From Nitrospirota bacterium (GTDB taxonomy: Bacteria > Nitrospirota > UBA9217): a DNA stretch of 64,000 nucleotides. A model generated the notes under the pieces. That model was given only the letters and a program-made list of their open reading frames with translations. It was not told where the DNA came from and made no database searches. Shown here piece after piece: positions 1 through 64,000 of the stretch; position 1 is the first letter of the stretch, and the number at the start of each line of letters is the position of its first letter. The stretch spans positions 1,088 through 65,087 of the forward strand of contig DATHDE010000201.1 in NCBI GenBank assembly GCA_035490495.1, given 5' to 3'. The position numbers and the translations under genes are program-made.

Positions 1-159
1 CTTCCCCACTCCTCCTTTGCCGGACATGATCAGCAGTCTGCAGTCAACCCCCTGGAGGTTCTTACTGATCCGGTCATATTCCCTGCTTTGTTCTCCGAGC
101 ACAGTGATACCTGACGCCGATGTACATCCTGAGGCCTCTTTCTTCTGTTCACGAGTCAT
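1..159 (-). CDS. Mrp/ApbC/NBP35-family P-loop ATPase, 5' fragment (gene continues past the left edge)
   Basis: Absent from the ORF track because there is no stop in the window. A reverse-strand ATG at 157-159 is preceded by GGAGAGGAG. The translation MTREQKKEASGCTSASGITVLGEQSREYDRISKNLQGVDCRLLIMSGKGGVGK ends in the SGKGGVGK Walker A typical of Mrp/MinD-type ATPases. Confidence 0.6.
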   Translation of the reverse strand, partial: MTREQKKEASGCTSASGITVLGEQSREYDRISKNLQGVDCRLLIMSGKGGVGK

Positions 160-216
160 ACGTGGTTGCTCCTCTCCGGGTTGTCGTATACAGTGATGGC
201 GATCTCTGCTTGGAAC

Positions 217-232
217 TGCAAATGAAATACCA
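217..232 (-). promoter_or_regulatory. Candidate sigma54 (-24/-12) promoter for the Mrp-like gene
   Basis: The reverse strand reads TGGTATTTCATTTGCA. GG and GC are separated by exactly 10 nt, as in the consensus TGGCAC-N5-TTGCW, with 9 of 12 specified positions matching. It lies about 58 nt upstream of the ATG at 159. Confidence 0.45.
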
Positions 233-307
233 GGGGGCCGCACGACAGGATGTCTTGTCTATTCCAAGGGATAAGGCGGGAATGGTTCTGATGTGTGACT
301 GTCTGTT

Positions 308-354
308 ATTGCATATCTGCAATACATTGCAATGGTAGCATGCAGTATTGCAAT
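308..354. promoter_or_regulatory. Cluster of three ATTGCA/TGCAAT palindromes (candidate enhancer/UAS)
   Basis: ATTGCAtatcTGCAAT at 308-323, ATTGCAAT at 326-333 and ATTGCAAT at 347-354; the last two are 21 bp apart. The cluster lies about 90-140 bp upstream of the candidate -24/-12 element. Confidence 0.35.
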
Positions 355-395
355 GCACACCGTACGCAACAAGAGAAGCACGCTGCCGGCCGCAA

Positions 396-1748
396 TCATC
401 CGCTCGTGATCCCGAGCTTTTTCATCTTCCGCCAGAGCGTGCTCGTATCAATACCGAGGTCCTTCGCGGTCCTGATCCGGTGATTGTTGTTGCGGGAAAG
501 TGCCTGCCGGATAAGTGCGGACTCCGTGGCGTCCGTTCGGTTGCGCAGCGAGGTATCCTCGCGTGCAGGCCGGTCCGGCGCAGCGTCCCGCAGTTCCCGG
601 GGCAAATGTTCGATGCCCAGCTTCCTGCCGCGGCACATGACGAACGCGTGTTCCAGGAGGTTTTCGAGTTCTCGTATATTTCCGGGGAAATCGTAGGTCA
701 TGAAGAACCTGAGCAGATCGTCCGAAATGCCCGTGACGTTCTTGCCGTGCGAGGCGGCAAACTTCCCGATAAAGTGTTCCACGAGGAAGGGGATATCCTC
801 CTTCCGGTGCCGCAGCGGCGGCAACGTGAGCTTCACGATGTTAAGCCGGTAGTACAGGTCTTTGCGGAATACCCTTCTGTCAACCATTTCCGCGAGGTCC
901 TGGTTCGTTGCAGCGATGATCCGTACATCGGCTTTCACGGAGCTGGTCGCGCCCAGCGGTTCAAATTCCTTTTCCTGCAGCACGCGAAGAAGTTTAACCT
1001 GGACGGCAAGGGGGATATCACTTACTTCGTCGAGAAACATCGTGCCTCCCGCAGCGATTGCGAAGCGGCCCGGCTTGTCGCGTTTTGCGTCTGTAAACGC
1101 TCCCCGCTTGTATCCGAAGAGCTCCGACTCCAGCAGACTGTCGGGAAGCGCTCCACCGTTCACCGCCACAAAAGGCTCTTTTCTCCTCGCGCTCAGGTTG
1201 TGAATGGCGCGGGCAAACAGCTCCTTCCCTGTGCCGCTTTCCCCCTGAATCAGGACCGTGCTGTCACTGCCGGCAATATCCGGCATGATGTCGAAGATGA
1301 GGCGTAGTGCACGGCTTTTTCCTATGATGTCCTCGAATGAGTAGCGCCGGCTGATTTCCTTCTTCAGAGCCTCCAGGGCGGAAAGATCGCGGAATGTTTC
1401 TACCCCGCCGATGATATTGCGTTTTTCATCTTTCAAGACCGCGGTGCTGATGGACACCGGAATTTTTCTTCCCTCGCGGTTTAAAATGTTTACGGACTGA
1501 TCGATGATCTCCCTGCCGGTCCGGAGCGTTTTTCCCAGGGCGCACGCAGACTGGCAGATGTCCGCATGAAGGATATCAAAGCACTTCTGTCCCACGGCGC
1601 GCAGCGCCGGAATCCCGGTAATCCTCTCGGCTGCCCGGTTAAAGGATGTGATGTTCCAGTCATTGTCCACGGTGAAAACGCCGTCTGCGATGCTGTCGAG
1701 GATAACACGGGTGGCAACGGTATGCGTTATTTTGCGGGGATCAGTCAT
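396..1748 (-). CDS. Sigma54-dependent transcriptional activator (PAS + AAA+ + Fis-type HTH), NtrC family
   Basis: 450 aa. PAS-like N-terminus (SIADGVFTVDNDWNITSFNRAAERITG), Walker A GESGTGKE, GAFTDA loop (a GAFTGA variant) and a C-terminal HTH (RTAKDLGIDTSTLWRKMKKLGI). Confidence 0.9.
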   Translation of the reverse strand: MTDPRKITHTVATRVILDSIADGVFTVDNDWNITSFNRAAERITGIPALRAVGQKCFDILHADICQSACALGKTLRTGREIIDQSVNILNREGRKIPVSISTAVLKDEKRNIIGGVETFRDLSALEALKKEISRRYSFEDIIGKSRALRLIFDIMPDIAGSDSTVLIQGESGTGKELFARAIHNLSARRKEPFVAVNGGALPDSLLESELFGYKRGAFTDAKRDKPGRFAIAAGGTMFLDEVSDIPLAVQVKLLRVLQEKEFEPLGATSSVKADVRIIAATNQDLAEMVDRRVFRKDLYYRLNIVKLTLPPLRHRKEDIPFLVEHFIGKFAASHGKNVTGISDDLLRFFMTYDFPGNIRELENLLEHAFVMCRGRKLGIEHLPRELRDAAPDRPAREDTSLRNRTDATESALIRQALSRNNNHRIRTAKDLGIDTSTLWRKMKKLGITSG

Positions 1749-1784
1749 TCAATCCGACCTGGCACCGGGGATGGGCGCAGCTGC

Positions 1785-1806
1785 TTTTGTGTGCATATAC
1801 ACAAAA
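1785..1806. promoter_or_regulatory. Inverted repeat TTTTGTGT-N6-ACACAAAA upstream of the activator gene
   Basis: Perfect 8-bp arms at 1785-1792 and 1799-1806, about 40 nt upstream of the ATG at 1748. Operator-like, but no regulator can be assigned. Confidence 0.25.
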
Positions 1807-1951
1807 TAGTAATGATCCCGTCCTGCGATGTCAAGGGTTTTTTATGAACGTTTTTTTGTCTCTTCCAAACCTTTCGGCGGAACGATACCGTCAAATATTT
1901 CAATGACAACAGCATCGAGGATATGCGGCCTCGGGGAGCTCGGTGCCAGAA

Positions 1952-2623
1952 TCATTCGGCCGTCGGGGTGTCCATTTTGACGATATTCTGTTTTATGGCA
2001 AACTTAACGATGTCGAATCGGGAGTGAAGTCCCAGTTTGGCGCAGATGTTTTCCTGGTGTGCCACCGCAGTCCTGACTGAAATCTTGAGCATCTCGGCGA
2101 TTTCCTTGTGGGTATAGCCTTCGGCAATCAGTTTCAGAACTTCTTTTTCCCGGTCAGTCAGCCTGTCATACGGATCTTCCGAAGGTTCTCCTTTATGGCC
2201 GAGATACCCTTCCACGATGCTTGACGCTACCGTATGGTGAAGATACATTTCTCCCGCAGCAATGGCGTGAATTGCGGTGATCAGATCCGTTGTCACCGCT
2301 TTTTTCAAAATGTATCCCGAGGCGCCGGCCTTGAGAAAACGCCTGACGTAGAGCTGGTCCTCATACTGTGTCAGTACGAGTATTTTGATGTTCGGGTCCG
2401 CTTTCTTAATCTTGATCGTTGCTTCCAGCCCGCCGAGTTTCGGCATGGCGATGTCCATAAGGATAACGTCCGGTTTGAGCCGCTCCGCAGCCTCAATTGC
2501 CTCTCCACCGTCGGCAGCTTCGCCGACAACTTCGAAGTCGTCGCAAATCCTTAAAAAAGCCGCAAGTCCCGCCCGCACGAGCGTATGGTCGTCGGCGATC
2601 AGTATCCTGATTTTTTTTGTCAT
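1952..2623 (-). CDS. NarL/LuxR-family response regulator (REC + LuxR HTH), paralog 1
   Basis: 223 aa. REC motifs (ILIADDH, DVILMDIAMPKLGG) and a LuxR-type HTH (LTDREKEVLKLIAEGYTHKEIAEMLKISVRTAVAH). The start abuts the kinase stop. Confidence 0.9.
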   Translation of the reverse strand: MTKKIRILIADDHTLVRAGLAAFLRICDDFEVVGEAADGGEAIEAAERLKPDVILMDIAMPKLGGLEATIKIKKADPNIKILVLTQYEDQLYVRRFLKAGASGYILKKAVTTDLITAIHAIAAGEMYLHHTVASSIVEGYLGHKGEPSEDPYDRLTDREKEVLKLIAEGYTHKEIAEMLKISVRTAVAHQENICAKLGLHSRFDIVKFAIKQNIVKMDTPTAE

Positions 2624-4429
2624 TTAGGCCTCGTTCAGGGGTACTTTGAGAAATACTGACGTTCCTGTCCCCGGCGACGAGCATACCGTCAGCTGACCCT
2701 TCAGCAATGCCGCACGCTCTTTCATGCCGAGAATGCCCAGTCCCCTGCCGCTCGTTGTGTCGTTCAGCACGGTCTTTGTATCGAACCCATCCCCGTCGTC
2801 CTCGATGCTCATCGTAAAATATTTACCGTCGTCCTTCATAAAGACAAATACCTGGTGCGCATTTGAATGCCGGGCAATATTTGTCGTGGCCTCCTGCACG
2901 AGCCGGAACAGCGTTATCTGAAAATCCGGCGCTAAATACCGGTCAGAGAGTTCTTTCATGTTCAGATGGCATTTGATGCCCCTGGTCTTAAGGTTCCGGT
3001 CGAGGATCCAGACAATCGAAGCTTCGAAGCCCAGATCGTCGAGAACCGTCGGCCGGAGATTTTGTATAAGATTGTTCGTCTCATTGATGATCTTTGTAAT
3101 GTGATCATAGAGTTCGGATATCTTCTTCGGCGAGATCATGTCCGGTCTGATCTTGCAGACGCCGATTTCCATCAGGACCGCTGAAAGCGCCTGAAGCGAC
3201 TCGTCGTGCAGTTCTCGTGCGATCCTCTTGCGTTCATCCTCCTGTGTCGTGATGACTTTTTTCAGCAGCGTCTGGATGGCAAGCTGCTTTTCTTCAATGA
3301 GCTTGGTGCGGTCATAAACGCGTTGTTCCAGGTCCTCGCTGTACTGCTGAATGCTCTTGAGCGACATGGCCAGTTTTGCCCGCGTATCGTCGAAGCTTTT
3401 CGCAAGCGTGCCGATCTCATCCTTGCTTCGTATCGCCACGGGTTCCGAAAGATCGCCCCGCCCGATGCGCTCCGTCGCCCGGATCAGTTCCTGGACCGGT
3501 TTCACGATCCTCCTGCTCATGCCCAGTGCCAGCAGAAAAGCAGTCGCGAGCGCGACAAAGACAAGGATGATGAAATCTTTTTCCAGCTGCGCCGTGGAAA
3601 CGAGAACGCTTTTTTCGGGTTCCTTCCGCGCAACGACCCATGCGGCGTTCGACAGCGGAGCCAGTGCAATAATGTCATTTGTCTTTCCATCCGGTTTTGG
3701 CTGCCCCTCGTGGCACCGATGACACGTGCCGATGAAACTTTTCCTGCCCGCAATGGAGTTGATATATAATGCCCTGTGTTCCAGAGGCGGCTCCGCAATG
3801 CCCGCATGATTGGCTGCAATGACAACGCCGTGTTCGTCGATAAGCTCGATCTCGATGTCCTTCTCGCGCGGGCTGGTCGTAATCAACTGGGCGATCCGCA
3901 GGCTGGCCGGATTGATGATCCCCCCTGCAGCACCGACGATTTCCCCAAAGCGGCCCTTCAACGGGACAACGACAAAGAGGACCCGTTTTTTTACGGGAGC
4001 CAGCGTAAATACGTTCGAGACCATCGGCTTCATTTCGTGGATGGCCCTGCTGACGGCAGGCACGTTCATCAGATTCACCATACCGCTTGCCTGATACGGA
4101 TAGATCTGGACGATGCTTCCCTGTTTGTCCAGAAGAAATACTCCATCCGAAAAAACTGAATATTGGTAGGCGACTTTAAGCGCTTCCCGCTCCGGGGCAT
4201 CATTCCTGTCCTTAAAATCGATTTTCCCGGAGAGGGAGATATCATACAGGCGCGCAAGATTGTTTTGAAGAAGATTGTCAATGTTTCCTGCAATCACTTC
4301 CGCTGCGGCAAGCCGTTCTTCATAAGCCTTTTTGACGCTGTCCCGTATGCGCAGATAATTGATAAATCCGAGACAAACCACGAGGATGAGGTTGCATGCG
4401 AAGATGGTTGTAAAAATTCTTTTTAACAT
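2624..4429 (-). CDS. Sensor histidine kinase (periplasmic Cache-like domain, HAMP, HisKA_3, HATPase_c), paralog 1
   Basis: I placed the start at the internal ATG (MLKRIFTTIFACNLILV, a TM helix); the ORF track extends to 4660. H-box RIARELHDESLQ, G-box GRGLGILGMKERA. The periplasmic domain contains CHRCH at nt 3710-3724. Confidence 0.85.
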   Translation of the reverse strand: MLKRIFTTIFACNLILVVCLGFINYLRIRDSVKKAYEERLAAAEVIAGNIDNLLQNNLARLYDISLSGKIDFKDRNDAPEREALKVAYQYSVFSDGVFLLDKQGSIVQIYPYQASGMVNLMNVPAVSRAIHEMKPMVSNVFTLAPVKKRVLFVVVPLKGRFGEIVGAAGGIINPASLRIAQLITTSPREKDIEIELIDEHGVVIAANHAGIAEPPLEHRALYINSIAGRKSFIGTCHRCHEGQPKPDGKTNDIIALAPLSNAAWVVARKEPEKSVLVSTAQLEKDFIILVFVALATAFLLALGMSRRIVKPVQELIRATERIGRGDLSEPVAIRSKDEIGTLAKSFDDTRAKLAMSLKSIQQYSEDLEQRVYDRTKLIEEKQLAIQTLLKKVITTQEDERKRIARELHDESLQALSAVLMEIGVCKIRPDMISPKKISELYDHITKIINETNNLIQNLRPTVLDDLGFEASIVWILDRNLKTRGIKCHLNMKELSDRYLAPDFQITLFRLVQEATTNIARHSNAHQVFVFMKDDGKYFTMSIEDDGDGFDTKTVLNDTTSGRGLGILGMKERAALLKGQLTVCSSPGTGTSVFLKVPLNEA

Positions 4430-4695
4430 ACGGCATCGTGCGCTGCACACGGGAAGGGATACGACCGGATGTCCCGGATGAGACCAGGGATGCGCCGAAC
4501 ATACGTACAGGACACTCGCCCCTAGTATAGCACAATCTCGGCAGGATCCTTTTTTCGTGCCGGATGCCTTCGGCCGCTCTTCGCCCATGATGAGGAACAG
4601 GCATGAATAGACAAGGCAGGGCGTTTTCCCGCTGCTGCCGTGAGGGAAAACGCCGAACATGCGGTTAGCGAGTCGTCGAGGCCGTTCGACGAACG

Positions 4696-5457
4696 TCAGG
4701 ATCGGACGCGGCTTTCCTGCGGCCGGGGCTCGGTCGTTCGATGGCCCTGTTGGTCGTGTTTGAACAAGTCTTCCACGCTGACCCCTTCGATAGCCGCCAG
4801 TTCCACAGGATGTTCGTGCAGCATGCGCTCGCGGGAAATCTTGCCGGTAAAGATAACCGTATCCAGGGGGAACACTTCGGGACTGAATATGGCGTTATAG
4901 ATATGCCAGGTTGCAATCACCAGGAACGCAAGCAGGGCTTCATTCGAGTGCGCCGTTTTGGCTGCGGGGATCACCTCGCCCGGGAACAGCTGCGAAGAGA
5001 GCACGGGAAACCAGAGGATGAAGCCCGTAGCTACCATCAGGCATCCGCCGAGGACAACACCCCAATATTCGAATTTCTGACGATAGTCGTAGCGGTCGCA
5101 CCGTGCAGGATGATCCGCGAGACCGAAGTAAAAGAATATGTTCCTGATGGCGTCCTGATAATCCTTGATGGTCACCAGCATCGACGGCTGCCATTTTCTG
5201 AACAGGATGCCGGTAGCCGCCACCATGACATGAACCGTCAAAAAAACCGTGAAGAGAATTCCCAGGTAGCGATGGATGAGGCGTGTTGTATCCACCCCGC
5301 CGAGCGAGATGATGATCCATTGTGAAATACTGGAGTCATGGAACTTTTGTGACAGGCCGGTGATCACGAGAAGGGCGAATACGATCGCATTCAGGTGGTG
5401 TTCTGCCATGCGGTACACGCCGAATCGCTTGATATATGTCTCTTTGCCGGTGTTCAT
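4696..5457 (-). CDS. b-type cytochrome membrane subunit (FdnI/HydC, Ni/Fe-hydrogenase cytochrome b family), paralog 1
   Basis: About 253 aa from MNTGKETYIKRFGVYRMAEHHLNAIVF. Four predicted TM helices with conserved His residues. Paralogous to 15646-16377. Confidence 0.75.
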   Translation of the reverse strand: MNTGKETYIKRFGVYRMAEHHLNAIVFALLVITGLSQKFHDSSISQWIIISLGGVDTTRLIHRYLGILFTVFLTVHVMVAATGILFRKWQPSMLVTIKDYQDAIRNIFFYFGLADHPARCDRYDYRQKFEYWGVVLGGCLMVATGFILWFPVLSSQLFPGEVIPAAKTAHSNEALLAFLVIATWHIYNAIFSPEVFPLDTVIFTGKISRERMLHEHPVELAAIEGVSVEDLFKHDQQGHRTTEPRPQESRVRS

Positions 5458-5476
5458 TGCGCACCTCCTTTGTTTG

Positions 5477-6937
5477 CTAGCGCAACATCGTATAGCGCCA
5501 TACGTGCAGAAGCATCTGCAGGACAAGTCCTACGAGCATGAACGGGATGAGAATGTGGTAGATCAGTTTGATGATGAATACGAGCGGCGCGTTTTTCAGG
5601 CTCGGCTCGTAATGGGAGAGCCAGGCATCGGGGAACGACTCGGTGGCTCCCGCATGACATTGCCGGCATTGTTTCACGAGCCGCGCCTTGACCAGATTCG
5701 TGCCCGGGCCCTTTGTGCTGGTGATGTCATGCACGCCGTGACAATCGATGCACGTGGCAAGGGCTTTTCTCATTGCGACTGCTGCCGCGCCCCGTTTGTC
5801 CTTCTGCTGGCGGTAGAGCGTGATGGTAAGGCCGTGGAAGTCGTCCAGATAGGAATTGACCACGCCGGGATAGAGCCCGTATTTTTTCATGAGCGTTTTA
5901 TTGGCGTGGCACTGGCCGCAGATATCGGGGACCTTCTCGCGGTAGTCCATGGTACGGGGATCCTGGATGGCATGCGCGGAATGGCAGTCGATGCAGACAG
6001 GGACGTCCGTATTGTGTTCGTTGACCAGCGCCTTGCCGTGAATGCTTGACGCATAGGTAGCATACACCGCGCCATGGCATTTTTTGCAGGTGTGCGCCGT
6101 CTGCGTTTTATCCGTCTGGACCGGGGAGACGAGGTGACTGCCGTGGCAGTCGGTGCATACAGGCGCTTTGAGATTCCCCTGGCTCAGCATGGAATAGTGG
6201 ATGCTGTCGAGGGATTTCGAATACTTGTCGAAATGACAGCGCCTGCACGCGTCGGCATTCGCCAGGGAGAGTTCGCGTGCACTGCGGAATTCGCGCTTCG
6301 GGTGTTCTGCGGAAGAGAAGCCGAAATGGCAGTCAAAGCAACTGAGCTTTCCGTGCACCGATGCATCAAGACCGGCGCTGTCCACCCTGAGCGAAACGGG
6401 TTCGCTGTTCATCATCACAGCGGTCAGTGCATGTTCATGGCATCCGAGACAGTAGCGTCTTTCGCCTGCAACGGTTTTCCCTCCTGCGATGGGAGTAACC
6501 GAGTGGGCATTGTGGCATCTCGTACAAACGGGCGCACTGCTCTCTTTGGTAAGCACTGCGGCATGTATGGGCTTGGCCTTCAGCGAATCAGCTGAATGGC
6601 ACCGGCGGCACATCACCGCGGCCCGCAGCGCATACTGCTCCCGTGAAACAAAAACCTTTCCCTGCCCGCCCTGGTGGTTGTCCGCCGTGTAATCGGTGTG
6701 GCAGGCTGAGCAGCCAAGGGGGGCGTGCACGGACGCCTTGAATGCCGTGGCGTTGACGTATGCTTCCAGGGTCTCGTTCGTTCGCAATGATACGCTCAGC
6801 CCCTTCTGCCCGTGACACGACAGGCACGAGAGCGATTCTTCGGATAATTCCCCTGCCGGTGCGTTCGTACCTGAGCCCGGGAAAAAGCTCAAACACCAGA
6901 GCAGGGCTGCTCCCCATCGTATGATTTTTTGTATCAT
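5477..6937 (-). CDS. Multiheme c-type cytochrome (13 CXXCH), C-terminal membrane anchor, paralog 1
   Basis: Start taken at MIQKIIRWGAALLWCLSFF (signal-like). I counted 13 CXXCH motifs. C-terminal hydrophobic helix (LIYHILIPFMLVGLVLQMLL). Confidence 0.85.
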   Translation of the reverse strand: MIQKIIRWGAALLWCLSFFPGSGTNAPAGELSEESLSCLSCHGQKGLSVSLRTNETLEAYVNATAFKASVHAPLGCSACHTDYTADNHQGGQGKVFVSREQYALRAAVMCRRCHSADSLKAKPIHAAVLTKESSAPVCTRCHNAHSVTPIAGGKTVAGERRYCLGCHEHALTAVMMNSEPVSLRVDSAGLDASVHGKLSCFDCHFGFSSAEHPKREFRSARELSLANADACRRCHFDKYSKSLDSIHYSMLSQGNLKAPVCTDCHGSHLVSPVQTDKTQTAHTCKKCHGAVYATYASSIHGKALVNEHNTDVPVCIDCHSAHAIQDPRTMDYREKVPDICGQCHANKTLMKKYGLYPGVVNSYLDDFHGLTITLYRQQKDKRGAAAVAMRKALATCIDCHGVHDITSTKGPGTNLVKARLVKQCRQCHAGATESFPDAWLSHYEPSLKNAPLVFIIKLIYHILIPFMLVGLVLQMLLHVWRYTMLR

Positions 6938-7051
6938 GTTCGTTTCTCCCGCAGTACTGCACCGTGACTCTGCTGCGATGTAGGCGCAGGAAGGTGCGGT
7001 CAGAAGCACGCCTTCATACACTCCGCCATTCGAACGCAATCGCCTTCCTGC

Positions 7052-7426
7052 TCAACGAGCCTCATCCTTTTTTCTTTTTCCACCCTTCCTCTTGCTGATG
7101 AAAAATGCATGCAGCGGCCTCCAGCCGAAGAAGGCGCTCTTTCCTGCAGCGTCGGCTATCCGCTGTCCTGCACGTTTGCCGATGCCGGCGATCTTTTTCG
7201 CGAGGAAGCTTATGGTCATAATAATTCCCACGAGCGGCAGAAACATCGCATACATCACACCCAGCAGCGGCCCCGACAAAAGCATCACCGAACTCGGCGC
7301 TTTAATGAAGCCGGTCGCGCTGTCGCCAGGCAGAACATCATCCTTTTCCAGCTCAACCCGTTCACCTGTATTCATATTCCAGTAGGTGCCTGGTCCTGCT
7401 TTCTGTTCTCCTTTCCATAACAACAT
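7052..7426 (-). CDS. Small membrane protein, FGWRP-motif family (copy 1)
   Basis: 124 aa from an ATG preceded by GAGGTG. Contains GTYWNMNTGERVELEKDDVLPGD, one or two TM segments, FFGWRP and a Lys/Arg-rich tail. Paralog of 10226-10591. Confidence 0.6.
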   Translation of the reverse strand: MLLWKGEQKAGPGTYWNMNTGERVELEKDDVLPGDSATGFIKAPSSVMLLSGPLLGVMYAMFLPLVGIIMTISFLAKKIAGIGKRAGQRIADAAGKSAFFGWRPLHAFFISKRKGGKRKKDEAR

Positions 7427-7751
7427 GGAGATCACCTCGCTTTCTCGGTTCGTTTTGTTTCACTGTTCAAGCTCAGCTTAGCAGAGAAAAAAAAGGAAAG
7501 ATATTGGATGCTTATCCGAACGCCGCAGAAATAGCATCCAAAACAGTAATAATTCTTGTACGAGTTCCAGGCGGATTGAAATACAAGTGGATAAAGTATA
7601 TTGTTACGTTGTCTGGGGGGTAAATTTGCCTAGGCCTTTTGTTGCATGTATCATCATGCTATTTTCTTTAAAAAAACAAAATGTTCAGCACGATTAGAAG
7701 ATGGCAGAAATAGGAAATAGCCGGAACAAATCGAAGGAAAAGGTATCATGA

Positions 7752-8384
7752 TCAGATGATAAGCATCGACCTCTCACCGTTCACATATCGTCTGGCTATG
7801 AGCAGCAGTTTAAGATAGTATTCGTCAAGACAGGGCACAAAGTCTTGTTTAGACACGGTTGCTGATTCGGTTCGTCCATCTGGTTTCAGGAGCATCTGCT
7901 CCAAAACAGGCAAAGCGCCTGATAAAAGAGCTATTCCCTTTTCGACATCCATCTCAATAACCCCGTCCAGTTCCTCGCGCTGCAGTTTCAATGCATGAGA
8001 TTCCACGTGCGCCGGAAGGAGGAATACATCCTGAAATTCATACTCGCGTACGCCCTCGGCGAAACAGTACACGAATATCCGTTTCCCGACCGGGATGAGG
8101 TCAGAGAACTGCACTTCGAGACCCAGTTCCTCCCTGATCTCGCGCGGGGCGGCGTCCTCTACCTGTTCACCCGAGGCATAATGTCCGCCTACGCTCACGT
8201 CATACCTAGCGGGAGCGATTTTTTTATCACGGGACCGTTTCTGGAAAAGTACCGTGCCCTTGAGCCGGTTCACGATCAGACAATGAAAGGCGCCGTGCCA
8301 GACACCGGTCCGGTGCGCCTCGTCCCGCGATATCGTTTCACCGGTTTTTTCACCCCGGCAATCAAGTATATCGAAAAACTCCAC
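7752..8384 (-). CDS. Nudix hydrolase
   Basis: 210 aa with a Nudix box, GGHYASGEQVEDAAPREIREELGL. Confidence 0.8.
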   Translation of the reverse strand: MEFFDILDCRGEKTGETISRDEAHRTGVWHGAFHCLIVNRLKGTVLFQKRSRDKKIAPARYDVSVGGHYASGEQVEDAAPREIREELGLEVQFSDLIPVGKRIFVYCFAEGVREYEFQDVFLLPAHVESHALKLQREELDGVIEMDVEKGIALLSGALPVLEQMLLKPDGRTESATVSKQDFVPCLDEYYLKLLLIARRYVNGERSMLII

Positions 8385-8490
8385 GAAAAGGCTCCTGTCT
8401 TGTTTCGAGAATTATACGCTGAATGCTTTTTTGTGGCAACAGGTTCGCCATTTCTAGTATACTGGACGACAGCCTGCTTGCCCTTGGCCT

Positions 8491-9483
8491 ATGAGCCTTT
8501 CAAGCCTTTATAATTCCTACCCGGGCCTGTATATCGCCCAGTCCTTTCTCCACTCGTTGACGACCGCGCTGATCGTGGATGCGGCCATCCGCGTCTGGAA
8601 AATCGAGCATCCTGCGATGCGCCAGAAATTCCGCTTCTTTATCATCTTCTTCCCCGTCGTTTCCTATCCCCTCTACCAACTCGTCAATCCGGACCGCGGC
8701 TCGTTGTCATTCAGGCTGGGTGCTCTTTTCGACTCGTCCCGCTGGTTGAACCTCGAACTGCTGTCGGGAGTTTCGGCCGGCATAATTTTTATCGTTCTTC
8801 TCGCGCTGACCACACTGCTGTTTTTTTCGCAGGAGCTGGTTCCCGTAGTGCAACACGCGCTGCAGTCCAGACGCGAGGAGCTGTTAGGAGAGAAGCTCTC
8901 CGAGGATTCTCCGGTCATGCGGGCGCTGACCGCCTTCACCGATGTCAAACCTGATGTATTTATCATTCAGGATGACGATCTTGTGCTCTTTGTCACGACC
9001 GGGAAAAAACCCGCCCTCTATCTTTCGACGGGATCAATGCGGGCGCTCAGTGAGGACGAACTGCATACGGCAATCGCGCATGAGCTTGCTCATATTGAGC
9101 GCAACAAGAGACCGCTGCTGGTCATCACTTTTCTTCTCAGGGTTCTGCAGTTTTTCAATATCGTTTCCCTTATAGAATTCCGGAGAATCGTGCAGGAAGA
9201 AGAAATCATCTGCGATGACACCGCCGTTACCCAGACCGGCAAGCCGCAGGCACTGGCCGCCACGCTGCGCAAATTCCACCCGGAAAATGACGGCGAGGCG
9301 GACCCCCAGCCGAACGCAGCGATAAACACCCGTGAGCGGATGGAGCAGTACGGCCATTCTCTGTTGATCGAAAGCCGCATTACACGCCTGGAAACCTATG
9401 ACGAGCATCCCCGCACAGGGGGCGTGATCCCCCTGCTCATCACCATGGCTGCGGCTGTTGCACTTAACTACTCGATAGTCTGA
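8491..9483 (+). CDS. M56 (BlaR1-like)/M48-type membrane zinc metallopeptidase
   Basis: 330 aa with multiple TM helices and an HEXXH site (AIAHELAHIERNK). Confidence 0.7.
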   Translation: MSLSSLYNSYPGLYIAQSFLHSLTTALIVDAAIRVWKIEHPAMRQKFRFFIIFFPVVSYPLYQLVNPDRGSLSFRLGALFDSSRWLNLELLSGVSAGIIFIVLLALTTLLFFSQELVPVVQHALQSRREELLGEKLSEDSPVMRALTAFTDVKPDVFIIQDDDLVLFVTTGKKPALYLSTGSMRALSEDELHTAIAHELAHIERNKRPLLVITFLLRVLQFFNIVSLIEFRRIVQEEEIICDDTAVTQTGKPQALAATLRKFHPENDGEADPQPNAAINTRERMEQYGHSLLIESRITRLETYDEHPRTGGVIPLLITMAAAVALNYSIV

Positions 9484-9495
9484 GGGGAACCATAC

Positions 9496-10026
9496 ATGCG
9501 CGACCGTATCTATAGCGTCATACTCTTCTTCGTAGCAGTAGCGGTCCTGATAGGCATTTTGAAAGTATTAAATTGGGTTCCGGCGGCGATGCAGGAAGGC
9601 CTCCCGAGCAAATACGCATCCCTTGAAGAAGTAAAGTCGCGGCTGAACCTCCATGCCGTTTATTCTCCCTCATACTATCCCCAGGGTCTCCGCTGGCCCC
9701 CGGTCCTGATCATGGCGCAGACAAAACCGAACCTGCTGATCCTCCAGGAATATACGCAGCAGAACAGCAACTCCATTTCGCTCATCATTGCGCAAACATC
9801 GGGAAATGCAGCCCTCCCCGATCTGCCGGTCAAAATGTCCAAAAAAACCGAAGAAGTTCCCTTTGATCTTAAAGGACGCAGTGCAATGCTTGAAGTAGGG
9901 ATATGCAAGCCGTCAGGGCAATGCAGCCGCGTTACCTGGGAAGAAGGGAATTTTCGCATCATGCTGATCATGACCGCGCCCCCTTCTGAAGCAGTGAAGC
10001 TTGCAGACAGCATGATTGCAAGCTGA
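9496..10026 (+). CDS. Membrane-anchored hypothetical protein (possibly DUF4367-like)
   Basis: 176 aa with an N-terminal TM helix (IYSVILFFVAVAVLIGIL). Lies 13 nt after the peptidase gene. The domain call is from memory only. Confidence 0.45.
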   Translation: MRDRIYSVILFFVAVAVLIGILKVLNWVPAAMQEGLPSKYASLEEVKSRLNLHAVYSPSYYPQGLRWPPVLIMAQTKPNLLILQEYTQQNSNSISLIIAQTSGNAALPDLPVKMSKKTEEVPFDLKGRSAMLEVGICKPSGQCSRVTWEEGNFRIMLIMTAPPSEAVKLADSMIAS

Positions 10027-10225
10027 GGCAGAACAACAAAAGTAGTATTTTTTTTCTTCTTTTGTCCCTCCTCATCTTTTTTTCATTCAGAACATTTACC
10101 CCCGTTATCTAAGAGTTAATGCCGATGGAGTTAGGAAGTTCTGCTGATATACAAAAAAATGACTGTTTGATAAGGTTACTTAACGCAAGTAAGGAAGGCA
10201 TTTGAACGAAAGGAGGCATCACGAC

Positions 10226-10591
10226 ATGTTTACGCTATCAGGTGGACAGAAAGCTGCTGAGGGAACCTACTGGGACATCAGCTCGGGACAGCGGATCGAC
10301 ATGGATCAGGAAGGCGTCTTGCCGGGAGATCAGAACGCAAAATATATTAAAGCATCACCCGGACTGATATTGGTGACCGGCCCCTTTCTCGGCCTCATCT
10401 ACATCATTGCCCTTCCAATCATGGGTGTTGTTACAGCAATGTCACTCATCGTTCAGAAAGTATTGAGCGTCATCTCCCATCTTGTCCGGAATATGGTCTC
10501 CTTCGGATGGAGACCGTCGGAGTCGTATCTTTCGGGAAGTAATAGAAAAAAGGACGACCCGGGACGCAAAGATTCGTCCGGAAGGCATTAA
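10226..10591 (+). CDS. Small membrane protein, FGWRP-motif family (copy 2)
   Basis: ATG at 10226 lies 9 nt after AGGAGG; the ORF track starts at a TTG at 10202. Contains GTYWDISSGQRIDMDQEGVLPGD, a TM region, SFGWRP and a basic tail. Confidence 0.6.
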   Translation: MFTLSGGQKAAEGTYWDISSGQRIDMDQEGVLPGDQNAKYIKASPGLILVTGPFLGLIYIIALPIMGVVTAMSLIVQKVLSVISHLVRNMVSFGWRPSESYLSGSNRKKDDPGRKDSSGRH

Positions 10592-10644
10592 TATAAACTT
10601 TCCCTGCGGCAGACCGCGGGGTATGCAAGTGAATCCTCATCCCT

Positions 10645-10671
10645 CCCCTTCTCCCTCAAGGGGGAGAGGGG
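10645..10671 (+). other. GC-rich hairpin downstream of FGWRP copy 2 (no U-tract)
   Basis: CCCC(T)TCTCCC / GGGAGAGGGG: a 10-bp stem with one bulge and a 6-nt loop. Confidence 0.35.
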
Positions 10672-10895
10672 TAGCAGCGACTCCGCTGCACGCGACGGGA
10701 TATCTTACAATCGAATGAATACAGGAAGCCGGGTGTTCGCAAAAACTGTCTTTCGAACGGATGGCGGTCACGATTGAAATCCGCGCTGAGAAGCCTGACG
10801 TGGTCGGGGATTCCGGCATCCATCATAAGCAATCCATCTGGTAAAAACACGACGTCCCTCCGGGGGATAAATAACAGAGAAAGGAGGACCGCTGT

Positions 10896-11294
10896 ATGCA
10901 CACGATGTTTGATTTTACAACTCACGTAAAGGGAGTTGAATATCTTCTGTCTCTCGCCCTGATTGCCGGATATCTGATCGTCTGGGAGGCGCTCAAACCC
11001 AGCCCGTTCCGCGCAATCAAAGAGACGAGCAGGGATGACCTGGCGCATCTGAAGCTGGCCGGCATGCCGGGCACCATGAAACAGATCGGCCGCATTGTTT
11101 CCGCCCCATTCGTCGGCGTGTTCTATATCTTCATGCTTCCTTTCACCCTGGTCGGCGCGATCGCCTACGCCGCATACACAGCGATGGCGGGCAAAGGAGA
11201 AGCCTTCTCCTGGAGACCAGCCGAGGCATATCTTGCGGGTCGGAAGAAGACCAAGAAAAACGATGCGGCCGGAACCGCATCGGAGAAGAAATAA
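10896..11294 (+). CDS. Small membrane protein, divergent FSWRP-motif relative (copy 3)
   Basis: 132 aa. AGGAGG lies 8 nt upstream. Two TM helices and a C-terminal AFSWRPAEAYLAGRKKTKK resembling copies 1 and 2. Confidence 0.55.
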   Translation: MHTMFDFTTHVKGVEYLLSLALIAGYLIVWEALKPSPFRAIKETSRDDLAHLKLAGMPGTMKQIGRIVSAPFVGVFYIFMLPFTLVGAIAYAAYTAMAGKGEAFSWRPAEAYLAGRKKTKKNDAAGTASEKK

Positions 11295-11304
11295 CCTGCA
11301 GCCA

Positions 11305-11341
11305 GGGGAGAAGCGCGAAGGACGGGAGAGCGCTTCTCCCC
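11305..11341 (+). other. Perfect 12-bp intercistronic hairpin before the cytochrome gene
   Basis: GGGGAGAAGCGC-13 nt-GCGCTTCTCCCC, followed by TGATTGCAACC (a poor U-tract), then GAGGAGG and the ATG at 11370. Confidence 0.4.
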
Positions 11342-11369
11342 TGATTGCAACCGAGGAGGATTAAGCAGA

Positions 11370-11843
11370 ATGAAAATCTTGGCAGCCTCATTCATAGCCT
11401 GGTGCTGCATGCTGCTGTTCACGGCCGCCGGACATGCAGCCGACAATACGCCGCGGGGGATCATCAAGCTGGACAGCATTGCCAAGTTCTACCTGCCGGT
11501 TCGTTTCGACCACGCCAAGCACGCAGCCATTGCCGGCGACTGCGGCAAATGCCATCACCAGCACGGCAACAGCGCGAGCCTCCCCTGCCGCGAATGTCAT
11601 AATCTCACGGTATCGACGTTCAAGGGATCGAAAAAAGCGTCATTCATGGCGTGCAAAAACTGCCACGGCGCCTCCGATCCTGCGGCCCCGGGAATGCCCG
11701 GGCTCAAGGTTGCGTACCACCGTCAGTGTTTTCAATGCCACCGCGGCATGGGGGGAGTTGGAGAAAACCCCCAAGGCTGTACACAGATCTGCCATGGGAA
11801 GAACGATCAGCAGGCAAAGCGCGGAACGAAGTCCGCTCAATAA
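11370..11843 (+). CDS. Periplasmic c3-like multiheme cytochrome c (4 CXXCH + 1 CX3CH)
   Basis: 157 aa. Signal peptide MKILAASFIAWCCMLLFTAAGHA. Heme motifs CGKCH, CRECH, CKNCH, CFQCH and CTQICH. Confidence 0.8.
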   Translation: MKILAASFIAWCCMLLFTAAGHAADNTPRGIIKLDSIAKFYLPVRFDHAKHAAIAGDCGKCHHQHGNSASLPCRECHNLTVSTFKGSKKASFMACKNCHGASDPAAPGMPGLKVAYHRQCFQCHRGMGGVGENPQGCTQICHGKNDQQAKRGTKSAQ

Positions 11844-11888
11844 TGCATGTTGCACCGTGCTATCTGGACTGAGGAGGAATAATCCAAT

Positions 11889-12878
11889 ATGGAGAAGAAC
11901 GATAGCAAGCCCCAGGAGCCCGGACAGACGAAACCGGACTTCGACGAACCGGGCGACAGTTTAAACTTCACAAGAAGAAGGTTCATGGGGACGATGGCCG
12001 CAATCGGCGGCGCCGTCCTTGCATCGAAGTCAACAAATGCTGACGCAAAGGAGTTCGAGGGCTCGAAAGACCGGTATGGAGTATTATACGATCTGTCGAT
12101 GTGCGTCGGGTGCCGCAGCTGTGAAAAGGCCTGCAACGAGGAAAACAAGCTGGGAGCGCCGAGCAAGCCTTTTGATGATCCTTCCGTGTTCGAGGAGCAG
12201 CGCCGCCCCATGGTCAATGCCTACACCGTGGTGAACCGCTATGCGAATCCCAAGGACCCGTCGCAGCCGCTCTTCCGCAAGATTCAGTGCAATCATTGCA
12301 ACGAACCTGCCTGTGCCACGGCCTGCCCCGTCCACGCCTACACCAAGAATCCGGAAGGGCCGGTCACGTACGATGTGAGCCTCTGCTTCGGATGCAGGTA
12401 CTGCATGACCGCGTGCCCCTACTACGTTCCTGCGTACGACTACAACAGCGCCCTCGAACCGCGCATCTCGAAATGCACGATGTGCTATCATCGGGTGAAG
12501 GAAGGCAAGCCCACGGCATGCTCCGAGATCTGCCCCACAGGCGCCCTCACCTTCGGGAAACGGGAGGACTTGATTAAACTCGCACGAGAGCGTATGATGA
12601 AAAACCCCGGCAAGTACGTGGAACATATCTTCGGCGAACATGAGGCAGGGGGATCGAGCTGGCTGTACATCTCCAGCGTCCCCTTCGAGACCTACGGATT
12701 TCCGACGGACATTCAGAAAGCGCCGCTGCTCGAAAATACCAAGGGGTTCCTCGCAAGCGTTCCGCTTGTATTCACGATCTGGCCGGCGCTGTTCGGCATG
12801 CTCTATTCCGCGACCAAGCATCGTGACAGCTCCGACGAGGGGAGCGGAGATCACGGGAAACAGGAGGATAAAAAATGA
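11889..12878 (+). CDS. Tat-exported 4x[4Fe-4S] ferredoxin-like subunit (HybA/NrfC/PsrB-type)
   Basis: 329 aa. Twin-arginine signal (TRRRFMGTMAAIGGAVLA) and four Cys clusters (CVGCRSCEKAC, CNHCNEPACATACP, CFGCRYCMTACP, CTMC...CSEICP). C-terminal hydrophobic helix. Confidence 0.85.
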   Translation: MEKNDSKPQEPGQTKPDFDEPGDSLNFTRRRFMGTMAAIGGAVLASKSTNADAKEFEGSKDRYGVLYDLSMCVGCRSCEKACNEENKLGAPSKPFDDPSVFEEQRRPMVNAYTVVNRYANPKDPSQPLFRKIQCNHCNEPACATACPVHAYTKNPEGPVTYDVSLCFGCRYCMTACPYYVPAYDYNSALEPRISKCTMCYHRVKEGKPTACSEICPTGALTFGKREDLIKLARERMMKNPGKYVEHIFGEHEAGGSSWLYISSVPFETYGFPTDIQKAPLLENTKGFLASVPLVFTIWPALFGMLYSATKHRDSSDEGSGDHGKQEDKK

Positions 12879-14116
12879 GCAACGACAGCATGGCCAAATC
12901 GGATAACTTCCGGTACGGCTTTCTCGAGAAACTGCGGATGGGCATGTCCTGGGAGGAATACCGGCGGAGCCTCCTGACACCGTTCAATATCATTGCTGCC
13001 ATCATCCTGAGCATCGGCCTGCCCCTGATCGTGCTGCGCTTCGTCAAGGGTCTCGCCTATGTAACACACGCATCAAATGAATATCCCTGGGGCCTGTTCC
13101 TCGGCTGGGGGCTGTTCGGCGGTGTGCCGCTCTCGGCCACGGGCTTTGTCATGGCCACGGCATACTATATCTTCGGTTTCAAGGCATACCACCCCCTGGT
13201 GCGTCTCAGCGTGCTGACGGGCCTTTTGGGGTACTTCTTCGCCGTCATCTATCTCCTGATCGATCTGGGAAGACCCTGGCGCATCTACTTCCCGATGTTC
13301 ATCGGTTACGGCACGGCATCGGTCCTGTTCCTTGTTGCCTGGCACGTTGCGACGTACCTCACGGTCCAGATCGTCGAGTTCAGCCCGGCAATTCTTGAGT
13401 GGCTCAAATCGAGGCGCGTGCGGAGGTGGGCGCTGATGATCACGATCGGCATGACCATCTCGGGCATCATCCTGTCGACGCTTCATCAATCCGCCCTGGG
13501 CGCCATGTTCCTGCTTGCGCCCGGCAAGCTCCATCCGCTTTGGTTTTCGACGTACATCCCCGTCATGTCTCTCTGTTCGAGCGTCTATGCGGCGCTCTGC
13601 ATGATCATCGTGGTGAGCACGCTCTCAGCGCGGTATTTGCGCAACCGGGCGGACGCGACCTTCCTCGGCAACCTCGACCGGCTGACCCTGGGGCTCGGCA
13701 AGGGTGCCGTGGTCGGCATCTACGTGTACTTTGCGCTCAGGATGATCGCGATCGCGCATGACGACAACTGGGCGCTCCTTGGAACGCCGTACGGCTACTG
13801 GTACCTCGTCGAAGTGCTCGGGTTCGTGCTCCTGCCCGCGATCATCATGAGCAGCGGGGTGAAAACCGAGCGTGCAGCCTTCATCCGTTTCGGCGCTTTT
13901 CTCGGTGTCATCGGCGTCCTGTTAAACAGGATCAACGTTTCCATCGTGGCGTTCAACTGGAACCTGCCGGGGCATTTGCACCACATCATTCCGCCGTGGC
14001 GGGAAGTTGCAATCGTAGCCGCGGTCGCAACACTGCATATCCTTGTCTTCCGGTGGATCGTAAACCGCATGCCGGTCATTCGGGAGGATGAGACTTATCA
14101 CGAACTGCACTCATAA
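12875..14116 (+). CDS. NrfD/PsrC/HybB-family polytopic membrane quinone-interacting subunit
   Basis: 413 aa with about 10 TM helices. ATGA start/stop overlap with the FeS gene. Family assigned from context and topology. Confidence 0.7.
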   Translation: MSNDSMAKSDNFRYGFLEKLRMGMSWEEYRRSLLTPFNIIAAIILSIGLPLIVLRFVKGLAYVTHASNEYPWGLFLGWGLFGGVPLSATGFVMATAYYIFGFKAYHPLVRLSVLTGLLGYFFAVIYLLIDLGRPWRIYFPMFIGYGTASVLFLVAWHVATYLTVQIVEFSPAILEWLKSRRVRRWALMITIGMTISGIILSTLHQSALGAMFLLAPGKLHPLWFSTYIPVMSLCSSVYAALCMIIVVSTLSARYLRNRADATFLGNLDRLTLGLGKGAVVGIYVYFALRMIAIAHDDNWALLGTPYGYWYLVEVLGFVLLPAIIMSSGVKTERAAFIRFGAFLGVIGVLLNRINVSIVAFNWNLPGHLHHIIPPWREVAIVAAVATLHILVFRWIVNRMPVIREDETYHELHS

Positions 14117-14188
14117 AGGCAACGGTGCGGGTGCGATGGACCGGATCGCGCCCGCGCCACGATCCTCGATCAGCGTGAAGGTGCCGCG

Positions 14189-15634
14189 ATGAATGTTAAG
14201 AATGTCATATTCCTGTGCGCGCTCCTGCCGCTTTTGAGCATGCTCCTGCCGCTTCCGGGCGGTGCTGCTGCCGAAACGATATCCAATCAAAACGATGCCT
14301 GCCTCGCCTGCCATGCGAAGCAGGATATCGTCATTTCGTTCCAGAACAACGAATCGCTGTCGGGTCATGTCGATGTTGAAAAGCTGAAAGCCTCGGCCCA
14401 CGGTGAGCTGGCCTGCTCTGCCTGCCACATCGAATTCGCCTCCGCTCAGCATCCGAAAAGAATTTTCAGGAGCCGCGAACAGTTCACGGTACGGGCGTCG
14501 CTCGTCTGCAGGCGCTGTCACAGCGACGAACAGCTGAAGGCACGGCCGGTCCACGTCGAACTGCTCGAACGCCAGAAAGCCGGCGCTCCCGCTGTCTGCG
14601 CTGACTGCCATGGCGCGCATTCGGTCATTCGAGTCACCCGGAGAAAGTCACTCAACGACGACGCGAAAAGCTGCCTCAGTTGCCATCGACGTCCCATCCG
14701 CATCGCCTTCCAGAAAGGCGAAGCCCAGTCGTATATCGTGGATGCGACGGTCCTGGAGGGATCGGTCCACAACAAACTTTCATGCGCAGACTGCCACTAC
14801 GGGTTTTCACGGGATGAACATCCGAAGCGCCAGTTCCGTTCTCCGCGCGACATGACCATCGCTTCGGCCGAGTCCTGCCGCAGGTGCCACTTTGACAAAT
14901 ACTCAAAGTTCCAGGACAGCATCCACTACACGAAGCTGAGCCAGGGCTTTCTCAAGGCCCCGGTTTGCACGGATTGTCACGGCCATCATTCCATCTCTTC
15001 CATTTCAAAGGAGAGGATCGTCAGCGCCAACCGCTGCCGCAAGTGCCATCCCGACATATACGACACGTATGCGAAAAGCGTTCACGGCAACGCACTGGTG
15101 AATGAATTCAACCAGGACGTTCCCGTGTGCGTTGACTGTCATACGACGCATGACATACAGAATCCCCACAGCCTGGAATTCCGGGAACGCGTACCTCAGA
15201 TGTGCAGCTCGTGCCATGCAAATAAGGGGATTATGGGGAAATACGGACTGTCCACGGATGTCATGAAGACCTATCTGTCCGATTTCCACGGTGTCACGCT
15301 CGGCTTTTACATAAAGCAGAAGAATCTGCTCCCTGCGCAGGCAAAGGGGATCGCTGTCTGCACCGACTGCCATGGAACGCACAATATCACGAGCACGGTG
15401 AGCCCGGATGCTACGACCGTCAAGGCCAATCTGGTACAACGTTGCCGGAAATGCCATGCAAATGCAACGGAAAATTTCCCCGATGCGTGGATATCGCATT
15501 ACAAACCAAGTCTTAAGCGGGCGCCCCTGTTGTTTGTCATTACGATCCTGTATAAGTTCTTGACTCCCCTCATCATCTTAGGATTGGTTTTGCAGATCTT
15601 GCTGCACATCTGGCGCTATGCAGTGAGCAGGTGA
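14189..15634 (+). CDS. Multiheme c-type cytochrome (13 CXXCH), C-terminal membrane anchor, paralog 2
   Basis: 481 aa with a signal peptide, 13 CXXCH motifs and a C-terminal helix (LIILGLVLQILLHIW). Homologous along its length to 5477-6937. Confidence 0.85.
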   Translation: MNVKNVIFLCALLPLLSMLLPLPGGAAAETISNQNDACLACHAKQDIVISFQNNESLSGHVDVEKLKASAHGELACSACHIEFASAQHPKRIFRSREQFTVRASLVCRRCHSDEQLKARPVHVELLERQKAGAPAVCADCHGAHSVIRVTRRKSLNDDAKSCLSCHRRPIRIAFQKGEAQSYIVDATVLEGSVHNKLSCADCHYGFSRDEHPKRQFRSPRDMTIASAESCRRCHFDKYSKFQDSIHYTKLSQGFLKAPVCTDCHGHHSISSISKERIVSANRCRKCHPDIYDTYAKSVHGNALVNEFNQDVPVCVDCHTTHDIQNPHSLEFRERVPQMCSSCHANKGIMGKYGLSTDVMKTYLSDFHGVTLGFYIKQKNLLPAQAKGIAVCTDCHGTHNITSTVSPDATTVKANLVQRCRKCHANATENFPDAWISHYKPSLKRAPLLFVITILYKFLTPLIILGLVLQILLHIWRYAVSR

Positions 15635-15645
15635 AGGAGATGCAC

Positions 15646-16377
15646 ATGGCAAAACCACTGGATGAACACGATAGAATCAAATTCAGGCGCTTCGGTCCGT
15701 ACCGGATCATCGAACACTGGCTCCATGCGGTTATATTCTGCCTCCTCGTTGTCACCGGGCTCGCACAGAAGTACCATGCCTATGATTTTTCCCAGTGGAT
15801 TGTCTATCGCCTGGGCGGCATCGATTCAGCGCGTCTCACCCACCGCATTGCAGGCTTCCTTCTTATCATTCTCGTTGTAGAACACATCGCTATAGCGGTG
15901 TTCGGCATCGCCAAGCGGCGCTGGCAGGCATCCATGCTGATTCAGATCAAGGACTACCGGGATGTCATCACGAACCTCAAGTATTATTTCGGCGTCAAGA
16001 ACCATCCGGCCGCATGCGACCGCTTCGACTACAAGCAGAAATTCGACTACTGGGGGGTGCTCGTCAGCAATACCGTCATGATCGTCACCGGCATTGTGCT
16101 CATGTTTCCTATTGTCACGACAAAATTCCTGTACGGCGAGATCGTGCCTGCAGCGAACGTGATCCATACGAACCAGTCCCTGCTCATCATTCTCGTTATT
16201 GCGATCTGGCACATTTACAATTCCATTTTCAGCCCTGAAATATTCCCGCTCGACACCAGCATTCTGAGCGGCTATATCTCCCGGGAACGTATGCAGCATG
16301 AACATCCGCTGGAACTGGAGCGACGCGAACGTGAGGAGCGCAAGGCACTGAGGGCAGCGCGCCAGAAACACGACTGA
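15646..16377 (+). CDS. b-type cytochrome membrane subunit (FdnI/HydC family), paralog 2
   Basis: ATG lies 6 nt after AAGGAG; the ORF track starts at a GTG at 15631, overlapping the upstream stop. Strong similarity to 4696-5457 (e.g. IWHIYNSIFSPEIFPLDT vs TWHIYNAIFSPEVFPLDT). Confidence 0.75.
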   Translation: MAKPLDEHDRIKFRRFGPYRIIEHWLHAVIFCLLVVTGLAQKYHAYDFSQWIVYRLGGIDSARLTHRIAGFLLIILVVEHIAIAVFGIAKRRWQASMLIQIKDYRDVITNLKYYFGVKNHPAACDRFDYKQKFDYWGVLVSNTVMIVTGIVLMFPIVTTKFLYGEIVPAANVIHTNQSLLIILVIAIWHIYNSIFSPEIFPLDTSILSGYISRERMQHEHPLELERREREERKALRAARQKHD

Positions 16378-16480
16378 CTTTCGTGCTGCCCGGCTTCCCC
16401 GCCCTGTTCGTGCTTTTCAAACACTCGCCGATGGGGTATACTGAATAGGTTGCGACGTCTGATCAGAACACCGGCCCTTC

Positions 16481-18322
16481 ATGCAAAAAAAGCTCATCAT
16501 CGCCCTTATTCTCTATGTCGTGGTCATTTCCATCGGTCTCGGCATCGTGAGCACGATTGCGGTACAGGATGTCATCGAACGGTCCCTTCAAAAGAGCCTT
16601 ACGTCAGCGAACACGATCGCAAACCAGCTCGATTTTCTCCTGCAGACGAACATCAGCAGGCTCTACGACATATCCCTCTCCGGCAAAGTTGACTTTCGGG
16701 AACGCAACTGGGCGCCCGCGCGCCGTTTGATCGAATCCATTTACCAGTATTCAATTTTCACCGAAGGCGTCTTCCTGCTCGACAAGCACGGCAATACACT
16801 CATGTCGTACCCCGCGCGCGATTACAACCGTGAGAACCTGCTGTTTATCCCCTGGGTGAGCCGGGTCCTTTCCGAAGGAAGGCCGATCATTTCGAATGTC
16901 TACACGATCGAACCTATCAAAAAGCCCCTCATCTTCGTGCTTGTCCCTCTTCGCAATACGTCAGGCGATATCGTCGGCGCAGCCGGCGGCGCCATCAACC
17001 CCACGAACTCTGTCATGAGTCGCATTCTCCGCGGGGTGAAGGCGGACACAGGCAACTATTATCTCGAGATCATCGACTCCAACGAAGTAGTGGTCGCCTC
17101 GGACAAGAACAGCCGCATCCTGACGCACCATGACCACGACGGCTCTCTGGGTAAAATGATCAAGGACGGTGCGTCGGGCATCAGGAACTGCGGCCACGGA
17201 TTTTCCCACGATACGCCCGACAACAAAACGCAGGACATGCTGGCCATCGTGCCTCTCCAATCGGTGTCCTGGGCCGTGGTGTTCGGCCAGGCAAAGGATG
17301 AAATCTATCTTCCCGCCCAGCACTTGAAGTATCACTTTTTGCTCATTGCCCTTATATTCATCGGAACAGCGCTCATCTTCTCACTCGGCATCAGCCGCAA
17401 CATCGTAAGCCCCATCCGGTCTCTCATCTCCGCCGCGTACCGCATCGGCCAGGGCAATCTCAACGAACCTGTGGGGAATGTGGGCAGCGATGAAATAGCG
17501 GCTCTGGGCCGCAGTGTCGATGCCATGCGCGAACGGCTCGCCAAATCCCTCGAAAGCATCCAGCGTTACAATGCCGAACTTGAGGAGCGCGTGCTGCATC
17601 GGACCCGTGAACTCGAGGAGAAACAGCAGGCGAACGCATCGCTGCTGAAAAAACTGATCACCTCGCAGGAAGACGAGCGCAAAAGAATCGCCCGGGAGCT
17701 CCATGATGAGTCCCTCCAGACGCTTTCCGCAATCCTGATGAATATCGAGATGTGCAGGCTGCATCCTGATCTGATCAATGTCGATCGGGTTACGATCATC
17801 CGGGACACGGTCAGCCGGGTCATCAACGAGATGCAGAAAGTCGTGCAGAATCTGCGGCCGACGGTCCTCGACGACCTCGGATTCGAAGCTGCGGTTGTCT
17901 GGCTTGTGGACAATAACCTCCGCAACAAGGGCATTCACTGCCATTTGAACATCTTCGAACTGGCGGAGGAGCAGCTCGGCCCGGAGTTGCAGATTACGCT
18001 GTTTCGAGTGATCCAGGAAATGACGACGAATATCGCGCGCCATGCTGGCGCCAGGAATGCTTCCCTCTACATGAAAACCGATAACCAGACGTTCACACTT
18101 CTTATCGAGGATGACGGGTCGGGTTTCGATACCAAGACGGTGTTCGGCAGCCTGCAAAGCGGGCGAGGTCTGGGTCTCCTCGGCATGAGGGAGCGCGTGG
18201 CTCAGGTAAACGGAAGCCTGGATATCTGCTCCGCACCGGGTGAAGGTACCATTGTGCGCTGCACTGTCCCGATTTCACAGGAGAATGCATATGGGGATAA
18301 AAACACGGATCGTAATAGCTGA
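16481..18322 (+). CDS. Sensor histidine kinase (Cache-like, HAMP, HisKA_3, HATPase_c), paralog 2
   Basis: 613 aa. H-box RIARELHDESLQ, G-box GRGLGLLGMRERV. The position equivalent to CHRCH in paralog 1 reads CGHGFSH. Confidence 0.85.
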   Translation: MQKKLIIALILYVVVISIGLGIVSTIAVQDVIERSLQKSLTSANTIANQLDFLLQTNISRLYDISLSGKVDFRERNWAPARRLIESIYQYSIFTEGVFLLDKHGNTLMSYPARDYNRENLLFIPWVSRVLSEGRPIISNVYTIEPIKKPLIFVLVPLRNTSGDIVGAAGGAINPTNSVMSRILRGVKADTGNYYLEIIDSNEVVVASDKNSRILTHHDHDGSLGKMIKDGASGIRNCGHGFSHDTPDNKTQDMLAIVPLQSVSWAVVFGQAKDEIYLPAQHLKYHFLLIALIFIGTALIFSLGISRNIVSPIRSLISAAYRIGQGNLNEPVGNVGSDEIAALGRSVDAMRERLAKSLESIQRYNAELEERVLHRTRELEEKQQANASLLKKLITSQEDERKRIARELHDESLQTLSAILMNIEMCRLHPDLINVDRVTIIRDTVSRVINEMQKVVQNLRPTVLDDLGFEAAVVWLVDNNLRNKGIHCHLNIFELAEEQLGPELQITLFRVIQEMTTNIARHAGARNASLYMKTDNQTFTLLIEDDGSGFDTKTVFGSLQSGRGLGLLGMRERVAQVNGSLDICSAPGEGTIVRCTVPISQENAYGDKNTDRNS

Positions 18323-18953
18323 CGACCATGCGCTTGTACGCCAGGGCATTGTTGCTTTTCTGAAGATGACCGATACGTATGAAGTCGTTGCCGAGGCTTC
18401 GGACGGGGTGGAAGCCATCGAAGCGGTCAATAAATGGAAGCCCGACATCGTCATCATGGACATTTCCATGCCGAAGCTGGGGGGTCTGGAAGCGACCGTG
18501 GAAATTAAGAAAAACTTTCCGTCGGTGAAGATCCTCGTACTGACGCAGTACGAGGATATGATGTACATCCGCCGTTTTTTCAAGGCGGGAGCCTCGGGGT
18601 ATCTCGTCAAGAAGGCGGTTGGCGTGGATTTGCTCACGGCCCTGGAGGCCATCATGTCAGGTAAAATGTATGTCCACCCATCCATTGCAACATGCGTCGT
18701 CGACGGATATCTCGGTATCAACAAGGGCGAACCCGCCGAGGATCCCTATGACACGCTGACGGATCGTGAAAAGCAGGTGTTGAAACTCATCGCGGAGGGA
18801 TATACACAGAAGGAAACTGCAGACATCCTGGCAATCAGCACAAAAACAGTCATCACTCATCAGACGAATCTGAGCGAAAAGCTGAACATCCGCACACGCG
18901 CAGGCCTGATCAAGTTCGCGATACAGAAAGGAATCATCAAGATCGATTCGTAA
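18291..18953 (+). CDS. NarL/LuxR-family response regulator, paralog 2
   Basis: Start taken at MGIKTRIVIADDH, 7 nt after AGGAG, giving a 32-nt overlap with the kinase. REC plus LuxR HTH (LTDREKQVLKLIAEGYTQKETADILAISTKTVITH). Confidence 0.9.
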   Translation: MGIKTRIVIADDHALVRQGIVAFLKMTDTYEVVAEASDGVEAIEAVNKWKPDIVIMDISMPKLGGLEATVEIKKNFPSVKILVLTQYEDMMYIRRFFKAGASGYLVKKAVGVDLLTALEAIMSGKMYVHPSIATCVVDGYLGINKGEPAEDPYDTLTDREKQVLKLIAEGYTQKETADILAISTKTVITHQTNLSEKLNIRTRAGLIKFAIQKGIIKIDS

Positions 18954-19044
18954 TTACGGCGGGAGCGCCGCGTTATCGGAAGGAGTGACAAATACGGAGG
19001 AAGCACCGCAACCGCACTGCTGCGCCTCCCCCAGCCTGATCGTT

Positions 19045-19329
19045 TCAGATTTTACCGTCCACCATTTCCCGCATTTCCTTGCCTGCCTTGAAAAAGGGAA
19101 CTTTCTTGGGAGGAACCTGGACGGTCTCACCGGTTTTGGGATTTCTTCCTTCTTTTGCCCGGCGGAAGCGGACGCGGAAGCTTCCGAATCCACGGATTTC
19201 AACCTTGTCCTCCCGGGACAAGGCGTCTTTAATGCCGTCCAGCACAGTGTTTACAACGGTCTCCACTTGTTTTCTGGTCAATCCCGGCTTCTTTTCCGCA
19301 ATCTTATCCACCAGCTCCGCCTTTGTCAT
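19045..19329 (-). CDS. ihfB: Integration host factor beta subunit / HU-family DNA-binding protein
   Basis: 94 aa. Contains IRGFGSFRVRFRRAKEGRNPKTGETVQVPPKKVPFFKAGKEM. Position downstream of rpsA matches the E. coli cmk-rpsA-ihfB order. Confidence 0.8.
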   Translation of the reverse strand: MTKAELVDKIAEKKPGLTRKQVETVVNTVLDGIKDALSREDKVEIRGFGSFRVRFRRAKEGRNPKTGETVQVPPKKVPFFKAGKEMREMVDGKI

Positions 19330-19441
19330 GCACTTTCCTCCTCGATGAATAACAAAGTACCGATCACTACAGGCAACAGCCAGGGTCCGCAGTTTTCCCC
19401 TTGGGATGCACCCCGCCGGCTGCTACGGCATTTTTTATCAC

Positions 19442-20341
19442 TCAACGGTACTGCAGAGAGATCGATTCCCTGTTCATCCCCCTGACGAGCACCTCGCTGA
19501 TCCATGCAGCGGATTCTTCCTTCAGATATTCCAGAAACGGCAGTTTCTTCTTTTTTTCCACGATACGGGGTTTGCCCTTGATGCCGGCCAGCCGTCCGGC
19601 CAGCTGCACACTGTCGTCGAGATCACCCAGTTGATCGACGAGCCTGTAGGAAAGTGCCTGCCGGCCCGTGAATATGCGTCCATCCGCAAGCGCTGCTACA
19701 TCACCCCGCGGGATACCTCGTCCTTCCGCCACGGCGTCGATGAACTGCCCGTGCACGTCGTCGATGACGTCTTGAAGCAGTTTTCGTTCGGCATCCGTCA
19801 TTTCGCGGAACGGCGATCCGATGTCTTTGTACGCACCGGCTTTCACGACCATGCCTTTGATGCCGATCTTCTCCAGAAGCTTCTCGATGCTCGCAAACTC
19901 CATCTTTACGCCGATGCTGCCGGTGAGCGTTCCGGGATTTGCTACGATTTTATCTGCAGCCGCCGCGATGTAATATCCGCCGGATGCAGCCACGGAGCCC
20001 ATGGAAACGACAACTTTTTTCCCTTCCCGCTTCGCGTTCCTGACTGCATTGAAAATTTCCTGGGAAGGCACAACGCCGCCGCCCGGGCTGTCGATTCTGA
20101 GGACAATCGCCTTGATGGAGCCGTCCTCAGCATAGTCGTTCACCTCCGTCACCACCGCATCAGAGGAGGCAAGCATTCCCTCGATTTTCACGAGTGCTAC
20201 ATTACCGCCGCCAACCACGGACAGGGACGCGGCCGGCCTTTTCGTTCCGGCGAGAAATGATGCAACCGACAGCGTAATAAAGAAAAGAACGCCCAGCGCC
20301 GCGGCCGTAATGATAACGGCCAGGAGAGGGTTTCGTTTCAT
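19442..20341 (-). CDS. sppA: Signal peptide peptidase SppA (36K type)
   Basis: 299 aa with an N-terminal TM helix; contains SPGGGV and the MGSVAASGGYYIA serine-protease motif. Confidence 0.8.
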   Translation of the reverse strand: MKRNPLLAVIITAAALGVLFFITLSVASFLAGTKRPAASLSVVGGGNVALVKIEGMLASSDAVVTEVNDYAEDGSIKAIVLRIDSPGGGVVPSQEIFNAVRNAKREGKKVVVSMGSVAASGGYYIAAAADKIVANPGTLTGSIGVKMEFASIEKLLEKIGIKGMVVKAGAYKDIGSPFREMTDAERKLLQDVIDDVHGQFIDAVAEGRGIPRGDVAALADGRIFTGRQALSYRLVDQLGDLDDSVQLAGRLAGIKGKPRIVEKKKKLPFLEYLKEESAAWISEVLVRGMNRESISLQYR

Positions 20342-20347
20342 GCTGCT

Positions 20348-22042
20348 TCAGCTCCGTTCCTTGAGCAGTGCGCCGATGGTCGTATCCGGTTTCTGCTGCT
20401 GGTTCATATAATCACGGAGCGAAGAACGGTCCTGGCCCTTGATGTAGGCTTTGATTGAAAGCGCAATTTTTCGATCGCCTTTGTCGACTTTAATGACGCG
20501 CGCCGTGATTTCATCGCCTTCCTTGTTGTCGGCGGAATCCTTCGGTATCTCCGACGTCGGAATGAGGCCTTCGATGCCCAGCTCCAGTTCCACGAACAAA
20601 CCGAAATCGGCCTTTTTCGAAACTTTGACTTTCTCATCCTGTCCGACTTTATACCGGTCGGGGATGGCCTTCTCCCACGGATCGGGCTCCAGCTGCTTGA
20701 GCCCCAGGGAAATGCGCTCTTTGGCGGGATCGATCGCAAGGACGACGGCTTTTGTCTGCTGGCCTTTTTTCAGCATTTCCGACGGGTGCCTGATGTGCTT
20801 GGTCCATGACAGATCGGAAACGTGAATCAGGCCGTCAATACCCTCTTCAATGCCCAGGAACGCCCCGAAGTCAGTTATCGTTTTCACTTTGCCTTCAACA
20901 TGCGATCCCACGGGATACCGCTCGCCGATGGTGGACCAGGGATTGGGCGTAAGCTGCTTCAAGCCGAGGGAGATGCGTTTCGACGCCGGATCCACGGACA
21001 GGACGCTCGCTTCGATCGTGTCGCCAACGGCGAGGACTTTCGAAGGGTGTTTGATTTTGGCGGTCCAGGACATTTCCGATACATGGACAAGCCCTTCCAC
21101 GCCCTGCTCCAGTTCCACGAAGGCGCCGTATTCCGCAAGGCTCACCACCTTGCCCTTCACGCGGCTGTGTACGGGATACTTTTCCCCGACCGACAGCCAG
21201 GGGTCCGCCGTCTTCTGCTTCATGCCGAGAGACACTTTCTGCTTTTCCCGGTCATATTTCAACACTACGACATCAAGCCGTTCCCCGACCTTGACCGCTT
21301 CCGAAGGGTGGTTGATCCTGCCCCAGGAGATATCGGTAATGTGCATCAATCCGTCTATACCGCCGAGATCGATGAATGCGCCGTAGTCCGTGATATTTTT
21401 TACCGTGCCGCTGACGATCTGCCCTTCGACGAGAGATGAAAGCGTTGCCTCTTTCTTTTCGTTCTGCTGCTGTTCGAGAATGACCCTTCGCGAGAGGACA
21501 ATATTTCCCCGCCCGGAGTTCATCTTGATGATTTTCAGATCCAGCGTCCGGCCGACATACTGACCGAGTGCATGAACCGGTTTGATATCGATCTGGGATC
21601 CCGGAAGAAAAGCCGTCACGCCGCCGATATCCACGGACAGTCCGCCCTTGATCGCCGCCGTGACCTTCCCTTTGATGACCGCACCCGTATCGTAGGCCTT
21701 GTTCAGGTCATCCCAGACCTGAAGCTTCTTGGCCTTGTCGCGCGACAGCATGATATTGCCGTTTGAGTCCTCAGCCTGTTCGAGAAGGACTTCCAGCTCA
21801 TCACCAGGCTTGATTGTTTTGAGCTCTTCGATGGTGAACTGGTCCACGGGGATGATCCCGTCCGATTTGTACCCGACGTCGAGCATGACAAAATCGTTGC
21901 GAATCTGCAGCACCCGTCCCCGCACAACGGTCCCTGACTTGAATTGCTTCAGGGACTGGTTGTACAGCTGTTCGAACTCTGTCTCCTGCCCTGCTGCAGC
22001 GTTGTTTTCTTCATGCTCAAAGTCATCCCGATGATCACCCAT
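20348..22042 (-). CDS. rpsA: 30S ribosomal protein S1
   Basis: 564 aa with repeated S1 domains (GxVxGxVxxItxfGAFvdl pattern, about 6 copies). Confidence 0.95.
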   Translation of the reverse strand: MGDHRDDFEHEENNAAAGQETEFEQLYNQSLKQFKSGTVVRGRVLQIRNDFVMLDVGYKSDGIIPVDQFTIEELKTIKPGDELEVLLEQAEDSNGNIMLSRDKAKKLQVWDDLNKAYDTGAVIKGKVTAAIKGGLSVDIGGVTAFLPGSQIDIKPVHALGQYVGRTLDLKIIKMNSGRGNIVLSRRVILEQQQNEKKEATLSSLVEGQIVSGTVKNITDYGAFIDLGGIDGLMHITDISWGRINHPSEAVKVGERLDVVVLKYDREKQKVSLGMKQKTADPWLSVGEKYPVHSRVKGKVVSLAEYGAFVELEQGVEGLVHVSEMSWTAKIKHPSKVLAVGDTIEASVLSVDPASKRISLGLKQLTPNPWSTIGERYPVGSHVEGKVKTITDFGAFLGIEEGIDGLIHVSDLSWTKHIRHPSEMLKKGQQTKAVVLAIDPAKERISLGLKQLEPDPWEKAIPDRYKVGQDEKVKVSKKADFGLFVELELGIEGLIPTSEIPKDSADNKEGDEITARVIKVDKGDRKIALSIKAYIKGQDRSSLRDYMNQQQKPDTTIGALLKERS

Positions 22043-22076
22043 GAAACTTCACAGCCTCCCGTTTCTGCGCTCCCGC

Positions 22077-22961
22077 TCAGGCTCCGTCGCTCTGACCGGA
22101 TCCGTCTGTTGTCCGACGATTCGATGCCTTGTCGAGTTGTTGTAATTTTTCGATAACGCCTTCCACGACCCAGTCAGGCGTGGACGCTCCTGCAGTCACA
22201 CCGACGGATTCAACCGAAGCGAGCCATTCGGGCCGTATTTCACCAGCCACCTCGATGTGATATGCCGGCTTTCCGGTTTCCCGGCAAAGGGTAGCGAGCC
22301 TCGTCGTGTTGGCGCTGTTTCGGCCCCCGACGACGATCATCACATCGACCTGTTCCGCCAGAACGCGGGCTGCGTCCTGTCGCTCCTTCGTCGAGCTGCA
22401 GATCGTATTGAATACTTTCAGTTCCTTGGAAATGCGCAATAATGTTAGCACAATTTCGGAAAAATTTCCATATGATTGCGTCGTTTGAGCCACGATGCCG
22501 ATCCGGGACTTCAGCGTCAGGATTTCCACATCCTGGGGTGTCTCAACAACAACGGCATGGTCTCCGGCGTATCCCAGAATACTCTGGACTTCAGGGTGTT
22601 TCTTTTCGCCGACCACGACGACCTGGTACCCCTCATCATGCAGTGTTTTCGCGTCCCGCTGAGCCTTGCCCACAAAGGGACAGGTAAGATCGATGATCTT
22701 GAGGCCTTTATCGCGGGCCTGTGCCAGTACCTGCGGCGGGACACCATGGGAGCGTATGATGAGAGAGTCGCCCGGTTTGAGTGATGCGAAGTCCTCAACC
22801 GTTTCAACCCCCTCGCTTCTGAGGCGCTCCACCTCCTGAGGGTTGTGAATGAGGGGGCCGAGGCAGTAGACCCGTCCCTTGCCGACCGCCTGAAAGGCCG
22901 TATTGATTGCGCGTTTGACGCCGAAACAGAATCCTGCCCTGTCAGCCAGATGGATCTTCAT
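22077..22961 (-). CDS. ispH: 4-hydroxy-3-methylbut-2-enyl diphosphate reductase
   Basis: 294 aa. Contains RAGFCFGVKRAI, GPLIHNPQEV and TCPFV, typical of LytB/IspH. Confidence 0.9.
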   Translation of the reverse strand: MKIHLADRAGFCFGVKRAINTAFQAVGKGRVYCLGPLIHNPQEVERLRSEGVETVEDFASLKPGDSLIIRSHGVPPQVLAQARDKGLKIIDLTCPFVGKAQRDAKTLHDEGYQVVVVGEKKHPEVQSILGYAGDHAVVVETPQDVEILTLKSRIGIVAQTTQSYGNFSEIVLTLLRISKELKVFNTICSSTKERQDAARVLAEQVDVMIVVGGRNSANTTRLATLCRETGKPAYHIEVAGEIRPEWLASVESVGVTAGASTPDWVVEGVIEKLQQLDKASNRRTTDGSGQSDGA

Positions 22962-23665
22962 ACGGCATGTTTACCCGTTTCTTGAATGATAGCAATCATT
23001 TTTTCCAGAACACCGTTGATATCAAGGCCCGAGGAATCGATCGTAACGGCGTCAGGAGCAGGTTTGAGCGGAGCGATCGTTCGGCCGCTGTCCTGCAGGT
23101 CCCGCTCGCGTATTTCGTTTGTGATGCGGGAAAGATCAACATCCATTCCCTTGGCCTTCAATTCAAGATAGCGGCGGCGGCCCCGTTCTTCTGCATTTGC
23201 GGTGAGATAAATTTTCACCTCAGCGTCCGGAAAGACCACCGTGCCGATGTCGCGTCCGTCCATCACCACGCCGCCGTTCCTGCCCAGCTCGCGCTGGAGC
23301 ACAAGCAGCCGGCTGCGCACCGCAGGCGACTTCGAGACAGCAGATGCCATCATGCCCATTTCAGGAGTGCGAATCTCGTTTGTCACATCACGGCCGTCGA
23401 CGCTGAAGCTCGGTACGCCGTTGCGATGGCCGATCTTCACCTCGGTGCGCGCACACAACGCCGTGAGCGCCTCCTCCTGTTCAGGATCGACATGCTCCTC
23501 CCGCGCTTTCCAGCCGAGGGCGCGGTACATGGCACCCGTGTCGATGTACACATATCCGAGTTTTTCAGCGAGCATGCGCGCCGTCGTGCTTTTTCCCGCA
23601 CCCGACGGTCCGTCAATGGCTATAATCAACCCGTTTGTCCTCTGCATACGGTGGCTGCCCTGCAA
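22958..23665 (-). CDS. cmk: Cytidylate kinase
   Basis: P-loop IAIDGPSGAGKST. The true start may be the ATG at 23647. Confidence 0.9.
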   Translation of the reverse strand: MQGSHRMQRTNGLIIAIDGPSGAGKSTTARMLAEKLGYVYIDTGAMYRALGWKAREEHVDPEQEEALTALCARTEVKIGHRNGVPSFSVDGRDVTNEIRTPEMGMMASAVSKSPAVRSRLLVLQRELGRNGGVVMDGRDIGTVVFPDAEVKIYLTANAEERGRRRYLELKAKGMDVDLSRITNEIRERDLQDSGRTIAPLKPAPDAVTIDSSGLDINGVLEKMIAIIQETGKHAV

Positions 23666-23718
23666 TCGATCAGTAAGGTGTGCGGGCCCGACTCCTGATT
23701 CCGTTCATTCTCCGCTGC

Positions 23719-25026
23719 TCAGTGCGGACCCGCCGCCTGCCGCAGCAGTTGTTCAAATCCGGGGAACGATGTCTCGATCCACTGCGCATCACGAATGACG
23801 GTCTCCCCTGCCGCCGCGAGGCCGGCCACGGCCAGCGACATGGCGATGCGGTGATCTCCATGGCTTTCACAGACTGCTGCGTGAAGCGATTCCCTTCCCT
23901 GGATTTCCATACCGTCAGGGTGCTCGTTGATCAGGACGCCCATCTTGCGGAGCTCCGCTGCCATGGCTGCTATCCGGTCCGATTCCTTGACCCGGAGTTC
24001 GGCCGCATCCCTGATCACTGTCGTTCCCTCTGCACAGGATGCGGCAACAGCCAGGACGGGAATTTCATCGATTGCGCGCGGGATCAGGCTTCCCCCGATC
24101 TCCGCTGCATGGAGCTTGCGATAACGCACCCGGATATCCGCAACCGGCTCGCCTGCCTGATCCCGGAGCCCTTCGAAGGCGATATCTGCTCCCATTTGCC
24201 TCAGGATGTCAATGACGCCGGTGCGCGTAGGGTTCACGCCCACGTTCCGGATCGTCAAATCCGACGCGGGCACAATGCATGCCGCGGCAAGGAAGAAGGC
24301 CGCAGAGGACATGTCTGCGGGGATGTTGACAGCAGACGACGCTCGGAGCGGCTGGCGGCCCCGCAGGGCCACGCGATTGCCCTCCTCCTCGACCTTCACC
24401 CCGAAAAACCGGAACAGACGCTCTGTATGGTCCCGTGATTTGGAAGGTTCCGAAACGATTGTTGTTCCGTCCGCATACAGGCCGGCAAGAAGAACAGCGG
24501 ATTTCACCTGCGCGCTTGCAACGGGGCTGGTGAAGTCCATCGCCCGCGTCTTTTTCCCCGCGCCGCGAATTGCCAGCGGCGCCAGTTTGCCTCCGCCGCG
24601 CCCATCAATCTGTGCACCCATGCGGCGCAGGGGATCGACAATCCGCGCCATGGGCCTTTTTCGCAGGTACTGGTCACCCGTGAGGATGGAGAAAAAGTCC
24701 TGCCCTGCAAGAAGGCCGGCAAGCAGACGCAGGCCTGTGCCTGAATTGCCCAGGTCAAGGAGGCCGTCCGGCTCGGTGAGCCCGTCCAACCCCCTGCCGT
24801 GCACTACCATACGGTCTGATCCCAGGCCCTCGATGCCGATGCCGAGGGATTGCATGGCTCGCGCCGTATTGAGCGTGTCCTCGCCGGGAAGAAACCCGTT
24901 GATGACCGTGTAGCCCTCGGCAATGGATGCGAACATGACGGAGCGGTGAGAGATCGATTTGTCGCCGGGCAGGTAAAGCTCGCCCCTGAGCCCCGGCGAC
25001 GGAACGACCCTGAGTTCCGCCATCAT
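23719..25026 (-). CDS. aroA: 3-phosphoshikimate 1-carboxyvinyltransferase (EPSP synthase)
   Basis: 435 aa. Contains LPGDKSISHR and LGNSGTGLRLL. Confidence 0.95.
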   Translation of the reverse strand: MMAELRVVPSPGLRGELYLPGDKSISHRSVMFASIAEGYTVINGFLPGEDTLNTARAMQSLGIGIEGLGSDRMVVHGRGLDGLTEPDGLLDLGNSGTGLRLLAGLLAGQDFFSILTGDQYLRKRPMARIVDPLRRMGAQIDGRGGGKLAPLAIRGAGKKTRAMDFTSPVASAQVKSAVLLAGLYADGTTIVSEPSKSRDHTERLFRFFGVKVEEEGNRVALRGRQPLRASSAVNIPADMSSAAFFLAAACIVPASDLTIRNVGVNPTRTGVIDILRQMGADIAFEGLRDQAGEPVADIRVRYRKLHAAEIGGSLIPRAIDEIPVLAVAASCAEGTTVIRDAAELRVKESDRIAAMAAELRKMGVLINEHPDGMEIQGRESLHAAVCESHGDHRIAMSLAVAGLAAAGETVIRDAQWIETSFPGFEQLLRQAAGPH

Positions 25027-25883
25027 TCAAGCCCCCTGCGCACGTCACTCGCCTCTTTCAGGTGCTTCTCCAGCCGTTTTCCATCTCCTGATTCGATGTC
25101 CTGCTTCAGCCGGTTCAGTGATCGCAGGTACCGGTCTATCATTTCCACGAGGTGCGGTCTGTTCATGAGGCAGATGTCCCTCCACATCTCGGGAGAACTC
25201 GCAGCAATGCGCGTGAAGTCCCTGAATCCCGCGCCGGAGAACTGCAGATACCCTTCCGTGCCCGTGTTCAGTTCGGCTACCGCCGTCATCATGCCGAATG
25301 CCGCCACGTGCGGCAGATGGCTCACCGCGGCGAATACCCGGTCGTGCAGGTCGGCGTCCATGGTCGAGACGATGGCGCCCGCTGCGTCCCAGAGTTCGCG
25401 CATGCTTTCCAGCGCGCTCCGGTCCGTGCGCGCCGTGGGTGTCAGAATGCAGCGCTTGTTCTGAAACAGGGTTTCCGACGCTTCCGCCACTCCCGACTTC
25501 TCCCTGCCGGCAATGGGATGTCCGGGGACGAAATGGACGCCCGCCGGGATATTGTTTTCAACGATGCCGATGAGCGCGCCCTTGACGCTTCCCACGTCCG
25601 TAACGATTGCTCCCGCCTTCAGTGCGGGGCCGATCTCACGGACAATGTACTCGAACGCGGCCACGGGCGAGGCAAGCACGACAAGATCTGCCTGTTCTGA
25701 TGCGTGCCGCATCCCCTGGCCCATTTCGTCGATTACGCCGAGTCTGAGCGCCTGTTCGAGCGTCTCCCTGCTTCTGCCCGCGCCGACAATGCGTCCGGCA
25801 AGGCCCTTCGCCCTCATGACCTTGGCGATCGATCCTCCGATCAGACCGACACCTATGATGGTAACGTTTTTAAAATAAATCAT
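25023..25883 (-). CDS. tyrA: Prephenate dehydrogenase
   Basis: 286 aa. Rossmann motif IIGVGLIGGSIA and HPIAGRE. 4-nt overlap with aroA. Confidence 0.85.
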   Translation of the reverse strand: MIYFKNVTIIGVGLIGGSIAKVMRAKGLAGRIVGAGRSRETLEQALRLGVIDEMGQGMRHASEQADLVVLASPVAAFEYIVREIGPALKAGAIVTDVGSVKGALIGIVENNIPAGVHFVPGHPIAGREKSGVAEASETLFQNKRCILTPTARTDRSALESMRELWDAAGAIVSTMDADLHDRVFAAVSHLPHVAAFGMMTAVAELNTGTEGYLQFSGAGFRDFTRIAASSPEMWRDICLMNRPHLVEMIDRYLRSLNRLKQDIESGDGKRLEKHLKEASDVRRGLE

Positions 25884-26045
25884 GCCTGTTTGGAGCGCTC
25901 ACGCGGGTTGACCGCATCAACCTGCTGCGAGCGATACCGGTCAAGAAGCGAGCCACGCATCGGCCGGCCGACGCGAGTCGTGAGATGAACGAAGCCGTCC
26001 GGCAGTATTCTTGTCACGGGGAAATTCCCGGAGTGTACGGAGGCC

Positions 26046-27059
26046 TTACAATTCCCTTCCCACGGCCTCGGCAATGAGACGCATCTCCTTCATCAGCTGC
26101 TTGAATGCAGCAGGCTTGAGCGACTGTTCACCATCGCACAGCGCCTCCTCGGGATTCGCGTGAACTTCGATCAGGAGGCCGTCCGCGCCCGCGGCAATGG
26201 CCGCTTTTGCCATCGGTGCAACAAGATCGCGCTTTCCGACGGCGTGGCTCGGATCAACAATAACGGGGAGGTGCGTGAGCTTCTTCAGGACTGGCACAGC
26301 CGAGAGGTCGAGGGTGTTTCTCGTCTCCGTTTCATACGTACGGATGCCCCGCTCGCACAGGATAACGTGGTGGTTGCCGCCGGACATGATGTATTCGGCT
26401 GACATGAGCCATTCCTTGATCGTTGCCGATATGCCGCGCTTGAGGAGTATGGGCTTCTTGCACAATCCTACTTCCTTCAGGAGGCGGAAGTTCTGCATAT
26501 TCCGCGCACCGATCTGGAGCACATCAGCGTATTTGGCGATAAGTTCGATATCCCGGGGATCCATTACCTCAGTAACGATCGGCAGTCCGGTCCGTTCCCT
26601 GGCTTCGGCAAGATAGGAGAGCCCCTCTCCTTCGAGTCCCTGAAAAGCATAGGGAGAGGTGCGCGGCTTGAAGGCGCCGCCCCGGATGAACTGCGCGCCG
26701 CCGTCTTTCACGCCCTTGGCGATTTCGACCATGAGGGTCCTGTTCTCAACGGCGCAGGGGCCGGCAATAACGGCAATCCTCCTGCCGCCGATTGACGCAC
26801 CCGCCACGGCAATGACCGTATCCTCCTTGCGGAACTCCCGGCTCGCGAGTTTGAACGGCTTCAGGATGGGAAGCACCTTCTCGACACCCGGGATGGCTTC
26901 GAGCGGCACGCTCTGCAGGATTGCTTCATCGCCGATTGCGCCGATGATGGTCCGCTCCGTTCCCTTGGACACATGCGCCTGCAGGCCCAGGTCCTTGATC
27001 TTTTTTATAATGTGGTCGACTTCTTCTTCAGACGCTTCCGGTTTTACGACGATAATCAT
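26046..27059 (-). CDS. 3-deoxy-7-phosphoheptulonate (DAHP) synthase, class I-beta with N-terminal regulatory domain
   Basis: 337 aa. Ferredoxin-like N-terminus ([25 protein letters not shown]) followed by a KDO8P/DAHPS-type barrel (GPCAVE, KPRTSPY, VDPSH). Confidence 0.85.
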
Positions 27060-27093
27060 GGGTAACCTCTCCTGACGCCGGTAAGAAACATGT

Positions 27094-28185
27094 CTACGCT
27101 TGTACGATCTTTTCCAGTTCTACGATAAAGCGCTTGTTTTCCTCGGGCAGGCCGATGGTGACACGCAGATATTTCGGCCCCATCGGCCGGATGATCACGC
27201 CCTGTTTCAGCAGGGCTGCGTACACGGCCTTTCCTTCAAGCGCTGTTTCAAAAAAAATGAAATTCGTTTCCGTGGGAACATATTTTATGCCGAACTGTCC
27301 GAAAGACTGATAGAGGAACTGCTTGCCTTCGTTGTTGATGGCGACCGATTTTTCCACGTGTTTGCGGTCACCCAGGGCAGCCAGTGCTCCAACCTGCGCC
27401 GGCGCGTTCGTATTGAAGGGTTGTCTCACCTTGTTCATGGTTTCAGCGATCTCGGGTTTTGTCATGCCGTATCCGATGCGCAGCCCCGCCAGACCATAAA
27501 TCTTCGAAAACGTGCGGAGTACGAGCACGTTTTTCCCTGCGTTCAGATAATCGAGGCCGTCCGGATACTCGGCATGCGTCACGTATTCGAAATACGCTTC
27601 ATCGAGCACCACGAGAACCTGTTCGGGAACCCGCTCCAGAAATCTGTTCATTTCCGTTACCGTATTCATGGTCCCGGTAGGGTTGTTCGGGTTGCAAATG
27701 AAAATAATCTTGGTTTTCTGCGTGATCCGGTCCGCCATGGCGTCGAGGTCGTGGCGCAGCTCCCTGCAAGGGACAATGACATTCGTTCCGCCAGCAGCCT
27801 GCGTGATCATTTTATAAACGACAAAGGACGGATCAGCCGAAATCACTTCATCGCCGGACTGCACATAGGTGCGGACGGCGAGTTCGATGAGTTCGTTCGA
27901 GCCGTTCCCCAGAATGATTTGTGACAATCCGATGTCGTATTTTTTTGCGAGCGCCTGGGACAGGTAATAACCGCTGCCGTCGGGATACCGGTTCTGGTCA
28001 TCAAGCACCTTTTTCATGGCGGCAACGGCTTTGGGCGACGGCCCAAGCGGATTTTCATTGGAAGCAAGTTTGATGCTGTTGGTGATCCCCAGTTCCCGTT
28101 CCAGTTCCTCGATGGGCTTGCCCGGCACATAGGGGCTGATGCTGTTGATGTTGTCCGCTGCAGTGATCATACGTGGTTTCCTCAC
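27094..28185 (-). CDS. hisC: Histidinol-phosphate/aromatic aminotransferase (class II PLP)
   Basis: 363 aa. Contains [12 protein letters not shown] and the [18 protein letters not shown]-lysine motif. Confidence 0.85.
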
Positions 28186-28249
28186 AAATTATATTTTTCA
28201 GCGCTTTCTCGCGCTGGGGTTCTTCGGGCTTTACTCTCCGCGGACTGTT

Positions 28250-29323
28250 CTAGGAGGACCGGGGGTAGGAGCCGAGGACCTTCAGGAACATGCAGTCAAC
28301 CTTGAGGCGCTCGATGGCCGCGGCTACCTTCTCGTCTTCGATATGGCCTTCCATGTCGAGGAAGAATACGTAGTCCCATATCTTTCTTCCAGACGGCCGC
28401 GCATCGAGCCGGTTCAGATTGATGCCTTTTGCGGCAAAGGGTGCCAGCATGTCATATAAGGCTCCGACCCGGTCCTTGATCGAAAACATGATCGATGTCT
28501 TGTCGCGGCCGGTCCTTCCGGGCGATTTCGGCGCTATGACGAGAAAGCGCGTGAAGTTGTTCGGGTTGTCTTCGATTCTGCGGGCCACCATCTGTAGGCC
28601 GTAGAGCATGGACGCCATTTCGCTTGCAATCGCACCGATGGAGGAGTCCCCGGAAGCCATTTCCGCGGCGCGTGCCGTACTCGGGGCGTCCATGATCGGG
28701 ATTCCTGCAAGGTTTTTTTCCAGCCAGAGGCGGCACTGGCCCGGGACCTGCGGGTGGGTGTAGATCTTTTTTACATCCTCGATTCTTCCCGTTTTGTTCA
28801 TGAGATTCTGCGACACTTCGAGCAGGATTTCGGCGTATATCTTGAGGTCGGAATCGATGAACATGTCGAGGGTGTAGTTGACCACGCCTTCCGTTGAATT
28901 CTCAATGGGGACGACTCCGAAATTGGCCCGCCCCCGCTCCACTTCGCCGAAGATATCCCTGATGCTCTCGGTGGGGACATACTGCGCCGCGTAGCCGAAC
29001 TGCTGCATGCCTGCCTGATGGGTAAAGGTGGCGCGCGGCCCCAGGTAAGCAACTTTCAACGGCTTTTCCAGGGAAAGCGATGAGGACAGGATTTCATGAT
29101 ATACGGCCCTGAGCGTATCCTGGGGAAAGGGGCCGGAATTCCGCTTCGCCAGGCGTTCGAGGATTTCACGTTCACGCGACGGAGAATGAAAGTCAAGTTT
29201 CTCCGTTTTTTTGATGTTGCCGACCTCGATAACCACACGGGCGCGTTCGTTCAGCAGATCCACGAGCTGGTCGTCGATTTCATCGATTTTTTTTCGCAGT
29301 TCTTGAATTTTCTGTATCGACAT
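28250..29323 (-). CDS. pheA: Bifunctional chorismate mutase / prephenate dehydratase (P-protein)
   Basis: 357 aa. CM helix region (LRKKIDEIDDQLVDLLNERA), PDT domain and C-terminal ACT domain (TSIMFSIKDRVGALYDML). Confidence 0.9.
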   Translation of the reverse strand: MSIQKIQELRKKIDEIDDQLVDLLNERARVVIEVGNIKKTEKLDFHSPSREREILERLAKRNSGPFPQDTLRAVYHEILSSSLSLEKPLKVAYLGPRATFTHQAGMQQFGYAAQYVPTESIRDIFGEVERGRANFGVVPIENSTEGVVNYTLDMFIDSDLKIYAEILLEVSQNLMNKTGRIEDVKKIYTHPQVPGQCRLWLEKNLAGIPIMDAPSTARAAEMASGDSSIGAIASEMASMLYGLQMVARRIEDNPNNFTRFLVIAPKSPGRTGRDKTSIMFSIKDRVGALYDMLAPFAAKGINLNRLDARPSGRKIWDYVFFLDMEGHIEDEKVAAAIERLKVDCMFLKVLGSYPRSS

Positions 29324-29355
29324 GAAAGAAATGCCTTGCCGGTGCGGGATTGTGA

Positions 29356-29384
29356 ATTATAGTTGATTAGTCGGGCAGTTGCAA
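29356..29384 (-). promoter_or_regulatory. Candidate sigma70 promoter of the pheA operon
   Basis: The reverse strand reads TTGCAA-17 nt-TATAAT. The -10 element ends about 32 nt upstream of the pheA ATG. Confidence 0.5.
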
Positions 29385-29691
29385 GGACTTTTTGGCGTAA
29401 ACCGGGAAAGACGCAGGGCCATTCTGGCAAGGAACCCGGAACAGAGAATCCGGATGCATATGGGATTACGTTTTTGTTCTGATGACGGATAAATATCCTT
29501 TTCACGAACTCGGTGAAACGGTTTTCCTCCACACTGATGAACGACAGCAATGATATCGCGACAGCATGCAACTCGGTATCCAGGGCTGTGGTAAAAAAGC
29601 GTTTAAGGTGGAAGAACTCGGAAAGAGAATCCTGATGTACCACGAGGGCGCCAATCCATCCGCGCTATGTAGTGTTCCTGGTTCACCACGG

Positions 29692-29728
29692 CAGAACAAA
29701 AACGGCGGACCGATGACCGGTCCGCCGT
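29692..29728 (-). terminator. Rho-independent terminator of the flavocytochrome gene
   Basis: The reverse strand reads ACGGCGGACCG-GTCAT-CGGTCCGCCGT followed by TTTTGTTCTGC: a perfect 11-bp stem starting 17 nt after the stop. Confidence 0.8.
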
Positions 29729-29744
29729 CATGCCGTCATGATGA

Positions 29745-31535
29745 TTACTTCGCCAGTTTTGCCGCATTCTCGCCGGCTATTCTCCCAAACGTGATTGTCT
29801 GGGATATTGAATTGCCGCCCAGCCGATTCGCGCCGTGCACCCCGCCCGTTCCTTCTCCAGCTGCAAAGAGTCCGGGAATGGGCTTTCCATCCTTCGCGAT
29901 CACCTGGGAGTCCGCATTGATCTTCAGTCCGCCCATGGTGTAATGCACGCCTGGCAGTACTTCGATTGCGTGGAACCCCGGCGTCCTGATTGGCCGGGGC
30001 AGGTCAGGACGCTTGAAAACAGAATCGTTTTTTTCATCGTACGCCTTATTATATGCGTTGATTGTCGCTTCAAGCTGGCTCGCGGGCACTTTTATTTTCT
30101 CTGCAAGTTCGGCAATCGTATTTCCCGAAACAACAAGACCGAGATGAAAATAGCCATCGATCTGTTTCAGGCTCTTGCGGATGCCTTCATCAAACACGAG
30201 GTAGGCGGATTTTCCCGTCTGTGCAAGAATAGCCGCAGACGCAGCATCTCTGGTCGTGAGCTCGTTGACGAAGCGACTGCCTTCGTGATTCACGAGTACG
30301 GCACCGTTGCCCCGCACCGCTTCCGTGATAAGAATGCGGCTGCCTGCCGCCACGGTGGGATGAATCTGTATTTCTTTCATGTCAATGAGATACCCGCCTG
30401 CTGCAGCGCCGAGGTCCATTCCGTCCCCCGTCGCTCCCGGCTGGTTCGAGGTTGTCATGCCTTTGTAGGAGGGCTGATAGTAAGCCACCCGCTCGGGATT
30501 GGCTGAAAAACCTCCGGCACTGATGATAACAGCTTTGGCGTCGATCCGGTAGAGCCTGCTGTGTTTGCCGTCGACGAGCACGCCGGTTACGCGCCCCTTG
30601 CCGTCTTCGATGATCTTCACGACCCTGCTGTTCACCCGTATATCGATCTTCCGGTCATCGGCATTCTTCTTGAGGACCTGGGTGATATGTGCGCCAACAG
30701 CAGCACCGCCGCTTGGCCGGTGTGTCCTGTTTACGCTCGCTCCGCCCATCCGCCCCACATCGCTCAGATCTGCTCCCAAGGCCGTGAGCCAGTCCACAGA
30801 GGCGGCTGAATTCCTGGACAGGATCTTCACGAGTTCAGCATCATTGATGTTCTTGCCGCCTTTCATGGTATCGTCATACATGAGGTCCACGGTATCTTTA
30901 ATTCCCTTTTCCTTCTGGAACCTCGTTTCCGCGGCATTCATTCCCCCGGCCGCAAGCTGGCTGTTGCCGCCGGTTATGGGCATTTTTTCGAGTACGATGA
31001 CCTTTGCGCCTTTGTCATGGGCTGTGATCGCGGCAGTCAGTCCGGTTGCACCCGCTCCGATAACGACGATATCTGCCTTTGCGATCTCGATCTTATCAGG
31101 GATCTTGTCCACAACAGCGACAGCTGCCGGGGGTAATTGAGCGGCCACGGCGCCCTGGGGAATTTTCAGGTTGAAATTGTGGCAATTGAGGCAGTAGGTC
31201 CACGATGCTGTATGGCCATGGTGGCAGGTGGTGCAGCTTATGGTTCCGAGATGGGATTTGTGCGGATTGATCTCGTGTTTGGATTTTTCCGCCATTGCCG
31301 AGAGCGTGCCGTGGCACTGAATACACTTCGCATTGACCATGGTTTCGCTGTCATCCATCACGGTCTTCTCTCCGTGACACGTGGCGCACTCGATCGCTTT
31401 TGCTTTGTGCGCACCCGCAAGGAACGCATCACGCGTCTGCGCTCCTTTGCCGGGATCCGCGTCCGCCAAAAGATTCGATGCAGACAAAAAAACCACCATG
31501 AACAGCAGACTTGCCATTCCCTTCGTCTTTTTCAT
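29745..31535 (-). CDS. Periplasmic flavocytochrome c (tetraheme domain + FAD-dependent fumarate-reductase-like domain)
   Basis: 596 aa. Signal peptide, four CXXCH motifs (CATCH, CIQCH, CTTCH, CLNCH), FAD dinucleotide fold VVIGAGATGLTAA and a C-terminal GLFAAGE...GANRLGGNS motif. Confidence 0.85.
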   Translation of the reverse strand: MKKTKGMASLLFMVVFLSASNLLADADPGKGAQTRDAFLAGAHKAKAIECATCHGEKTVMDDSETMVNAKCIQCHGTLSAMAEKSKHEINPHKSHLGTISCTTCHHGHTASWTYCLNCHNFNLKIPQGAVAAQLPPAAVAVVDKIPDKIEIAKADIVVIGAGATGLTAAITAHDKGAKVIVLEKMPITGGNSQLAAGGMNAAETRFQKEKGIKDTVDLMYDDTMKGGKNINDAELVKILSRNSAASVDWLTALGADLSDVGRMGGASVNRTHRPSGGAAVGAHITQVLKKNADDRKIDIRVNSRVVKIIEDGKGRVTGVLVDGKHSRLYRIDAKAVIISAGGFSANPERVAYYQPSYKGMTTSNQPGATGDGMDLGAAAGGYLIDMKEIQIHPTVAAGSRILITEAVRGNGAVLVNHEGSRFVNELTTRDAASAAILAQTGKSAYLVFDEGIRKSLKQIDGYFHLGLVVSGNTIAELAEKIKVPASQLEATINAYNKAYDEKNDSVFKRPDLPRPIRTPGFHAIEVLPGVHYTMGGLKINADSQVIAKDGKPIPGLFAAGEGTGGVHGANRLGGNSISQTITFGRIAGENAAKLAK

Positions 31536-31740
31536 CCTGCCCCTCCTTTTCCCTGGCTGTCGATAGTTAAATCTCGCAGTGTTCCGGCTGTCGGCCGGCG
31601 ATTATTTCATGGAGGTCGTTGCTCTCGTCTGCGAAAATGAAAATCGGGAACTCATTCATTCCAATCTTTCAGGCTGCTTTCCTTCCCAACTCCTTGATAG
31701 TTAAAGGGATGCGCGTGTTCCTGACATTCCCTATTCCGCC

Positions 31741-32658
31741 TCATTGTTTTACAAACACCAGATTGCAGATCCTGTTCTCTATCCGCTTGCCCGTTCCCCG
31801 CGAATCTCGGAAGTTAGCCGATACATGATATGAATACGGCGTGCTTTTCCTCGCACGCCCGATGTTGTATTTCATGTCGCCCGTGAGTCCGTTTGCTGTC
31901 AATACCGTACTGCCGTCGCCGTTGATTTTCCCTTCGAGCGTAAGAGAGGGAGCTTCTCCCTTGGTGCCGTACTGTCCAGACAAATTCCCCTCCTTCACAA
32001 CGGCAAAGAATTCCAGCGTGTACCCCATTGCGCCATCCGTATGTTGCGGGCAGACGATAGTAACACTCCACGTTCCATCGAACCGGCCTCTCTCCCGGTC
32101 CGCTCCATCAGCGATTGCCTTTCCCAGCAGGAGTGCAACCTCCCTGGACAGGGGAATGTCGACGGAAGCAACGGCGAACACGGACCCTGTGCCTGCAGCA
32201 ATAAGGCGGGCATTAACCTTTACGCTGGTGTTCAGGTCGGTAATCGTACCTGTCGTGAGTGCGTCGACACCGAGAATCTTTCCGAACTGTGACGCGGTTT
32301 TTTCGTCGATCATGCCCGAAGCGCTGAGCTTTTGTTCATCCATCATTTTTTGCATCAATCGGCGTTCCACGATCTGAAATTTCCCCGTCCGGAACAGACG
32401 GGTGGTCAGCTCCTCAGCCAAATACCTTCCCAGGTCAGTCACTTTCCCCTCAAGCGTAGTAAACTCTATCACGGCAATCTTTGCGGTCTTCTGCACGGTG
32501 AGGCTGTTCGTAATCTGCTCAGTCAGGGCGTCAAGTTGTCGATCCAGATCTCTCGAGGACGCCCGTTGCACCGGGGCTGCGGTATGCTCCTGCTGATCGA
32601 CGGTTGCGCATGCTGCTGTGCCTATCATGAGTACCAGAGCCAACAGAGTGTGTTTCAT
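31741..32658 (-). CDS. Lipoprotein with an FlgO/LpoB/CsgG-like N-terminal domain and a C-terminal domain of unknown function
   Basis: Start taken at MKHTLLALVLMIGTAAC (lipobox). The KIAVIEFTTLEGKVTDLGRYLAEELTTRL segment resembles that fold family. Weak call. Confidence 0.4.
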   Translation of the reverse strand: MKHTLLALVLMIGTAACATVDQQEHTAAPVQRASSRDLDRQLDALTEQITNSLTVQKTAKIAVIEFTTLEGKVTDLGRYLAEELTTRLFRTGKFQIVERRLMQKMMDEQKLSASGMIDEKTASQFGKILGVDALTTGTITDLNTSVKVNARLIAAGTGSVFAVASVDIPLSREVALLLGKAIADGADRERGRFDGTWSVTIVCPQHTDGAMGYTLEFFAVVKEGNLSGQYGTKGEAPSLTLEGKINGDGSTVLTANGLTGDMKYNIGRARKSTPYSYHVSANFRDSRGTGKRIENRICNLVFVKQ

Positions 32659-32729
32659 GTTTCCTCCACGCTGCAATTGACCGATACATCGGGAATCGGA
32701 ACGGACTCAGTGGAGCAGCTGCTGCAGGA

Positions 32730-33266
32730 TCACTTCTTTCCAGCGTCTCTGGTCCGCAAGTACCGCTCCACGTCATGGGACCACGCTTCATACCCTCTGA
32801 CGTTTAAATGCACGCCATCATCGGACAGATATCCCTTTTTCACCTTTCCTGCTGCATCAACGAAAGACCGGTGGACGTTGAGATAGTCGGCGCCGAACTC
32901 CCGGGCGAGCCGCTCCAGACGGCCGTTGGCCTCATCAATGACACTGCTGCCTATCCACTCGAGTTCGACGGGCAGAATGCTCTGGATAACTAACTGTGCT
33001 TTTTTGTACCAGGTCGTGAAATTCCTGACGATTTCATGATAGGGTTCGAATATATGGTATTGTCCGTTCGCAATATCATTGATTCCGGTCATGAGAAATA
33101 TGAAGTCAGGATCATGGACCTGCAACCGTATGTGCTCCCGCCTCGCCAGCAGCCCCTCCACTGTTTCTCCGGAAATACCGAGGTTCGATACCTCATGATC
33201 AGAAAAGCGTCGCTGCCAGTCATACCACTGGGTAAGCGAATCACCGATGAAAACGAGTTTCGTCAT
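32730..33266 (-). CDS. SGNH/GDSL hydrolase
   Basis: Start taken at MTKLVFIGDSLT (GDS block); this avoids overlap with the upstream gene. C-terminal DGVHLN (DxxH) block. Confidence 0.75.
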   Translation of the reverse strand: MTKLVFIGDSLTQWYDWQRRFSDHEVSNLGISGETVEGLLARREHIRLQVHDPDFIFLMTGINDIANGQYHIFEPYHEIVRNFTTWYKKAQLVIQSILPVELEWIGSSVIDEANGRLERLAREFGADYLNVHRSFVDAAGKVKKGYLSDDGVHLNVRGYEAWSHDVERYLRTRDAGKK

Positions 33267-33298
33267 GGTTTGTTGTCTTGCCTGCATATGCATATGGT

Positions 33299-33943
33299 TC
33301 ATGAGACCGATTGCGGATGTACGCCGATGCTCGCGAGCTCTTTGTCGTGTCGCCTTGAAATCATCAGCTGTGCCGTAATAGCGCCGCTGAAGGCCATGAA
33401 CATGTCCCATTGCGTGTCCCAGGGGTCTCCCTGCGTGCCGAGGAAGTCATCCGCGCGCTGCCCCATGATGAGAGCAGCCCACCACTCGATGAACTCGTAG
33501 CAGGCGCTGATGGCCAGGCAAATGCAAACGACGAGAAAGAACAGCATCTTGCCCACGCGCAGCGTCGTCACGCGCAGGAGTATCTCGCGCGCGGCTACCG
33601 CGGGCACAAACCCCTGGGCAAAGTGACCGAGCCGGTCAAAATGGTTTCTCTGAAGATCGAACAGGGATTGCACCCAGGCGCCGGCAGGCACGCGCGCATA
33701 GGTGTAATATCCTCCTACAATGAGAATGAGGGCATGCAGGAAAATAAGACGGTAGAGAAGCCGTGTAAGAGGAAAACTCGCAAATGTGGCAACCAGGACT
33801 GCGATGACTATGATTACAGGCAATACCTCGAGCAGCCACGTTGTCCTGTCAAAAGGCCGGATGGAGGTGAGAACAAGGCAAAGAACGGCGATGCTCATCA
33901 GGATGAGCAGTTCCCTTGATTTCACGGAAGATCCTTTCCCCAA
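33299..33943 (-). CDS. Inner-membrane protein, DUF2238/YjdF-like
   Basis: About 200 aa and polytopic. Contains GTQGDPWDTQWDMF, which resembles the YjdF family (recalled from memory). The start is uncertain: TTG at 33943, or GTG at 33925, or ATG at 33898. Confidence 0.5.
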   Translation of the reverse strand: MGKGSSVKSRELLILMSIAVLCLVLTSIRPFDRTTWLLEVLPVIIVIAVLVATFASFPLTRLLYRLIFLHALILIVGGYYTYARVPAGAWVQSLFDLQRNHFDRLGHFAQGFVPAVAAREILLRVTTLRVGKMLFFLVVCICLAISACYEFIEWWAALIMGQRADDFLGTQGDPWDTQWDMFMAFSGAITAQLMISRRHDKELASIGVHPQSVS

Positions 33944-34037
33944 GTCGTCATTCCCGTCGTGAACGTTCGATGGCTTGTTTCAGCATCTCAACGGAAGGGG
34001 CATTCGCGAGCCGCCCGGACTCGTCCCGGTACACCCT

Positions 34038-34265
34038 TCAGGTGATGCCAGGAGTCGTACTACCGCTTTCAAAGGCGTCCTGGCCGTTGATCCAGATGGA
34101 AGGTGAGCCGAGAATATTGCGGCTTATCGCATCTTCGTAATAAAGCGTATGGTACTCGACCTCTGCAGACACGCCGGCACTGACCAGAGCCTTGTTGAGA
34201 TTCTCGTGGAGGTCGTGGTAAGAGCCGCAAAGTTCGGAGACAAAGACGTCGATTTTCATTTGCAC
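34038..34265 (-). CDS. Small thioredoxin-fold protein (single Cys), ORF ends at a TGA
   Basis: 75 aa: MQMKIDVFVSELCGSYHDLHENLNKALVSAGVSAEVEY...GSPSIWINGQD. The beta-alpha-beta pattern resembles MTH895/DUF2703-type small thioredoxins. See the finding on read-through. Confidence 0.5.
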   Translation of the reverse strand: MQMKIDVFVSELCGSYHDLHENLNKALVSAGVSAEVEYHTLYYEDAISRNILGSPSIWINGQDAFESGSTTPGIT

Positions 34266-34447
34266 ATGATTGACACTGCTTTAAAGTACGTTACGAGCCG
34301 GCAACGTGCAATTGAGTCAAGGCTGGTAACCACGGGTCCGGCGAGGCCGGGCACACAGATGAACGATGATGAGCTTCAAGCTGCGATGTTGTATCCGCGT
34401 TCATCCGTGGTTACAAATTCCATTGGCCTGAGGCATTGCCTCATGAA

Positions 34448-34762
34448 TTATTTTTTTTCGAGAATATCGTTGACCCACGACATGGCGGCTGAAACATTGG
34501 GGAATCCGATCGTGCTGGTCAGGAGAATGATGGCATGCCGGATTTCATCCGGCTTCGCCCCCGCCTCAAGGGCCCGACGGGCATGGGAATGCACCGATCC
34601 TTCGGAGCGCGATGTCGCAGCAGCAGCCAGCTGTATGAGCCGCGCCGTCTTTTCATTCAGAGGTCCAGCGGCCTTGGCTGCTTTGCCCAAGTTTTCCACG
34701 GCCTTCATGTACGCGGCATACTTCTTCTGAATTCCCATGTATTGTTTCGGCAATCTCGGCAT
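34448..34762 (-). CDS. Carboxymuconolactone decarboxylase/AhpD-like family protein (Cys-less variant)
   Basis: 104 aa. Contains LIQLAAAATSRSEGSVHSHARRALEAGAKPDEIRHAI. The positions of the usual CxxC read SEGS (codons TCC and TCG). Confidence 0.65.
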   Translation of the reverse strand: MPRLPKQYMGIQKKYAAYMKAVENLGKAAKAAGPLNEKTARLIQLAAAATSRSEGSVHSHARRALEAGAKPDEIRHAIILLTSTIGFPNVSAAMSWVNDILEKK

Positions 34763-34845
34763 TGTATCCTCCTCGCTGTTTTTTCCAAGTGTAAGTGAAA
34801 GACCGCGTTAAGTCAAGCAATCACGAGAATCCCGTCAGCGGGAAA

Positions 34846-34878
34846 GAAAATAAAAAAGCGGCGGAATCTATCCGCCGC
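34846..34878 (-). terminator. Rho-independent terminator after rpmA
   Basis: The reverse strand reads GCGGCGGA-TAGAT-TCCGCCGC followed by TTTTTTATTTTC. Confidence 0.85.
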
Positions 34879-34907
34879 TTGGTTGATAACGGTTGCTCAA
34901 CCGGCTG

Positions 34908-35168
34908 CTATGATGCCGCCGCGTACACGCTCACCTGTTTGCGCGTCTTGTCCTTGCGCTCGAATTTCACGACGCCGTTTATCTTTGCAAACAGCGTGTC
35001 ATCGCAGCCTTTGCCCACGTTCGTGCCCGGATGGAACCTCGTCCCCCGCTGCCGTACGATGATCGTGCCTGCGAGCACTTTCTCGCCGTCATACCGTTTC
35101 ACGCCCAGATACTGCGGATTGCTGTCCCTGCCGTTTCTCGAACTGCCAACACCCTTTTTATGAGCCAT
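34908..35168 (-). CDS. rpmA: 50S ribosomal protein L27
   Basis: 86 aa starting [24 protein letters not shown]. Confidence 0.95.
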
Positions 35169-35195
35169 TTCCCGTCCTCCGAATGCACATCACGC

Positions 35196-35507
35196 TTACG
35201 CGATGATTTCCTTTACTTTAATTGCCGTGTAGTTCTGGCGATGCCCCGTGGTCTTGCGGAAACCCTTGCGCCGACGGTGTTTGAAGATCAGAAGCTTCTC
35301 TCCCCTGCCTTCCCCGACGACCTCGGCCGTGACTTTTGCAGACGCGATAGTAGGTTTGCCGACAGATACTTTTTCGCCGTCCGCGATCATATAAACATCT
35401 TTCAATTCAACGGTATCACCCGTTTTTGCGTCAAGGCTCTCCACTCTGATCACGTCGCCGGGCGCCACTTTGTACTGTTTTCCCCCGGTTGCTATAACTG
35501 CGTACAT
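35196..35507 (-). CDS. rplU: 50S ribosomal protein L21
   Basis: 103 aa starting MYAVIATGGKQYKV. Canonical rplU-rpmA pair. Confidence 0.95.
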   Translation of the reverse strand: MYAVIATGGKQYKVAPGDVIRVESLDAKTGDTVELKDVYMIADGEKVSVGKPTIASAKVTAEVVGEGRGEKLLIFKHRRRKGFRKTTGHRQNYTAIKVKEIIA

Positions 35508-35666
35508 ATGCTGAAACCTCCTTCAGATTCAAGCCATCATGAGCAATTCGGTATTAAGAGCGCATAAAATACCATGTAACTCTTGGAGTTGTCAAGGGAA
35601 AAAAGGGCTTTCCCGTCTGAACTTTTCTTTCCCTCCGTTTGACACCGCGGCAGGCAGGCTGCTACA

Positions 35667-36530
35667 ATGCGGCACAAAACCAGCATGTCTTATTATTATG
35701 AGTACTCCATAAACGTGTCACCCCCCTTCCGGGACGCCCTCATTAAAAATCTTTACGATGCTGGCAGTCTCGGCATCATCGAAGAGGACGACAGGATTCG
35801 TGCTTATTTCCCGGCGGGATCTGACATGCGCAAGATAGAACAGGACCTCGCCGTTTCTCAGGCACTCATGGAAGCATCGTCACAGCACGGCGCATTCGCT
35901 TTTCAACGAACGCTCATCCCTGACCGGGACTGGAACGAAACATGGAAGCAGGGGTTTCATGCTATCGATGTCGGAGACCGCTTTACGATCCTTCCTCCCT
36001 GGGAGCAGAAAAAAACAGGTCGCATCAACCTCGTCATCGACCCTGCCATGGCTTTCGGCACGGGCCACCATGAAACAACCCGTTCGTGCCTTCTGCTCAT
36101 CGAAAAATATGCAGACAGAACCGGCAAGGAGCATTTTCTCGATATCGGCACGGGCACGGGAATCCTCGCAATTGCAGCTGCCAAACTTGGTTTTCACCAC
36201 GTGACAGGAATCGATACGGACATCCTCGCCGTGGAAGCAGCGAGGGAAAACATCGTGATAAACTCCACCCCGGACATCTGTATTCAAATGGGAAGTCTTA
36301 CGATATCAAACGGGGAGTTCGATGTCATTGTTGCAAACATCATTTCAGGCGTCCTGGTGATGCTGGCACCGGCCATTGCGTCGCATTTAAGGTTGAAAGG
36401 TTTCTGCATACTCTCCGGAATTCTTCATGGTCAGGATGATGAAGTGGTTGAAGCCATGCGAAAGGCAGGACTCGGGCTCGTAGAGCGATGGCCCGACGGG
36501 AAGTGGATTTCACTCGTCGTCACGAGGTAA
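35667..36530 (+). CDS. prmA: Ribosomal protein L11 methyltransferase
   Basis: 287 aa. Contains FGTGHHETT and the SAM motif LDIGTGTGILAIAAAKLG. The start may be the ATG at 35685. Confidence 0.85.
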   Translation: MRHKTSMSYYYEYSINVSPPFRDALIKNLYDAGSLGIIEEDDRIRAYFPAGSDMRKIEQDLAVSQALMEASSQHGAFAFQRTLIPDRDWNETWKQGFHAIDVGDRFTILPPWEQKKTGRINLVIDPAMAFGTGHHETTRSCLLLIEKYADRTGKEHFLDIGTGTGILAIAAAKLGFHHVTGIDTDILAVEAARENIVINSTPDICIQMGSLTISNGEFDVIVANIISGVLVMLAPAIASHLRLKGFCILSGILHGQDDEVVEAMRKAGLGLVERWPDGKWISLVVTR

Positions 36531-36594
36531 TGCAGGGGATTCCCTGCTGCATTTATCAATTTACATCGGAAGCGACATTGGCTATAATAGCTCC

Positions 36595-37527
36595 GTGATT
36601 ATTCCCGGCAGAACGAACTCCATCCCAATCATTTCAGCAGTCCTGCTGTTCTTATCGTTCTCTGCCTCCTCAGCACAGGCAACGCAGCAATATGCGGTGG
36701 AAACAGGTCTCGACTGTAAGCAGTGCCACGTTCACGCCCTGGGCGGCGAACCGCTTACAGAGGAGGGCACCCGCTTCCTCGCCGGGCTGAAGGCATCAGG
36801 CCGTTATCGTTCTCTGTCTACTACACAGCATATGGTGCGGCTCACAATCGGTTATTTCCATATGCTTGCGGCTATTATCTGGTTCGGTGCCATCCTCTAT
36901 GTCCACGTCCTTCTGAAACCCGCCTACGCCTCCAAAGGCCTGCCGCGGGGCGAACTCAGGCTCGGCTTCTTATCCATGATCGTGGTCGCCATTACCGGCG
37001 TGCTGCTGACCATCGCGCGCATTCCCTCGTGGTCTGCGTTCTACACAACGCGGTTCGGCATCCTCCTGGGGATCAAAATTTGCCTGTATCTCGTTATGCT
37101 GACAAGCGCCCTCATTGTGGCGTTTTTTATCGGCCCCCGCCTCAAGCGCGGGCTGCAGGCAGCTGCCGAGATTCCGGCATCCGGCCTGTTTACCAAAGAA
37201 CTTCTGAGCCGCTTTAACGGCAAGGAAGGCAGACCCGCCTTCCTCGCCTACAAGGGGATTGTCTATGACGTGACCAAAAGCAGGTACTGGAAAAACGGGC
37301 AGCACATGATGAAACACGCCGCAGGCACAGATCTGTCGGAATTCCTCGGCAGCGCACCCCATGGCGAAGACAAAGTACTTCTCATGCAGCGGGTCGGCAC
37401 GCTGGCCGCTGACAATCAGCCGTTAAAGCGCCCCTTTCACGAGCGTCTTTTTTATTTCTTCGCCTACATGAATCTCGCCCTCGTATTTGTCGTTACGTTC
37501 ATCATCGCGCTCTGGCGCTGGTGGTAG
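36595..37527 (+). CDS. Membrane fusion protein: N-terminal CXXCH heme-c module + CopD-like TM domain + cytochrome b5-like heme/steroid-binding domain
   Basis: 310 aa with a GTG start. Signal peptide, CKQCH, about four TM helices (HMLAAIIWFGAILYVHVLL...), then FTKELLSRFNGKEGRPAFLAYKGIVYDVTKSRYW..HAAGTDLSEFL and a terminal TM helix. Confidence 0.6.
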   Translation: MIIPGRTNSIPIISAVLLFLSFSASSAQATQQYAVETGLDCKQCHVHALGGEPLTEEGTRFLAGLKASGRYRSLSTTQHMVRLTIGYFHMLAAIIWFGAILYVHVLLKPAYASKGLPRGELRLGFLSMIVVAITGVLLTIARIPSWSAFYTTRFGILLGIKICLYLVMLTSALIVAFFIGPRLKRGLQAAAEIPASGLFTKELLSRFNGKEGRPAFLAYKGIVYDVTKSRYWKNGQHMMKHAAGTDLSEFLGSAPHGEDKVLLMQRVGTLAADNQPLKRPFHERLFYFFAYMNLALVFVVTFIIALWRWW

Positions 37528-37677
37528 TGTCTCCCCGTCTCCGCGCTTCACGGCTCTTCAAGTATGATGTTTGTCATACCCTTCCCTGCAGGTACGTGGT
37601 ATTCTTTCTTCGACTGAAACATCGCAAATATGAATCATCCCGCGATTCTCTATCTCTCTTTCTGAACAGGAGGATGT

Positions 37678-37992
37678 ATGGAAACCCTGGATATCAAGAA
37701 ACTGATCAAATTTTATCCTGACAGGATCTCGCGCGAAATGTTGTCCGACAAGCCTGAAATGCGTATCGCGCTCATGTGCCTGACCGCAGGACAGAAGCTC
37801 GACCCTCATAAGGCGCCTTTGCGGCTCATGATGTATTGTGTGCAGGGGAAGGGTACGTTCACGGTGGGAGATGAAAAAATAGCGGCAGACGAGAAAACCT
37901 GCATCCTCTGCGAGCCGAATGTGCCCCATGGTTTTGCAGCCGACAAAGGGGAAAACCTCGTTGTCATGGCCGTGGTCACACCTGTGGACTAA
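37678..37992 (+). CDS. Cupin-domain protein
   Basis: 104 aa. Contains GQKLDPHKAP...YCVQGKGTF and PNVPHGF, a two-motif cupin pattern. Confidence 0.65.
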   Translation: METLDIKKLIKFYPDRISREMLSDKPEMRIALMCLTAGQKLDPHKAPLRLMMYCVQGKGTFTVGDEKIAADEKTCILCEPNVPHGFAADKGENLVVMAVVTPVD

Positions 37993-38139
37993 GCGGGGAC
38001 ATTTTGACAGGCGTTATTTTTTTATCCGATTCTGTCCTGTTATCCTGTCAAATTGCTCATTTGTTATTCAGTTCAGTTTTCCCGATTCACTACCCGCTGA
38101 AGCCGCATACCTTGGTCGTGTCCCGGCATATCAGAAAAA

Positions 38140-38168
38140 TTGCCTTTTGACTCCCGCCTTGTTATAAT
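38140..38168 (+). promoter_or_regulatory. Candidate sigma70 promoter upstream of the REC/radical-SAM pair
   Basis: TTGCCT-17 nt-TATAAT, about 70 nt upstream of the ATG at 38237. Confidence 0.4.
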
Positions 38169-38236
38169 GTCGCGGCATTCAGACGGGAGTTCTTTCCCGT
38201 TGTTCCATACAAGGCAGCGGGAGCTGACGCATTCTC

Positions 38237-38638
38237 ATGGGAACGATCCTTCTGATCGACGACAACGCGGCTTTTTTGAAAACCCTAGCGGAGTATGTAA
38301 GCGAACAGTATCCCCACCTCTCGATCCAGGCGTGCATCGATCCGATCAAATGCCTCTCCGCAATCAGCAGCGACCTTGATCTCCTCCTTGTGGATCTCGA
38401 AATGCCGGGCCTTGACGGGGCAAAGGTGCTCAAGTATGCCGTGTCAAGGGGAGTAAGCAAGAACCGGATCATCATCCTGTCGGGCCGCGACGCCGAGTAC
38501 CTGCATAAACGGTTTCCCATAGGCAGCTGCCTCGCCGTGCTGAATAAATACGAAGCAGAACAGCGAAAGGTCCTCGACATGGTATTCAAATCGCTGGAAT
38601 ACAAGAAGAACGCAAAAGGGGATTCCGGACAGCAATGA
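38237..38638 (+). CDS. Stand-alone CheY-like receiver (REC) protein
   Basis: 133 aa. Contains ILLIDDN, LLLVDLEMPGLDG, IIILSG and VLNKY. No output domain. Confidence 0.8.
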   Translation: MGTILLIDDNAAFLKTLAEYVSEQYPHLSIQACIDPIKCLSAISSDLDLLLVDLEMPGLDGAKVLKYAVSRGVSKNRIIILSGRDAEYLHKRFPIGSCLAVLNKYEAEQRKVLDMVFKSLEYKKNAKGDSGQQ

Positions 38639-40089
38639 AAGCAAAAAAAACCATCATACTCATCCATCCGCTCGGGGAAAACTGGACCTCGGGAGAGCAG
38701 GATCTGTCCCACATCGTCAATATCATGCCGCCCATGGGGCTGCTCTCGCTCGCAGCATGGATGGAGAAACACGGCCACCGGTCTGACATCCACGACTGCT
38801 ATGCGTTCCCCGGCAGGGATGAACGGATCTTTTCCTACATTAAAGATCGTAAACCGGAATACATCGGCTTTTCCACGACAACGTCGAGCTTTCTCGATGC
38901 CGTACGGCTCGCTGAGCGCGCCAAGGAAATCCATCCCGGCATCAGAACCGTGTTCGGCGGCGTCCACATGTCGGGGCTTCGCGAACGCCTTCTCCGCGAT
39001 TACCCCATTATCGATTTCGGGGTTGTGGGCGAGGGGGAGCAGACCCTGCTCGAACTCGTTGAGTCCGACGGCCAGAATCCGGAATCAATAGAAGGACTCG
39101 TATTTCGAAAAAACGGCGAGGTCGTGTTCACGGGATTCCGCAAGAAGCTCATCGATCTTGACACCCTTCCCTTCCCCGCTTATGAGAAACTGGAAGGTTT
39201 CCCCCAGAGCTACAAGCTTCCCATCTTCAGTTACCCCAAAGCCCCCAATACGACGGTCATCACGAGCCGCGGCTGTCCGTATACGTGCTCCTACTGCGAC
39301 CGTTCGGTGTTCCGCCGCACGTACCGCTACAATTCACCCGAGTACATGCTGGAACTGATCACGCACTTGCACAAACGCTTCAATATAAAACACGTAAACA
39401 TTTACGATGACACATTCACGCTGAAACGCGAGCGCGTGCTGAAGTTCTGCGAACTCAAGATCAAATCAGGGCTGAAGATGACGTTCAACTGCGCGGCCCG
39501 TACGGAGCAGCTCGATGAAGAAATGCTTCGCATGATGAAACGCGCGGGGTGCTGGATGATCAGCCTCGGCATCGAGACAGGCGATCCCGACCTGCTCAAA
39601 CGCCACAGGTCGTACCTGCCCACGGCAAAAATGGACAATCCGCTCGAGAACATCCGGGCCATGGTTCACCTGATAAAAAAATCCGGCATCCGCGCCAAGG
39701 GGCTTTTCATGATGGGCCTTCCCGGTGAGACTGAAGCCAGCATCGACAAGAGCATGGAGTATGTTTTCAGTCTTCCCCTCGACGAGTTCAATCTCGCCAA
39801 ACTGACCCCGTTCCCCGGCGCCCCCATCTACGGCGACATCCGCGAGCACGGGACGTTCGACGAAGACTGGACGCAGATGAACGCGCTCAATTTCATGTTC
39901 ATCCCCCGTGGTTTTACCCGGGAACGGCTCGAGGAGCGCTACCGCGAGTTTTATCGCCGATATTTCACGAGACCTCAGATCCTGCTGAAATACACTGCGA
40001 TGATCTGGAAGTCCCCCGACTCATGGAAGCGCTTTTGGATGGATCTGCCGCGGTTCCTGCGGTTCCGGAAAAATTACGAAAAGCGTTGA
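38635..40089 (+). CDS. B12-binding-domain radical SAM enzyme (class B)
   Basis: 484 aa. N-terminal cobalamin-binding-like domain (IMPPMGLLSLAAWMEKHGH, IGFSTTTSSF) and the radical-SAM cluster motif CPYTCSYC. ATGA overlap with the REC gene. Confidence 0.8.
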   Translation: MKAKKTIILIHPLGENWTSGEQDLSHIVNIMPPMGLLSLAAWMEKHGHRSDIHDCYAFPGRDERIFSYIKDRKPEYIGFSTTTSSFLDAVRLAERAKEIHPGIRTVFGGVHMSGLRERLLRDYPIIDFGVVGEGEQTLLELVESDGQNPESIEGLVFRKNGEVVFTGFRKKLIDLDTLPFPAYEKLEGFPQSYKLPIFSYPKAPNTTVITSRGCPYTCSYCDRSVFRRTYRYNSPEYMLELITHLHKRFNIKHVNIYDDTFTLKRERVLKFCELKIKSGLKMTFNCAARTEQLDEEMLRMMKRAGCWMISLGIETGDPDLLKRHRSYLPTAKMDNPLENIRAMVHLIKKSGIRAKGLFMMGLPGETEASIDKSMEYVFSLPLDEFNLAKLTPFPGAPIYGDIREHGTFDEDWTQMNALNFMFIPRGFTRERLEERYREFYRRYFTRPQILLKYTAMIWKSPDSWKRFWMDLPRFLRFRKNYEKR

Positions 40090-41279
40090 CGTTGACCTGC
40101 CGCCCCCTGGCTGCTCAATGCTTCCCCGGGCACCAGCAGGGGCTCCAGCCTGTCGATACGGAAATGCTGCAGAAATTTGATGAATGCATGCGAATGCAGG
40201 GGATCGTTGTCCATGCCGAAAAGATGGGTGCGGCACCGGCAGTCAGACGATCCAAATCCGTCAATGCGCTGGTCTGCTATCGTGCTCAGCGCTTCCGCGA
40301 GAGCGCATTCCAGATCGTCCTTTGTCCTGACGGGGATGACCGCGTGGACATCGGCTGCCTGACGGAGATAGTCGATGTGCCAATGGTTTTTTTTGATCAA
40401 CCTTCTGTGCCGCTCGAGTCGCTTCGCAAGATGTTCACGCGCCGAACCGACGTAGAGATAGTACCCTTTTCTGAACCTGGTTTCGCCCAGATTTCCCACG
40501 GCAACGGTACGATTTTTCCTCAGGCGCATAACAAAAATATAACTCCCCCGGTCGTGCGCTTCACGTTCAACAATATGCCAGGGGATGACGGCCTCCTTGA
40601 CCCTGCCCGGTTCTAATTGCCTTGTCCACGCTACGGATACCGCCCGGACCATGACGTCGTCTTTTACCGAAAGCAGGGTCTGCGCAAAAACGAGGTCCGT
40701 ATGGTATTCGGGAAGAAAATATTCGGCATGAGGCCAGTGGATGAGGAAAATCACGGCCGTTTGCAGACCGGCCCGCGAAAGCGCCGCCAGTTTCTGAAGA
40801 TGTCGTGTCCCGCGCAGCGTGACAGCATCCGGAAACATCGCTAGGCGGTTGCCTGCCAGCGTGCAGGACTTGATTTCGACGATGACGCTGCTCGCCCCTT
40901 TTTTCAGGAGAAAGTCGAACCTGCTGGCGCCGTATTTTTTCTCCTGTTGCACGATTGATGCGCCTTCCAGGCCAGGGATGCTCCCCTGATCCAGAAGGTG
41001 TCTGGCAACAAGGTTGTTCACCTGCGTGTGGATCATGACCGGAATGCCGTCCCGCTCTACAGCTGCAACTATGAAGTCCGTGCGCCCCTCGAACCCGGCA
41101 TCGTGCGGGACGAGATACAAGACCGCCCCGGGAAAGAGCAGCTCCCACAGCCTGCCGGGATTCGGAAGGTAGGCGTTCACGCATTTCCCATCCACAAGGC
41201 ATCGTGCAATAAACCGATTCTGCCGCTCGAGAAATCTCCCCGGAACAATGTTTGGAAAAAAATGCGGTTTATCTTTCAT
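40074..41279 (-). CDS. SfsA-like nuclease-fold domain fused to a DUF123 (GIY-YIG-like) domain
   Basis: 401 aa. N-terminus resembles SfsA (GRFLERQNRFIARCLVDGKCVNAYLPNPGRLWELL). C-terminus has GYYLYVGSA...HWHIDYL, recalled as the DUF123 signature. Confidence 0.6.
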   Translation of the reverse strand: MKDKPHFFPNIVPGRFLERQNRFIARCLVDGKCVNAYLPNPGRLWELLFPGAVLYLVPHDAGFEGRTDFIVAAVERDGIPVMIHTQVNNLVARHLLDQGSIPGLEGASIVQQEKKYGASRFDFLLKKGASSVIVEIKSCTLAGNRLAMFPDAVTLRGTRHLQKLAALSRAGLQTAVIFLIHWPHAEYFLPEYHTDLVFAQTLLSVKDDVMVRAVSVAWTRQLEPGRVKEAVIPWHIVEREAHDRGSYIFVMRLRKNRTVAVGNLGETRFRKGYYLYVGSAREHLAKRLERHRRLIKKNHWHIDYLRQAADVHAVIPVRTKDDLECALAEALSTIADQRIDGFGSSDCRCRTHLFGMDNDPLHSHAFIKFLQHFRIDRLEPLLVPGEALSSQGAAGQRQRFS

Positions 41280-41437
41280 GCATGCATAGTACCTAATGAA
41301 AAACCGCCTGTCATTATTTTCCCGGCGGTCGCAGCACGTTTTTCAGCGTACGTGTTGTTCTTTGTTCTTTATGGTATACTTGTTTATCTCCAATGAAAAA
41401 TCGTGACGACCAGCACATATTCGATTAAAAAAATCTT

Positions 41438-41466
41438 TTGACAAAAAAAAGGTGCAGTACTAATAT
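41438..41466 (+). promoter_or_regulatory. Candidate sigma70 promoter of the peroxiredoxin-Rrf2-cydAB cluster
   Basis: TTGACA-17 nt-TAATAT, about 50 nt upstream of the ATG at 41517, which is preceded by GGAGG. Confidence 0.55.
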
Positions 41467-41516
41467 AGGGTCCACAATATCCCGTATGAACACCGCAAGA
41501 AGAAGGAGGAATTGTT

Positions 41517-42128
41517 ATGTCGAATGATGCTTGCTGTCTCCATGTTGGCCAGAATGTTCCTGAATTTAAACTGGATACTTTTGAACCTACCAAATCGGAC
41601 TTCGGCGAAATAAGCCTGTCCGGTTTAAAATCCGCGAAGAAATGGACGGTCCTTTTCTTCTATCCGGCTGACTTCACGTTTGTCTGCGCAACTGAATTTG
41701 CAGCGCTGGCCGAGCAATATGACGAATTTAAAAAACTCGGCGCCGAAGTCATCACGATCAGCACAGACACGAAATTCACCCACCTCGCCTGGCAGCGTGA
41801 TGAAAAAATGCTCGAAAAGGCAAAATACCCCATGGGCTCAGACACTACCGGAGCTGTCTCGCGGATGTTTGGAGTTTATGACGAGGCATCCGGACTCGCC
41901 CTGCGCGGTGCGTTCATCATCAGCCCGGACGGCATGCTCATGAACACGGAAGTGAATTTTTACAACCTGGGCCGGAACATCGAGGAACTTTTGAGAAAAC
42001 TCAAGGCAAACATCCATCTTGCAGCCAATCCCACGGAGGTCTGCCCCGCCCAGTGGCGACAAGAAGGCGACAAGACGCTGAAACCGTCCGCAAAAATCGT
42101 CGGGAAAATATACGAGGCATTGAAATAA
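41517..42128 (+). CDS. Peroxiredoxin (AhpC/Prx1-type 2-Cys)
   Basis: 203 aa. Contains FFYPADFTFVCATEF (peroxidatic Cys) and a C-terminal EVCPAQW (resolving Cys). Confidence 0.9.
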   Translation: MSNDACCLHVGQNVPEFKLDTFEPTKSDFGEISLSGLKSAKKWTVLFFYPADFTFVCATEFAALAEQYDEFKKLGAEVITISTDTKFTHLAWQRDEKMLEKAKYPMGSDTTGAVSRMFGVYDEASGLALRGAFIISPDGMLMNTEVNFYNLGRNIEELLRKLKANIHLAANPTEVCPAQWRQEGDKTLKPSAKIVGKIYEALK

Positions 42129-42131
42129 CAT

Positions 42132-42530
42132 ATGCTGATCACCCGGGAAACCGACTATGCTGTCCGCACGGTGCTGTATCTCGCAAAAGAGAACGACCGG
42201 ATGGTCAATGTCTCGGAGATATCGCGTGCAATGCACATCCCCAAGAGTTTTCTTGCAAAAATACTTCAGCGGCTCGTGCTGCGGGGCATGGTGAAGTCGG
42301 CACGCGGGATCAAAGGCGGCTTTCAGCTCGCTAAGCGGCCTGCCGACATTTCACTGTTGAATATCATGGAAGCTATCCAGGGACCGGCCGGCATCAATCT
42401 CTGCGCGGTTGACGGCAAGAAGTGCCGTATGAGTTCCACATGCTGCGTGCATCCGATCTGGGTCGACATCAGACATGATATTGAAAAACGCCTGCAGAAG
42501 CAAACCATTGCCGGTCTGCTGCAGGCGTGA
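42132..42530 (+). CDS. Rrf2-family transcriptional regulator (IscR/NsrR-like, Cys-cluster bearing)
   Basis: 132 aa. Starts MLITRETDYAVRTVLYLA, with a wHTH and the Cys motif CAVDGKKCRMSSTCC. Confidence 0.85.
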   Translation: MLITRETDYAVRTVLYLAKENDRMVNVSEISRAMHIPKSFLAKILQRLVLRGMVKSARGIKGGFQLAKRPADISLLNIMEAIQGPAGINLCAVDGKKCRMSSTCCVHPIWVDIRHDIEKRLQKQTIAGLLQA

Positions 42531-42599
42531 TTTTTTTGCATTAAAAAACAAGGATATTGTTTATCCTTTTTTATACATTTGAGGAACGGAGGCCCCTGC

Positions 42600-43937
42600 A
42601 TGGATACCCTGGCGTTAAGCAGGCTTCAATTCGCAGTCACAAGCATGTTCCACTGGATTTTTGTTCCCCTGACTCTCGGACTTTCTGTGCTGACTGCCTA
42701 CATGGAAACGAAATACGTCAGGACCGCAGACACGACCTATCTCCGGATGACAAAATTCTGGGGCAAACTGTTCCTCATCAACTTTGCGCTCGGTATTGTT
42801 ACCGGCCTTACCATGGAATTTCAGTTTGGCATGAACTGGGCCGAGTATTCGAAATACGTGGGCGACATCTTCGGAGCGCCGCTCGCTATTGAAGCGACCC
42901 TTGCGTTCTTCCTCGAATCCGTTTTCATCGGTGTATGGATTTTCGGATGGAATAAAGTATCAAAAGCAACCCATGCTCTTGCCATCTGGATCGTGGCCCT
43001 GGCAACGAATCTCTCGGCCCTGTGGATACTACTTGCAAACGGCTGGATGCAGAAACCCGTGGGGTACGTCCTGAGGAACAACCGGGCTGAGATGACCGAT
43101 TTCGGTGCGCTGCTTACGAACGATTACGGACTGCTCAAGTTCGGCCATACCCTCTCCTCGGGATATGTCGTAGCTGCATTTTTTGTCATGGCCATATCTG
43201 CGTACCATTTGCTCAGAAAAAACAATGTCGATTTCTTCCAGCGCTCTTTCAAAATGGCGGCGATTTTCGGACTCGCGTCGTCCCTGCTCGTTGCAGTAAT
43301 CGGGGATATCAATGCGGCAGAGATCGCACGCAACCAGCCGACAAAGTTCGCTGCCATGGAATCGCTCTGGGAAACGCAGAAGGGTGTTGGGTTCAACCTG
43401 ATCGTCATCCCCGACACTGCACGGGAATGCAATGCGGTCGAGGGCCCTTGCGTCCCGCGCCTGCTGAGCTATCTCGCGTTTCACAATCCTGACGCGGAGA
43501 TCAAGGGGCTGAAGGCATTTCCCGCAGAAGAAAGGCCGCCGGTCTGGCCAGTCTTCGCTGGCTTCCGCGTCATGGTATTGATAGGCGGCCTTCTCCTGCT
43601 GCTCTCTGTTTTCGGTGTCTTCTATTCCCTTCGCGGTACACTGGAACAGCACCGCCTTTTCCTGCTTCTCGTGCTCTACGCCCTTCCCCTTCCCTACATT
43701 GCTGGACAGCTGGGATGGATTGTTGCGGAAATCGGCCGCCAGCCGTGGATTGTCTACGGCGTTCTGAAAACATCACAGGCTGTTTCCCGGTCAGTCAGCG
43801 CCGTGCAGGTCGTTATTTCGCTGCTCGGTTTCACGGTCTTGTACAGCGGACTGGGCATCGTGGATGTCTACCTTCTGACGAAATTTGCCCGGAAAGGTCC
43901 TGAAGACGCTGGTTCTGCCGCCATTCCGACACGCTAG
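42600..43937 (+). CDS. cydA: Cytochrome bd quinol oxidase subunit I
   Basis: Start taken at MDTLALSRLQFAVTSMFHWIFVPLT. Contains GWIVAEIGRQPW (the Q-loop-distal motif). Confidence 0.9.
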   Translation: MDTLALSRLQFAVTSMFHWIFVPLTLGLSVLTAYMETKYVRTADTTYLRMTKFWGKLFLINFALGIVTGLTMEFQFGMNWAEYSKYVGDIFGAPLAIEATLAFFLESVFIGVWIFGWNKVSKATHALAIWIVALATNLSALWILLANGWMQKPVGYVLRNNRAEMTDFGALLTNDYGLLKFGHTLSSGYVVAAFFVMAISAYHLLRKNNVDFFQRSFKMAAIFGLASSLLVAVIGDINAAEIARNQPTKFAAMESLWETQKGVGFNLIVIPDTARECNAVEGPCVPRLLSYLAFHNPDAEIKGLKAFPAEERPPVWPVFAGFRVMVLIGGLLLLLSVFGVFYSLRGTLEQHRLFLLLVLYALPLPYIAGQLGWIVAEIGRQPWIVYGVLKTSQAVSRSVSAVQVVISLLGFTVLYSGLGIVDVYLLTKFARKGPEDAGSAAIPTR

Positions 43938-43947
43938 GAGAACTCAC

Positions 43948-44976
43948 ATGGAACTGCAAATCATCTGGTTCGTACTCTGGTCTGTTCTGTGGGCTGTCTA
44001 TTTCATGCTTGACGGGTTTGTGTTCGGGACCGGTATGCTGCATTACTATCTCGGCACGACCGATCAGGAGAGAAAAATTCTGATCAATACCGTGGGGCCG
44101 GTGTGGGACGGCAACGAGGTGTGGCTCGTGACGGCGGGAGGCGCAACGTTCGCCGCATTCCCTACAACCTATGCGCTGATGTTCAGCTACCTGTATTCGG
44201 CGCTCTTGCTGCTCCTCTTCTCGCTCATCATCCGCGGTGTGTCTCTGGAATTCCGCGGAAAACTTCATGGTCCTTCCTGGAAAAAAATCTGGGACCTCGG
44301 CATATTCGTCGGCAGCGCGCTCCCCGCGCTCCTGTTCGGCGTGGCGTTCGGCAACATCTTCAGCGGACTCCCCATGGACGCAGCGGGATATCATGGATCA
44401 CTGCTGTCGCTGCTGAACCCTTACGGCCTCGTGAGCGGCGTGGTCTTTGTTATACTCTTTCTCGTGCACGGCAGCCTGTATGCCGCTGTAAAAACCGAAG
44501 GTCGCGTTCGCGAACGGGCAATCGAAGTCGCGGAAGGTGTCTGGGCCGCTGAACTGCTGATTACGTCGGCATTTCTCATCGCAACTGTTATCTCCACGAA
44601 CTTATACGAAAACTACCGCTCGCTCCCCCTGCTTATGGTTGTTCCCGCGCTTGCTGTGGTTTCGCTCGTCATGATCAAAATATTTCTTTCAGCGGGCAAA
44701 GCGCTGTCCGCCTTTGCTTCGTCCTGCGTGCTCATTGTGCTCATTATTAGCACCGGTCTCATCGGACTGTTTCCGAATCTGATCCCGTCGAGCACGAACG
44801 CTCTCTACAGTCTGACTATTTACAATTCCTCCTCCAGTGCCTATACGCTCAAGATCATGACCGTCGTCGCGCTGGTCTTTGTCCCGATTGTGATCGCCTA
44901 TAAAATCTGGGTCTACCGTGTATTCCGTTCTCGGGTAACTGCTGATGAGGTGATGAAAAACGAGGAAGCATATTAG
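43948..44976 (+). CDS. cydB: Cytochrome bd quinol oxidase subunit II
   Basis: Start taken at MELQIIWFVLWSVLWAVYFMLDGFVFG, after AGGAG. Contains WDGNEVWL. Confidence 0.9.
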   Translation: MELQIIWFVLWSVLWAVYFMLDGFVFGTGMLHYYLGTTDQERKILINTVGPVWDGNEVWLVTAGGATFAAFPTTYALMFSYLYSALLLLLFSLIIRGVSLEFRGKLHGPSWKKIWDLGIFVGSALPALLFGVAFGNIFSGLPMDAAGYHGSLLSLLNPYGLVSGVVFVILFLVHGSLYAAVKTEGRVRERAIEVAEGVWAAELLITSAFLIATVISTNLYENYRSLPLLMVVPALAVVSLVMIKIFLSAGKALSAFASSCVLIVLIISTGLIGLFPNLIPSSTNALYSLTIYNSSSSAYTLKIMTVVALVFVPIVIAYKIWVYRVFRSRVTADEVMKNEEAY

Positions 44977-45114
44977 CAGCTCGTGCTACTGAGGATTGCA
45001 CCTGGGGATCGTCCGATCTGTACGATAACGGAGCGTCCTCCACATCGGGGCAGGCGGGGTAAGCACTGATCAGTCCCCTGACTGAACAGGGATGGGGGCT
45101 GCTCCTGGCATCTC

Positions 45115-45153
45115 AAAAAAAACCGGCCACGGGTCCATCAGTGGCCGGTTTTT
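45115..45153. terminator. Bidirectional rho-independent terminator between cydB and the yidB-like gene
   Basis: AAAAAAAA-CCGGCCAC-10 nt-GTGGCCGG-TTTTT. Confidence 0.8.
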
Positions 45154-45177
45154 CGTCACTCTCTCTTTGGTTGCGCT

Positions 45178-45591
45178 TCATTTCCCGAGGAACTGGTTTT
45201 TCAGCATGTTCAGTGTTTCTGCAAGTGCGCCGCTTTCCGGAAGTTTCCCGTTCGGCGTCAGTTTATCGATGACTTCGGGAAGCAGCACCGTCATTTTTTT
45301 AGAAATTTCATCCGTAGATATCCCCGCCTTCTGGGCAAGCTGCTGAAGAATGCCGCTCCCCAGCACCTGCTGTATTTTATCCTGGCTGATCGGCAGGTTC
45401 GCGCCGGTACCGATCCATGAGTTGATGATATCACCGAACCCCTTGTCCTTGAATTGCTGTACAATGCCCTGGAGCCCGCCGTGGTCAGCACTGGTCAAAA
45501 GATGTTCAATGCTTGACAGCACATTTCCCTGCATATTACTCCCGGCCAATGCATTTTTTATGCTGCCTGATATTTCATCCAGCAAACCCAT
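45178..45591 (-). CDS. YidB/DUF937-family protein
   Basis: Start taken at MGLLDEISG, after AAGGCGG; the ORF track extends to 45651. Contains GGLQGIVQQFKDKGFGDIINSWIGTGANLPIS and LPEVIDKLTPNGKLP. Confidence 0.7.
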   Translation of the reverse strand: MGLLDEISGSIKNALAGSNMQGNVLSSIEHLLTSADHGGLQGIVQQFKDKGFGDIINSWIGTGANLPISQDKIQQVLGSGILQQLAQKAGISTDEISKKMTVLLPEVIDKLTPNGKLPESGALAETLNMLKNQFLGK

Positions 45592-45699
45592 AGCAACCGC
45601 CTTTCCGACAGATACTGATGAAAATCCTGATGTGATTTTCAGATCTGCCATTAAACAATAGTATCATCGTTGATTAGATCTCAGCCCTTGAACCAGGTG

Positions 45700-46839
45700 C
45701 TAGCGTTTTGTCATTGTTTCGAAGACAGCATTAATCCGACGGTTCTTCGCCCTGCCCTCGGCTGTTGCATTGCTTGCCACGGGCTGCGATGAACCGAAAC
45801 CCTTCGCAGACAGACGGCCGGGAGCTATGCCGAATTTTTCCACGAGATAGGCTTTCACGCTCTCAGCGCGCTTCAGGGACAGCTGCTGGTTGTACTCTTC
45901 CTTGCCGACATTGTCCGTGTGACCCTCGATCACCGCGGACGTTTCCGGATAGGTTTTCATGAAATCAGCTACTTTTTTGATCTGCACATCATACTGAGGT
46001 TTGATAACTGCCTTGCTGGTATCGAATTCGATTTGCAGGGCGATACTGACTTTCTCGGGCGCCTTTTCGACTGTTTTTGCCACGATAGGACAGCCGTCCT
46101 TGTCGACCTTCGCGCCTTTGGGCGTATCAGGACAGCGGTCAAGGTAATCAGGAACGCCGTCGCCGTCGCTGTCCACCGGGCATCCGTCTTTGTCGACTTT
46201 CACGCCTTTGGGCGTATCAGGGCAGCGGTCGAGGGCGTCCGGCACTCCATCTCCGTCTGCATCAGCAATTTGCACAGGAGCTGCAGCGGGAGCAGGTGCG
46301 GGCCTTCCACCTCCGAAAAAGAAGGTGACCCCGATCGTGTATTCCCAATCCGAACGGCCACCATCAAATACGAGAAGATGCCGGATGTCCGCTCTCAATG
46401 CCAGCGCCTCACTGAGAAAATATTTGACCCCGCCACCGTAGTTCAACAGGAAGTCGTTTCCGTCGCGGCCGGTGTTATCCGGATAATCCGCGTTTGTTCC
46501 CCCGATTCCGGCTGCAAGAAAGGGCACAAGCTTATCCTTTGGCCGGAAATGATACAATGCATCCAGGCGGTATCCGTACACCTTTACGTCGCCGCTGCCG
46601 CGGTCAAATTTCGTTTTTACGTAGTCAAAAGCGCCTTCAACACCCCACCGGTCGGTTAGATCATACCCGACCCTGAATCCGGCAACCGGCCTGTCTTTCA
46701 GGTTCATATCATGGTCGAAAACATACCATCCGAAAAACGGCGACACCGATACACGGCCGGGCGTTATTTCAGCAAAACCCGGTGCGGCAAATATTCCAGC
46801 TATCACCATGGTGAATAGTATCAGCAGCGTTCTTTTCAT
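45700..46839 (-). CDS. OmpA-family outer-membrane protein (beta-barrel + TSP3-type Asp-rich repeats + OmpA_C peptidoglycan-binding domain)
   Basis: About 379 aa with a signal peptide. Has DGDGVPDxLDRCPDTPKG repeats and a C-terminal OmpA-like domain (IEGHTDNVG...NRRI). Confidence 0.85.
   Translation of the reverse strand: MKRTLLILFTMVIAGIFAAPGFAEITPGRVSVSPFFGWYVFDHDMNLKDRPVAGFRVGYDLTDRWGVEGAFDYVKTKFDRGSGDVKVYGYRLDALYHFRPKDKLVPFLAAGIGGTNADYPDNTGRDGNDFLLNYGGGVKYFLSEALALRADIRHLLVFDGGRSDWEYTIGVTFFFGGGRPAPAPAAAPVQIADADGDGVPDALDRCPDTPKGVKVDKDGCPVDSDGDGVPDYLDRCPDTPKGAKVDKDGCPIVAKTVEKAPEKVSIALQIEFDTSKAVIKPQYDVQIKKVADFMKTYPETSAVIEGHTDNVGKEEYNQQLSLKRAESVKAYLVEKFGIAPGRLSAKGFGSSQPVASNATAEGRAKNRRINAVFETMTKR
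46091..46270. repeat. 2 x 90-nt tandem repeat inside the ompA-like gene
   Basis: Units at 46091-46180 and 46181-46270 share GCCTTTGGGCGTATCAGG(A/G)CAGCGGTC. They encode the duplicated DGDGVPDxLDRCPDTPKGxKVDKDGCP segment. Confidence 0.8.
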
Positions 46840-47672
46840 GCACATTCTCCCTCGTCAAGTTGTTCTTCATTTGTTTTACTCTTCTTCCGACTACCCTATT
46901 TCCACTCAGCACCTCCTTTGGAGTCCGGGATATCCGAGGGGATGATATTTCCCCGCCTTTTTCGTCAATACAATATGCGGCCCATACATCAGGCTCCCCC
47001 TGCAGCCACAATCTATCAGGAGAAAAACAATCGTGCTGACTGTTATATGCATTTAAGCATATGCTATCGGATGCAGGTGCACCCGTCATAACGATGATGG
47101 TCAATGACTGTATGGTTGTTCTGGTGCGAAATGGTAGATTGGGAAAGCAACTTAAATATTTATAGCACAGAATATTGGCAAGTCAAGGAGTGTTCGAGCA
47201 GAATTGCGGCACCCTTCAGACAGAAGATCTCCTGTTTCCCTCACTTATTATTTCATTATAACCAATGCCCTGAAAATTGTCTCTTGTGAACGTGTTGTTG
47301 GCGATGAAAGCAATGAGAAACAGGACAACTGCACCCGCACCTGCGGAGATAAAGGCAGGCAGTTAACCAAGACTATGAATTCCCCCCTCTGACACCGCTC
47401 AAAGCGATTGATCCGCACTGTGAATCGAGCGTTTTCGCATAGAAGATAAGAATGCCTGACGCCTCGAACGATCCTGCGAGGAGCGGCAGGCCGGGAGGTT
47501 CGAAGAAGCCGCCTTCAATATTACGAAATTCTTATTTTTGTTAAAGAAATCCGCCGATTCTACCGATAACATGATAAGAGTAGCACACCACGACCAGGTA
47601 TTTCGGAGGCGTGCAGCACTTTCGTCCACCTCTATACGTCCGGAAAGCAATACGTCTGAAGAGGAACCGCCT

Positions 47673-49712
47673 ATGACCGTAACATGCCCAAAAAACCCAC
47701 GATGGGTGTCCACACTTCTCCGCATCTGTATCCTGCTGGCCGTCGCATGCAGCCACCCTCTCTTTGCTGCGACGGATACCGCCGTGACTTCCTCTTCGGA
47801 TCTCCTGGATCTCAGCATCGAGGAGCTCAGCACCATCCAGATAACGACCGTGACCGGGGCTTCAAAATACGAACAAAAAGTGACGGAAGCTCCCTCGTCA
47901 ATCAGTATTATCACGTCTGACGACATACGAAAATTCGGATACCGCACCCTGGCGGACGTGCTGCGAAGCGTCAGAAGCTTCTATGTGACCTATGACCGGA
48001 ACTATTCCTACTATGGCGTGCGCGGTTTCAGCCGTCCCGGCGACTTCAATACGCGCGTTCTTCTTCTCGTGGACGGCCACCGGATCAATGACAATGTGTA
48101 CGATCAGGCCCCGCTCGGCACGGAGTTTCTGCTGGACATGGACCTGGTCAACCGTATCGAGGTCATTCGCGGCCCCGGATCCTCGCTCTACGGCAGCAAT
48201 GCATTCTTCGGCGTGATCAACATCATCACGAAAAGCGGTGGCGCCGTTCAGGGAACGGAACTGGCTGCCTCCGCAGCGAGCCTCGACACCTATGCGGGCC
48301 GGATCAGCTACGGTACAAGCGGTCCCGGTGGTTTCAACATGCTGCTGTCCGGCTCCGGATACGACAGCAAAGGCAACGCACACCTTTCCTACCCTGAGTT
48401 TGCAGGGATCAACAACGGCAGAGCCGACCACCGGGACAACGATCGCTCTCATAATTTCTTCTCCAAGATATCATACCGCGACTTCTCATTTGAAGGCGCC
48501 TACGGATATCGTGAAAAAGGCGTGCCCACGGCATCCTACGGTTCTGTCTTCAATGCACCGGACAACAGAACCATCGATGAAAATATGTATCTGGATGCAG
48601 CGTACCGCCATGTGTTCGCCGATGGTATTTCCGTGGTTGCAAAACTATCCTATGACGAAAAGAACTACTGGGAGGATTACCTGATGGATTATCCTCCTCC
48701 CACCCGCAACAGAGACACGGCGTTCGGCAAGTGGTGGACCGCCGAAGCGCAGGCCACAGGACTGTTTTTCCAGCGGCATAAAGTGTCGGCAGGCGCTGAA
48801 TACAAGGACAATATCCAGCAGGATCAAAGCAACTTTGATATTGATCCCCCTTTCACCTACCTCGATGACAGGCGAAGATCGAGGCTTCATGCCTTCTACG
48901 TTGAGGATGAATATCGCATTTCGGACCGTCTGCTCGCGAATGTCGGCCTTCGCTATGACCACTACAGCTCGTTCGGCGACACCACGAATCCGCGTCTTGC
49001 ACTGATATATGCTCCGGCCAGGACAACCATTTTCAAACTCCTCTACGGCACGGCCTTCCGTGCCCCCAATGTCTTCGAGCTTTACTACAATGACGGGATC
49101 ACAGCGAAGTCCAACCCGAATCTCAAACCCGAAAAAATCAAGACGTATGAACTCGTTTATGAACAATATCTCGGACCGTCTATCCGCACGTCCGTGAGCG
49201 GCTTTTCCTACCGGATCGAGAATCTGATCACCTCGGTGACGGACCCTGGCGACGGAATGTCCCAATTCCAGAATAGTAACAGGACCGAAACCCGGGGCAT
49301 CGAGATGGAGCTGGAGGGTAAATGGCAGAACGGTATACGGGGACGCGCGAGCTATTCGGTTCAGAAGGCAAAAGATATGAACACCGGCGAAGTCCTCACG
49401 AATTCACCGGAACAGCTGGGGAAGGTTAACATCATCGTCCCGCTCATCAAGGAGCGTGTTTTTCTGGATCCGGAATACCAGTATATGAGCAGTCGCAAAA
49501 CTGTGGGCAACAGCCGGGAGGGAGCATTTTCAATCGTCAATGTGACGCTCTACGGCCGCGATATGCTCAAGCATCTCGATATTGCATTCAGCGTTTATAA
49601 CGTGTTTGACACAAAATACGGAGATCCCGGTGCAGGTCCGCCGCAGCACGTCCAGGATGTAATTCCACAGGACGGCCGGCTTTTCCGCATCAAGCTTACC
49701 TATGTCTTCTAG
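47673..49712 (+). CDS. TonB-dependent outer-membrane receptor
   Basis: Start taken at MTVTCPKNPRWVSTLLRICILLAVA (signal). Plug domain (EELSTIQITTVTGASKYEQKVTEAPSSISIIT) and a terminal beta-strand ending in F. Confidence 0.85.
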   Translation: MTVTCPKNPRWVSTLLRICILLAVACSHPLFAATDTAVTSSSDLLDLSIEELSTIQITTVTGASKYEQKVTEAPSSISIITSDDIRKFGYRTLADVLRSVRSFYVTYDRNYSYYGVRGFSRPGDFNTRVLLLVDGHRINDNVYDQAPLGTEFLLDMDLVNRIEVIRGPGSSLYGSNAFFGVINIITKSGGAVQGTELAASAASLDTYAGRISYGTSGPGGFNMLLSGSGYDSKGNAHLSYPEFAGINNGRADHRDNDRSHNFFSKISYRDFSFEGAYGYREKGVPTASYGSVFNAPDNRTIDENMYLDAAYRHVFADGISVVAKLSYDEKNYWEDYLMDYPPPTRNRDTAFGKWWTAEAQATGLFFQRHKVSAGAEYKDNIQQDQSNFDIDPPFTYLDDRRRSRLHAFYVEDEYRISDRLLANVGLRYDHYSSFGDTTNPRLALIYAPARTTIFKLLYGTAFRAPNVFELYYNDGITAKSNPNLKPEKIKTYELVYEQYLGPSIRTSVSGFSYRIENLITSVTDPGDGMSQFQNSNRTETRGIEMELEGKWQNGIRGRASYSVQKAKDMNTGEVLTNSPEQLGKVNIIVPLIKERVFLDPEYQYMSSRKTVGNSREGAFSIVNVTLYGRDMLKHLDIAFSVYNVFDTKYGDPGAGPPQHVQDVIPQDGRLFRIKLTYVF

Positions 49713-50310
49713 AATACCATTGAAAGCCGGGGACAGCAAACTTCCTCGCGGCCGCTCACTCCTCCTGGTTTTGGCGTGGCTGTGTTCGTGTCTGTTCGCA
49801 GCCAGCCATGCCGCGGCGCAGCCGCCCAAGCCGACGGAGTACCAGATCAAGGCGGCATTCTTGTATAATTTCGCCAAATTCGTCGACTGGCCTGAGGACT
49901 CCTTCCACAGTGAGACTGCACCCTTCGTGTTCGGAATCCTCGGCGACGACCCGTTCGGGGATGATGTGGACGCCTTAACCATGAAAACGATCAACAGCCG
50001 TGCTGTAAAGATCCGCCGCATGGGCGATGTGCGCGAAGCCCGCGCATGCCATGTACTGTTCATCAGTTCGTCCGAGGAGGAGCATATTGAACAGATACTG
50101 CGCGTGATGCAGACATCCCGGACGCTCCTGGTGAGCGACATCAGCAATTTCGCCGCACAAGGCGGCATGATTAATTTCATTGTTAAAGACAACAATGTCC
50201 GGTTCGTCATCAACAGGGCTGCCATGGTGAAGGCCGGTATCAATCTCCATTCGCGTCTGCTCAAAATGGCTGTCATGGTATACGATAGTCAGGATCATAC
50301 GGCCAATTGA
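49702..50310 (+). CDS. YfiR/DUF4154-family periplasmic protein
   Basis: 202 aa with a signal peptide. Contains EYQIKAAFLYNFAKFVDWP, typical of YfiR-like proteins. 11-nt overlap with the receptor gene. Confidence 0.7.
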   Translation: MSSRIPLKAGDSKLPRGRSLLLVLAWLCSCLFAASHAAAQPPKPTEYQIKAAFLYNFAKFVDWPEDSFHSETAPFVFGILGDDPFGDDVDALTMKTINSRAVKIRRMGDVREARACHVLFISSSEEEHIEQILRVMQTSRTLLVSDISNFAAQGGMINFIVKDNNVRFVINRAAMVKAGINLHSRLLKMAVMVYDSQDHTAN

Positions 50311-50311
50311 T

Positions 50312-52273
50312 ATGCTGATCGCAAAATCAACCTCCATCAAAAGAAAACTGCTTTCCATCGGTTTGGTAACAAGCGGTATTGCCCTGCTGTCCGCCTGCGT
50401 CGTATTTATTTTCCATGAAGCCTGGTCGTTTCATTCCTCCCGGCTGGATGAACTCACCGTCCAGGCAGACATGATCGGCAGCAACAGCACGGTTGCCCTG
50501 TCTTTCAACAACAGGCGGGATGCCGAAGAGATCCTGAATGCTCTGGTCGCGGCGCCAAGCATTGTCCAGGCCGTCATCTACCGGAAGGACGGCAATCTGT
50601 TTGCCGTATATCACCGGCGCGGAACGATAGATCTGCCTGCACCCCTGACAGCGCCGTCGGCAGGGCATTCGTTTGGTGTGAATCAGGTGATCCTTGTCCG
50701 GCCGATCCTGCTTGACCACGAACGGATTGGCAGTATTTACATCCGCTCCGATCTGCGGGATATTTATGCACGCATGTTCTGGCTTGCCGGCATTGCTGTC
50801 CTCGCCTTCGTCCTGTCGCTGTTGCTTGCGTACTTCCTTCTTTCACGTCTGCAGAAAATGATCACGGCACCTATGCTCGAGCTGGTCAACCTCACCAGGG
50901 CTGTCTCGCTGGGGAAGGACTACTCCCTTCGCAGCACCGAGGTCCGGGATGATGAAATGGGCAGTCTGGCCACCGGTTTGAATGAAATGCTGACGCAGAT
51001 CCAGCTCCGCGACGAAGAGCTGAAATCCCAGCAGGAGCACCTTGAGGAAAAAGTTGCGGTGCGTACAGCCGAACTCGCGATGGCGAACGACCGGCTGCAA
51101 AAGGAACTCGAGCAGCGAAAACGCACGGAGGACCAGCTGCGGCATTCCCAGCGGCTCGAGGCCGTCGGACGACTCTCAGGCGGCGTGGCACATGATTTCA
51201 ACAATATCTTGACCGCCATTATCGGCTACGCCAGTCTGCTGCAGATGAAAATGAGCGCCGATGACCCCATGCGTCATCATGTTGATGAGATCCTCGCTTC
51301 TGCCTCCCGTGCAGCGCATCTCACCCAGAGTCTGCTCGCCTTCAGCAGAAAACAGGTCATGAACCCCAAACCTGTGGATATCACCCTGGTCATCGAGCGT
51401 ATCAGCAAGCTCCTGCAGCGCCTGATCGGAGAAGATGTCGTCCTGGAGCGCAAATTGTTCGGCGAACAGCTCATTGCTGTTGTGGACAGCGGGCAGCTGG
51501 AACAGGTTCTCATGAACCTTTCGACCAATGCACGTGATGCAATGCCGGACGGCGGCCGCCTGACTATCGAAACGGAGCGCCACGAGCTCTCGGACCAGTT
51601 CATTGCTTCTCACGAATATATGAAGCCAGGTCCCTACGCCGTGGTCACGGTTTCAGATACTGGCTCCGGCATGGACGAAGATACGGCATCACGGATTTTC
51701 GAGCCTTTCTTTACGACCAAGGATGTGGGGAAAGGAACGGGACTTGGTCTTTCCATCGTGCACGGGATCATAAAACAGCATGAAGGTTATATTAATGTTT
51801 ACACGGAACCGGGACGGGGCACCACCTTCCGCATGTATCTCCCCTTGGTCAGGGCGACGGTGGCGAACGACGTGATTGCGCCGGTGCAGGAGATGAAAAA
51901 AGGCACGGAAACCATCCTCCTGGCGGAAGATGATGCCGTGATCCGGCGCCTGACGCGGGCAGTGCTCGAGGAAGCCGGCTATACCATCATCGAATGCGCG
52001 GACGGACAGGATGCGATCGACAAGATCAGGCAGCACCGCGATTCAATCAGGCTGCTCCTGCTGGATATGATCATGCCGAAGAAAAACGGGAAGGAAGTAT
52101 ACGAGGAAACGAGGGCCCTGCTGCCCGGAGTAAAGACGTTGTTCGTAAGCGGCTACACCGCCGATATCATCCAATCGAAGGGTCTCCTGTACGACGGTCA
52201 GGAGATGATTTCCAAACCCCTGTCGCCGGCAGATCTCCTCTTAAAAATACGTTTGCTGCTCGATTCTGCATAG
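50312..52273 (+). CDS. Hybrid sensor histidine kinase (CHASE8-like periplasmic domain, HAMP, HisKA, HATPase_c, REC)
   Basis: 653 aa. Two TM helices flank a domain of about 140 aa. H-box GGVAHDFNNIL, G-box GTGLGLSIV and a C-terminal REC (ILLAEDD...LLLLDMIMPKKNG). Confidence 0.85.
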   Translation: MLIAKSTSIKRKLLSIGLVTSGIALLSACVVFIFHEAWSFHSSRLDELTVQADMIGSNSTVALSFNNRRDAEEILNALVAAPSIVQAVIYRKDGNLFAVYHRRGTIDLPAPLTAPSAGHSFGVNQVILVRPILLDHERIGSIYIRSDLRDIYARMFWLAGIAVLAFVLSLLLAYFLLSRLQKMITAPMLELVNLTRAVSLGKDYSLRSTEVRDDEMGSLATGLNEMLTQIQLRDEELKSQQEHLEEKVAVRTAELAMANDRLQKELEQRKRTEDQLRHSQRLEAVGRLSGGVAHDFNNILTAIIGYASLLQMKMSADDPMRHHVDEILASASRAAHLTQSLLAFSRKQVMNPKPVDITLVIERISKLLQRLIGEDVVLERKLFGEQLIAVVDSGQLEQVLMNLSTNARDAMPDGGRLTIETERHELSDQFIASHEYMKPGPYAVVTVSDTGSGMDEDTASRIFEPFFTTKDVGKGTGLGLSIVHGIIKQHEGYINVYTEPGRGTTFRMYLPLVRATVANDVIAPVQEMKKGTETILLAEDDAVIRRLTRAVLEEAGYTIIECADGQDAIDKIRQHRDSIRLLLLDMIMPKKNGKEVYEETRALLPGVKTLFVSGYTADIIQSKGLLYDGQEMISKPLSPADLLLKIRLLLDSA

Positions 52274-52316
52274 AAGTGCGGCTCGTGCTCGCCGAACGTT
52301 GCTGCTGCATGATGAT

Positions 52317-53216
52317 TCACCTTTCATCCCGGTCCTCCGCCTTTGCCACGATCCAGTATACGAATCCGATCACCAGGATCGCCGCAATGAGATAATAGAC
52401 TGACTCGGGCTTTTCATGCCTCAGTGTGGCGATCATGGTCTCCCGGATCATGGTTACCAGCGCCACGCCGACGAACACGCTGATGTGGAACTTCCCCCCC
52501 TTGAGATGAGATATCTCCGTGTTGATCAGCTCGATCATGAGCCAGAGAAGGAGCATGGATCCGAGTGAAGAAATAATACCGCTCTCGATGCCGCTGGCAA
52601 ACATTCCCATGACATCCTGGATGAACAGCCATACTACGCCGAGCGTCAGTCCAATCAGGGCGAGCACCAGCATGAGGTTCGCCGTATGGGAGAACCGCTC
52701 CGAGAACGAGATAAGAGCGCTTCGGACCTTGTACACCGGGGAATAAACGCGCATCTCCTCTTCAATGTAGGAACTGGTTATGACGTCCAGGCTGATGTCG
52801 AGGATCTTGCCGAGCGATATGATCCTGCTCGTGGTTTCCGCCTTATCTTCTTCCTGCAGCTGCAGGATGCCGGTGCACGCGTTTCTGACGAGATTGATGG
52901 AGCGGTTCATATAGTGAGTGTCAACGTTGTGTTTGACATGGGTCGCGCCGATCCTGATCAGTTTTTCATAATAGCGGTTATCGTATTTTCCGGCAAACAG
53001 CCCGAGAAACCACTCCCGCTGCGACTGGAAGACGTGTGTTTTGCGGGATTCCTCGTTAAAGAACTGGGCAGCGCCCTTGGTTCCGACGATCCAGAGGCTC
53101 AAGGTTCCCATGATTTCATCGGCGTGCTCTTCCATGAGCTGGCGCAGCCCCGCGAGCCTTTTTTCATCCTCTTCCGTGAACCGGTAGTCATGTTTGATGT
53201 CTTTGAAGGATCTCAT
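52317..53216 (-). CDS. Protoglobin/globin-coupled-sensor domain fused to a PsiE-like membrane domain
   Basis: 299 aa. N-terminus has FTEEDEKRLAGLRQLMEEHADEI...REWFLGLFAGKYDNRYYEKLIRIGATHVKHNV (sensor-globin pattern). C-terminus has about four TM helices with LWLMIELINTEISHLKG, resembling PsiE. Confidence 0.55.
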   Translation of the reverse strand: MRSFKDIKHDYRFTEEDEKRLAGLRQLMEEHADEIMGTLSLWIVGTKGAAQFFNEESRKTHVFQSQREWFLGLFAGKYDNRYYEKLIRIGATHVKHNVDTHYMNRSINLVRNACTGILQLQEEDKAETTSRIISLGKILDISLDVITSSYIEEEMRVYSPVYKVRSALISFSERFSHTANLMLVLALIGLTLGVVWLFIQDVMGMFASGIESGIISSLGSMLLLWLMIELINTEISHLKGGKFHISVFVGVALVTMIRETMIATLRHEKPESVYYLIAAILVIGFVYWIVAKAEDRDER

Positions 53217-53250
53217 ATCTCCATCCTGCCTGCTCGATCATGTCATTGTT

Positions 53251-54411
53251 TCATTGATCCGGCTGCTTCCGGCGTCCCGCTCCGCTTCGCCGGTCTTTTC
53301 CCGATCTCCGCTCCGGACCGCTGTACTCCGGATCCCGGAATTTTCTGCGTTCGGACGCGATGCGCCGATCGCTCACCGTGCGTCGGTCTCTCCGTATCTT
53401 TTCGAAAAGATCGTCGAACAAGATCGTTCTTTTCTCGGCAAGAATGCCGAGGTACGGTGTTCCGCTTTTCGTCACTGATGCATGCAAGTCCAGACGGATA
53501 TCGGAAACAAGTGAGACAAGGGCGTTCTCCGCATGCAGAAAAAGTTCCAGTTCTTTTTCGAAGACCCGGGACGGCATGCCCCGGTATTCTTTCATCAGCG
53601 CATCGAGTGAAGCCACGATGCTTCCTGTGTGGTCAACCAGGGTCTGGTACAGTCTCTTTAAAGCATCCACATCCTTCTTCACGTAAGCGGAAAGTTCACT
53701 CAGCAGGGTTGCAACATCGTTTTGAACGGTTTCGAGCTGCTGCCGCGTGATCTCACCGCGGTGGAGGGCGTCTTTCATCTGGTCCTTGAACTGCGTCTTG
53801 ATTTCTGCGGCCAGCCTCGCCTCCTCGTTTTCGGTGAGATTCCGGTCTCCGAGAATATCGAGCGACATGCGGCAGATGCGGTTGATCTTTGCAAGATTTT
53901 CCCTGAGGTAATCGATGATGCTGACCAGTTCCTCGGATATCGTCATCCAGATTCTGGTCATGCGCTCGATCGACGCCTTTCGGTCCTCCATCATGTCGAG
54001 AAGTCTCGTAACCCGGACCGAATGCTCCTTCTTCGGATCAAGGGTGTGCAATTCCTCTTCTGCCGCTTTCACGAAGGACGAGGGCTTCTTGAAATCGAGC
54101 GGTTTCAGGAAACGGACGTTGTATTTGTACAGTTCCACTGATGTTATCACGGCCTGGTTCAGAAAGCCGGAATGACCGAGGACAGCGTAGAAAAGACGTT
54201 CGCGGTGATCGATCGTTTCAGCGGTTACATTTTTTCTTCTTTCAAAATCGGCGTAATCGGCGAGAAGTTTTTGATAGGGCTCCATGTCCTTCGCATGGGA
54301 AACACCATCCTGTTTCGGACTCTCGAGAAACTCCCGCAATTCCGCCTTTGACGGATACAGCTCTTCATTTGATCCGAACCGTATGCCGAAGAGGGTCTCA
54401 TTCGTGCTCAT
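53251..54411 (-). CDS. Hypothetical all-helical protein with a C-terminal Arg-rich (D/E)RR repeat tail
   Basis: Start taken at MSTNETLFGI; the ORF track extends to 54441. I recognised no family. The tail reads RRDRRTVSDRRIASERRKFRDPEYSGPERRSGKDRRSGAGRRK. Confidence 0.5.
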   Translation of the reverse strand: MSTNETLFGIRFGSNEELYPSKAELREFLESPKQDGVSHAKDMEPYQKLLADYADFERRKNVTAETIDHRERLFYAVLGHSGFLNQAVITSVELYKYNVRFLKPLDFKKPSSFVKAAEEELHTLDPKKEHSVRVTRLLDMMEDRKASIERMTRIWMTISEELVSIIDYLRENLAKINRICRMSLDILGDRNLTENEEARLAAEIKTQFKDQMKDALHRGEITRQQLETVQNDVATLLSELSAYVKKDVDALKRLYQTLVDHTGSIVASLDALMKEYRGMPSRVFEKELELFLHAENALVSLVSDIRLDLHASVTKSGTPYLGILAEKRTILFDDLFEKIRRDRRTVSDRRIASERRKFRDPEYSGPERRSGKDRRSGAGRRKQPDQ

Positions 54412-54722
54412 GAATATAGTGCTCCTCCGTCTGTCAGCCATTTAGTATAGCATAGGTCACGTTTGGAGGGAATCATCTTTTTTAATACAGGAAATTGACC
54501 TGGGCGGATCAACCGGATGCAGCGGAAATTATAAGAATGGCTGGGTGCGGCACTTGCTTGTCGGCCCACGTGCCGACAGCAGCGTATGCAGACGCACCGC
54601 TGCCTGGTGTCACCGGCATCGATCAATCCGATATGGCGGATAGAGTGATCCGGGAACACTCCTGGTGCGTTGACGACGGATGCCGTTTTCCGCGGTACGG
54701 CATTCATGACAACCGTTTCTCC

Positions 54723-54764
54723 CCGCTGTGCATCTTCGCTGCACGGCGCCTTCCTGCACAGCGG
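54723..54764 (-). terminator. Stem-loop immediately after rubredoxin (no U-tract)
   Basis: CCGCTGTGCA-22 nt-TGCACAGCGG: perfect 10-bp arms starting 3 nt after the stop codon. Confidence 0.3.
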
Positions 54765-54766
54765 TA

Positions 54767-54925
54767 TCAAATTTTCACAAAAGAATCCTTCGTAGCTCCG
54801 CAAACAGGGCAGGTCCAGGTGTCGGGTATGTTTTCGAACGCCGTCCCGGGTGCGATCCCGCCGTCAGGGTCTCCTACTGCTGGATCATAAATCCAATTAC
54901 AAATCATACATTGCCATTTATCCAT
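54767..54925 (-). CDS. Rubredoxin
   Basis: 52 aa from the internal ATG, after AGGAG: [49 protein letters not shown]. Two CxxC pairs. Confidence 0.9.
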
Positions 54926-55071
54926 GCATGTTCTCCTTTTGAGTTGGATTTCGTATGCTGCGTCGCCTTTGCATCGAAATGTCCACAGCAGCATTTTTTG
55001 CTGTTTACCGGCATGCATACAGGTAAAACTATATCACACCATGATGCTTCTTGCACACAACACTATGGCCT

Positions 55072-56178
55072 CTAAGCCAGTCGTTTTTTGAACCTGACAG
55101 CGCTCATGGTGAAAACGGTCAGGCCGATGATCATCAATGCTGCCATCTGCGGCCAGAGCGCGCCGAACCCGTTGCCCTTGAGGAATATGCCGCGGATAAT
55201 GACCAGGAAATACCGAAGCGGATTGGCATACGTAACGATCCGGAAAACCGCCGGCATATTCTCGATGGGAAACATGAAGCCCGATAGCAGAACCGCAGGC
55301 ATAAAAAACAGGAACGTTGCCATCAGCGCCTGTTGAAGCGATTTGGCAATGGTCGAAATGAAAAGCCCCAGCCCGAGTACGGACAGAAGATAGATTGCCG
55401 TCGACAGGGGAAGAAGCCAGAGCGGTCCGTTAACCGGGATCTTGAAGATAAGGACACCAAGAAGGGTTATCAGAACCATGTCGAAAAAAGCGATGATCGC
55501 AAAAGGTATGGTCTTTCCCAAAATCAATTCGGCGGGCCGGAGCGGCGTGACCATGAGCTGCTCCATGGTGCCCATTTCCCGCTCCCTGACCACTGCCATA
55601 GATGTGAGCAACAGCGATGTAAGCATGATGACCATGGCGATCACACCCGGCACGTTGTAATTCTTGCTTTTCAGGTCGGGATTATACCATGCGCGCAGTC
55701 TGACGTCGACGATTCCCGCAGATGACGGCGTCATATCCCGGGCATATTGCATGACAATCCGGTTGGTATAATCGAGGGCGACCGTGGTTGTGTTGGAGTC
55801 GGTGCCGTCCGCGAGCACCTGGATGGATACGGGTGCACCCCTGCGAAGATCGGAACCGAACTTGTTGTCGATCCTGAGCGCGACCGTAACTTCTGCGCGA
55901 TCCAGCAAATCAGTAACCACCGCGGGGCTGTCCGGTACGGCGACGATCTTGAAGTAACCGGAAGCCTCGAATCTCCTTACGAGCTCCCTGCTTTCGAACG
56001 ATTTGTCGAGATCGATGACTGCGGTAGGGATATTGTTCACATCCGTTGTCACGGCGAATCCGAACACGACGGTCTGAACGAGGGGAATGACGAATACAAT
56101 CGCCTTCATGCGGACATCCCTGAATATCTGGATGAATTCCTTGACGACCATCTGTTTGATGCGTTCAATACTGAACAT
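55072..56178 (-). CDS. ABC-2 type transporter permease (YbhR-like)
   Basis: 368 aa. N-terminal TM helix, a large periplasmic loop and five C-terminal TM helices. Confidence 0.8.
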   Translation of the reverse strand: MFSIERIKQMVVKEFIQIFRDVRMKAIVFVIPLVQTVVFGFAVTTDVNNIPTAVIDLDKSFESRELVRRFEASGYFKIVAVPDSPAVVTDLLDRAEVTVALRIDNKFGSDLRRGAPVSIQVLADGTDSNTTTVALDYTNRIVMQYARDMTPSSAGIVDVRLRAWYNPDLKSKNYNVPGVIAMVIMLTSLLLTSMAVVREREMGTMEQLMVTPLRPAELILGKTIPFAIIAFFDMVLITLLGVLIFKIPVNGPLWLLPLSTAIYLLSVLGLGLFISTIAKSLQQALMATFLFFMPAVLLSGFMFPIENMPAVFRIVTYANPLRYFLVIIRGIFLKGNGFGALWPQMAALMIIGLTVFTMSAVRFKKRLA

Positions 56179-56299
56179 GTCGTTCTCCGCCGGGAAGCAG
56201 CAACGCTGCGAGGGGCAGGGATCCGGCCCCCCTTTCTTTCCGATTTACTTCATAACTCTGCATACAACACGCTGCGCGCCATGCTGACTGGCCCTGCTC

Positions 56300-57409
56300 C
56301 TACACAATCTTTTTTCTGAATTTCCTGTTCGCAATCGCGAATACGAGTGCGCCGTATATCACGAGAAACAGGGCATCCCACGCCAGAATGCTGAACGGAT
56401 TGCCTTTGAGAAATATCCCCTTGAGGATGACGATAAAATACCTCGCCGGCACGATCCGCGAAATGACCTGGAGCGGGACCGGCATGTTCATGATGGCGAA
56501 CATGAATCCGGAAAAAAGGAACGCCGGCAGAAAAGTGGCGACCATCGCCATCTGGCTCGCCACCAGCTGCGACTTTGCGACGATGGAGATGAGCATCCCG
56601 AGTCCCAATACGCCGAATAAGAACACGCACGAAAGGACCGCGAGCATGAACAGACTTCCCCGGAACGGGATGTCGAACACAAAGACCGCCATCAGCACGG
56701 TCAGGATCATGTCGATAAATCCTATGAAAAAATACGGGGCCATTTTGCCGAGTATGAGCTCAACGGTCTTGACGGGCGTCGAAATGAGCTGTTCCATCGT
56801 CCCGCGCTCCCATTCCCGTGCAAACGTGAGCGACGTGAGGAGGGCTGCAATCACCATCATGATGACCGCGATCAGGCCCGGAATGATGAAGTTCCTTGAT
56901 TTGAGCTCCGGGTTGTACCATACCCGAATCCGGGGATCAACGCGAAGGAGCGAACTCCTTCCTGCGATCCGCCGGCCTGCGATCTCCGTAAGCGCGGAGA
57001 GATATCCGATCGCTATGGCTGCCGTGTTTGAATCGCTGCCGTCCACAATGACCTGAAGCGGGGCCGTATTCCCCCTGCCCGCATGTTTAGCGAAATCCCG
57101 CGGAATAGATACAGCGACCCGGGCCAGCCCCCGATCGAGATAACGGTCGATTTCCCGCTGTGAATCGGCGTATCTCACGACGGTAAAGTATCCGGATGCG
57201 GTGAATTCCTCGATCAGCGCCCTGCTCGTGCTGCTCCGGTCTGCATCATACACAATCGTCGTGAGATTATTGACATCAAGAGTAATTGCATAGCCGAAGA
57301 TAACGAGAAGCAGCACCGGCATCACAAATGCCAGGGCGAGGCTCAGGGGATCGCGCCATATTTGAAGCGTCTCTTTACGCGCGACTGCTTTTATGCGGAT
57401 GAATTTCAT
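56300..57409 (-). CDS. ABC-2 type transporter permease (YbhS-like)
   Basis: Start taken at MKFIRIKAVARKETLQIWRDP. Paralogous to 55072-56178. Confidence 0.8.
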   Translation of the reverse strand: MKFIRIKAVARKETLQIWRDPLSLALAFVMPVLLLVIFGYAITLDVNNLTTIVYDADRSSTSRALIEEFTASGYFTVVRYADSQREIDRYLDRGLARVAVSIPRDFAKHAGRGNTAPLQVIVDGSDSNTAAIAIGYLSALTEIAGRRIAGRSSLLRVDPRIRVWYNPELKSRNFIIPGLIAVIMMVIAALLTSLTFAREWERGTMEQLISTPVKTVELILGKMAPYFFIGFIDMILTVLMAVFVFDIPFRGSLFMLAVLSCVFLFGVLGLGMLISIVAKSQLVASQMAMVATFLPAFLFSGFMFAIMNMPVPLQVISRIVPARYFIVILKGIFLKGNPFSILAWDALFLVIYGALVFAIANRKFRKKIV

Positions 57410-57615
57410 AGTAGCATAACGGGTTCTGTTGCTCAGAGCACACGGACAATAAATTTGCCGCAAAGTTCACAGCGAGGCAGCGGCACGATGGTAACAGCAA
57501 GAGGGAGTGTTCCGCGTCCCCGGTGGATACAACTGCCTTTTACAAATCCGGTGCCTGCGCACCGCTCTCTGCTGTCCGCTTTGCCCGGTGCGACGAAATC
57601 GCCCCGTTTCTCTTC

Positions 57616-58539
57616 CTAGGACACTTCTATCAACGTTACGAACACATCTTCCAGCGACGGTTCTATTTCCGATATTTTTCCTGCGCCTATTCCAGCATCC
57701 TGTAATATTCCCTGAATACGAGTGATTGCGGCCTCACTGTCGTCAACGGTGGCGTGGAGAAGGCTGCCGAATACCGCTGTTTCAATTCCCTGCTTGCCGA
57801 GCGCATCCATTGCGCCGATCAACGGCTCGGCCTCGATTTCGAGGACATGGCGCTTCATGAAGTTGGTCCTCAGTTCGGAAGGCGTCCCCTCGGCGACGAT
57901 TTTTCCGCGATAAATCAGGGCGAGCCGGTCGCAATAATCCGCCTCATCCATGTAATGGGTCGTGACGAACACGGACGTTCCCGTCCTGGCCATTTCCGAG
58001 ATCAGGCCCCAGAAGTTCCTTCGCGAAATAGGGTCAACGCCCGAGGTCGGTTCATCGAGGAAGAGAATCTGCGGCTCGTGCAGAATCGCGCACCCGAGGG
58101 CGAGCCTTTGCTTGTAGCCGCCGGGAAGCGTTCTCGTCAGCGCCGTTCTCCTGTCCCGAAGATCCGCCATTGCAAGGGCCCATTCCTTGCGGGCGTTCTT
58201 CTTCGATTCCGGCACGCTGTAAATACCGCTGAAGAAATTGATGTTCTCTTCAACCGTCAGGTCGTCGTACAGGGAAAACTTCTGGGACATGTAGCCGATG
58301 GTCTGTTTTATTTCCTCGGACTGGCTGATAATGTCGAATCCCCCCACGCTGCCGCTCCCGGACGTGGGCAGGAGAAGGCCGCAGAGCATACGGATGGTGG
58401 TCGATTTGCCCGCGCCGTTCGGCCCCAGGAAGCCGAATATCCGCCCCTTTTCGATTTCGAGGCTGATGTGATCAACAGCCGTAAAATCGCCGAAGGTTCT
58501 TGTCAGGCCATGTATCTTAACAGCAAACCGGGTTTCCAT
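57616..58539 (-). CDS. ABC transporter ATP-binding protein
   Basis: 307 aa. Walker A GPNGAGKST, signature LPGGYKQRL, Walker B ILFLDEPT. Confidence 0.9.
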   Translation of the reverse strand: METRFAVKIHGLTRTFGDFTAVDHISLEIEKGRIFGFLGPNGAGKSTTIRMLCGLLLPTSGSGSVGGFDIISQSEEIKQTIGYMSQKFSLYDDLTVEENINFFSGIYSVPESKKNARKEWALAMADLRDRRTALTRTLPGGYKQRLALGCAILHEPQILFLDEPTSGVDPISRRNFWGLISEMARTGTSVFVTTHYMDEADYCDRLALIYRGKIVAEGTPSELRTNFMKRHVLEIEAEPLIGAMDALGKQGIETAVFGSLLHATVDDSEAAITRIQGILQDAGIGAGKISEIEPSLEDVFVTLIEVS

Positions 58540-58574
58540 AGTGTAGTACTTCGCACGCTGTTCTTTATTCTTGG

Positions 58575-59513
58575 CTACTTTTCGACGAGCGAGATGAACA
58601 CATCCTCGAGTGAAGGAAGTATTTCACGCACATCTTTGATCTCGACTCCCGCTTTTTTCACGGCATCCAGGACAGACGCCCGCACCGCGTGCCGTTCCAG
58701 CGCAACATGCAGCCGGTCGCCGTACAAGCTTACCGAGAACACGCCCGGGATGTGTTGTACGGCATCACTGGCAAAGCGCGGATGTTCCGGCCAGAGTTCA
58801 AGCATCGTTCTGTCGAACGAACTTCTGATCTTCTTCGGCACATCCTCAACGAGGATACGCCCCCTGTGCATCAAACCTATTCTGGTACAGCGCTCAGCCT
58901 CGTCGAGATAGGCGGTTGACACGAAAATCGTCACGCCATCCTTGAGCAGGTCGTAGAGAATGCGCCAGAAGTCGCGGCGCGATACAGGATCGACGCCGTT
59001 CGTGGGTTCGTCGAGAATTAAAACTTCCGGCGTATGAATAAGTGCACAGGCGAGTCCCAGTTTCTGTTTCATGCCGCCCGACAGCTTTCCTGCAAGCCTG
59101 TTTTTAAATGGCGTGAGATTGCTGAACCCGAGAAGGCGTTCAATTCGCGCGGGGCGTTCCTTGCTCGACACAGCGAAGATATCGGCGTAGAAGAGTATAT
59201 TTTCCATCACGGTCAGGTCTTCGTACAGCCCGAACCGCTGCGACATGTAACCGACTTTTTCGCTGATCTTTCCCGCATCACGGACAAGGGAGTCTCCGAA
59301 GATCCACCCATCTCCCGATGTCGGATCCATGATGGCGGCAAGCATCCGCATGGTCGTGCTTTTTCCCGCACCATCGGGCCCCACAAGGCCGTACAGCTCC
59401 CCCTTGTTGACAGCGAGATTCAATCTGTCAACGGCACGAATCGAACCGAACGTTTTACTCAAATCGGATGTTTTTATGGCCGCATCAGCCGACATGGAAG
59501 GCCTTCCGGTCAC
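58575..59513 (-). CDS. ABC transporter ATP-binding protein
   Basis: 312 aa. Walker A GPDGAGKST, signature LSGGMKQKL, Walker B VLILDEPT. Confidence 0.9.
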   Translation of the reverse strand: MTGRPSMSADAAIKTSDLSKTFGSIRAVDRLNLAVNKGELYGLVGPDGAGKSTTMRMLAAIMDPTSGDGWIFGDSLVRDAGKISEKVGYMSQRFGLYEDLTVMENILFYADIFAVSSKERPARIERLLGFSNLTPFKNRLAGKLSGGMKQKLGLACALIHTPEVLILDEPTNGVDPVSRRDFWRILYDLLKDGVTIFVSTAYLDEAERCTRIGLMHRGRILVEDVPKKIRSSFDRTMLELWPEHPRFASDAVQHIPGVFSVSLYGDRLHVALERHAVRASVLDAVKKAGVEIKDVREILPSLEDVFISLVEK

Positions 59514-60377
59514 CTATTTTTGCCCTGTGCTTCTCACTTCCGGCTCCGGACTCCCGACGCGTATTCGTACATCCGCCGGCATGCCGGGCTTCAGTTCATT
59601 ATTCTGGTTCTTAACACTCACCTTGACACCAAATACGAGCTTGACGCGCTCTTCCCTGGTCTGGACGTTCTTCGGCGTAAACTCAGCATCAGACGCGATA
59701 TAGGTCACGACGCCTTCATATTGTTTCCCGGGGAAGGTGTCGACCGATATATCGGCCTTTTGTCCGAGCTTGACCAGCCCGAGTTTGTCCTCCTTGACAT
59801 ACACCTTGACCCAGGGATTCTCGAGGTCTCCGATCGTGAAGATCGGCGTTCCGGCCCCCACTGTTTCTCCCTGTTCGACGTTCTTCCTGAGAACAATGCC
59901 GTTCAAGGGGGCTTGTATCACGCTGTCGCCCAGCCGGACCTGGGCTGTCCTGAGCGCGGCATGATATAACTGGAGCTGCGAATCAGCCTCTTCAAATGCG
60001 GTCCTTGCAGCATCCATCTGCTGCGGAGAGACAGCTTCATCCTTATACAGTTTTGCAAACCGCTCAAAATCGTTTTTGGCTTTCTCTCTCCGCGCCTCTG
60101 CATTCCTGACATTTGCACTGCTTTGGTGAACGATGGTTTCAAACTCGGCGCCGTCCAGTTCGGCTATCCGCTCCCCCGTGCGAACCGATCTGCCTTCATC
60201 GGTATGAAGCGCTTTCACCCTTCCCGGCACTTTAAAGGCAACGTTTACTTCCGTCACCTCGACATTTCCCGACAGAATCATATTGCCCTGGTCGCGGCTG
60301 TTGCTGAAATGATAATACGCAGCACTAACCACGGCAGTGGCTGCAATGACCCCGATGAATATCAACCGTTTTTTCAT
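59514..60377 (-). CDS. HlyD/YbhG-family membrane fusion (periplasmic adaptor) protein
   Basis: Start taken at MKKRLIFIGVIAATAVV. Coiled-coil hairpin and beta-barrel motifs (GMPADVRI). Confidence 0.8.
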   Translation of the reverse strand: MKKRLIFIGVIAATAVVSAAYYHFSNSRDQGNMILSGNVEVTEVNVAFKVPGRVKALHTDEGRSVRTGERIAELDGAEFETIVHQSSANVRNAEARREKAKNDFERFAKLYKDEAVSPQQMDAARTAFEEADSQLQLYHAALRTAQVRLGDSVIQAPLNGIVLRKNVEQGETVGAGTPIFTIGDLENPWVKVYVKEDKLGLVKLGQKADISVDTFPGKQYEGVVTYIASDAEFTPKNVQTREERVKLVFGVKVSVKNQNNELKPGMPADVRIRVGSPEPEVRSTGQK

Positions 60378-60434
60378 GTGATCCCCCCGGTTCGCTCCGC
60401 GACTAAAAGCACGGACTGAGAACGGCATGCATAT

Positions 60435-61022
60435 TCACGCCGCTATGCAGACTTCAAAGATCTTCCACATTTTGCGGCCTTCCGCAATAAGAGAAAACGA
60501 GAAACCGCTCAACGACCATCTGAACATCAGCCCCTGCACCATGCCGATGAACATGAGGGACATCGTTTTTGCGTCCAGCCCCCGGCGGAGAGAGCCCGCT
60601 TTCTGCGCCTTTTTCATGAAGGCCGCCAGGGTCGAGGAAAATGCATACATATTTTCGAGAAGCTTTTCCCTGAATTTTTCGGAAGTATGCAGCTCATCGG
60701 AAAACATAAACCTGAGGATGCCGCTGTTTCTGGCCATAAGGTCAAGCTGAAGTTCATAGAACTTTCTTAATTTTTCCAAAGGAGCGCCCTTGCCCGAAAG
60801 CGCGCGGTCTATATTATCGGAAATTCTTCCCTTTACGTATGCCATTGCCTCGCTGATAATGGCTTCTTTGTTCCTGAAATGACGATAGAGATTTCCTTCC
60901 GATATTCCTGCTTCCCGTGCAAGAGCCGCCGTGGTCAGTCCGCCGACACCGCTGCGGCTGATGACTGCGAAGGCCGCCTGGACGATTAGATCACGCCTGA
61001 TTTCACCCCGCAATTTCTTCAT
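60435..61022 (-). CDS. TetR-family transcriptional regulator
   Basis: Start taken at MKKLRGEIRRDLIVQAAFAVISRSGVGGLTTAALAREAGISEGNLYRHF (TetR HTH). First gene of the exporter operon. Confidence 0.85.
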   Translation of the reverse strand: MKKLRGEIRRDLIVQAAFAVISRSGVGGLTTAALAREAGISEGNLYRHFRNKEAIISEAMAYVKGRISDNIDRALSGKGAPLEKLRKFYELQLDLMARNSGILRFMFSDELHTSEKFREKLLENMYAFSSTLAAFMKKAQKAGSLRRGLDAKTMSLMFIGMVQGLMFRWSLSGFSFSLIAEGRKMWKIFEVCIAA

Positions 61023-61147
61023 GGTGCCTCCGGCACTCGCGCATTTTTGCAAGTGAGCGTTTATTTACATTATATCCCTGCGCCGCATATTGTCAAGGCT
61101 GTTTTATCTTGTGCATCGTTACGTATTTTCGCTATAATCATCCGTGT

Positions 61148-61705
61148 ATGCGGCAGATTGCGCATTTCATTCCGCGTTTCCGAGCACGCTGTTTCCGGGG
61201 AACCGGCATTGCTCTGCTTGCCGTTTTCCTGCTTTTTCCCCTTCCTGCATCGTCCGAAACGGTCCTGCACGAGGCAAAAGTCGTTGCCGTCGTCGATGGC
61301 GATACGGTAAAGCTCCTGCTCAACGGGGAAAAACGAACGTCGCGCCTCATCGGAATCGATGCCCCGGAAATGGGTCAGGTCCCCTGGGGCAGGAAATCCC
61401 GCGAGCACCTTCGGGCCTTGCTCAAGCAGTCGGCGTGGCGTGTTTCAGTGGAAATGGACGTGGAACAAACAGACAGATTTCGCCGCAGCCTTGTTTATCT
61501 CTGGCTCCAGAACGGCGAGATGGTGAACGAGCGGATGCTTCTGGACGGCTATGCGTTTCGCTTCACCATGAAGCCGAATACGCGGTACTCTGAGCGCTTC
61601 AAAAAAGCCCAACGGACTGCACGAGAAAAGAAACTGGGCGTATGGGGGCCGGACGGGCCGAAGGAACGGCCCGTTGATTATAAAAAGGATCATCCGCATA
61701 AATAA
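61148..61705 (+). CDS. Secreted thermonuclease (staphylococcal nuclease, SNase) family protein
   Basis: Start taken at MRQIAHF... (signal-like). Contains VVDGDTVKLL...RLIGIDAPE and LGVWG. Confidence 0.75.
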   Translation: MRQIAHFIPRFRARCFRGTGIALLAVFLLFPLPASSETVLHEAKVVAVVDGDTVKLLLNGEKRTSRLIGIDAPEMGQVPWGRKSREHLRALLKQSAWRVSVEMDVEQTDRFRRSLVYLWLQNGEMVNERMLLDGYAFRFTMKPNTRYSERFKKAQRTAREKKLGVWGPDGPKERPVDYKKDHPHK

Positions 61706-61751
61706 TTCGACCGGTCACGGGCGTTTCCTCCAACAGGAGAACAGATAGTCC

Positions 61752-62231
61752 ATGGTTCCTAACGAAAACAGGGACAGGGCGGATATACCATTTCCGCCGC
61801 CGCTCATTTTTTTTGCCGTCCTTGCGCTCGGCTCCGGGCTTGAGTATGTCTTCCCTACGCGGCCGATCCATTCTCCCCGGGCCGGCTGCATCATCACGGG
61901 ATTGCTGCTGGCAGTTGGAGCGGGAATCCTTGCCGCAGCCGCATTCGCTGCCCTCTTGCGCAACAAAACGACGTTCAATCCGTCAAAACCGACCACCACG
62001 ATCGTCCGCAGCGGACCGTTCCGTTTTTCCCGGAATCCCCTGTATCTTGCATTGGTGCTTCTGCACGCCGGCATTGCCGCCGGCTGCTGCTCCCTCTGGC
62101 TGTTCTGTTCATCGCTTGTTCTTCTGCTCATTCTTGATGTTGTTGTGGTCCGGCGGGAGGAGGACTATCTCAGCCGGAAGTTCGGTGAAACATACCTCAT
62201 GTACAAGGCAACGGTCAGGCGCTGGCTTTGA
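61752..62231 (+). CDS. Isoprenylcysteine carboxyl / phospholipid methyltransferase-family membrane protein
   Basis: 159 aa with four TM helices. Contains GPFRFSRNPLYLALVLLHAG and REEDYLSRKFGETY. Confidence 0.75.
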   Translation: MVPNENRDRADIPFPPPLIFFAVLALGSGLEYVFPTRPIHSPRAGCIITGLLLAVGAGILAAAAFAALLRNKTTFNPSKPTTTIVRSGPFRFSRNPLYLALVLLHAGIAAGCCSLWLFCSSLVLLLILDVVVVRREEDYLSRKFGETYLMYKATVRRWL

Positions 62232-62252
62232 CCGGTCATCCGGAGGTTTTCG

Positions 62253-62615
62253 ATGAGTTCATTCCTGAGAAGCTTGGTGCTCGTATCTGTTTTCACATCT
62301 ATTGCCGCGTCACGCCTGGCCGGCGAAGAGCTGAAGCAGGATCATTTCTGGTACCGTATTGAAGTCCAGACAGGCGATTCCACGTACCAGTGCATAGGCA
62401 GTTCTGCTTCTGACGAGAAGGAGCTCTCCCGGCAGATTAAGGAGGGTGCGGCCGTCCTTCTCGATGACGCTGCCTACATCGACTCGAACGGCAGAATCAA
62501 ATCCTGGAAGGACTGGGACGCCAAGGCCTCGCCGCGGCTCTATGTGAACAGCCGCTATATCATACTCGTCAATCCGCTCAAAGGTGACCCGAGAAATCCA
62601 GGATCGAAAAAATGA
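62253..62615 (+). CDS. Secreted hypothetical protein
   Basis: 120 aa with a signal peptide (MSSFLRSLVLVSVFTSIAAS). No recognisable family. Confidence 0.45.
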   Translation: MSSFLRSLVLVSVFTSIAASRLAGEELKQDHFWYRIEVQTGDSTYQCIGSSASDEKELSRQIKEGAAVLLDDAAYIDSNGRIKSWKDWDAKASPRLYVNSRYIILVNPLKGDPRNPGSKK

Positions 62616-62687
62616 GAATGCGCTTCTGCAATAATGCGCCGGAGTATTTTTGATCTCCCATTCCACGCAGTTCCGGAGGTGACCATC

Positions 62688-62957
62688 ATGCAGTCTGTTA
62701 TCGCCAACATCGGATGGGCAATACTTTTTTCCCTGATCGGCGGCATAGTCGGCCTGTGCCTGATCCTCGCTGCCGTGCGGGTGATTCCGCACATTATCGA
62801 CCGCCTGACGCCCAACATGGACGAGGACAAGGAGATCGCGAGGGGCAATCAGGCTGTTGCCGAATATTTCGGCAGGGTCGTTTCCGCCACGATCATTGCC
62901 GTGGGCATCGTGATCGCAGCAGCCATTCTTGCCGGCATAGTTGCCGCCTTGTACTGA
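62688..62957 (+). CDS. DUF350-family small membrane protein
   Basis: ATG after GGAGG. 89 aa with two or three TM helices. Contains DEDKEIARGNQAVA, typical of DUF350 (from memory). Confidence 0.6.
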   Translation: MQSVIANIGWAILFSLIGGIVGLCLILAAVRVIPHIIDRLTPNMDEDKEIARGNQAVAEYFGRVVSATIIAVGIVIAAAILAGIVAALY

Positions 62958-62976
62958 CAGGAGCGTGCGGTACGCC

Positions 62977-64000
62977 ATGCGATTTCGTGCAAGATTCATA
63001 GTCTGCCTGTTCATCCTCTGCATACTGCCCGCAGCGCTCCATGCCCGCGGCGGCGGAGGCTGCCTGGCGAAAGGGACACCGGTCCTTGCGCCGGGAGGTG
63101 CGGTGCCTGTTGAGCTCCTGCGCGCGGGAGACGTTGTCTTTGGCGCGGTCCGGAATGAACTTGTTCCCGTGACCGTACAGGCTGTTTTCCAGGTGGAATC
63201 CGGCGCTGTATACGATATTACCGTGAACGGGACAAGTCTTATTCTTACGGCAGAACATCCCGTGGCAGTAGCACCCGGGGTATTCCGCACCGTTTCTTCT
63301 CTCAAACAGGGCGACACCGTCCTGTCCGGGTCGGACGGCCGTCTGCATCGTGAAACAATCGGGCGGATACAGCGTCTGCCACGTGCCGGCCCGGCATATA
63401 ATATTCTCGTATCCCCTGCCGGGACGTACCTTGCCAATAACATTCTCGTGCACAATAAAGGCTGTTTTCTGCCGGAGACGCTGATCCGTCTCGCTGACGG
63501 CACGGATACACCGATCTCCAGCATACGGCCACACGATCAGCTTTTGGCTTTTACGCCTGATGGCGGCATTGTTCATGCATCCGTGCGCAGGGTGCTGACT
63601 CACGAGGTGAATGAGTACCGGATCGTGAGAACAGCCGATCGGGAGTTTCATGTCACGCCTGAACACCCTTTTTATACGGGTTCAGGAACGTTCAGGACGC
63701 TCGAAGCCCTTGGACCGGGAGACGAAATTTTCATGTTCGACGGGGCGGGCCTGAGCAGTGCAAAAATCGAGAGCATCGAGACTGTCCGGGCCAGAACCGC
63801 CGTATACAATATAGAGACCGATGCGCCCAATACCTTTTTTGCAGACGGGGCAGCCGTCCACAACAAGGGGGGAGGCGGCTGCTTTCCCGCAGGCACGCTC
63901 ATAACAACGCCTCGGGGCGATGTTCCTATTGAACGGCTGTCTGCAGGTGACACCGTAACCGGCATTGACAGGATCGGCCGACTCGTTCCGGTCGTGATAC
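62977..64000 (+). CDS. Secreted protein made of tandem Hint (bacterial intein-like) domains, 5' part (continues past the right edge)
   Basis: Absent from the ORF track because there is no stop in the window. My translation gives a signal peptide MRFRARFIVCLFILCILPAALHA and then three successive units. Each starts GG(G)C(L/F)xxGT, has a TxEHP block (LTAEHP, VTPEHP) and ends VHNK. The unit-initial Cys codons are at 63061, 63463 and 63880. Confidence 0.7.
   Translation, partial: MRFRARFIVCLFILCILPAALHARGGGGCLAKGTPVLAPGGAVPVELLRAGDVVFGAVRNELVPVTVQAVFQVESGAVYDITVNGTSLILTAEHPVAVAPGVFRTVSSLKQGDTVLSGSDGRLHRETIGRIQRLPRAGPAYNILVSPAGTYLANNILVHNKGCFLPETLIRLADGTDTPISSIRPHDQLLAFTPDGGIVHASVRRVLTHEVNEYRIVRTADREFHVTPEHPFYTGSGTFRTLEALGPGDEIFMFDGAGLSSAKIESIETVRARTAVYNIETDAPNTFFADGAAVHNKGGGGCFPAGTLITTPRGDVPIERLSAGDTVTGIDRIGRLVPVVI

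Follow-up and report, generated by a model that had tools for sequence, protein, structure and literature searches.

A DUF350-linked Nitrospirota gene with tandem BIL-type Hint domains, predicted to encode a Tim44-like membrane protein

The window analysed here is a stretch of 64,000 nucleotides from a Nitrospirota bacterium. At its very end an ATG at 62977 opens a reading frame which, upon translation, stays free of stop codons for 341 codons and encodes a signal peptide followed by three Hint units, the last of them cut by the window end. This is what the first-pass annotation had read from the sequence, and all residue numbers given there are correct. As also remarked there, the frame is missing from the program-made list of ORFs, most likely because it runs past the window end and the listing skips such ORFs. 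The features of the locus are:

62688..62957, + strand: DUF350 gene, 89 aa, two predicted transmembrane (TM) helices and the conserved loop TPNMDEDKEIARGNQAVAEYFGR; Pfam DUF350 27.5 bits (cut-off 26)
62977-63999, + strand: 5' part of the Hint-array ORF, 341 codons, stop-free to the window end
62977..63045, + strand: signal peptide, residues 1-23, MRFRARFIVCLFILCILPAALHA; predicted signal peptidase I cleavage after LHA and before R
63046..63060, + strand: N-terminal flank Arg-Gly4, residues 24-28 (RGGGG); Gly-1 precedes Cys1
63061..63456, + strand: Hint/BIL unit 1, from C29 to H159-N160; Cys1, TAEH (91-94) as block B, YNIL as block F, VHN end
63457..63462, + strand: linker Lys-Gly, the Lys being +1 to unit 1 and the Gly -1 to unit 2
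63463..63864, + strand: Hint/BIL unit 2, from C163 to H295-N296; Cys1 (GCF), TPEH (227-230), YNIE, VHN
63865..63879, + strand: linker Lys-Gly4 (KGGGG) between units 2 and 3; in homologues K plus 1-7 Gly after unit 2
63880..64000, + strand: Hint/BIL unit 3 from C302, truncated after 40 residues where the window stops; best Hint_2 stretch 302-331

The first in-frame start codon of the DUF350 ORF is at 62634. However, 62688 has a GGAGG 8 nt upstream and yields a length of 89 aa that matches the homologues, and is therefore the likely start. The gaps that had been proposed for the three neighbouring genes hold: 72 nt lie between the stop of a 120-aa ORF (62615) and the likely DUF350 start, and 19 nt between the DUF350 stop (62957) and the Hint ATG (62977). 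The Hint gene is probably co-transcribed with the DUF350 gene, which has the same direction. A promoter and terminator scan of 61000-64000 gave nothing decisive, tRNA and Rfam scans of the window were empty, and the composition of the Hint-gene region is ordinary for the window.

Translation and profile models agree with the earlier description of tandem, mini-intein-size Hint domains that carry the full set of autoprocessing residues and have almost no sequence between them. The units in the window are 132-134 aa long. Five Pfam models of the Hint clan recognise the protein above their gathering scores (Hint_2 63 bits, Hint 47, PT-HINT 42, Vint 40 and Intein_splicing 40), and both NCBIfam intein_Nterm and intein_Cterm score above cut-off. 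The sole match in a sequence search of the PDB was 2LWY, a BIL domain from Clostridium thermocellum (residues 31-160, E = 3.5e-5). An AlphaFold2 model of several units reached a pLDDT of 85.7, with about 90 for unit 1, and shows the horseshoe-shaped all-beta HINT fold. Its top Foldseek matches were BIL2 of the Tetrahymena BUBL proteins (best, E = 2e-9), the NpuDnaB intein and 2LWY, with target-normalised TM-scores of this model against BIL, intein and Hedgehog structures of 0.77-0.87. Judged by profiles and predicted structure, the units belong to the HINT superfamily.

The catalytic set, as read from the translation, fits that of A-type BIL domains: an N-terminal Cys, TxxH, a C-terminal His-Asn and no +1 nucleophile. 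A class 1 intein has Cys, Ser or Thr at position +1; both complete units in the window have Lys there instead (K161, K297). These features are kept throughout the family. Cys1 is present in 604 of 605 HMM-defined units and Gly-1 in 597 of 605, the His-Asn end in 589 of 595 and Lys+1 in 592 of 595, while the T and H of block B are 99% conserved. The invariant Lys+1 points to BIL-type domains rather than to canonical splicing inteins. The units also differ from Hedgehog-type Hog domains, in which a sterol-recognition region comes after the Hint part and C-terminal Asn cleavage is lacking: each unit here has a His-Asn end, and 2-8 residues further on another unit or a Gly-rich tail begins.

A protein search returned 141 homologues, with a best E-value of 1e-114 that is far beyond chance. 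The best hit in the protein collection is 57% identical, the window's own protein being absent from it, and an attempt to extend the contig, by searching metagenome contigs for an exact match to 48 bases taken from the end of the window, gave nothing. Among the homologues 69 are full-length, and they share one order: signal peptide, RGGGG, Hint array, a G/S-rich stretch, a TM helix, basic residues and two Tim44 domains. The signal peptidase site is well kept, with A or G at position -1 in 67 of 68 and A, V, L or S at position -3 in 66 of 68. The flank consists of exactly R and four G in 68 of 69, R24 and G25-G28 being invariant in the homologue alignment, and units 1 and 2 are joined by KG in 66 of 69. 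Inter-unit spacers in general read Lys-Gly(n) and measure 2-8 residues. As to the number of repeats, which the first-pass annotation had wished to see counted, 68 of the 69 have 2-4 units and one has 5.

These full-length homologues change the picture of the protein. It had been described as nothing except tandem Hint domains, which is wrong, as the homologues continue into the Gly/Ser-rich stretch, the TM helix and the two Tim44-like domains; for the same reason a simple secreted polyprotein is not supported. The closest full-length homologue (L003) has 875 aa with three units, the TM helix and both Tim44-like domains. Since the 3' part of the gene lies outside the window, its C-terminus is predicted from homologues, none of them more than 58% identical; about 530 aa would follow, made up of the rest of unit 3, the Gly/Ser-rich stretch, the TM helix and both Tim44-like domains. 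The C-terminal part has a mean pairwise identity of 58% among the homologues. Its C-terminal half matches Pfam Tim44, and weakly NCBIfam Tim44_TimA_adap (32.6 bits against a cut-off of 80), and its fold matches the Tim44 C-domain and mitoribosomal mL45. Tim44-like domains are membrane-peripheral and of the NTF2 fold. The two domains would be located in the cytoplasm.

The suggestion that a C-terminal cargo lies beyond the window stood in so far as more protein does follow, but this is a conserved membrane protein and not a variable toxin. A pre-toxin HINT module which releases a C-terminal polymorphic toxin could be suspected from the PT-HINT matches and from the name under which NCBI lists one homologue (P0010, 'polymorphic toxin-type HINT domain-containing protein, partial'). 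However, the architecture of the full-length homologues, with the conserved TM helix and Tim44-like pair at the C-terminus, contradicts this reading; moreover, neither a conserved downstream gene that might confer immunity nor a trafficking domain is present. We consider it extremely improbable. The architecture also corrects database names of this kind.

The linkage to DUF350, for which a survey of homologues had been proposed, is supported: in 82 of 83 sources, among them the window, the gene that immediately precedes the Hint gene is a DUF350 gene. Mean pairwise identity of these DUF350 proteins is 63%. In contrast, the 120-aa secreted protein, which had been noted as a co-directional neighbour, lacks a homologue at all 82 related loci and thus does not belong to the cassette; Pfam, NCBIfam and PADLOC gave no match for it either. 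LemA was considered as another universal partner and rejected: the window lacks it, and of 82 loci just 31, for the most part from Syntrophales and other delta-type genomes, have it upstream of DUF350. When the ORFs of the loci were clustered all against all, nothing recurred except the Hint-Tim44 protein, DUF350, LemA and antisense shadow ORFs. A defence system was likewise rejected, PADLOC giving just a weak match of a homing-endonuclease model over the end of one Hint unit. Members of the DUF350 (YjfL) family have been noted in PspA-linked envelope operons (PMC11237479). In the literature searched, neither a Tim44-like protein with Hint domains nor a pairing of DUF350 and Tim44 genes was described.

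Relatives without any Hint domain also exist. Four of them (P0360, P0326, P0310, P0317) read signal peptide ending in A, RGGGG (S/G-rich), TM helix and two Tim44 domains; they lack the Lys, and in two of them a gene aligning with the same DUF350 subfamily is located directly upstream. As their layout is otherwise the same, the Hint domains are seen as insertions in a periplasmic Gly-rich tail, that is, at a low-complexity site and not at a conserved functional one. Exported domains of variable number, 0 to 5 across the relatives, are carried by a host protein that is 58% identical and has a fixed gene partner. Some duplications of units are visibly recent: P0269 has five units, three of them 96-99% identical, while the nearly identical P0276 has two, and the same pattern is seen in P0241. 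On a neighbour-joining tree of the C-terminal domain, Hint-free forms and those with 1-5 units are intermingled; this tree is star-like and its direction of gain and loss cannot be read.

Taking architecture and catalytic residues together, we favour, at somewhat better than even probability, the following explanation: the gene whose 5' part lies in the window encodes a bitopic inner-membrane protein, and the exported N-terminal tail of this protein harbours head-to-tail A-type BIL domains that remove themselves. The host would have a cleavable signal peptide, a short periplasmic tail of Arg-Gly4 and then Gly/Ser-rich sequence, one TM helix and two cytoplasmic Tim44-like domains, and in the lineage of the window at least three A-type BIL (Hint) domains would have been inserted head to tail right after Arg-Gly4. 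The units most likely excise themselves after export. The protein would be exported by Sec and lose its signal peptide, upon which RGGGG would be the entire N-extein; every unit would then fold in the periplasm, Cys1 would perform an N-to-S acyl shift at the Gly-Cys bond, and cyclisation of the terminal Asn would break the Asn-Lys bond. Type A BILs, which have a C-terminal His-Asn and no +1 nucleophile, cleave and can ligate via the freed amine (PMC4031507, PMC7664689). Plain cleavage would leave a membrane protein with a Lys-Gly-rich N-terminus. In a nucleophile-free ligation the freed +1 amine would attack the thioester and yield RGGGG-KG-KGGGG-KGGG and so on. Either product would resemble the tail of the Hint-free relatives. 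The redox state of the periplasm could block Cys1.

The same insertions might be domesticated or selfish intein-like elements without a function of their own, whose catalysis is kept because failed excision cripples the host tail and whose copies drift by unequal recombination. The intermingling of forms on the tree and the recent duplications are in favour of this. On the other hand, the units have no homing endonuclease and no +1 nucleophile, and they persist although an imprecise deletion from a variable low-complexity tail should be harmless. Furthermore, units 1 and 2 are position-specific orthologues kept across many phyla at 46-55% identity. Altogether this makes a selfish origin unlikely. 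Canonical mini-inteins such as NpuDnaB and SspDnaB do share the fold and blocks A, B, F and G with our units, and Hint-free host 'alleles' exist for both, but the units described here lack the +1 nucleophile, occur in tandem, sit in a tail rather than in a conserved active site and are not found in replication or repair proteins.

Several observations go beyond simple self-removal. The Hint units are nearly as conserved as the C-terminal part of the host: mean between-species identity is 46% for unit 1, 55% for unit 2 and 42% for unit 3, against 58%. This conservation, and their retention in a tail which should tolerate imprecise deletion, suggests that the Hints do more than leave. The invariant Lys+1 and the N-flank of exactly four Gly are not explained by simple self-removal either. 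One could think of Hints that remain attached and serve the membrane protein as non-catalytic periplasmic binding or spacer modules. The high overall conservation of the units, especially of unit 2 as the best conserved class, would fit such a role, and with a pTM of 0.71 the model of several units points to a packing that is fixed to some degree. Yet it is hard to see, unless chemistry takes place, why just those residues that serve the N-S acyl shift and the cyclisation of Asn should be nearly invariant, and the copy number of 0 to 5 also argues against this role. We regard attached modules as quite improbable and return to self-removing BIL domains, for which known systems offer a comparison.

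In inteins, BILs, Hedgehog proteins and pre-toxin HINTs, the Hint domain is known as an autoprocessing module that occurs singly. A-type BILs were reportedly described by Amitai et al. in 2003 and Dassa et al. in 2004, and the CthBIL4 structure 2LWY is said to come from Aranko et al. in 2013. With A-type BILs the units of the window share the HINT fold, mini-intein size, Cys1, TxxH, His-Asn, the lack of Cys, Ser or Thr at +1 and of an endonuclease, and an exported host; with 2LWY they also share YN instead of YD in block F. In contrast, known BILs are described as occurring one at a time, in hypervariable parts of proteins that are not conserved (PMC7765530), whereas the family of the window has 1-5 units head to tail with Lys-Gly(n) spacers of 2-8 residues; the membrane protein that carries them is conserved and has a constant gene partner, and Lys+1 and Gly-1 are invariant. 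This architecture was not found in the literature searched, where our comparison with BILs draws on reviews.

The other system to be compared are the BUBL proteins of Tetrahymena, which likewise have several BIL domains per polypeptide and whose BIL2 (6Y75/6TMM) is the best structural match. BUBL uses a Lys amine as nucleophile, as might the invariant +1 Lys here; for BIL2 the formation of an isopeptide by a Lys epsilon-amine has been described (PMC8616854). The units of the eukaryotic, cytosolic BUBL proteins alternate with whole ubiquitin-like domains, which are the products, but the array of the window is bacterial and exported with just Lys-Gly(n) between units, and the Pfam scan of the window protein found no ubiquitin-like domain.

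From this likeness, a conjugation driven by thioesters can be proposed, in which a specific nucleophile captures the Gly thioester of each unit, as does cholesterol in Hedgehog or the Lys in BUBL BIL2. The nucleophile may be the epsilon-amine of the +1 Lys, resulting in isopeptide-branched products, or an envelope molecule, resulting in ATP-independent covalent chemistry in the periplasm. The constancy of Lys+1 and Gly-1 fits such a reaction, as does GCF at the unit junction, as at the Hedgehog cleavage site; and as the periplasm holds no ATP, thioester chemistry would be a natural source of energy there. However, with the pentapeptide RGGGG as sole N-extein of unit 1 there is little to transfer, neither an acceptor domain nor a region resembling one for sterol recognition is present, the Foldseek scores of BUBL BIL2, inteins and 2LWY are close together, and the Lys is missing from the Hint-free relatives. 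We consider this conjugation rather unlikely.

It is very improbable, in our estimation, that the array works in the periplasm as a peptide factory which is encoded ribosomally and needs no ATP. Each inter-unit peptide would gain a free alpha-amine, by cyclisation of the upstream Asn or by signal peptidase, and a C-terminal Gly thioester, by the N-S shift of the downstream unit. H2N-Lys-Gly-thioester would cyclise to a diketopiperazine, cyclo(Lys-Gly), and RGGGG and K-Gly(3-5) would become head-to-tail cyclic peptides; alternatively, isopeptide-branched products could arise through capture of the thioesters by the side chains of the +1 Lys residues. The array would then be the natural counterpart of SICLOPPS, an engineered intein cyclisation, and the amplification to 96-99% identical duplicates would follow the logic of a polyprotein, with more product per translation.

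Within the favoured explanation of self-removing A-type BIL domains, the departure from known systems lies in 1-5 catalytically intact units which abut each other and are exported on a conserved Tim44-like membrane protein with a DUF350 partner. If the units do process themselves, adjacent active sites that share a two-residue 'extein' would be a test bed for nucleophile-free ligation, isopeptide formation and cyclisation. The natural Hint-free and Hint-bearing versions could then serve to ask why cells keep removable domains, and the family would give a first clue to what the bacterial DUF350/Tim44-like pair does. The tandem arrangement is present in many uncultured bacteria: at least eight phyla are represented among the 80 loci kept, a collection with one genome per species contains up to 195 related stretches, Syntrophus, Smithella, Victivallis, Lacunisphaera and Oleiharenicola are among the genera to which MAG matches are assigned, and the carriers include Nitrospirota, Verrucomicrobiota, Planctomycetota, Lentisphaerota, Syntrophales, Acidobacteria and others.

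Translation of positions 62977-63999 (+) yielded 341 codons with zero stops. The predicted protein begins with a typical signal peptide (basic n-region, hydrophobic core, LHA↓R) and continues as an array of Hint units, with C29, C163 and C302 as the only cysteines of its mature part:

Right after the signal peptide, + strand: Arg-Gly4
C29 to VHN160, + strand: Hint unit 1, block B TAEH
Between units 1 and 2, + strand: Lys-Gly linker
C163 to VHN296, + strand: Hint unit 2, block B TPEH
Between units 2 and 3, + strand: Lys-Gly4 linker
From C302, + strand: Hint unit 3, interrupted by the window end

Five Pfam Hint-clan models and the NCBIfam intein N- and C-terminal models recognise this protein above their curated cut-offs. 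Together with the translation, these scores confirm the tandem Hint feature of the first-pass annotation, including its coordinates, motifs and intergenic gaps. Most likely the ORF was missing from the ORF listing since the latter skips ORFs leaving the source. Two minus-strand ORFs (62310-63524 and 62893-63666) overlie the Hint-gene DNA and were rejected as genes, being shadows of the conserved sense frame; this antisense cluster recurs in 82 related loci solely because the sense strand is conserved. The base composition of the cassette, that is the Hint gene and a DUF350 gene upstream of it (62688-62957, +), is the same as that of the remainder of the window.

The protein collection contains 141 homologues of the window fragment (top identity 57%). 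Scanning a single genome of each species for the pattern confirmed 195 related stretches; the 80 loci retrieved all come from metagenome-assembled or otherwise uncultured genomes. The carriers among these 80 belong to Nitrospirota, Verrucomicrobiota, Planctomycetota, Lentisphaerota/Victivallales, Syntrophales and other delta-type lineages, Acidobacteria and Anaerolineales, plus one gammaproteobacterium. A single ORF holds the complete gene in 69 loci; by unit count, 13 of these proteins have two Hint units, 49 three and 6 four, and one was scored with five. Proteins with two units usually have about 740 aa, those with three about 875 and those with four about 1010. The domain order is invariant in all 69: signal peptide, A↓RGGGG, Hint array, tail, TM helix and a pair of Tim44 domains. 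The array follows the pattern [C...HN]-KG-[C...HN]-K-Gly(n)-[C...HN]... and leads via K-Gly(n) and a Gly/Ser/His/Phe-rich stretch into a single TM helix, basic residues, the motif ENLD(F/Y)xY... and two Pfam Tim44 domains. The protein thus does not consist of Hint domains only, as had been supposed, and a terminal toxin was not found either: the C-terminus is conserved and non-toxin, and there is no immunity gene. Modelled with AlphaFold2 (pLDDT 80), the C-terminal part consists of two helical-plus-NTF2-like modules; in the PDB they come closest to the Tim44 C-terminal domain and mitoribosomal mL45, which both act as anchors peripheral to the membrane on the matrix side. The positive-inside rule would place the Hint array in the periplasm and the Tim44-like domains in the cytoplasm. 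Judged by the nearest full-length relative (L003, a Nitrospirota locus; 58% identity, three units, 875 aa), about 530 residues of the window protein probably lie beyond the window end. Fragments and frameshifted calls account for many of the shorter database entries, and the names in use are 'hypothetical', 'TIM44-like domain-containing protein', 'YgcG' and 'polymorphic toxin-type HINT domain-containing protein, partial'. In some metagenome-assembled genomes (loci L043, L046, L061) the gene is broken into two or three ORFs, which may be assembly or sequencing errors or genuine pseudogenes.

The proposed link to DUF350 was borne out by the homologue survey: in 82 of 83 sources, window included, a DUF350 gene directly adjoins the Hint gene upstream in the same direction. 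Its product (89 aa, two TM helices, strongly conserved loop TPN.DE.KEIARGN.AVAEYFGR) has a mean pairwise identity of 63%, the highest of all cassette parts. ORF clustering of the related loci gave no other conserved neighbours of the pair. A LemA gene lies upstream of DUF350 in 31 loci, chiefly of Syntrophales and relatives, and none is present in the window. In the delta-type genomes the products of these LemA genes (L017 4801-5586 and others) show a sub-threshold NCBIfam MamQ match (70 bits, cut-off 250), consistent with the magnetosome protein MamQ being a LemA-family member. One further gene had been linked to the pair:

62253-62615, + strand: ORF of 120 aa with a signal-peptide-like N-terminus, shortly before DUF350

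No Pfam, NCBIfam or PADLOC model matches it and none of the 82 related loci has a homologue, so it stands as an orphan, a secreted protein with no connection to the Hint cassette.

For residue statistics, the units of about 290 family proteins were delimited by a profile HMM and not by their catalytic residues:

First residue Cys: 604 of 605 units
Gly at -1: 597 of 605 units
Last two residues His-Asn: 589 of 595 units
Lys at +1: 592 of 595 units

The block B Thr and His are 99% conserved, and Cys1 is the sole cysteine in 160 of 202 units. With 132-134 aa the units have mini-intein size, the endonuclease being absent. [quoted passage not shown] An AlphaFold2 model (pLDDT 85.7) is nearest to Tetrahymena BUBL BIL2, followed by the NpuDnaB intein and 2LWY. 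Type A BILs are defined by a C-terminal His-Asn without a +1 nucleophile; they chiefly cleave at both ends, and can ligate their flanks via the amine arising from Asn cyclisation (PMC4031507; PMC7664689). The Hint units pass the sequence tests of this family and are assigned to it on that basis. The intact set of autoprocessing residues noticed at first reading thus stands, and the reading is refined to BIL-type domains with Lys at +1. In contrast to canonical inteins the units lack a +1 nucleophile, and they do not qualify as Hedgehog Hog domains; the arrays differ from BUBL in having no ubiquitin-like exteins, and from polymorphic-toxin PT-HINT proteins in their C-terminus and missing immunity gene.

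The same subtype (G↓C...HN↓KG) also occurs, single or tandem, on other scaffolds (proteins P0085, P0095, P0103, P0104, P0112; P0092; P0115). One scaffold group has no signal peptide (M..AKG↓C) and carries a Ser/Thr/Lys-rich region, a GDNGYxPRFxNGY motif and a C-terminal TM helix. In P0092 two units precede a His/Ser-rich run and a TIGR03000 domain, and in P0115 the unit abuts GGGGGC and an unrelated domain.

A 50%-identity representative library was searched with P0125, a Hint-less fragment comprising the TM helix and two Tim44 domains. The fragment matched 1411 relatives at E <= 1e-3, of which 137 at E <= 1e-30. Sorted by Hint content, the listed representatives of 400 aa or more comprise 19 proteins with no unit, 22 with one, 20 with two, 20 with three, 7 with four and 1 with five; the zero class includes many N-terminally truncated fragments, so that complete Hint-free proteins number fewer than 19. 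The complete ones have the same tail minus the Hints:

P0360, Hint-free N-terminus: SLA↓RGGGGSGGSRSGGGGYSG...
P0326, Hint-free N-terminus: TYA↓RGGGGGGTGGGGGGGFGGGYSGS...
P0310, Hint-free N-terminus: CFA↓RGGSYDGGGGSGF...
P0317, Hint-free N-terminus: ACA↓RGGLLSSDSGSSG...

Directly upstream of P0360 and P0310 lies a DUF350 gene of the same subfamily (39-40% identity to that of the window, loop motif shared). Judged from these sequences, the host is a bitopic, Tim44-like membrane protein with DUF350 as partner, and its short Gly/Ser-rich tail would be periplasmic; the Hints are insertions placed between RGGGG and what follows in that tail. Since the +1 Lys is absent from Hint-free tails, it moves together with the Hint. 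P0249, closely related in the C-terminal part (50% identity), is another N-terminal variant of the Tim44-like protein: in place of signal peptide, Hints and tail it has what look like several Gly-rich TM helices.

Units at the same position share a mean identity across species of 46% (unit 1), 55% (unit 2) and 42% (unit 3), compared with just 30-33% or so between positions in one protein. Units 1, 2 and 3 are thus old, distinct classes; unit 4 falls in the unit-3 class. The protein P0269 has five units, of which 2, 4 and 5 are 96-99% identical, where the otherwise near-identical P0276 has two, and P0241 has a duplicated unit pair. This points to recent tandem duplication, or possibly to repeat mis-assembly. 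When the C-terminal domains are arranged in a neighbour-joining tree, proteins without Hints and those with 1-5 units are mixed; as this tree is star-like, it gives no direction of gain or loss.

Architecture, gene linkage and conserved residues are observed; chemistry and product are deduced from type A BIL behaviour, and by this analogy we consider it rather probable that the array excises itself after export. Following Sec export and signal peptide cleavage, each unit would fold, form a thioester at its Gly-Cys junction and cut its Asn-Lys bond, and self-removal would leave a Lys/Gly-rich tail resembling that of the Hint-free relatives. The signal peptidase site has good support, with A or G at -1 in 67 of 68 homologues and A, V, L or S at -3 in 66 of 68. 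Of 69 proteins, 68 have an N-flank of exactly Arg plus four Gly, and 66 join units 1 and 2 by exactly Lys-Gly. Mere removal does not explain these exact flanks, nor the invariant Lys+1. Furthermore, the units are conserved nearly as well as the remainder of the protein and are kept in a tail that ought to tolerate sloppy deletion. The thioesters may therefore be put to use, either to form isopeptides or for conjugation, as BUBL and Hedgehog do; BUBL BIL2 makes an isopeptide through a Lys epsilon-amine (PMC8616854). The inter-unit peptides, which would then bear a free amine as well as a Gly thioester, might also cyclise to cyclo(Lys-Gly), cyclic RGGGG and cyclic K-Gly(n). However, the second linker varies in length (KGGG 27, KGGGGG 15, KGGGG 7, KG 4), which argues against a specific product at that position, and we regard cyclisation as very improbable.

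A full-text literature search found no paper on the Hint-Tim44 architecture, the primary BIL papers, which may mention tandem BILs, lying outside this search. Relative to the descriptions covered, the new features are the head-to-tail array with near-zero exteins, its export as part of a Tim44-like membrane protein that is conserved, the constant pairing with DUF350, the invariance of Gly-1 and Lys+1, and the Hint-free and 1-5-unit forms side by side.

Upstream of the cassette and in the same direction lie genes for a staphylococcal-nuclease-like protein (61109-61705, +; Pfam SNase 66 bits, apparently hydrophobic N-terminus) and a PEMT/ICMT-type membrane methyltransferase (61752-62231, +; 50 bits), with a promoter-like site ahead (61064-61093). 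Read by eye from translations, 55072-61052 (-) would encode a TetR-like regulator, an HlyD-like adaptor and a pair of ABC ATPases (Walker A GPNGAGKST/GPDGAGKST); two more ORFs of this run are guessed to be permeases, and the whole would be an efflux-type operon. The tRNA and Rfam scans of the full 64 kb gave zero matches. The window further encodes several sensor kinases, a TonB-dependent receptor and the following:

5477-7039, - strand: multihaem cytochrome (c7/c3, paired CXXCH)
14189-15634, + strand: multihaem cytochrome (c7/c3, paired CXXCH)
29745-31535, - strand: flavocytochrome c (FAD_binding_2 plus cytochrome c3)
42579-43937, + strand: cytochrome bd oxidase subunit I

The host is apparently Gram-negative, an anaerobe or microaerophile that carries out extracytoplasmic electron transfer.
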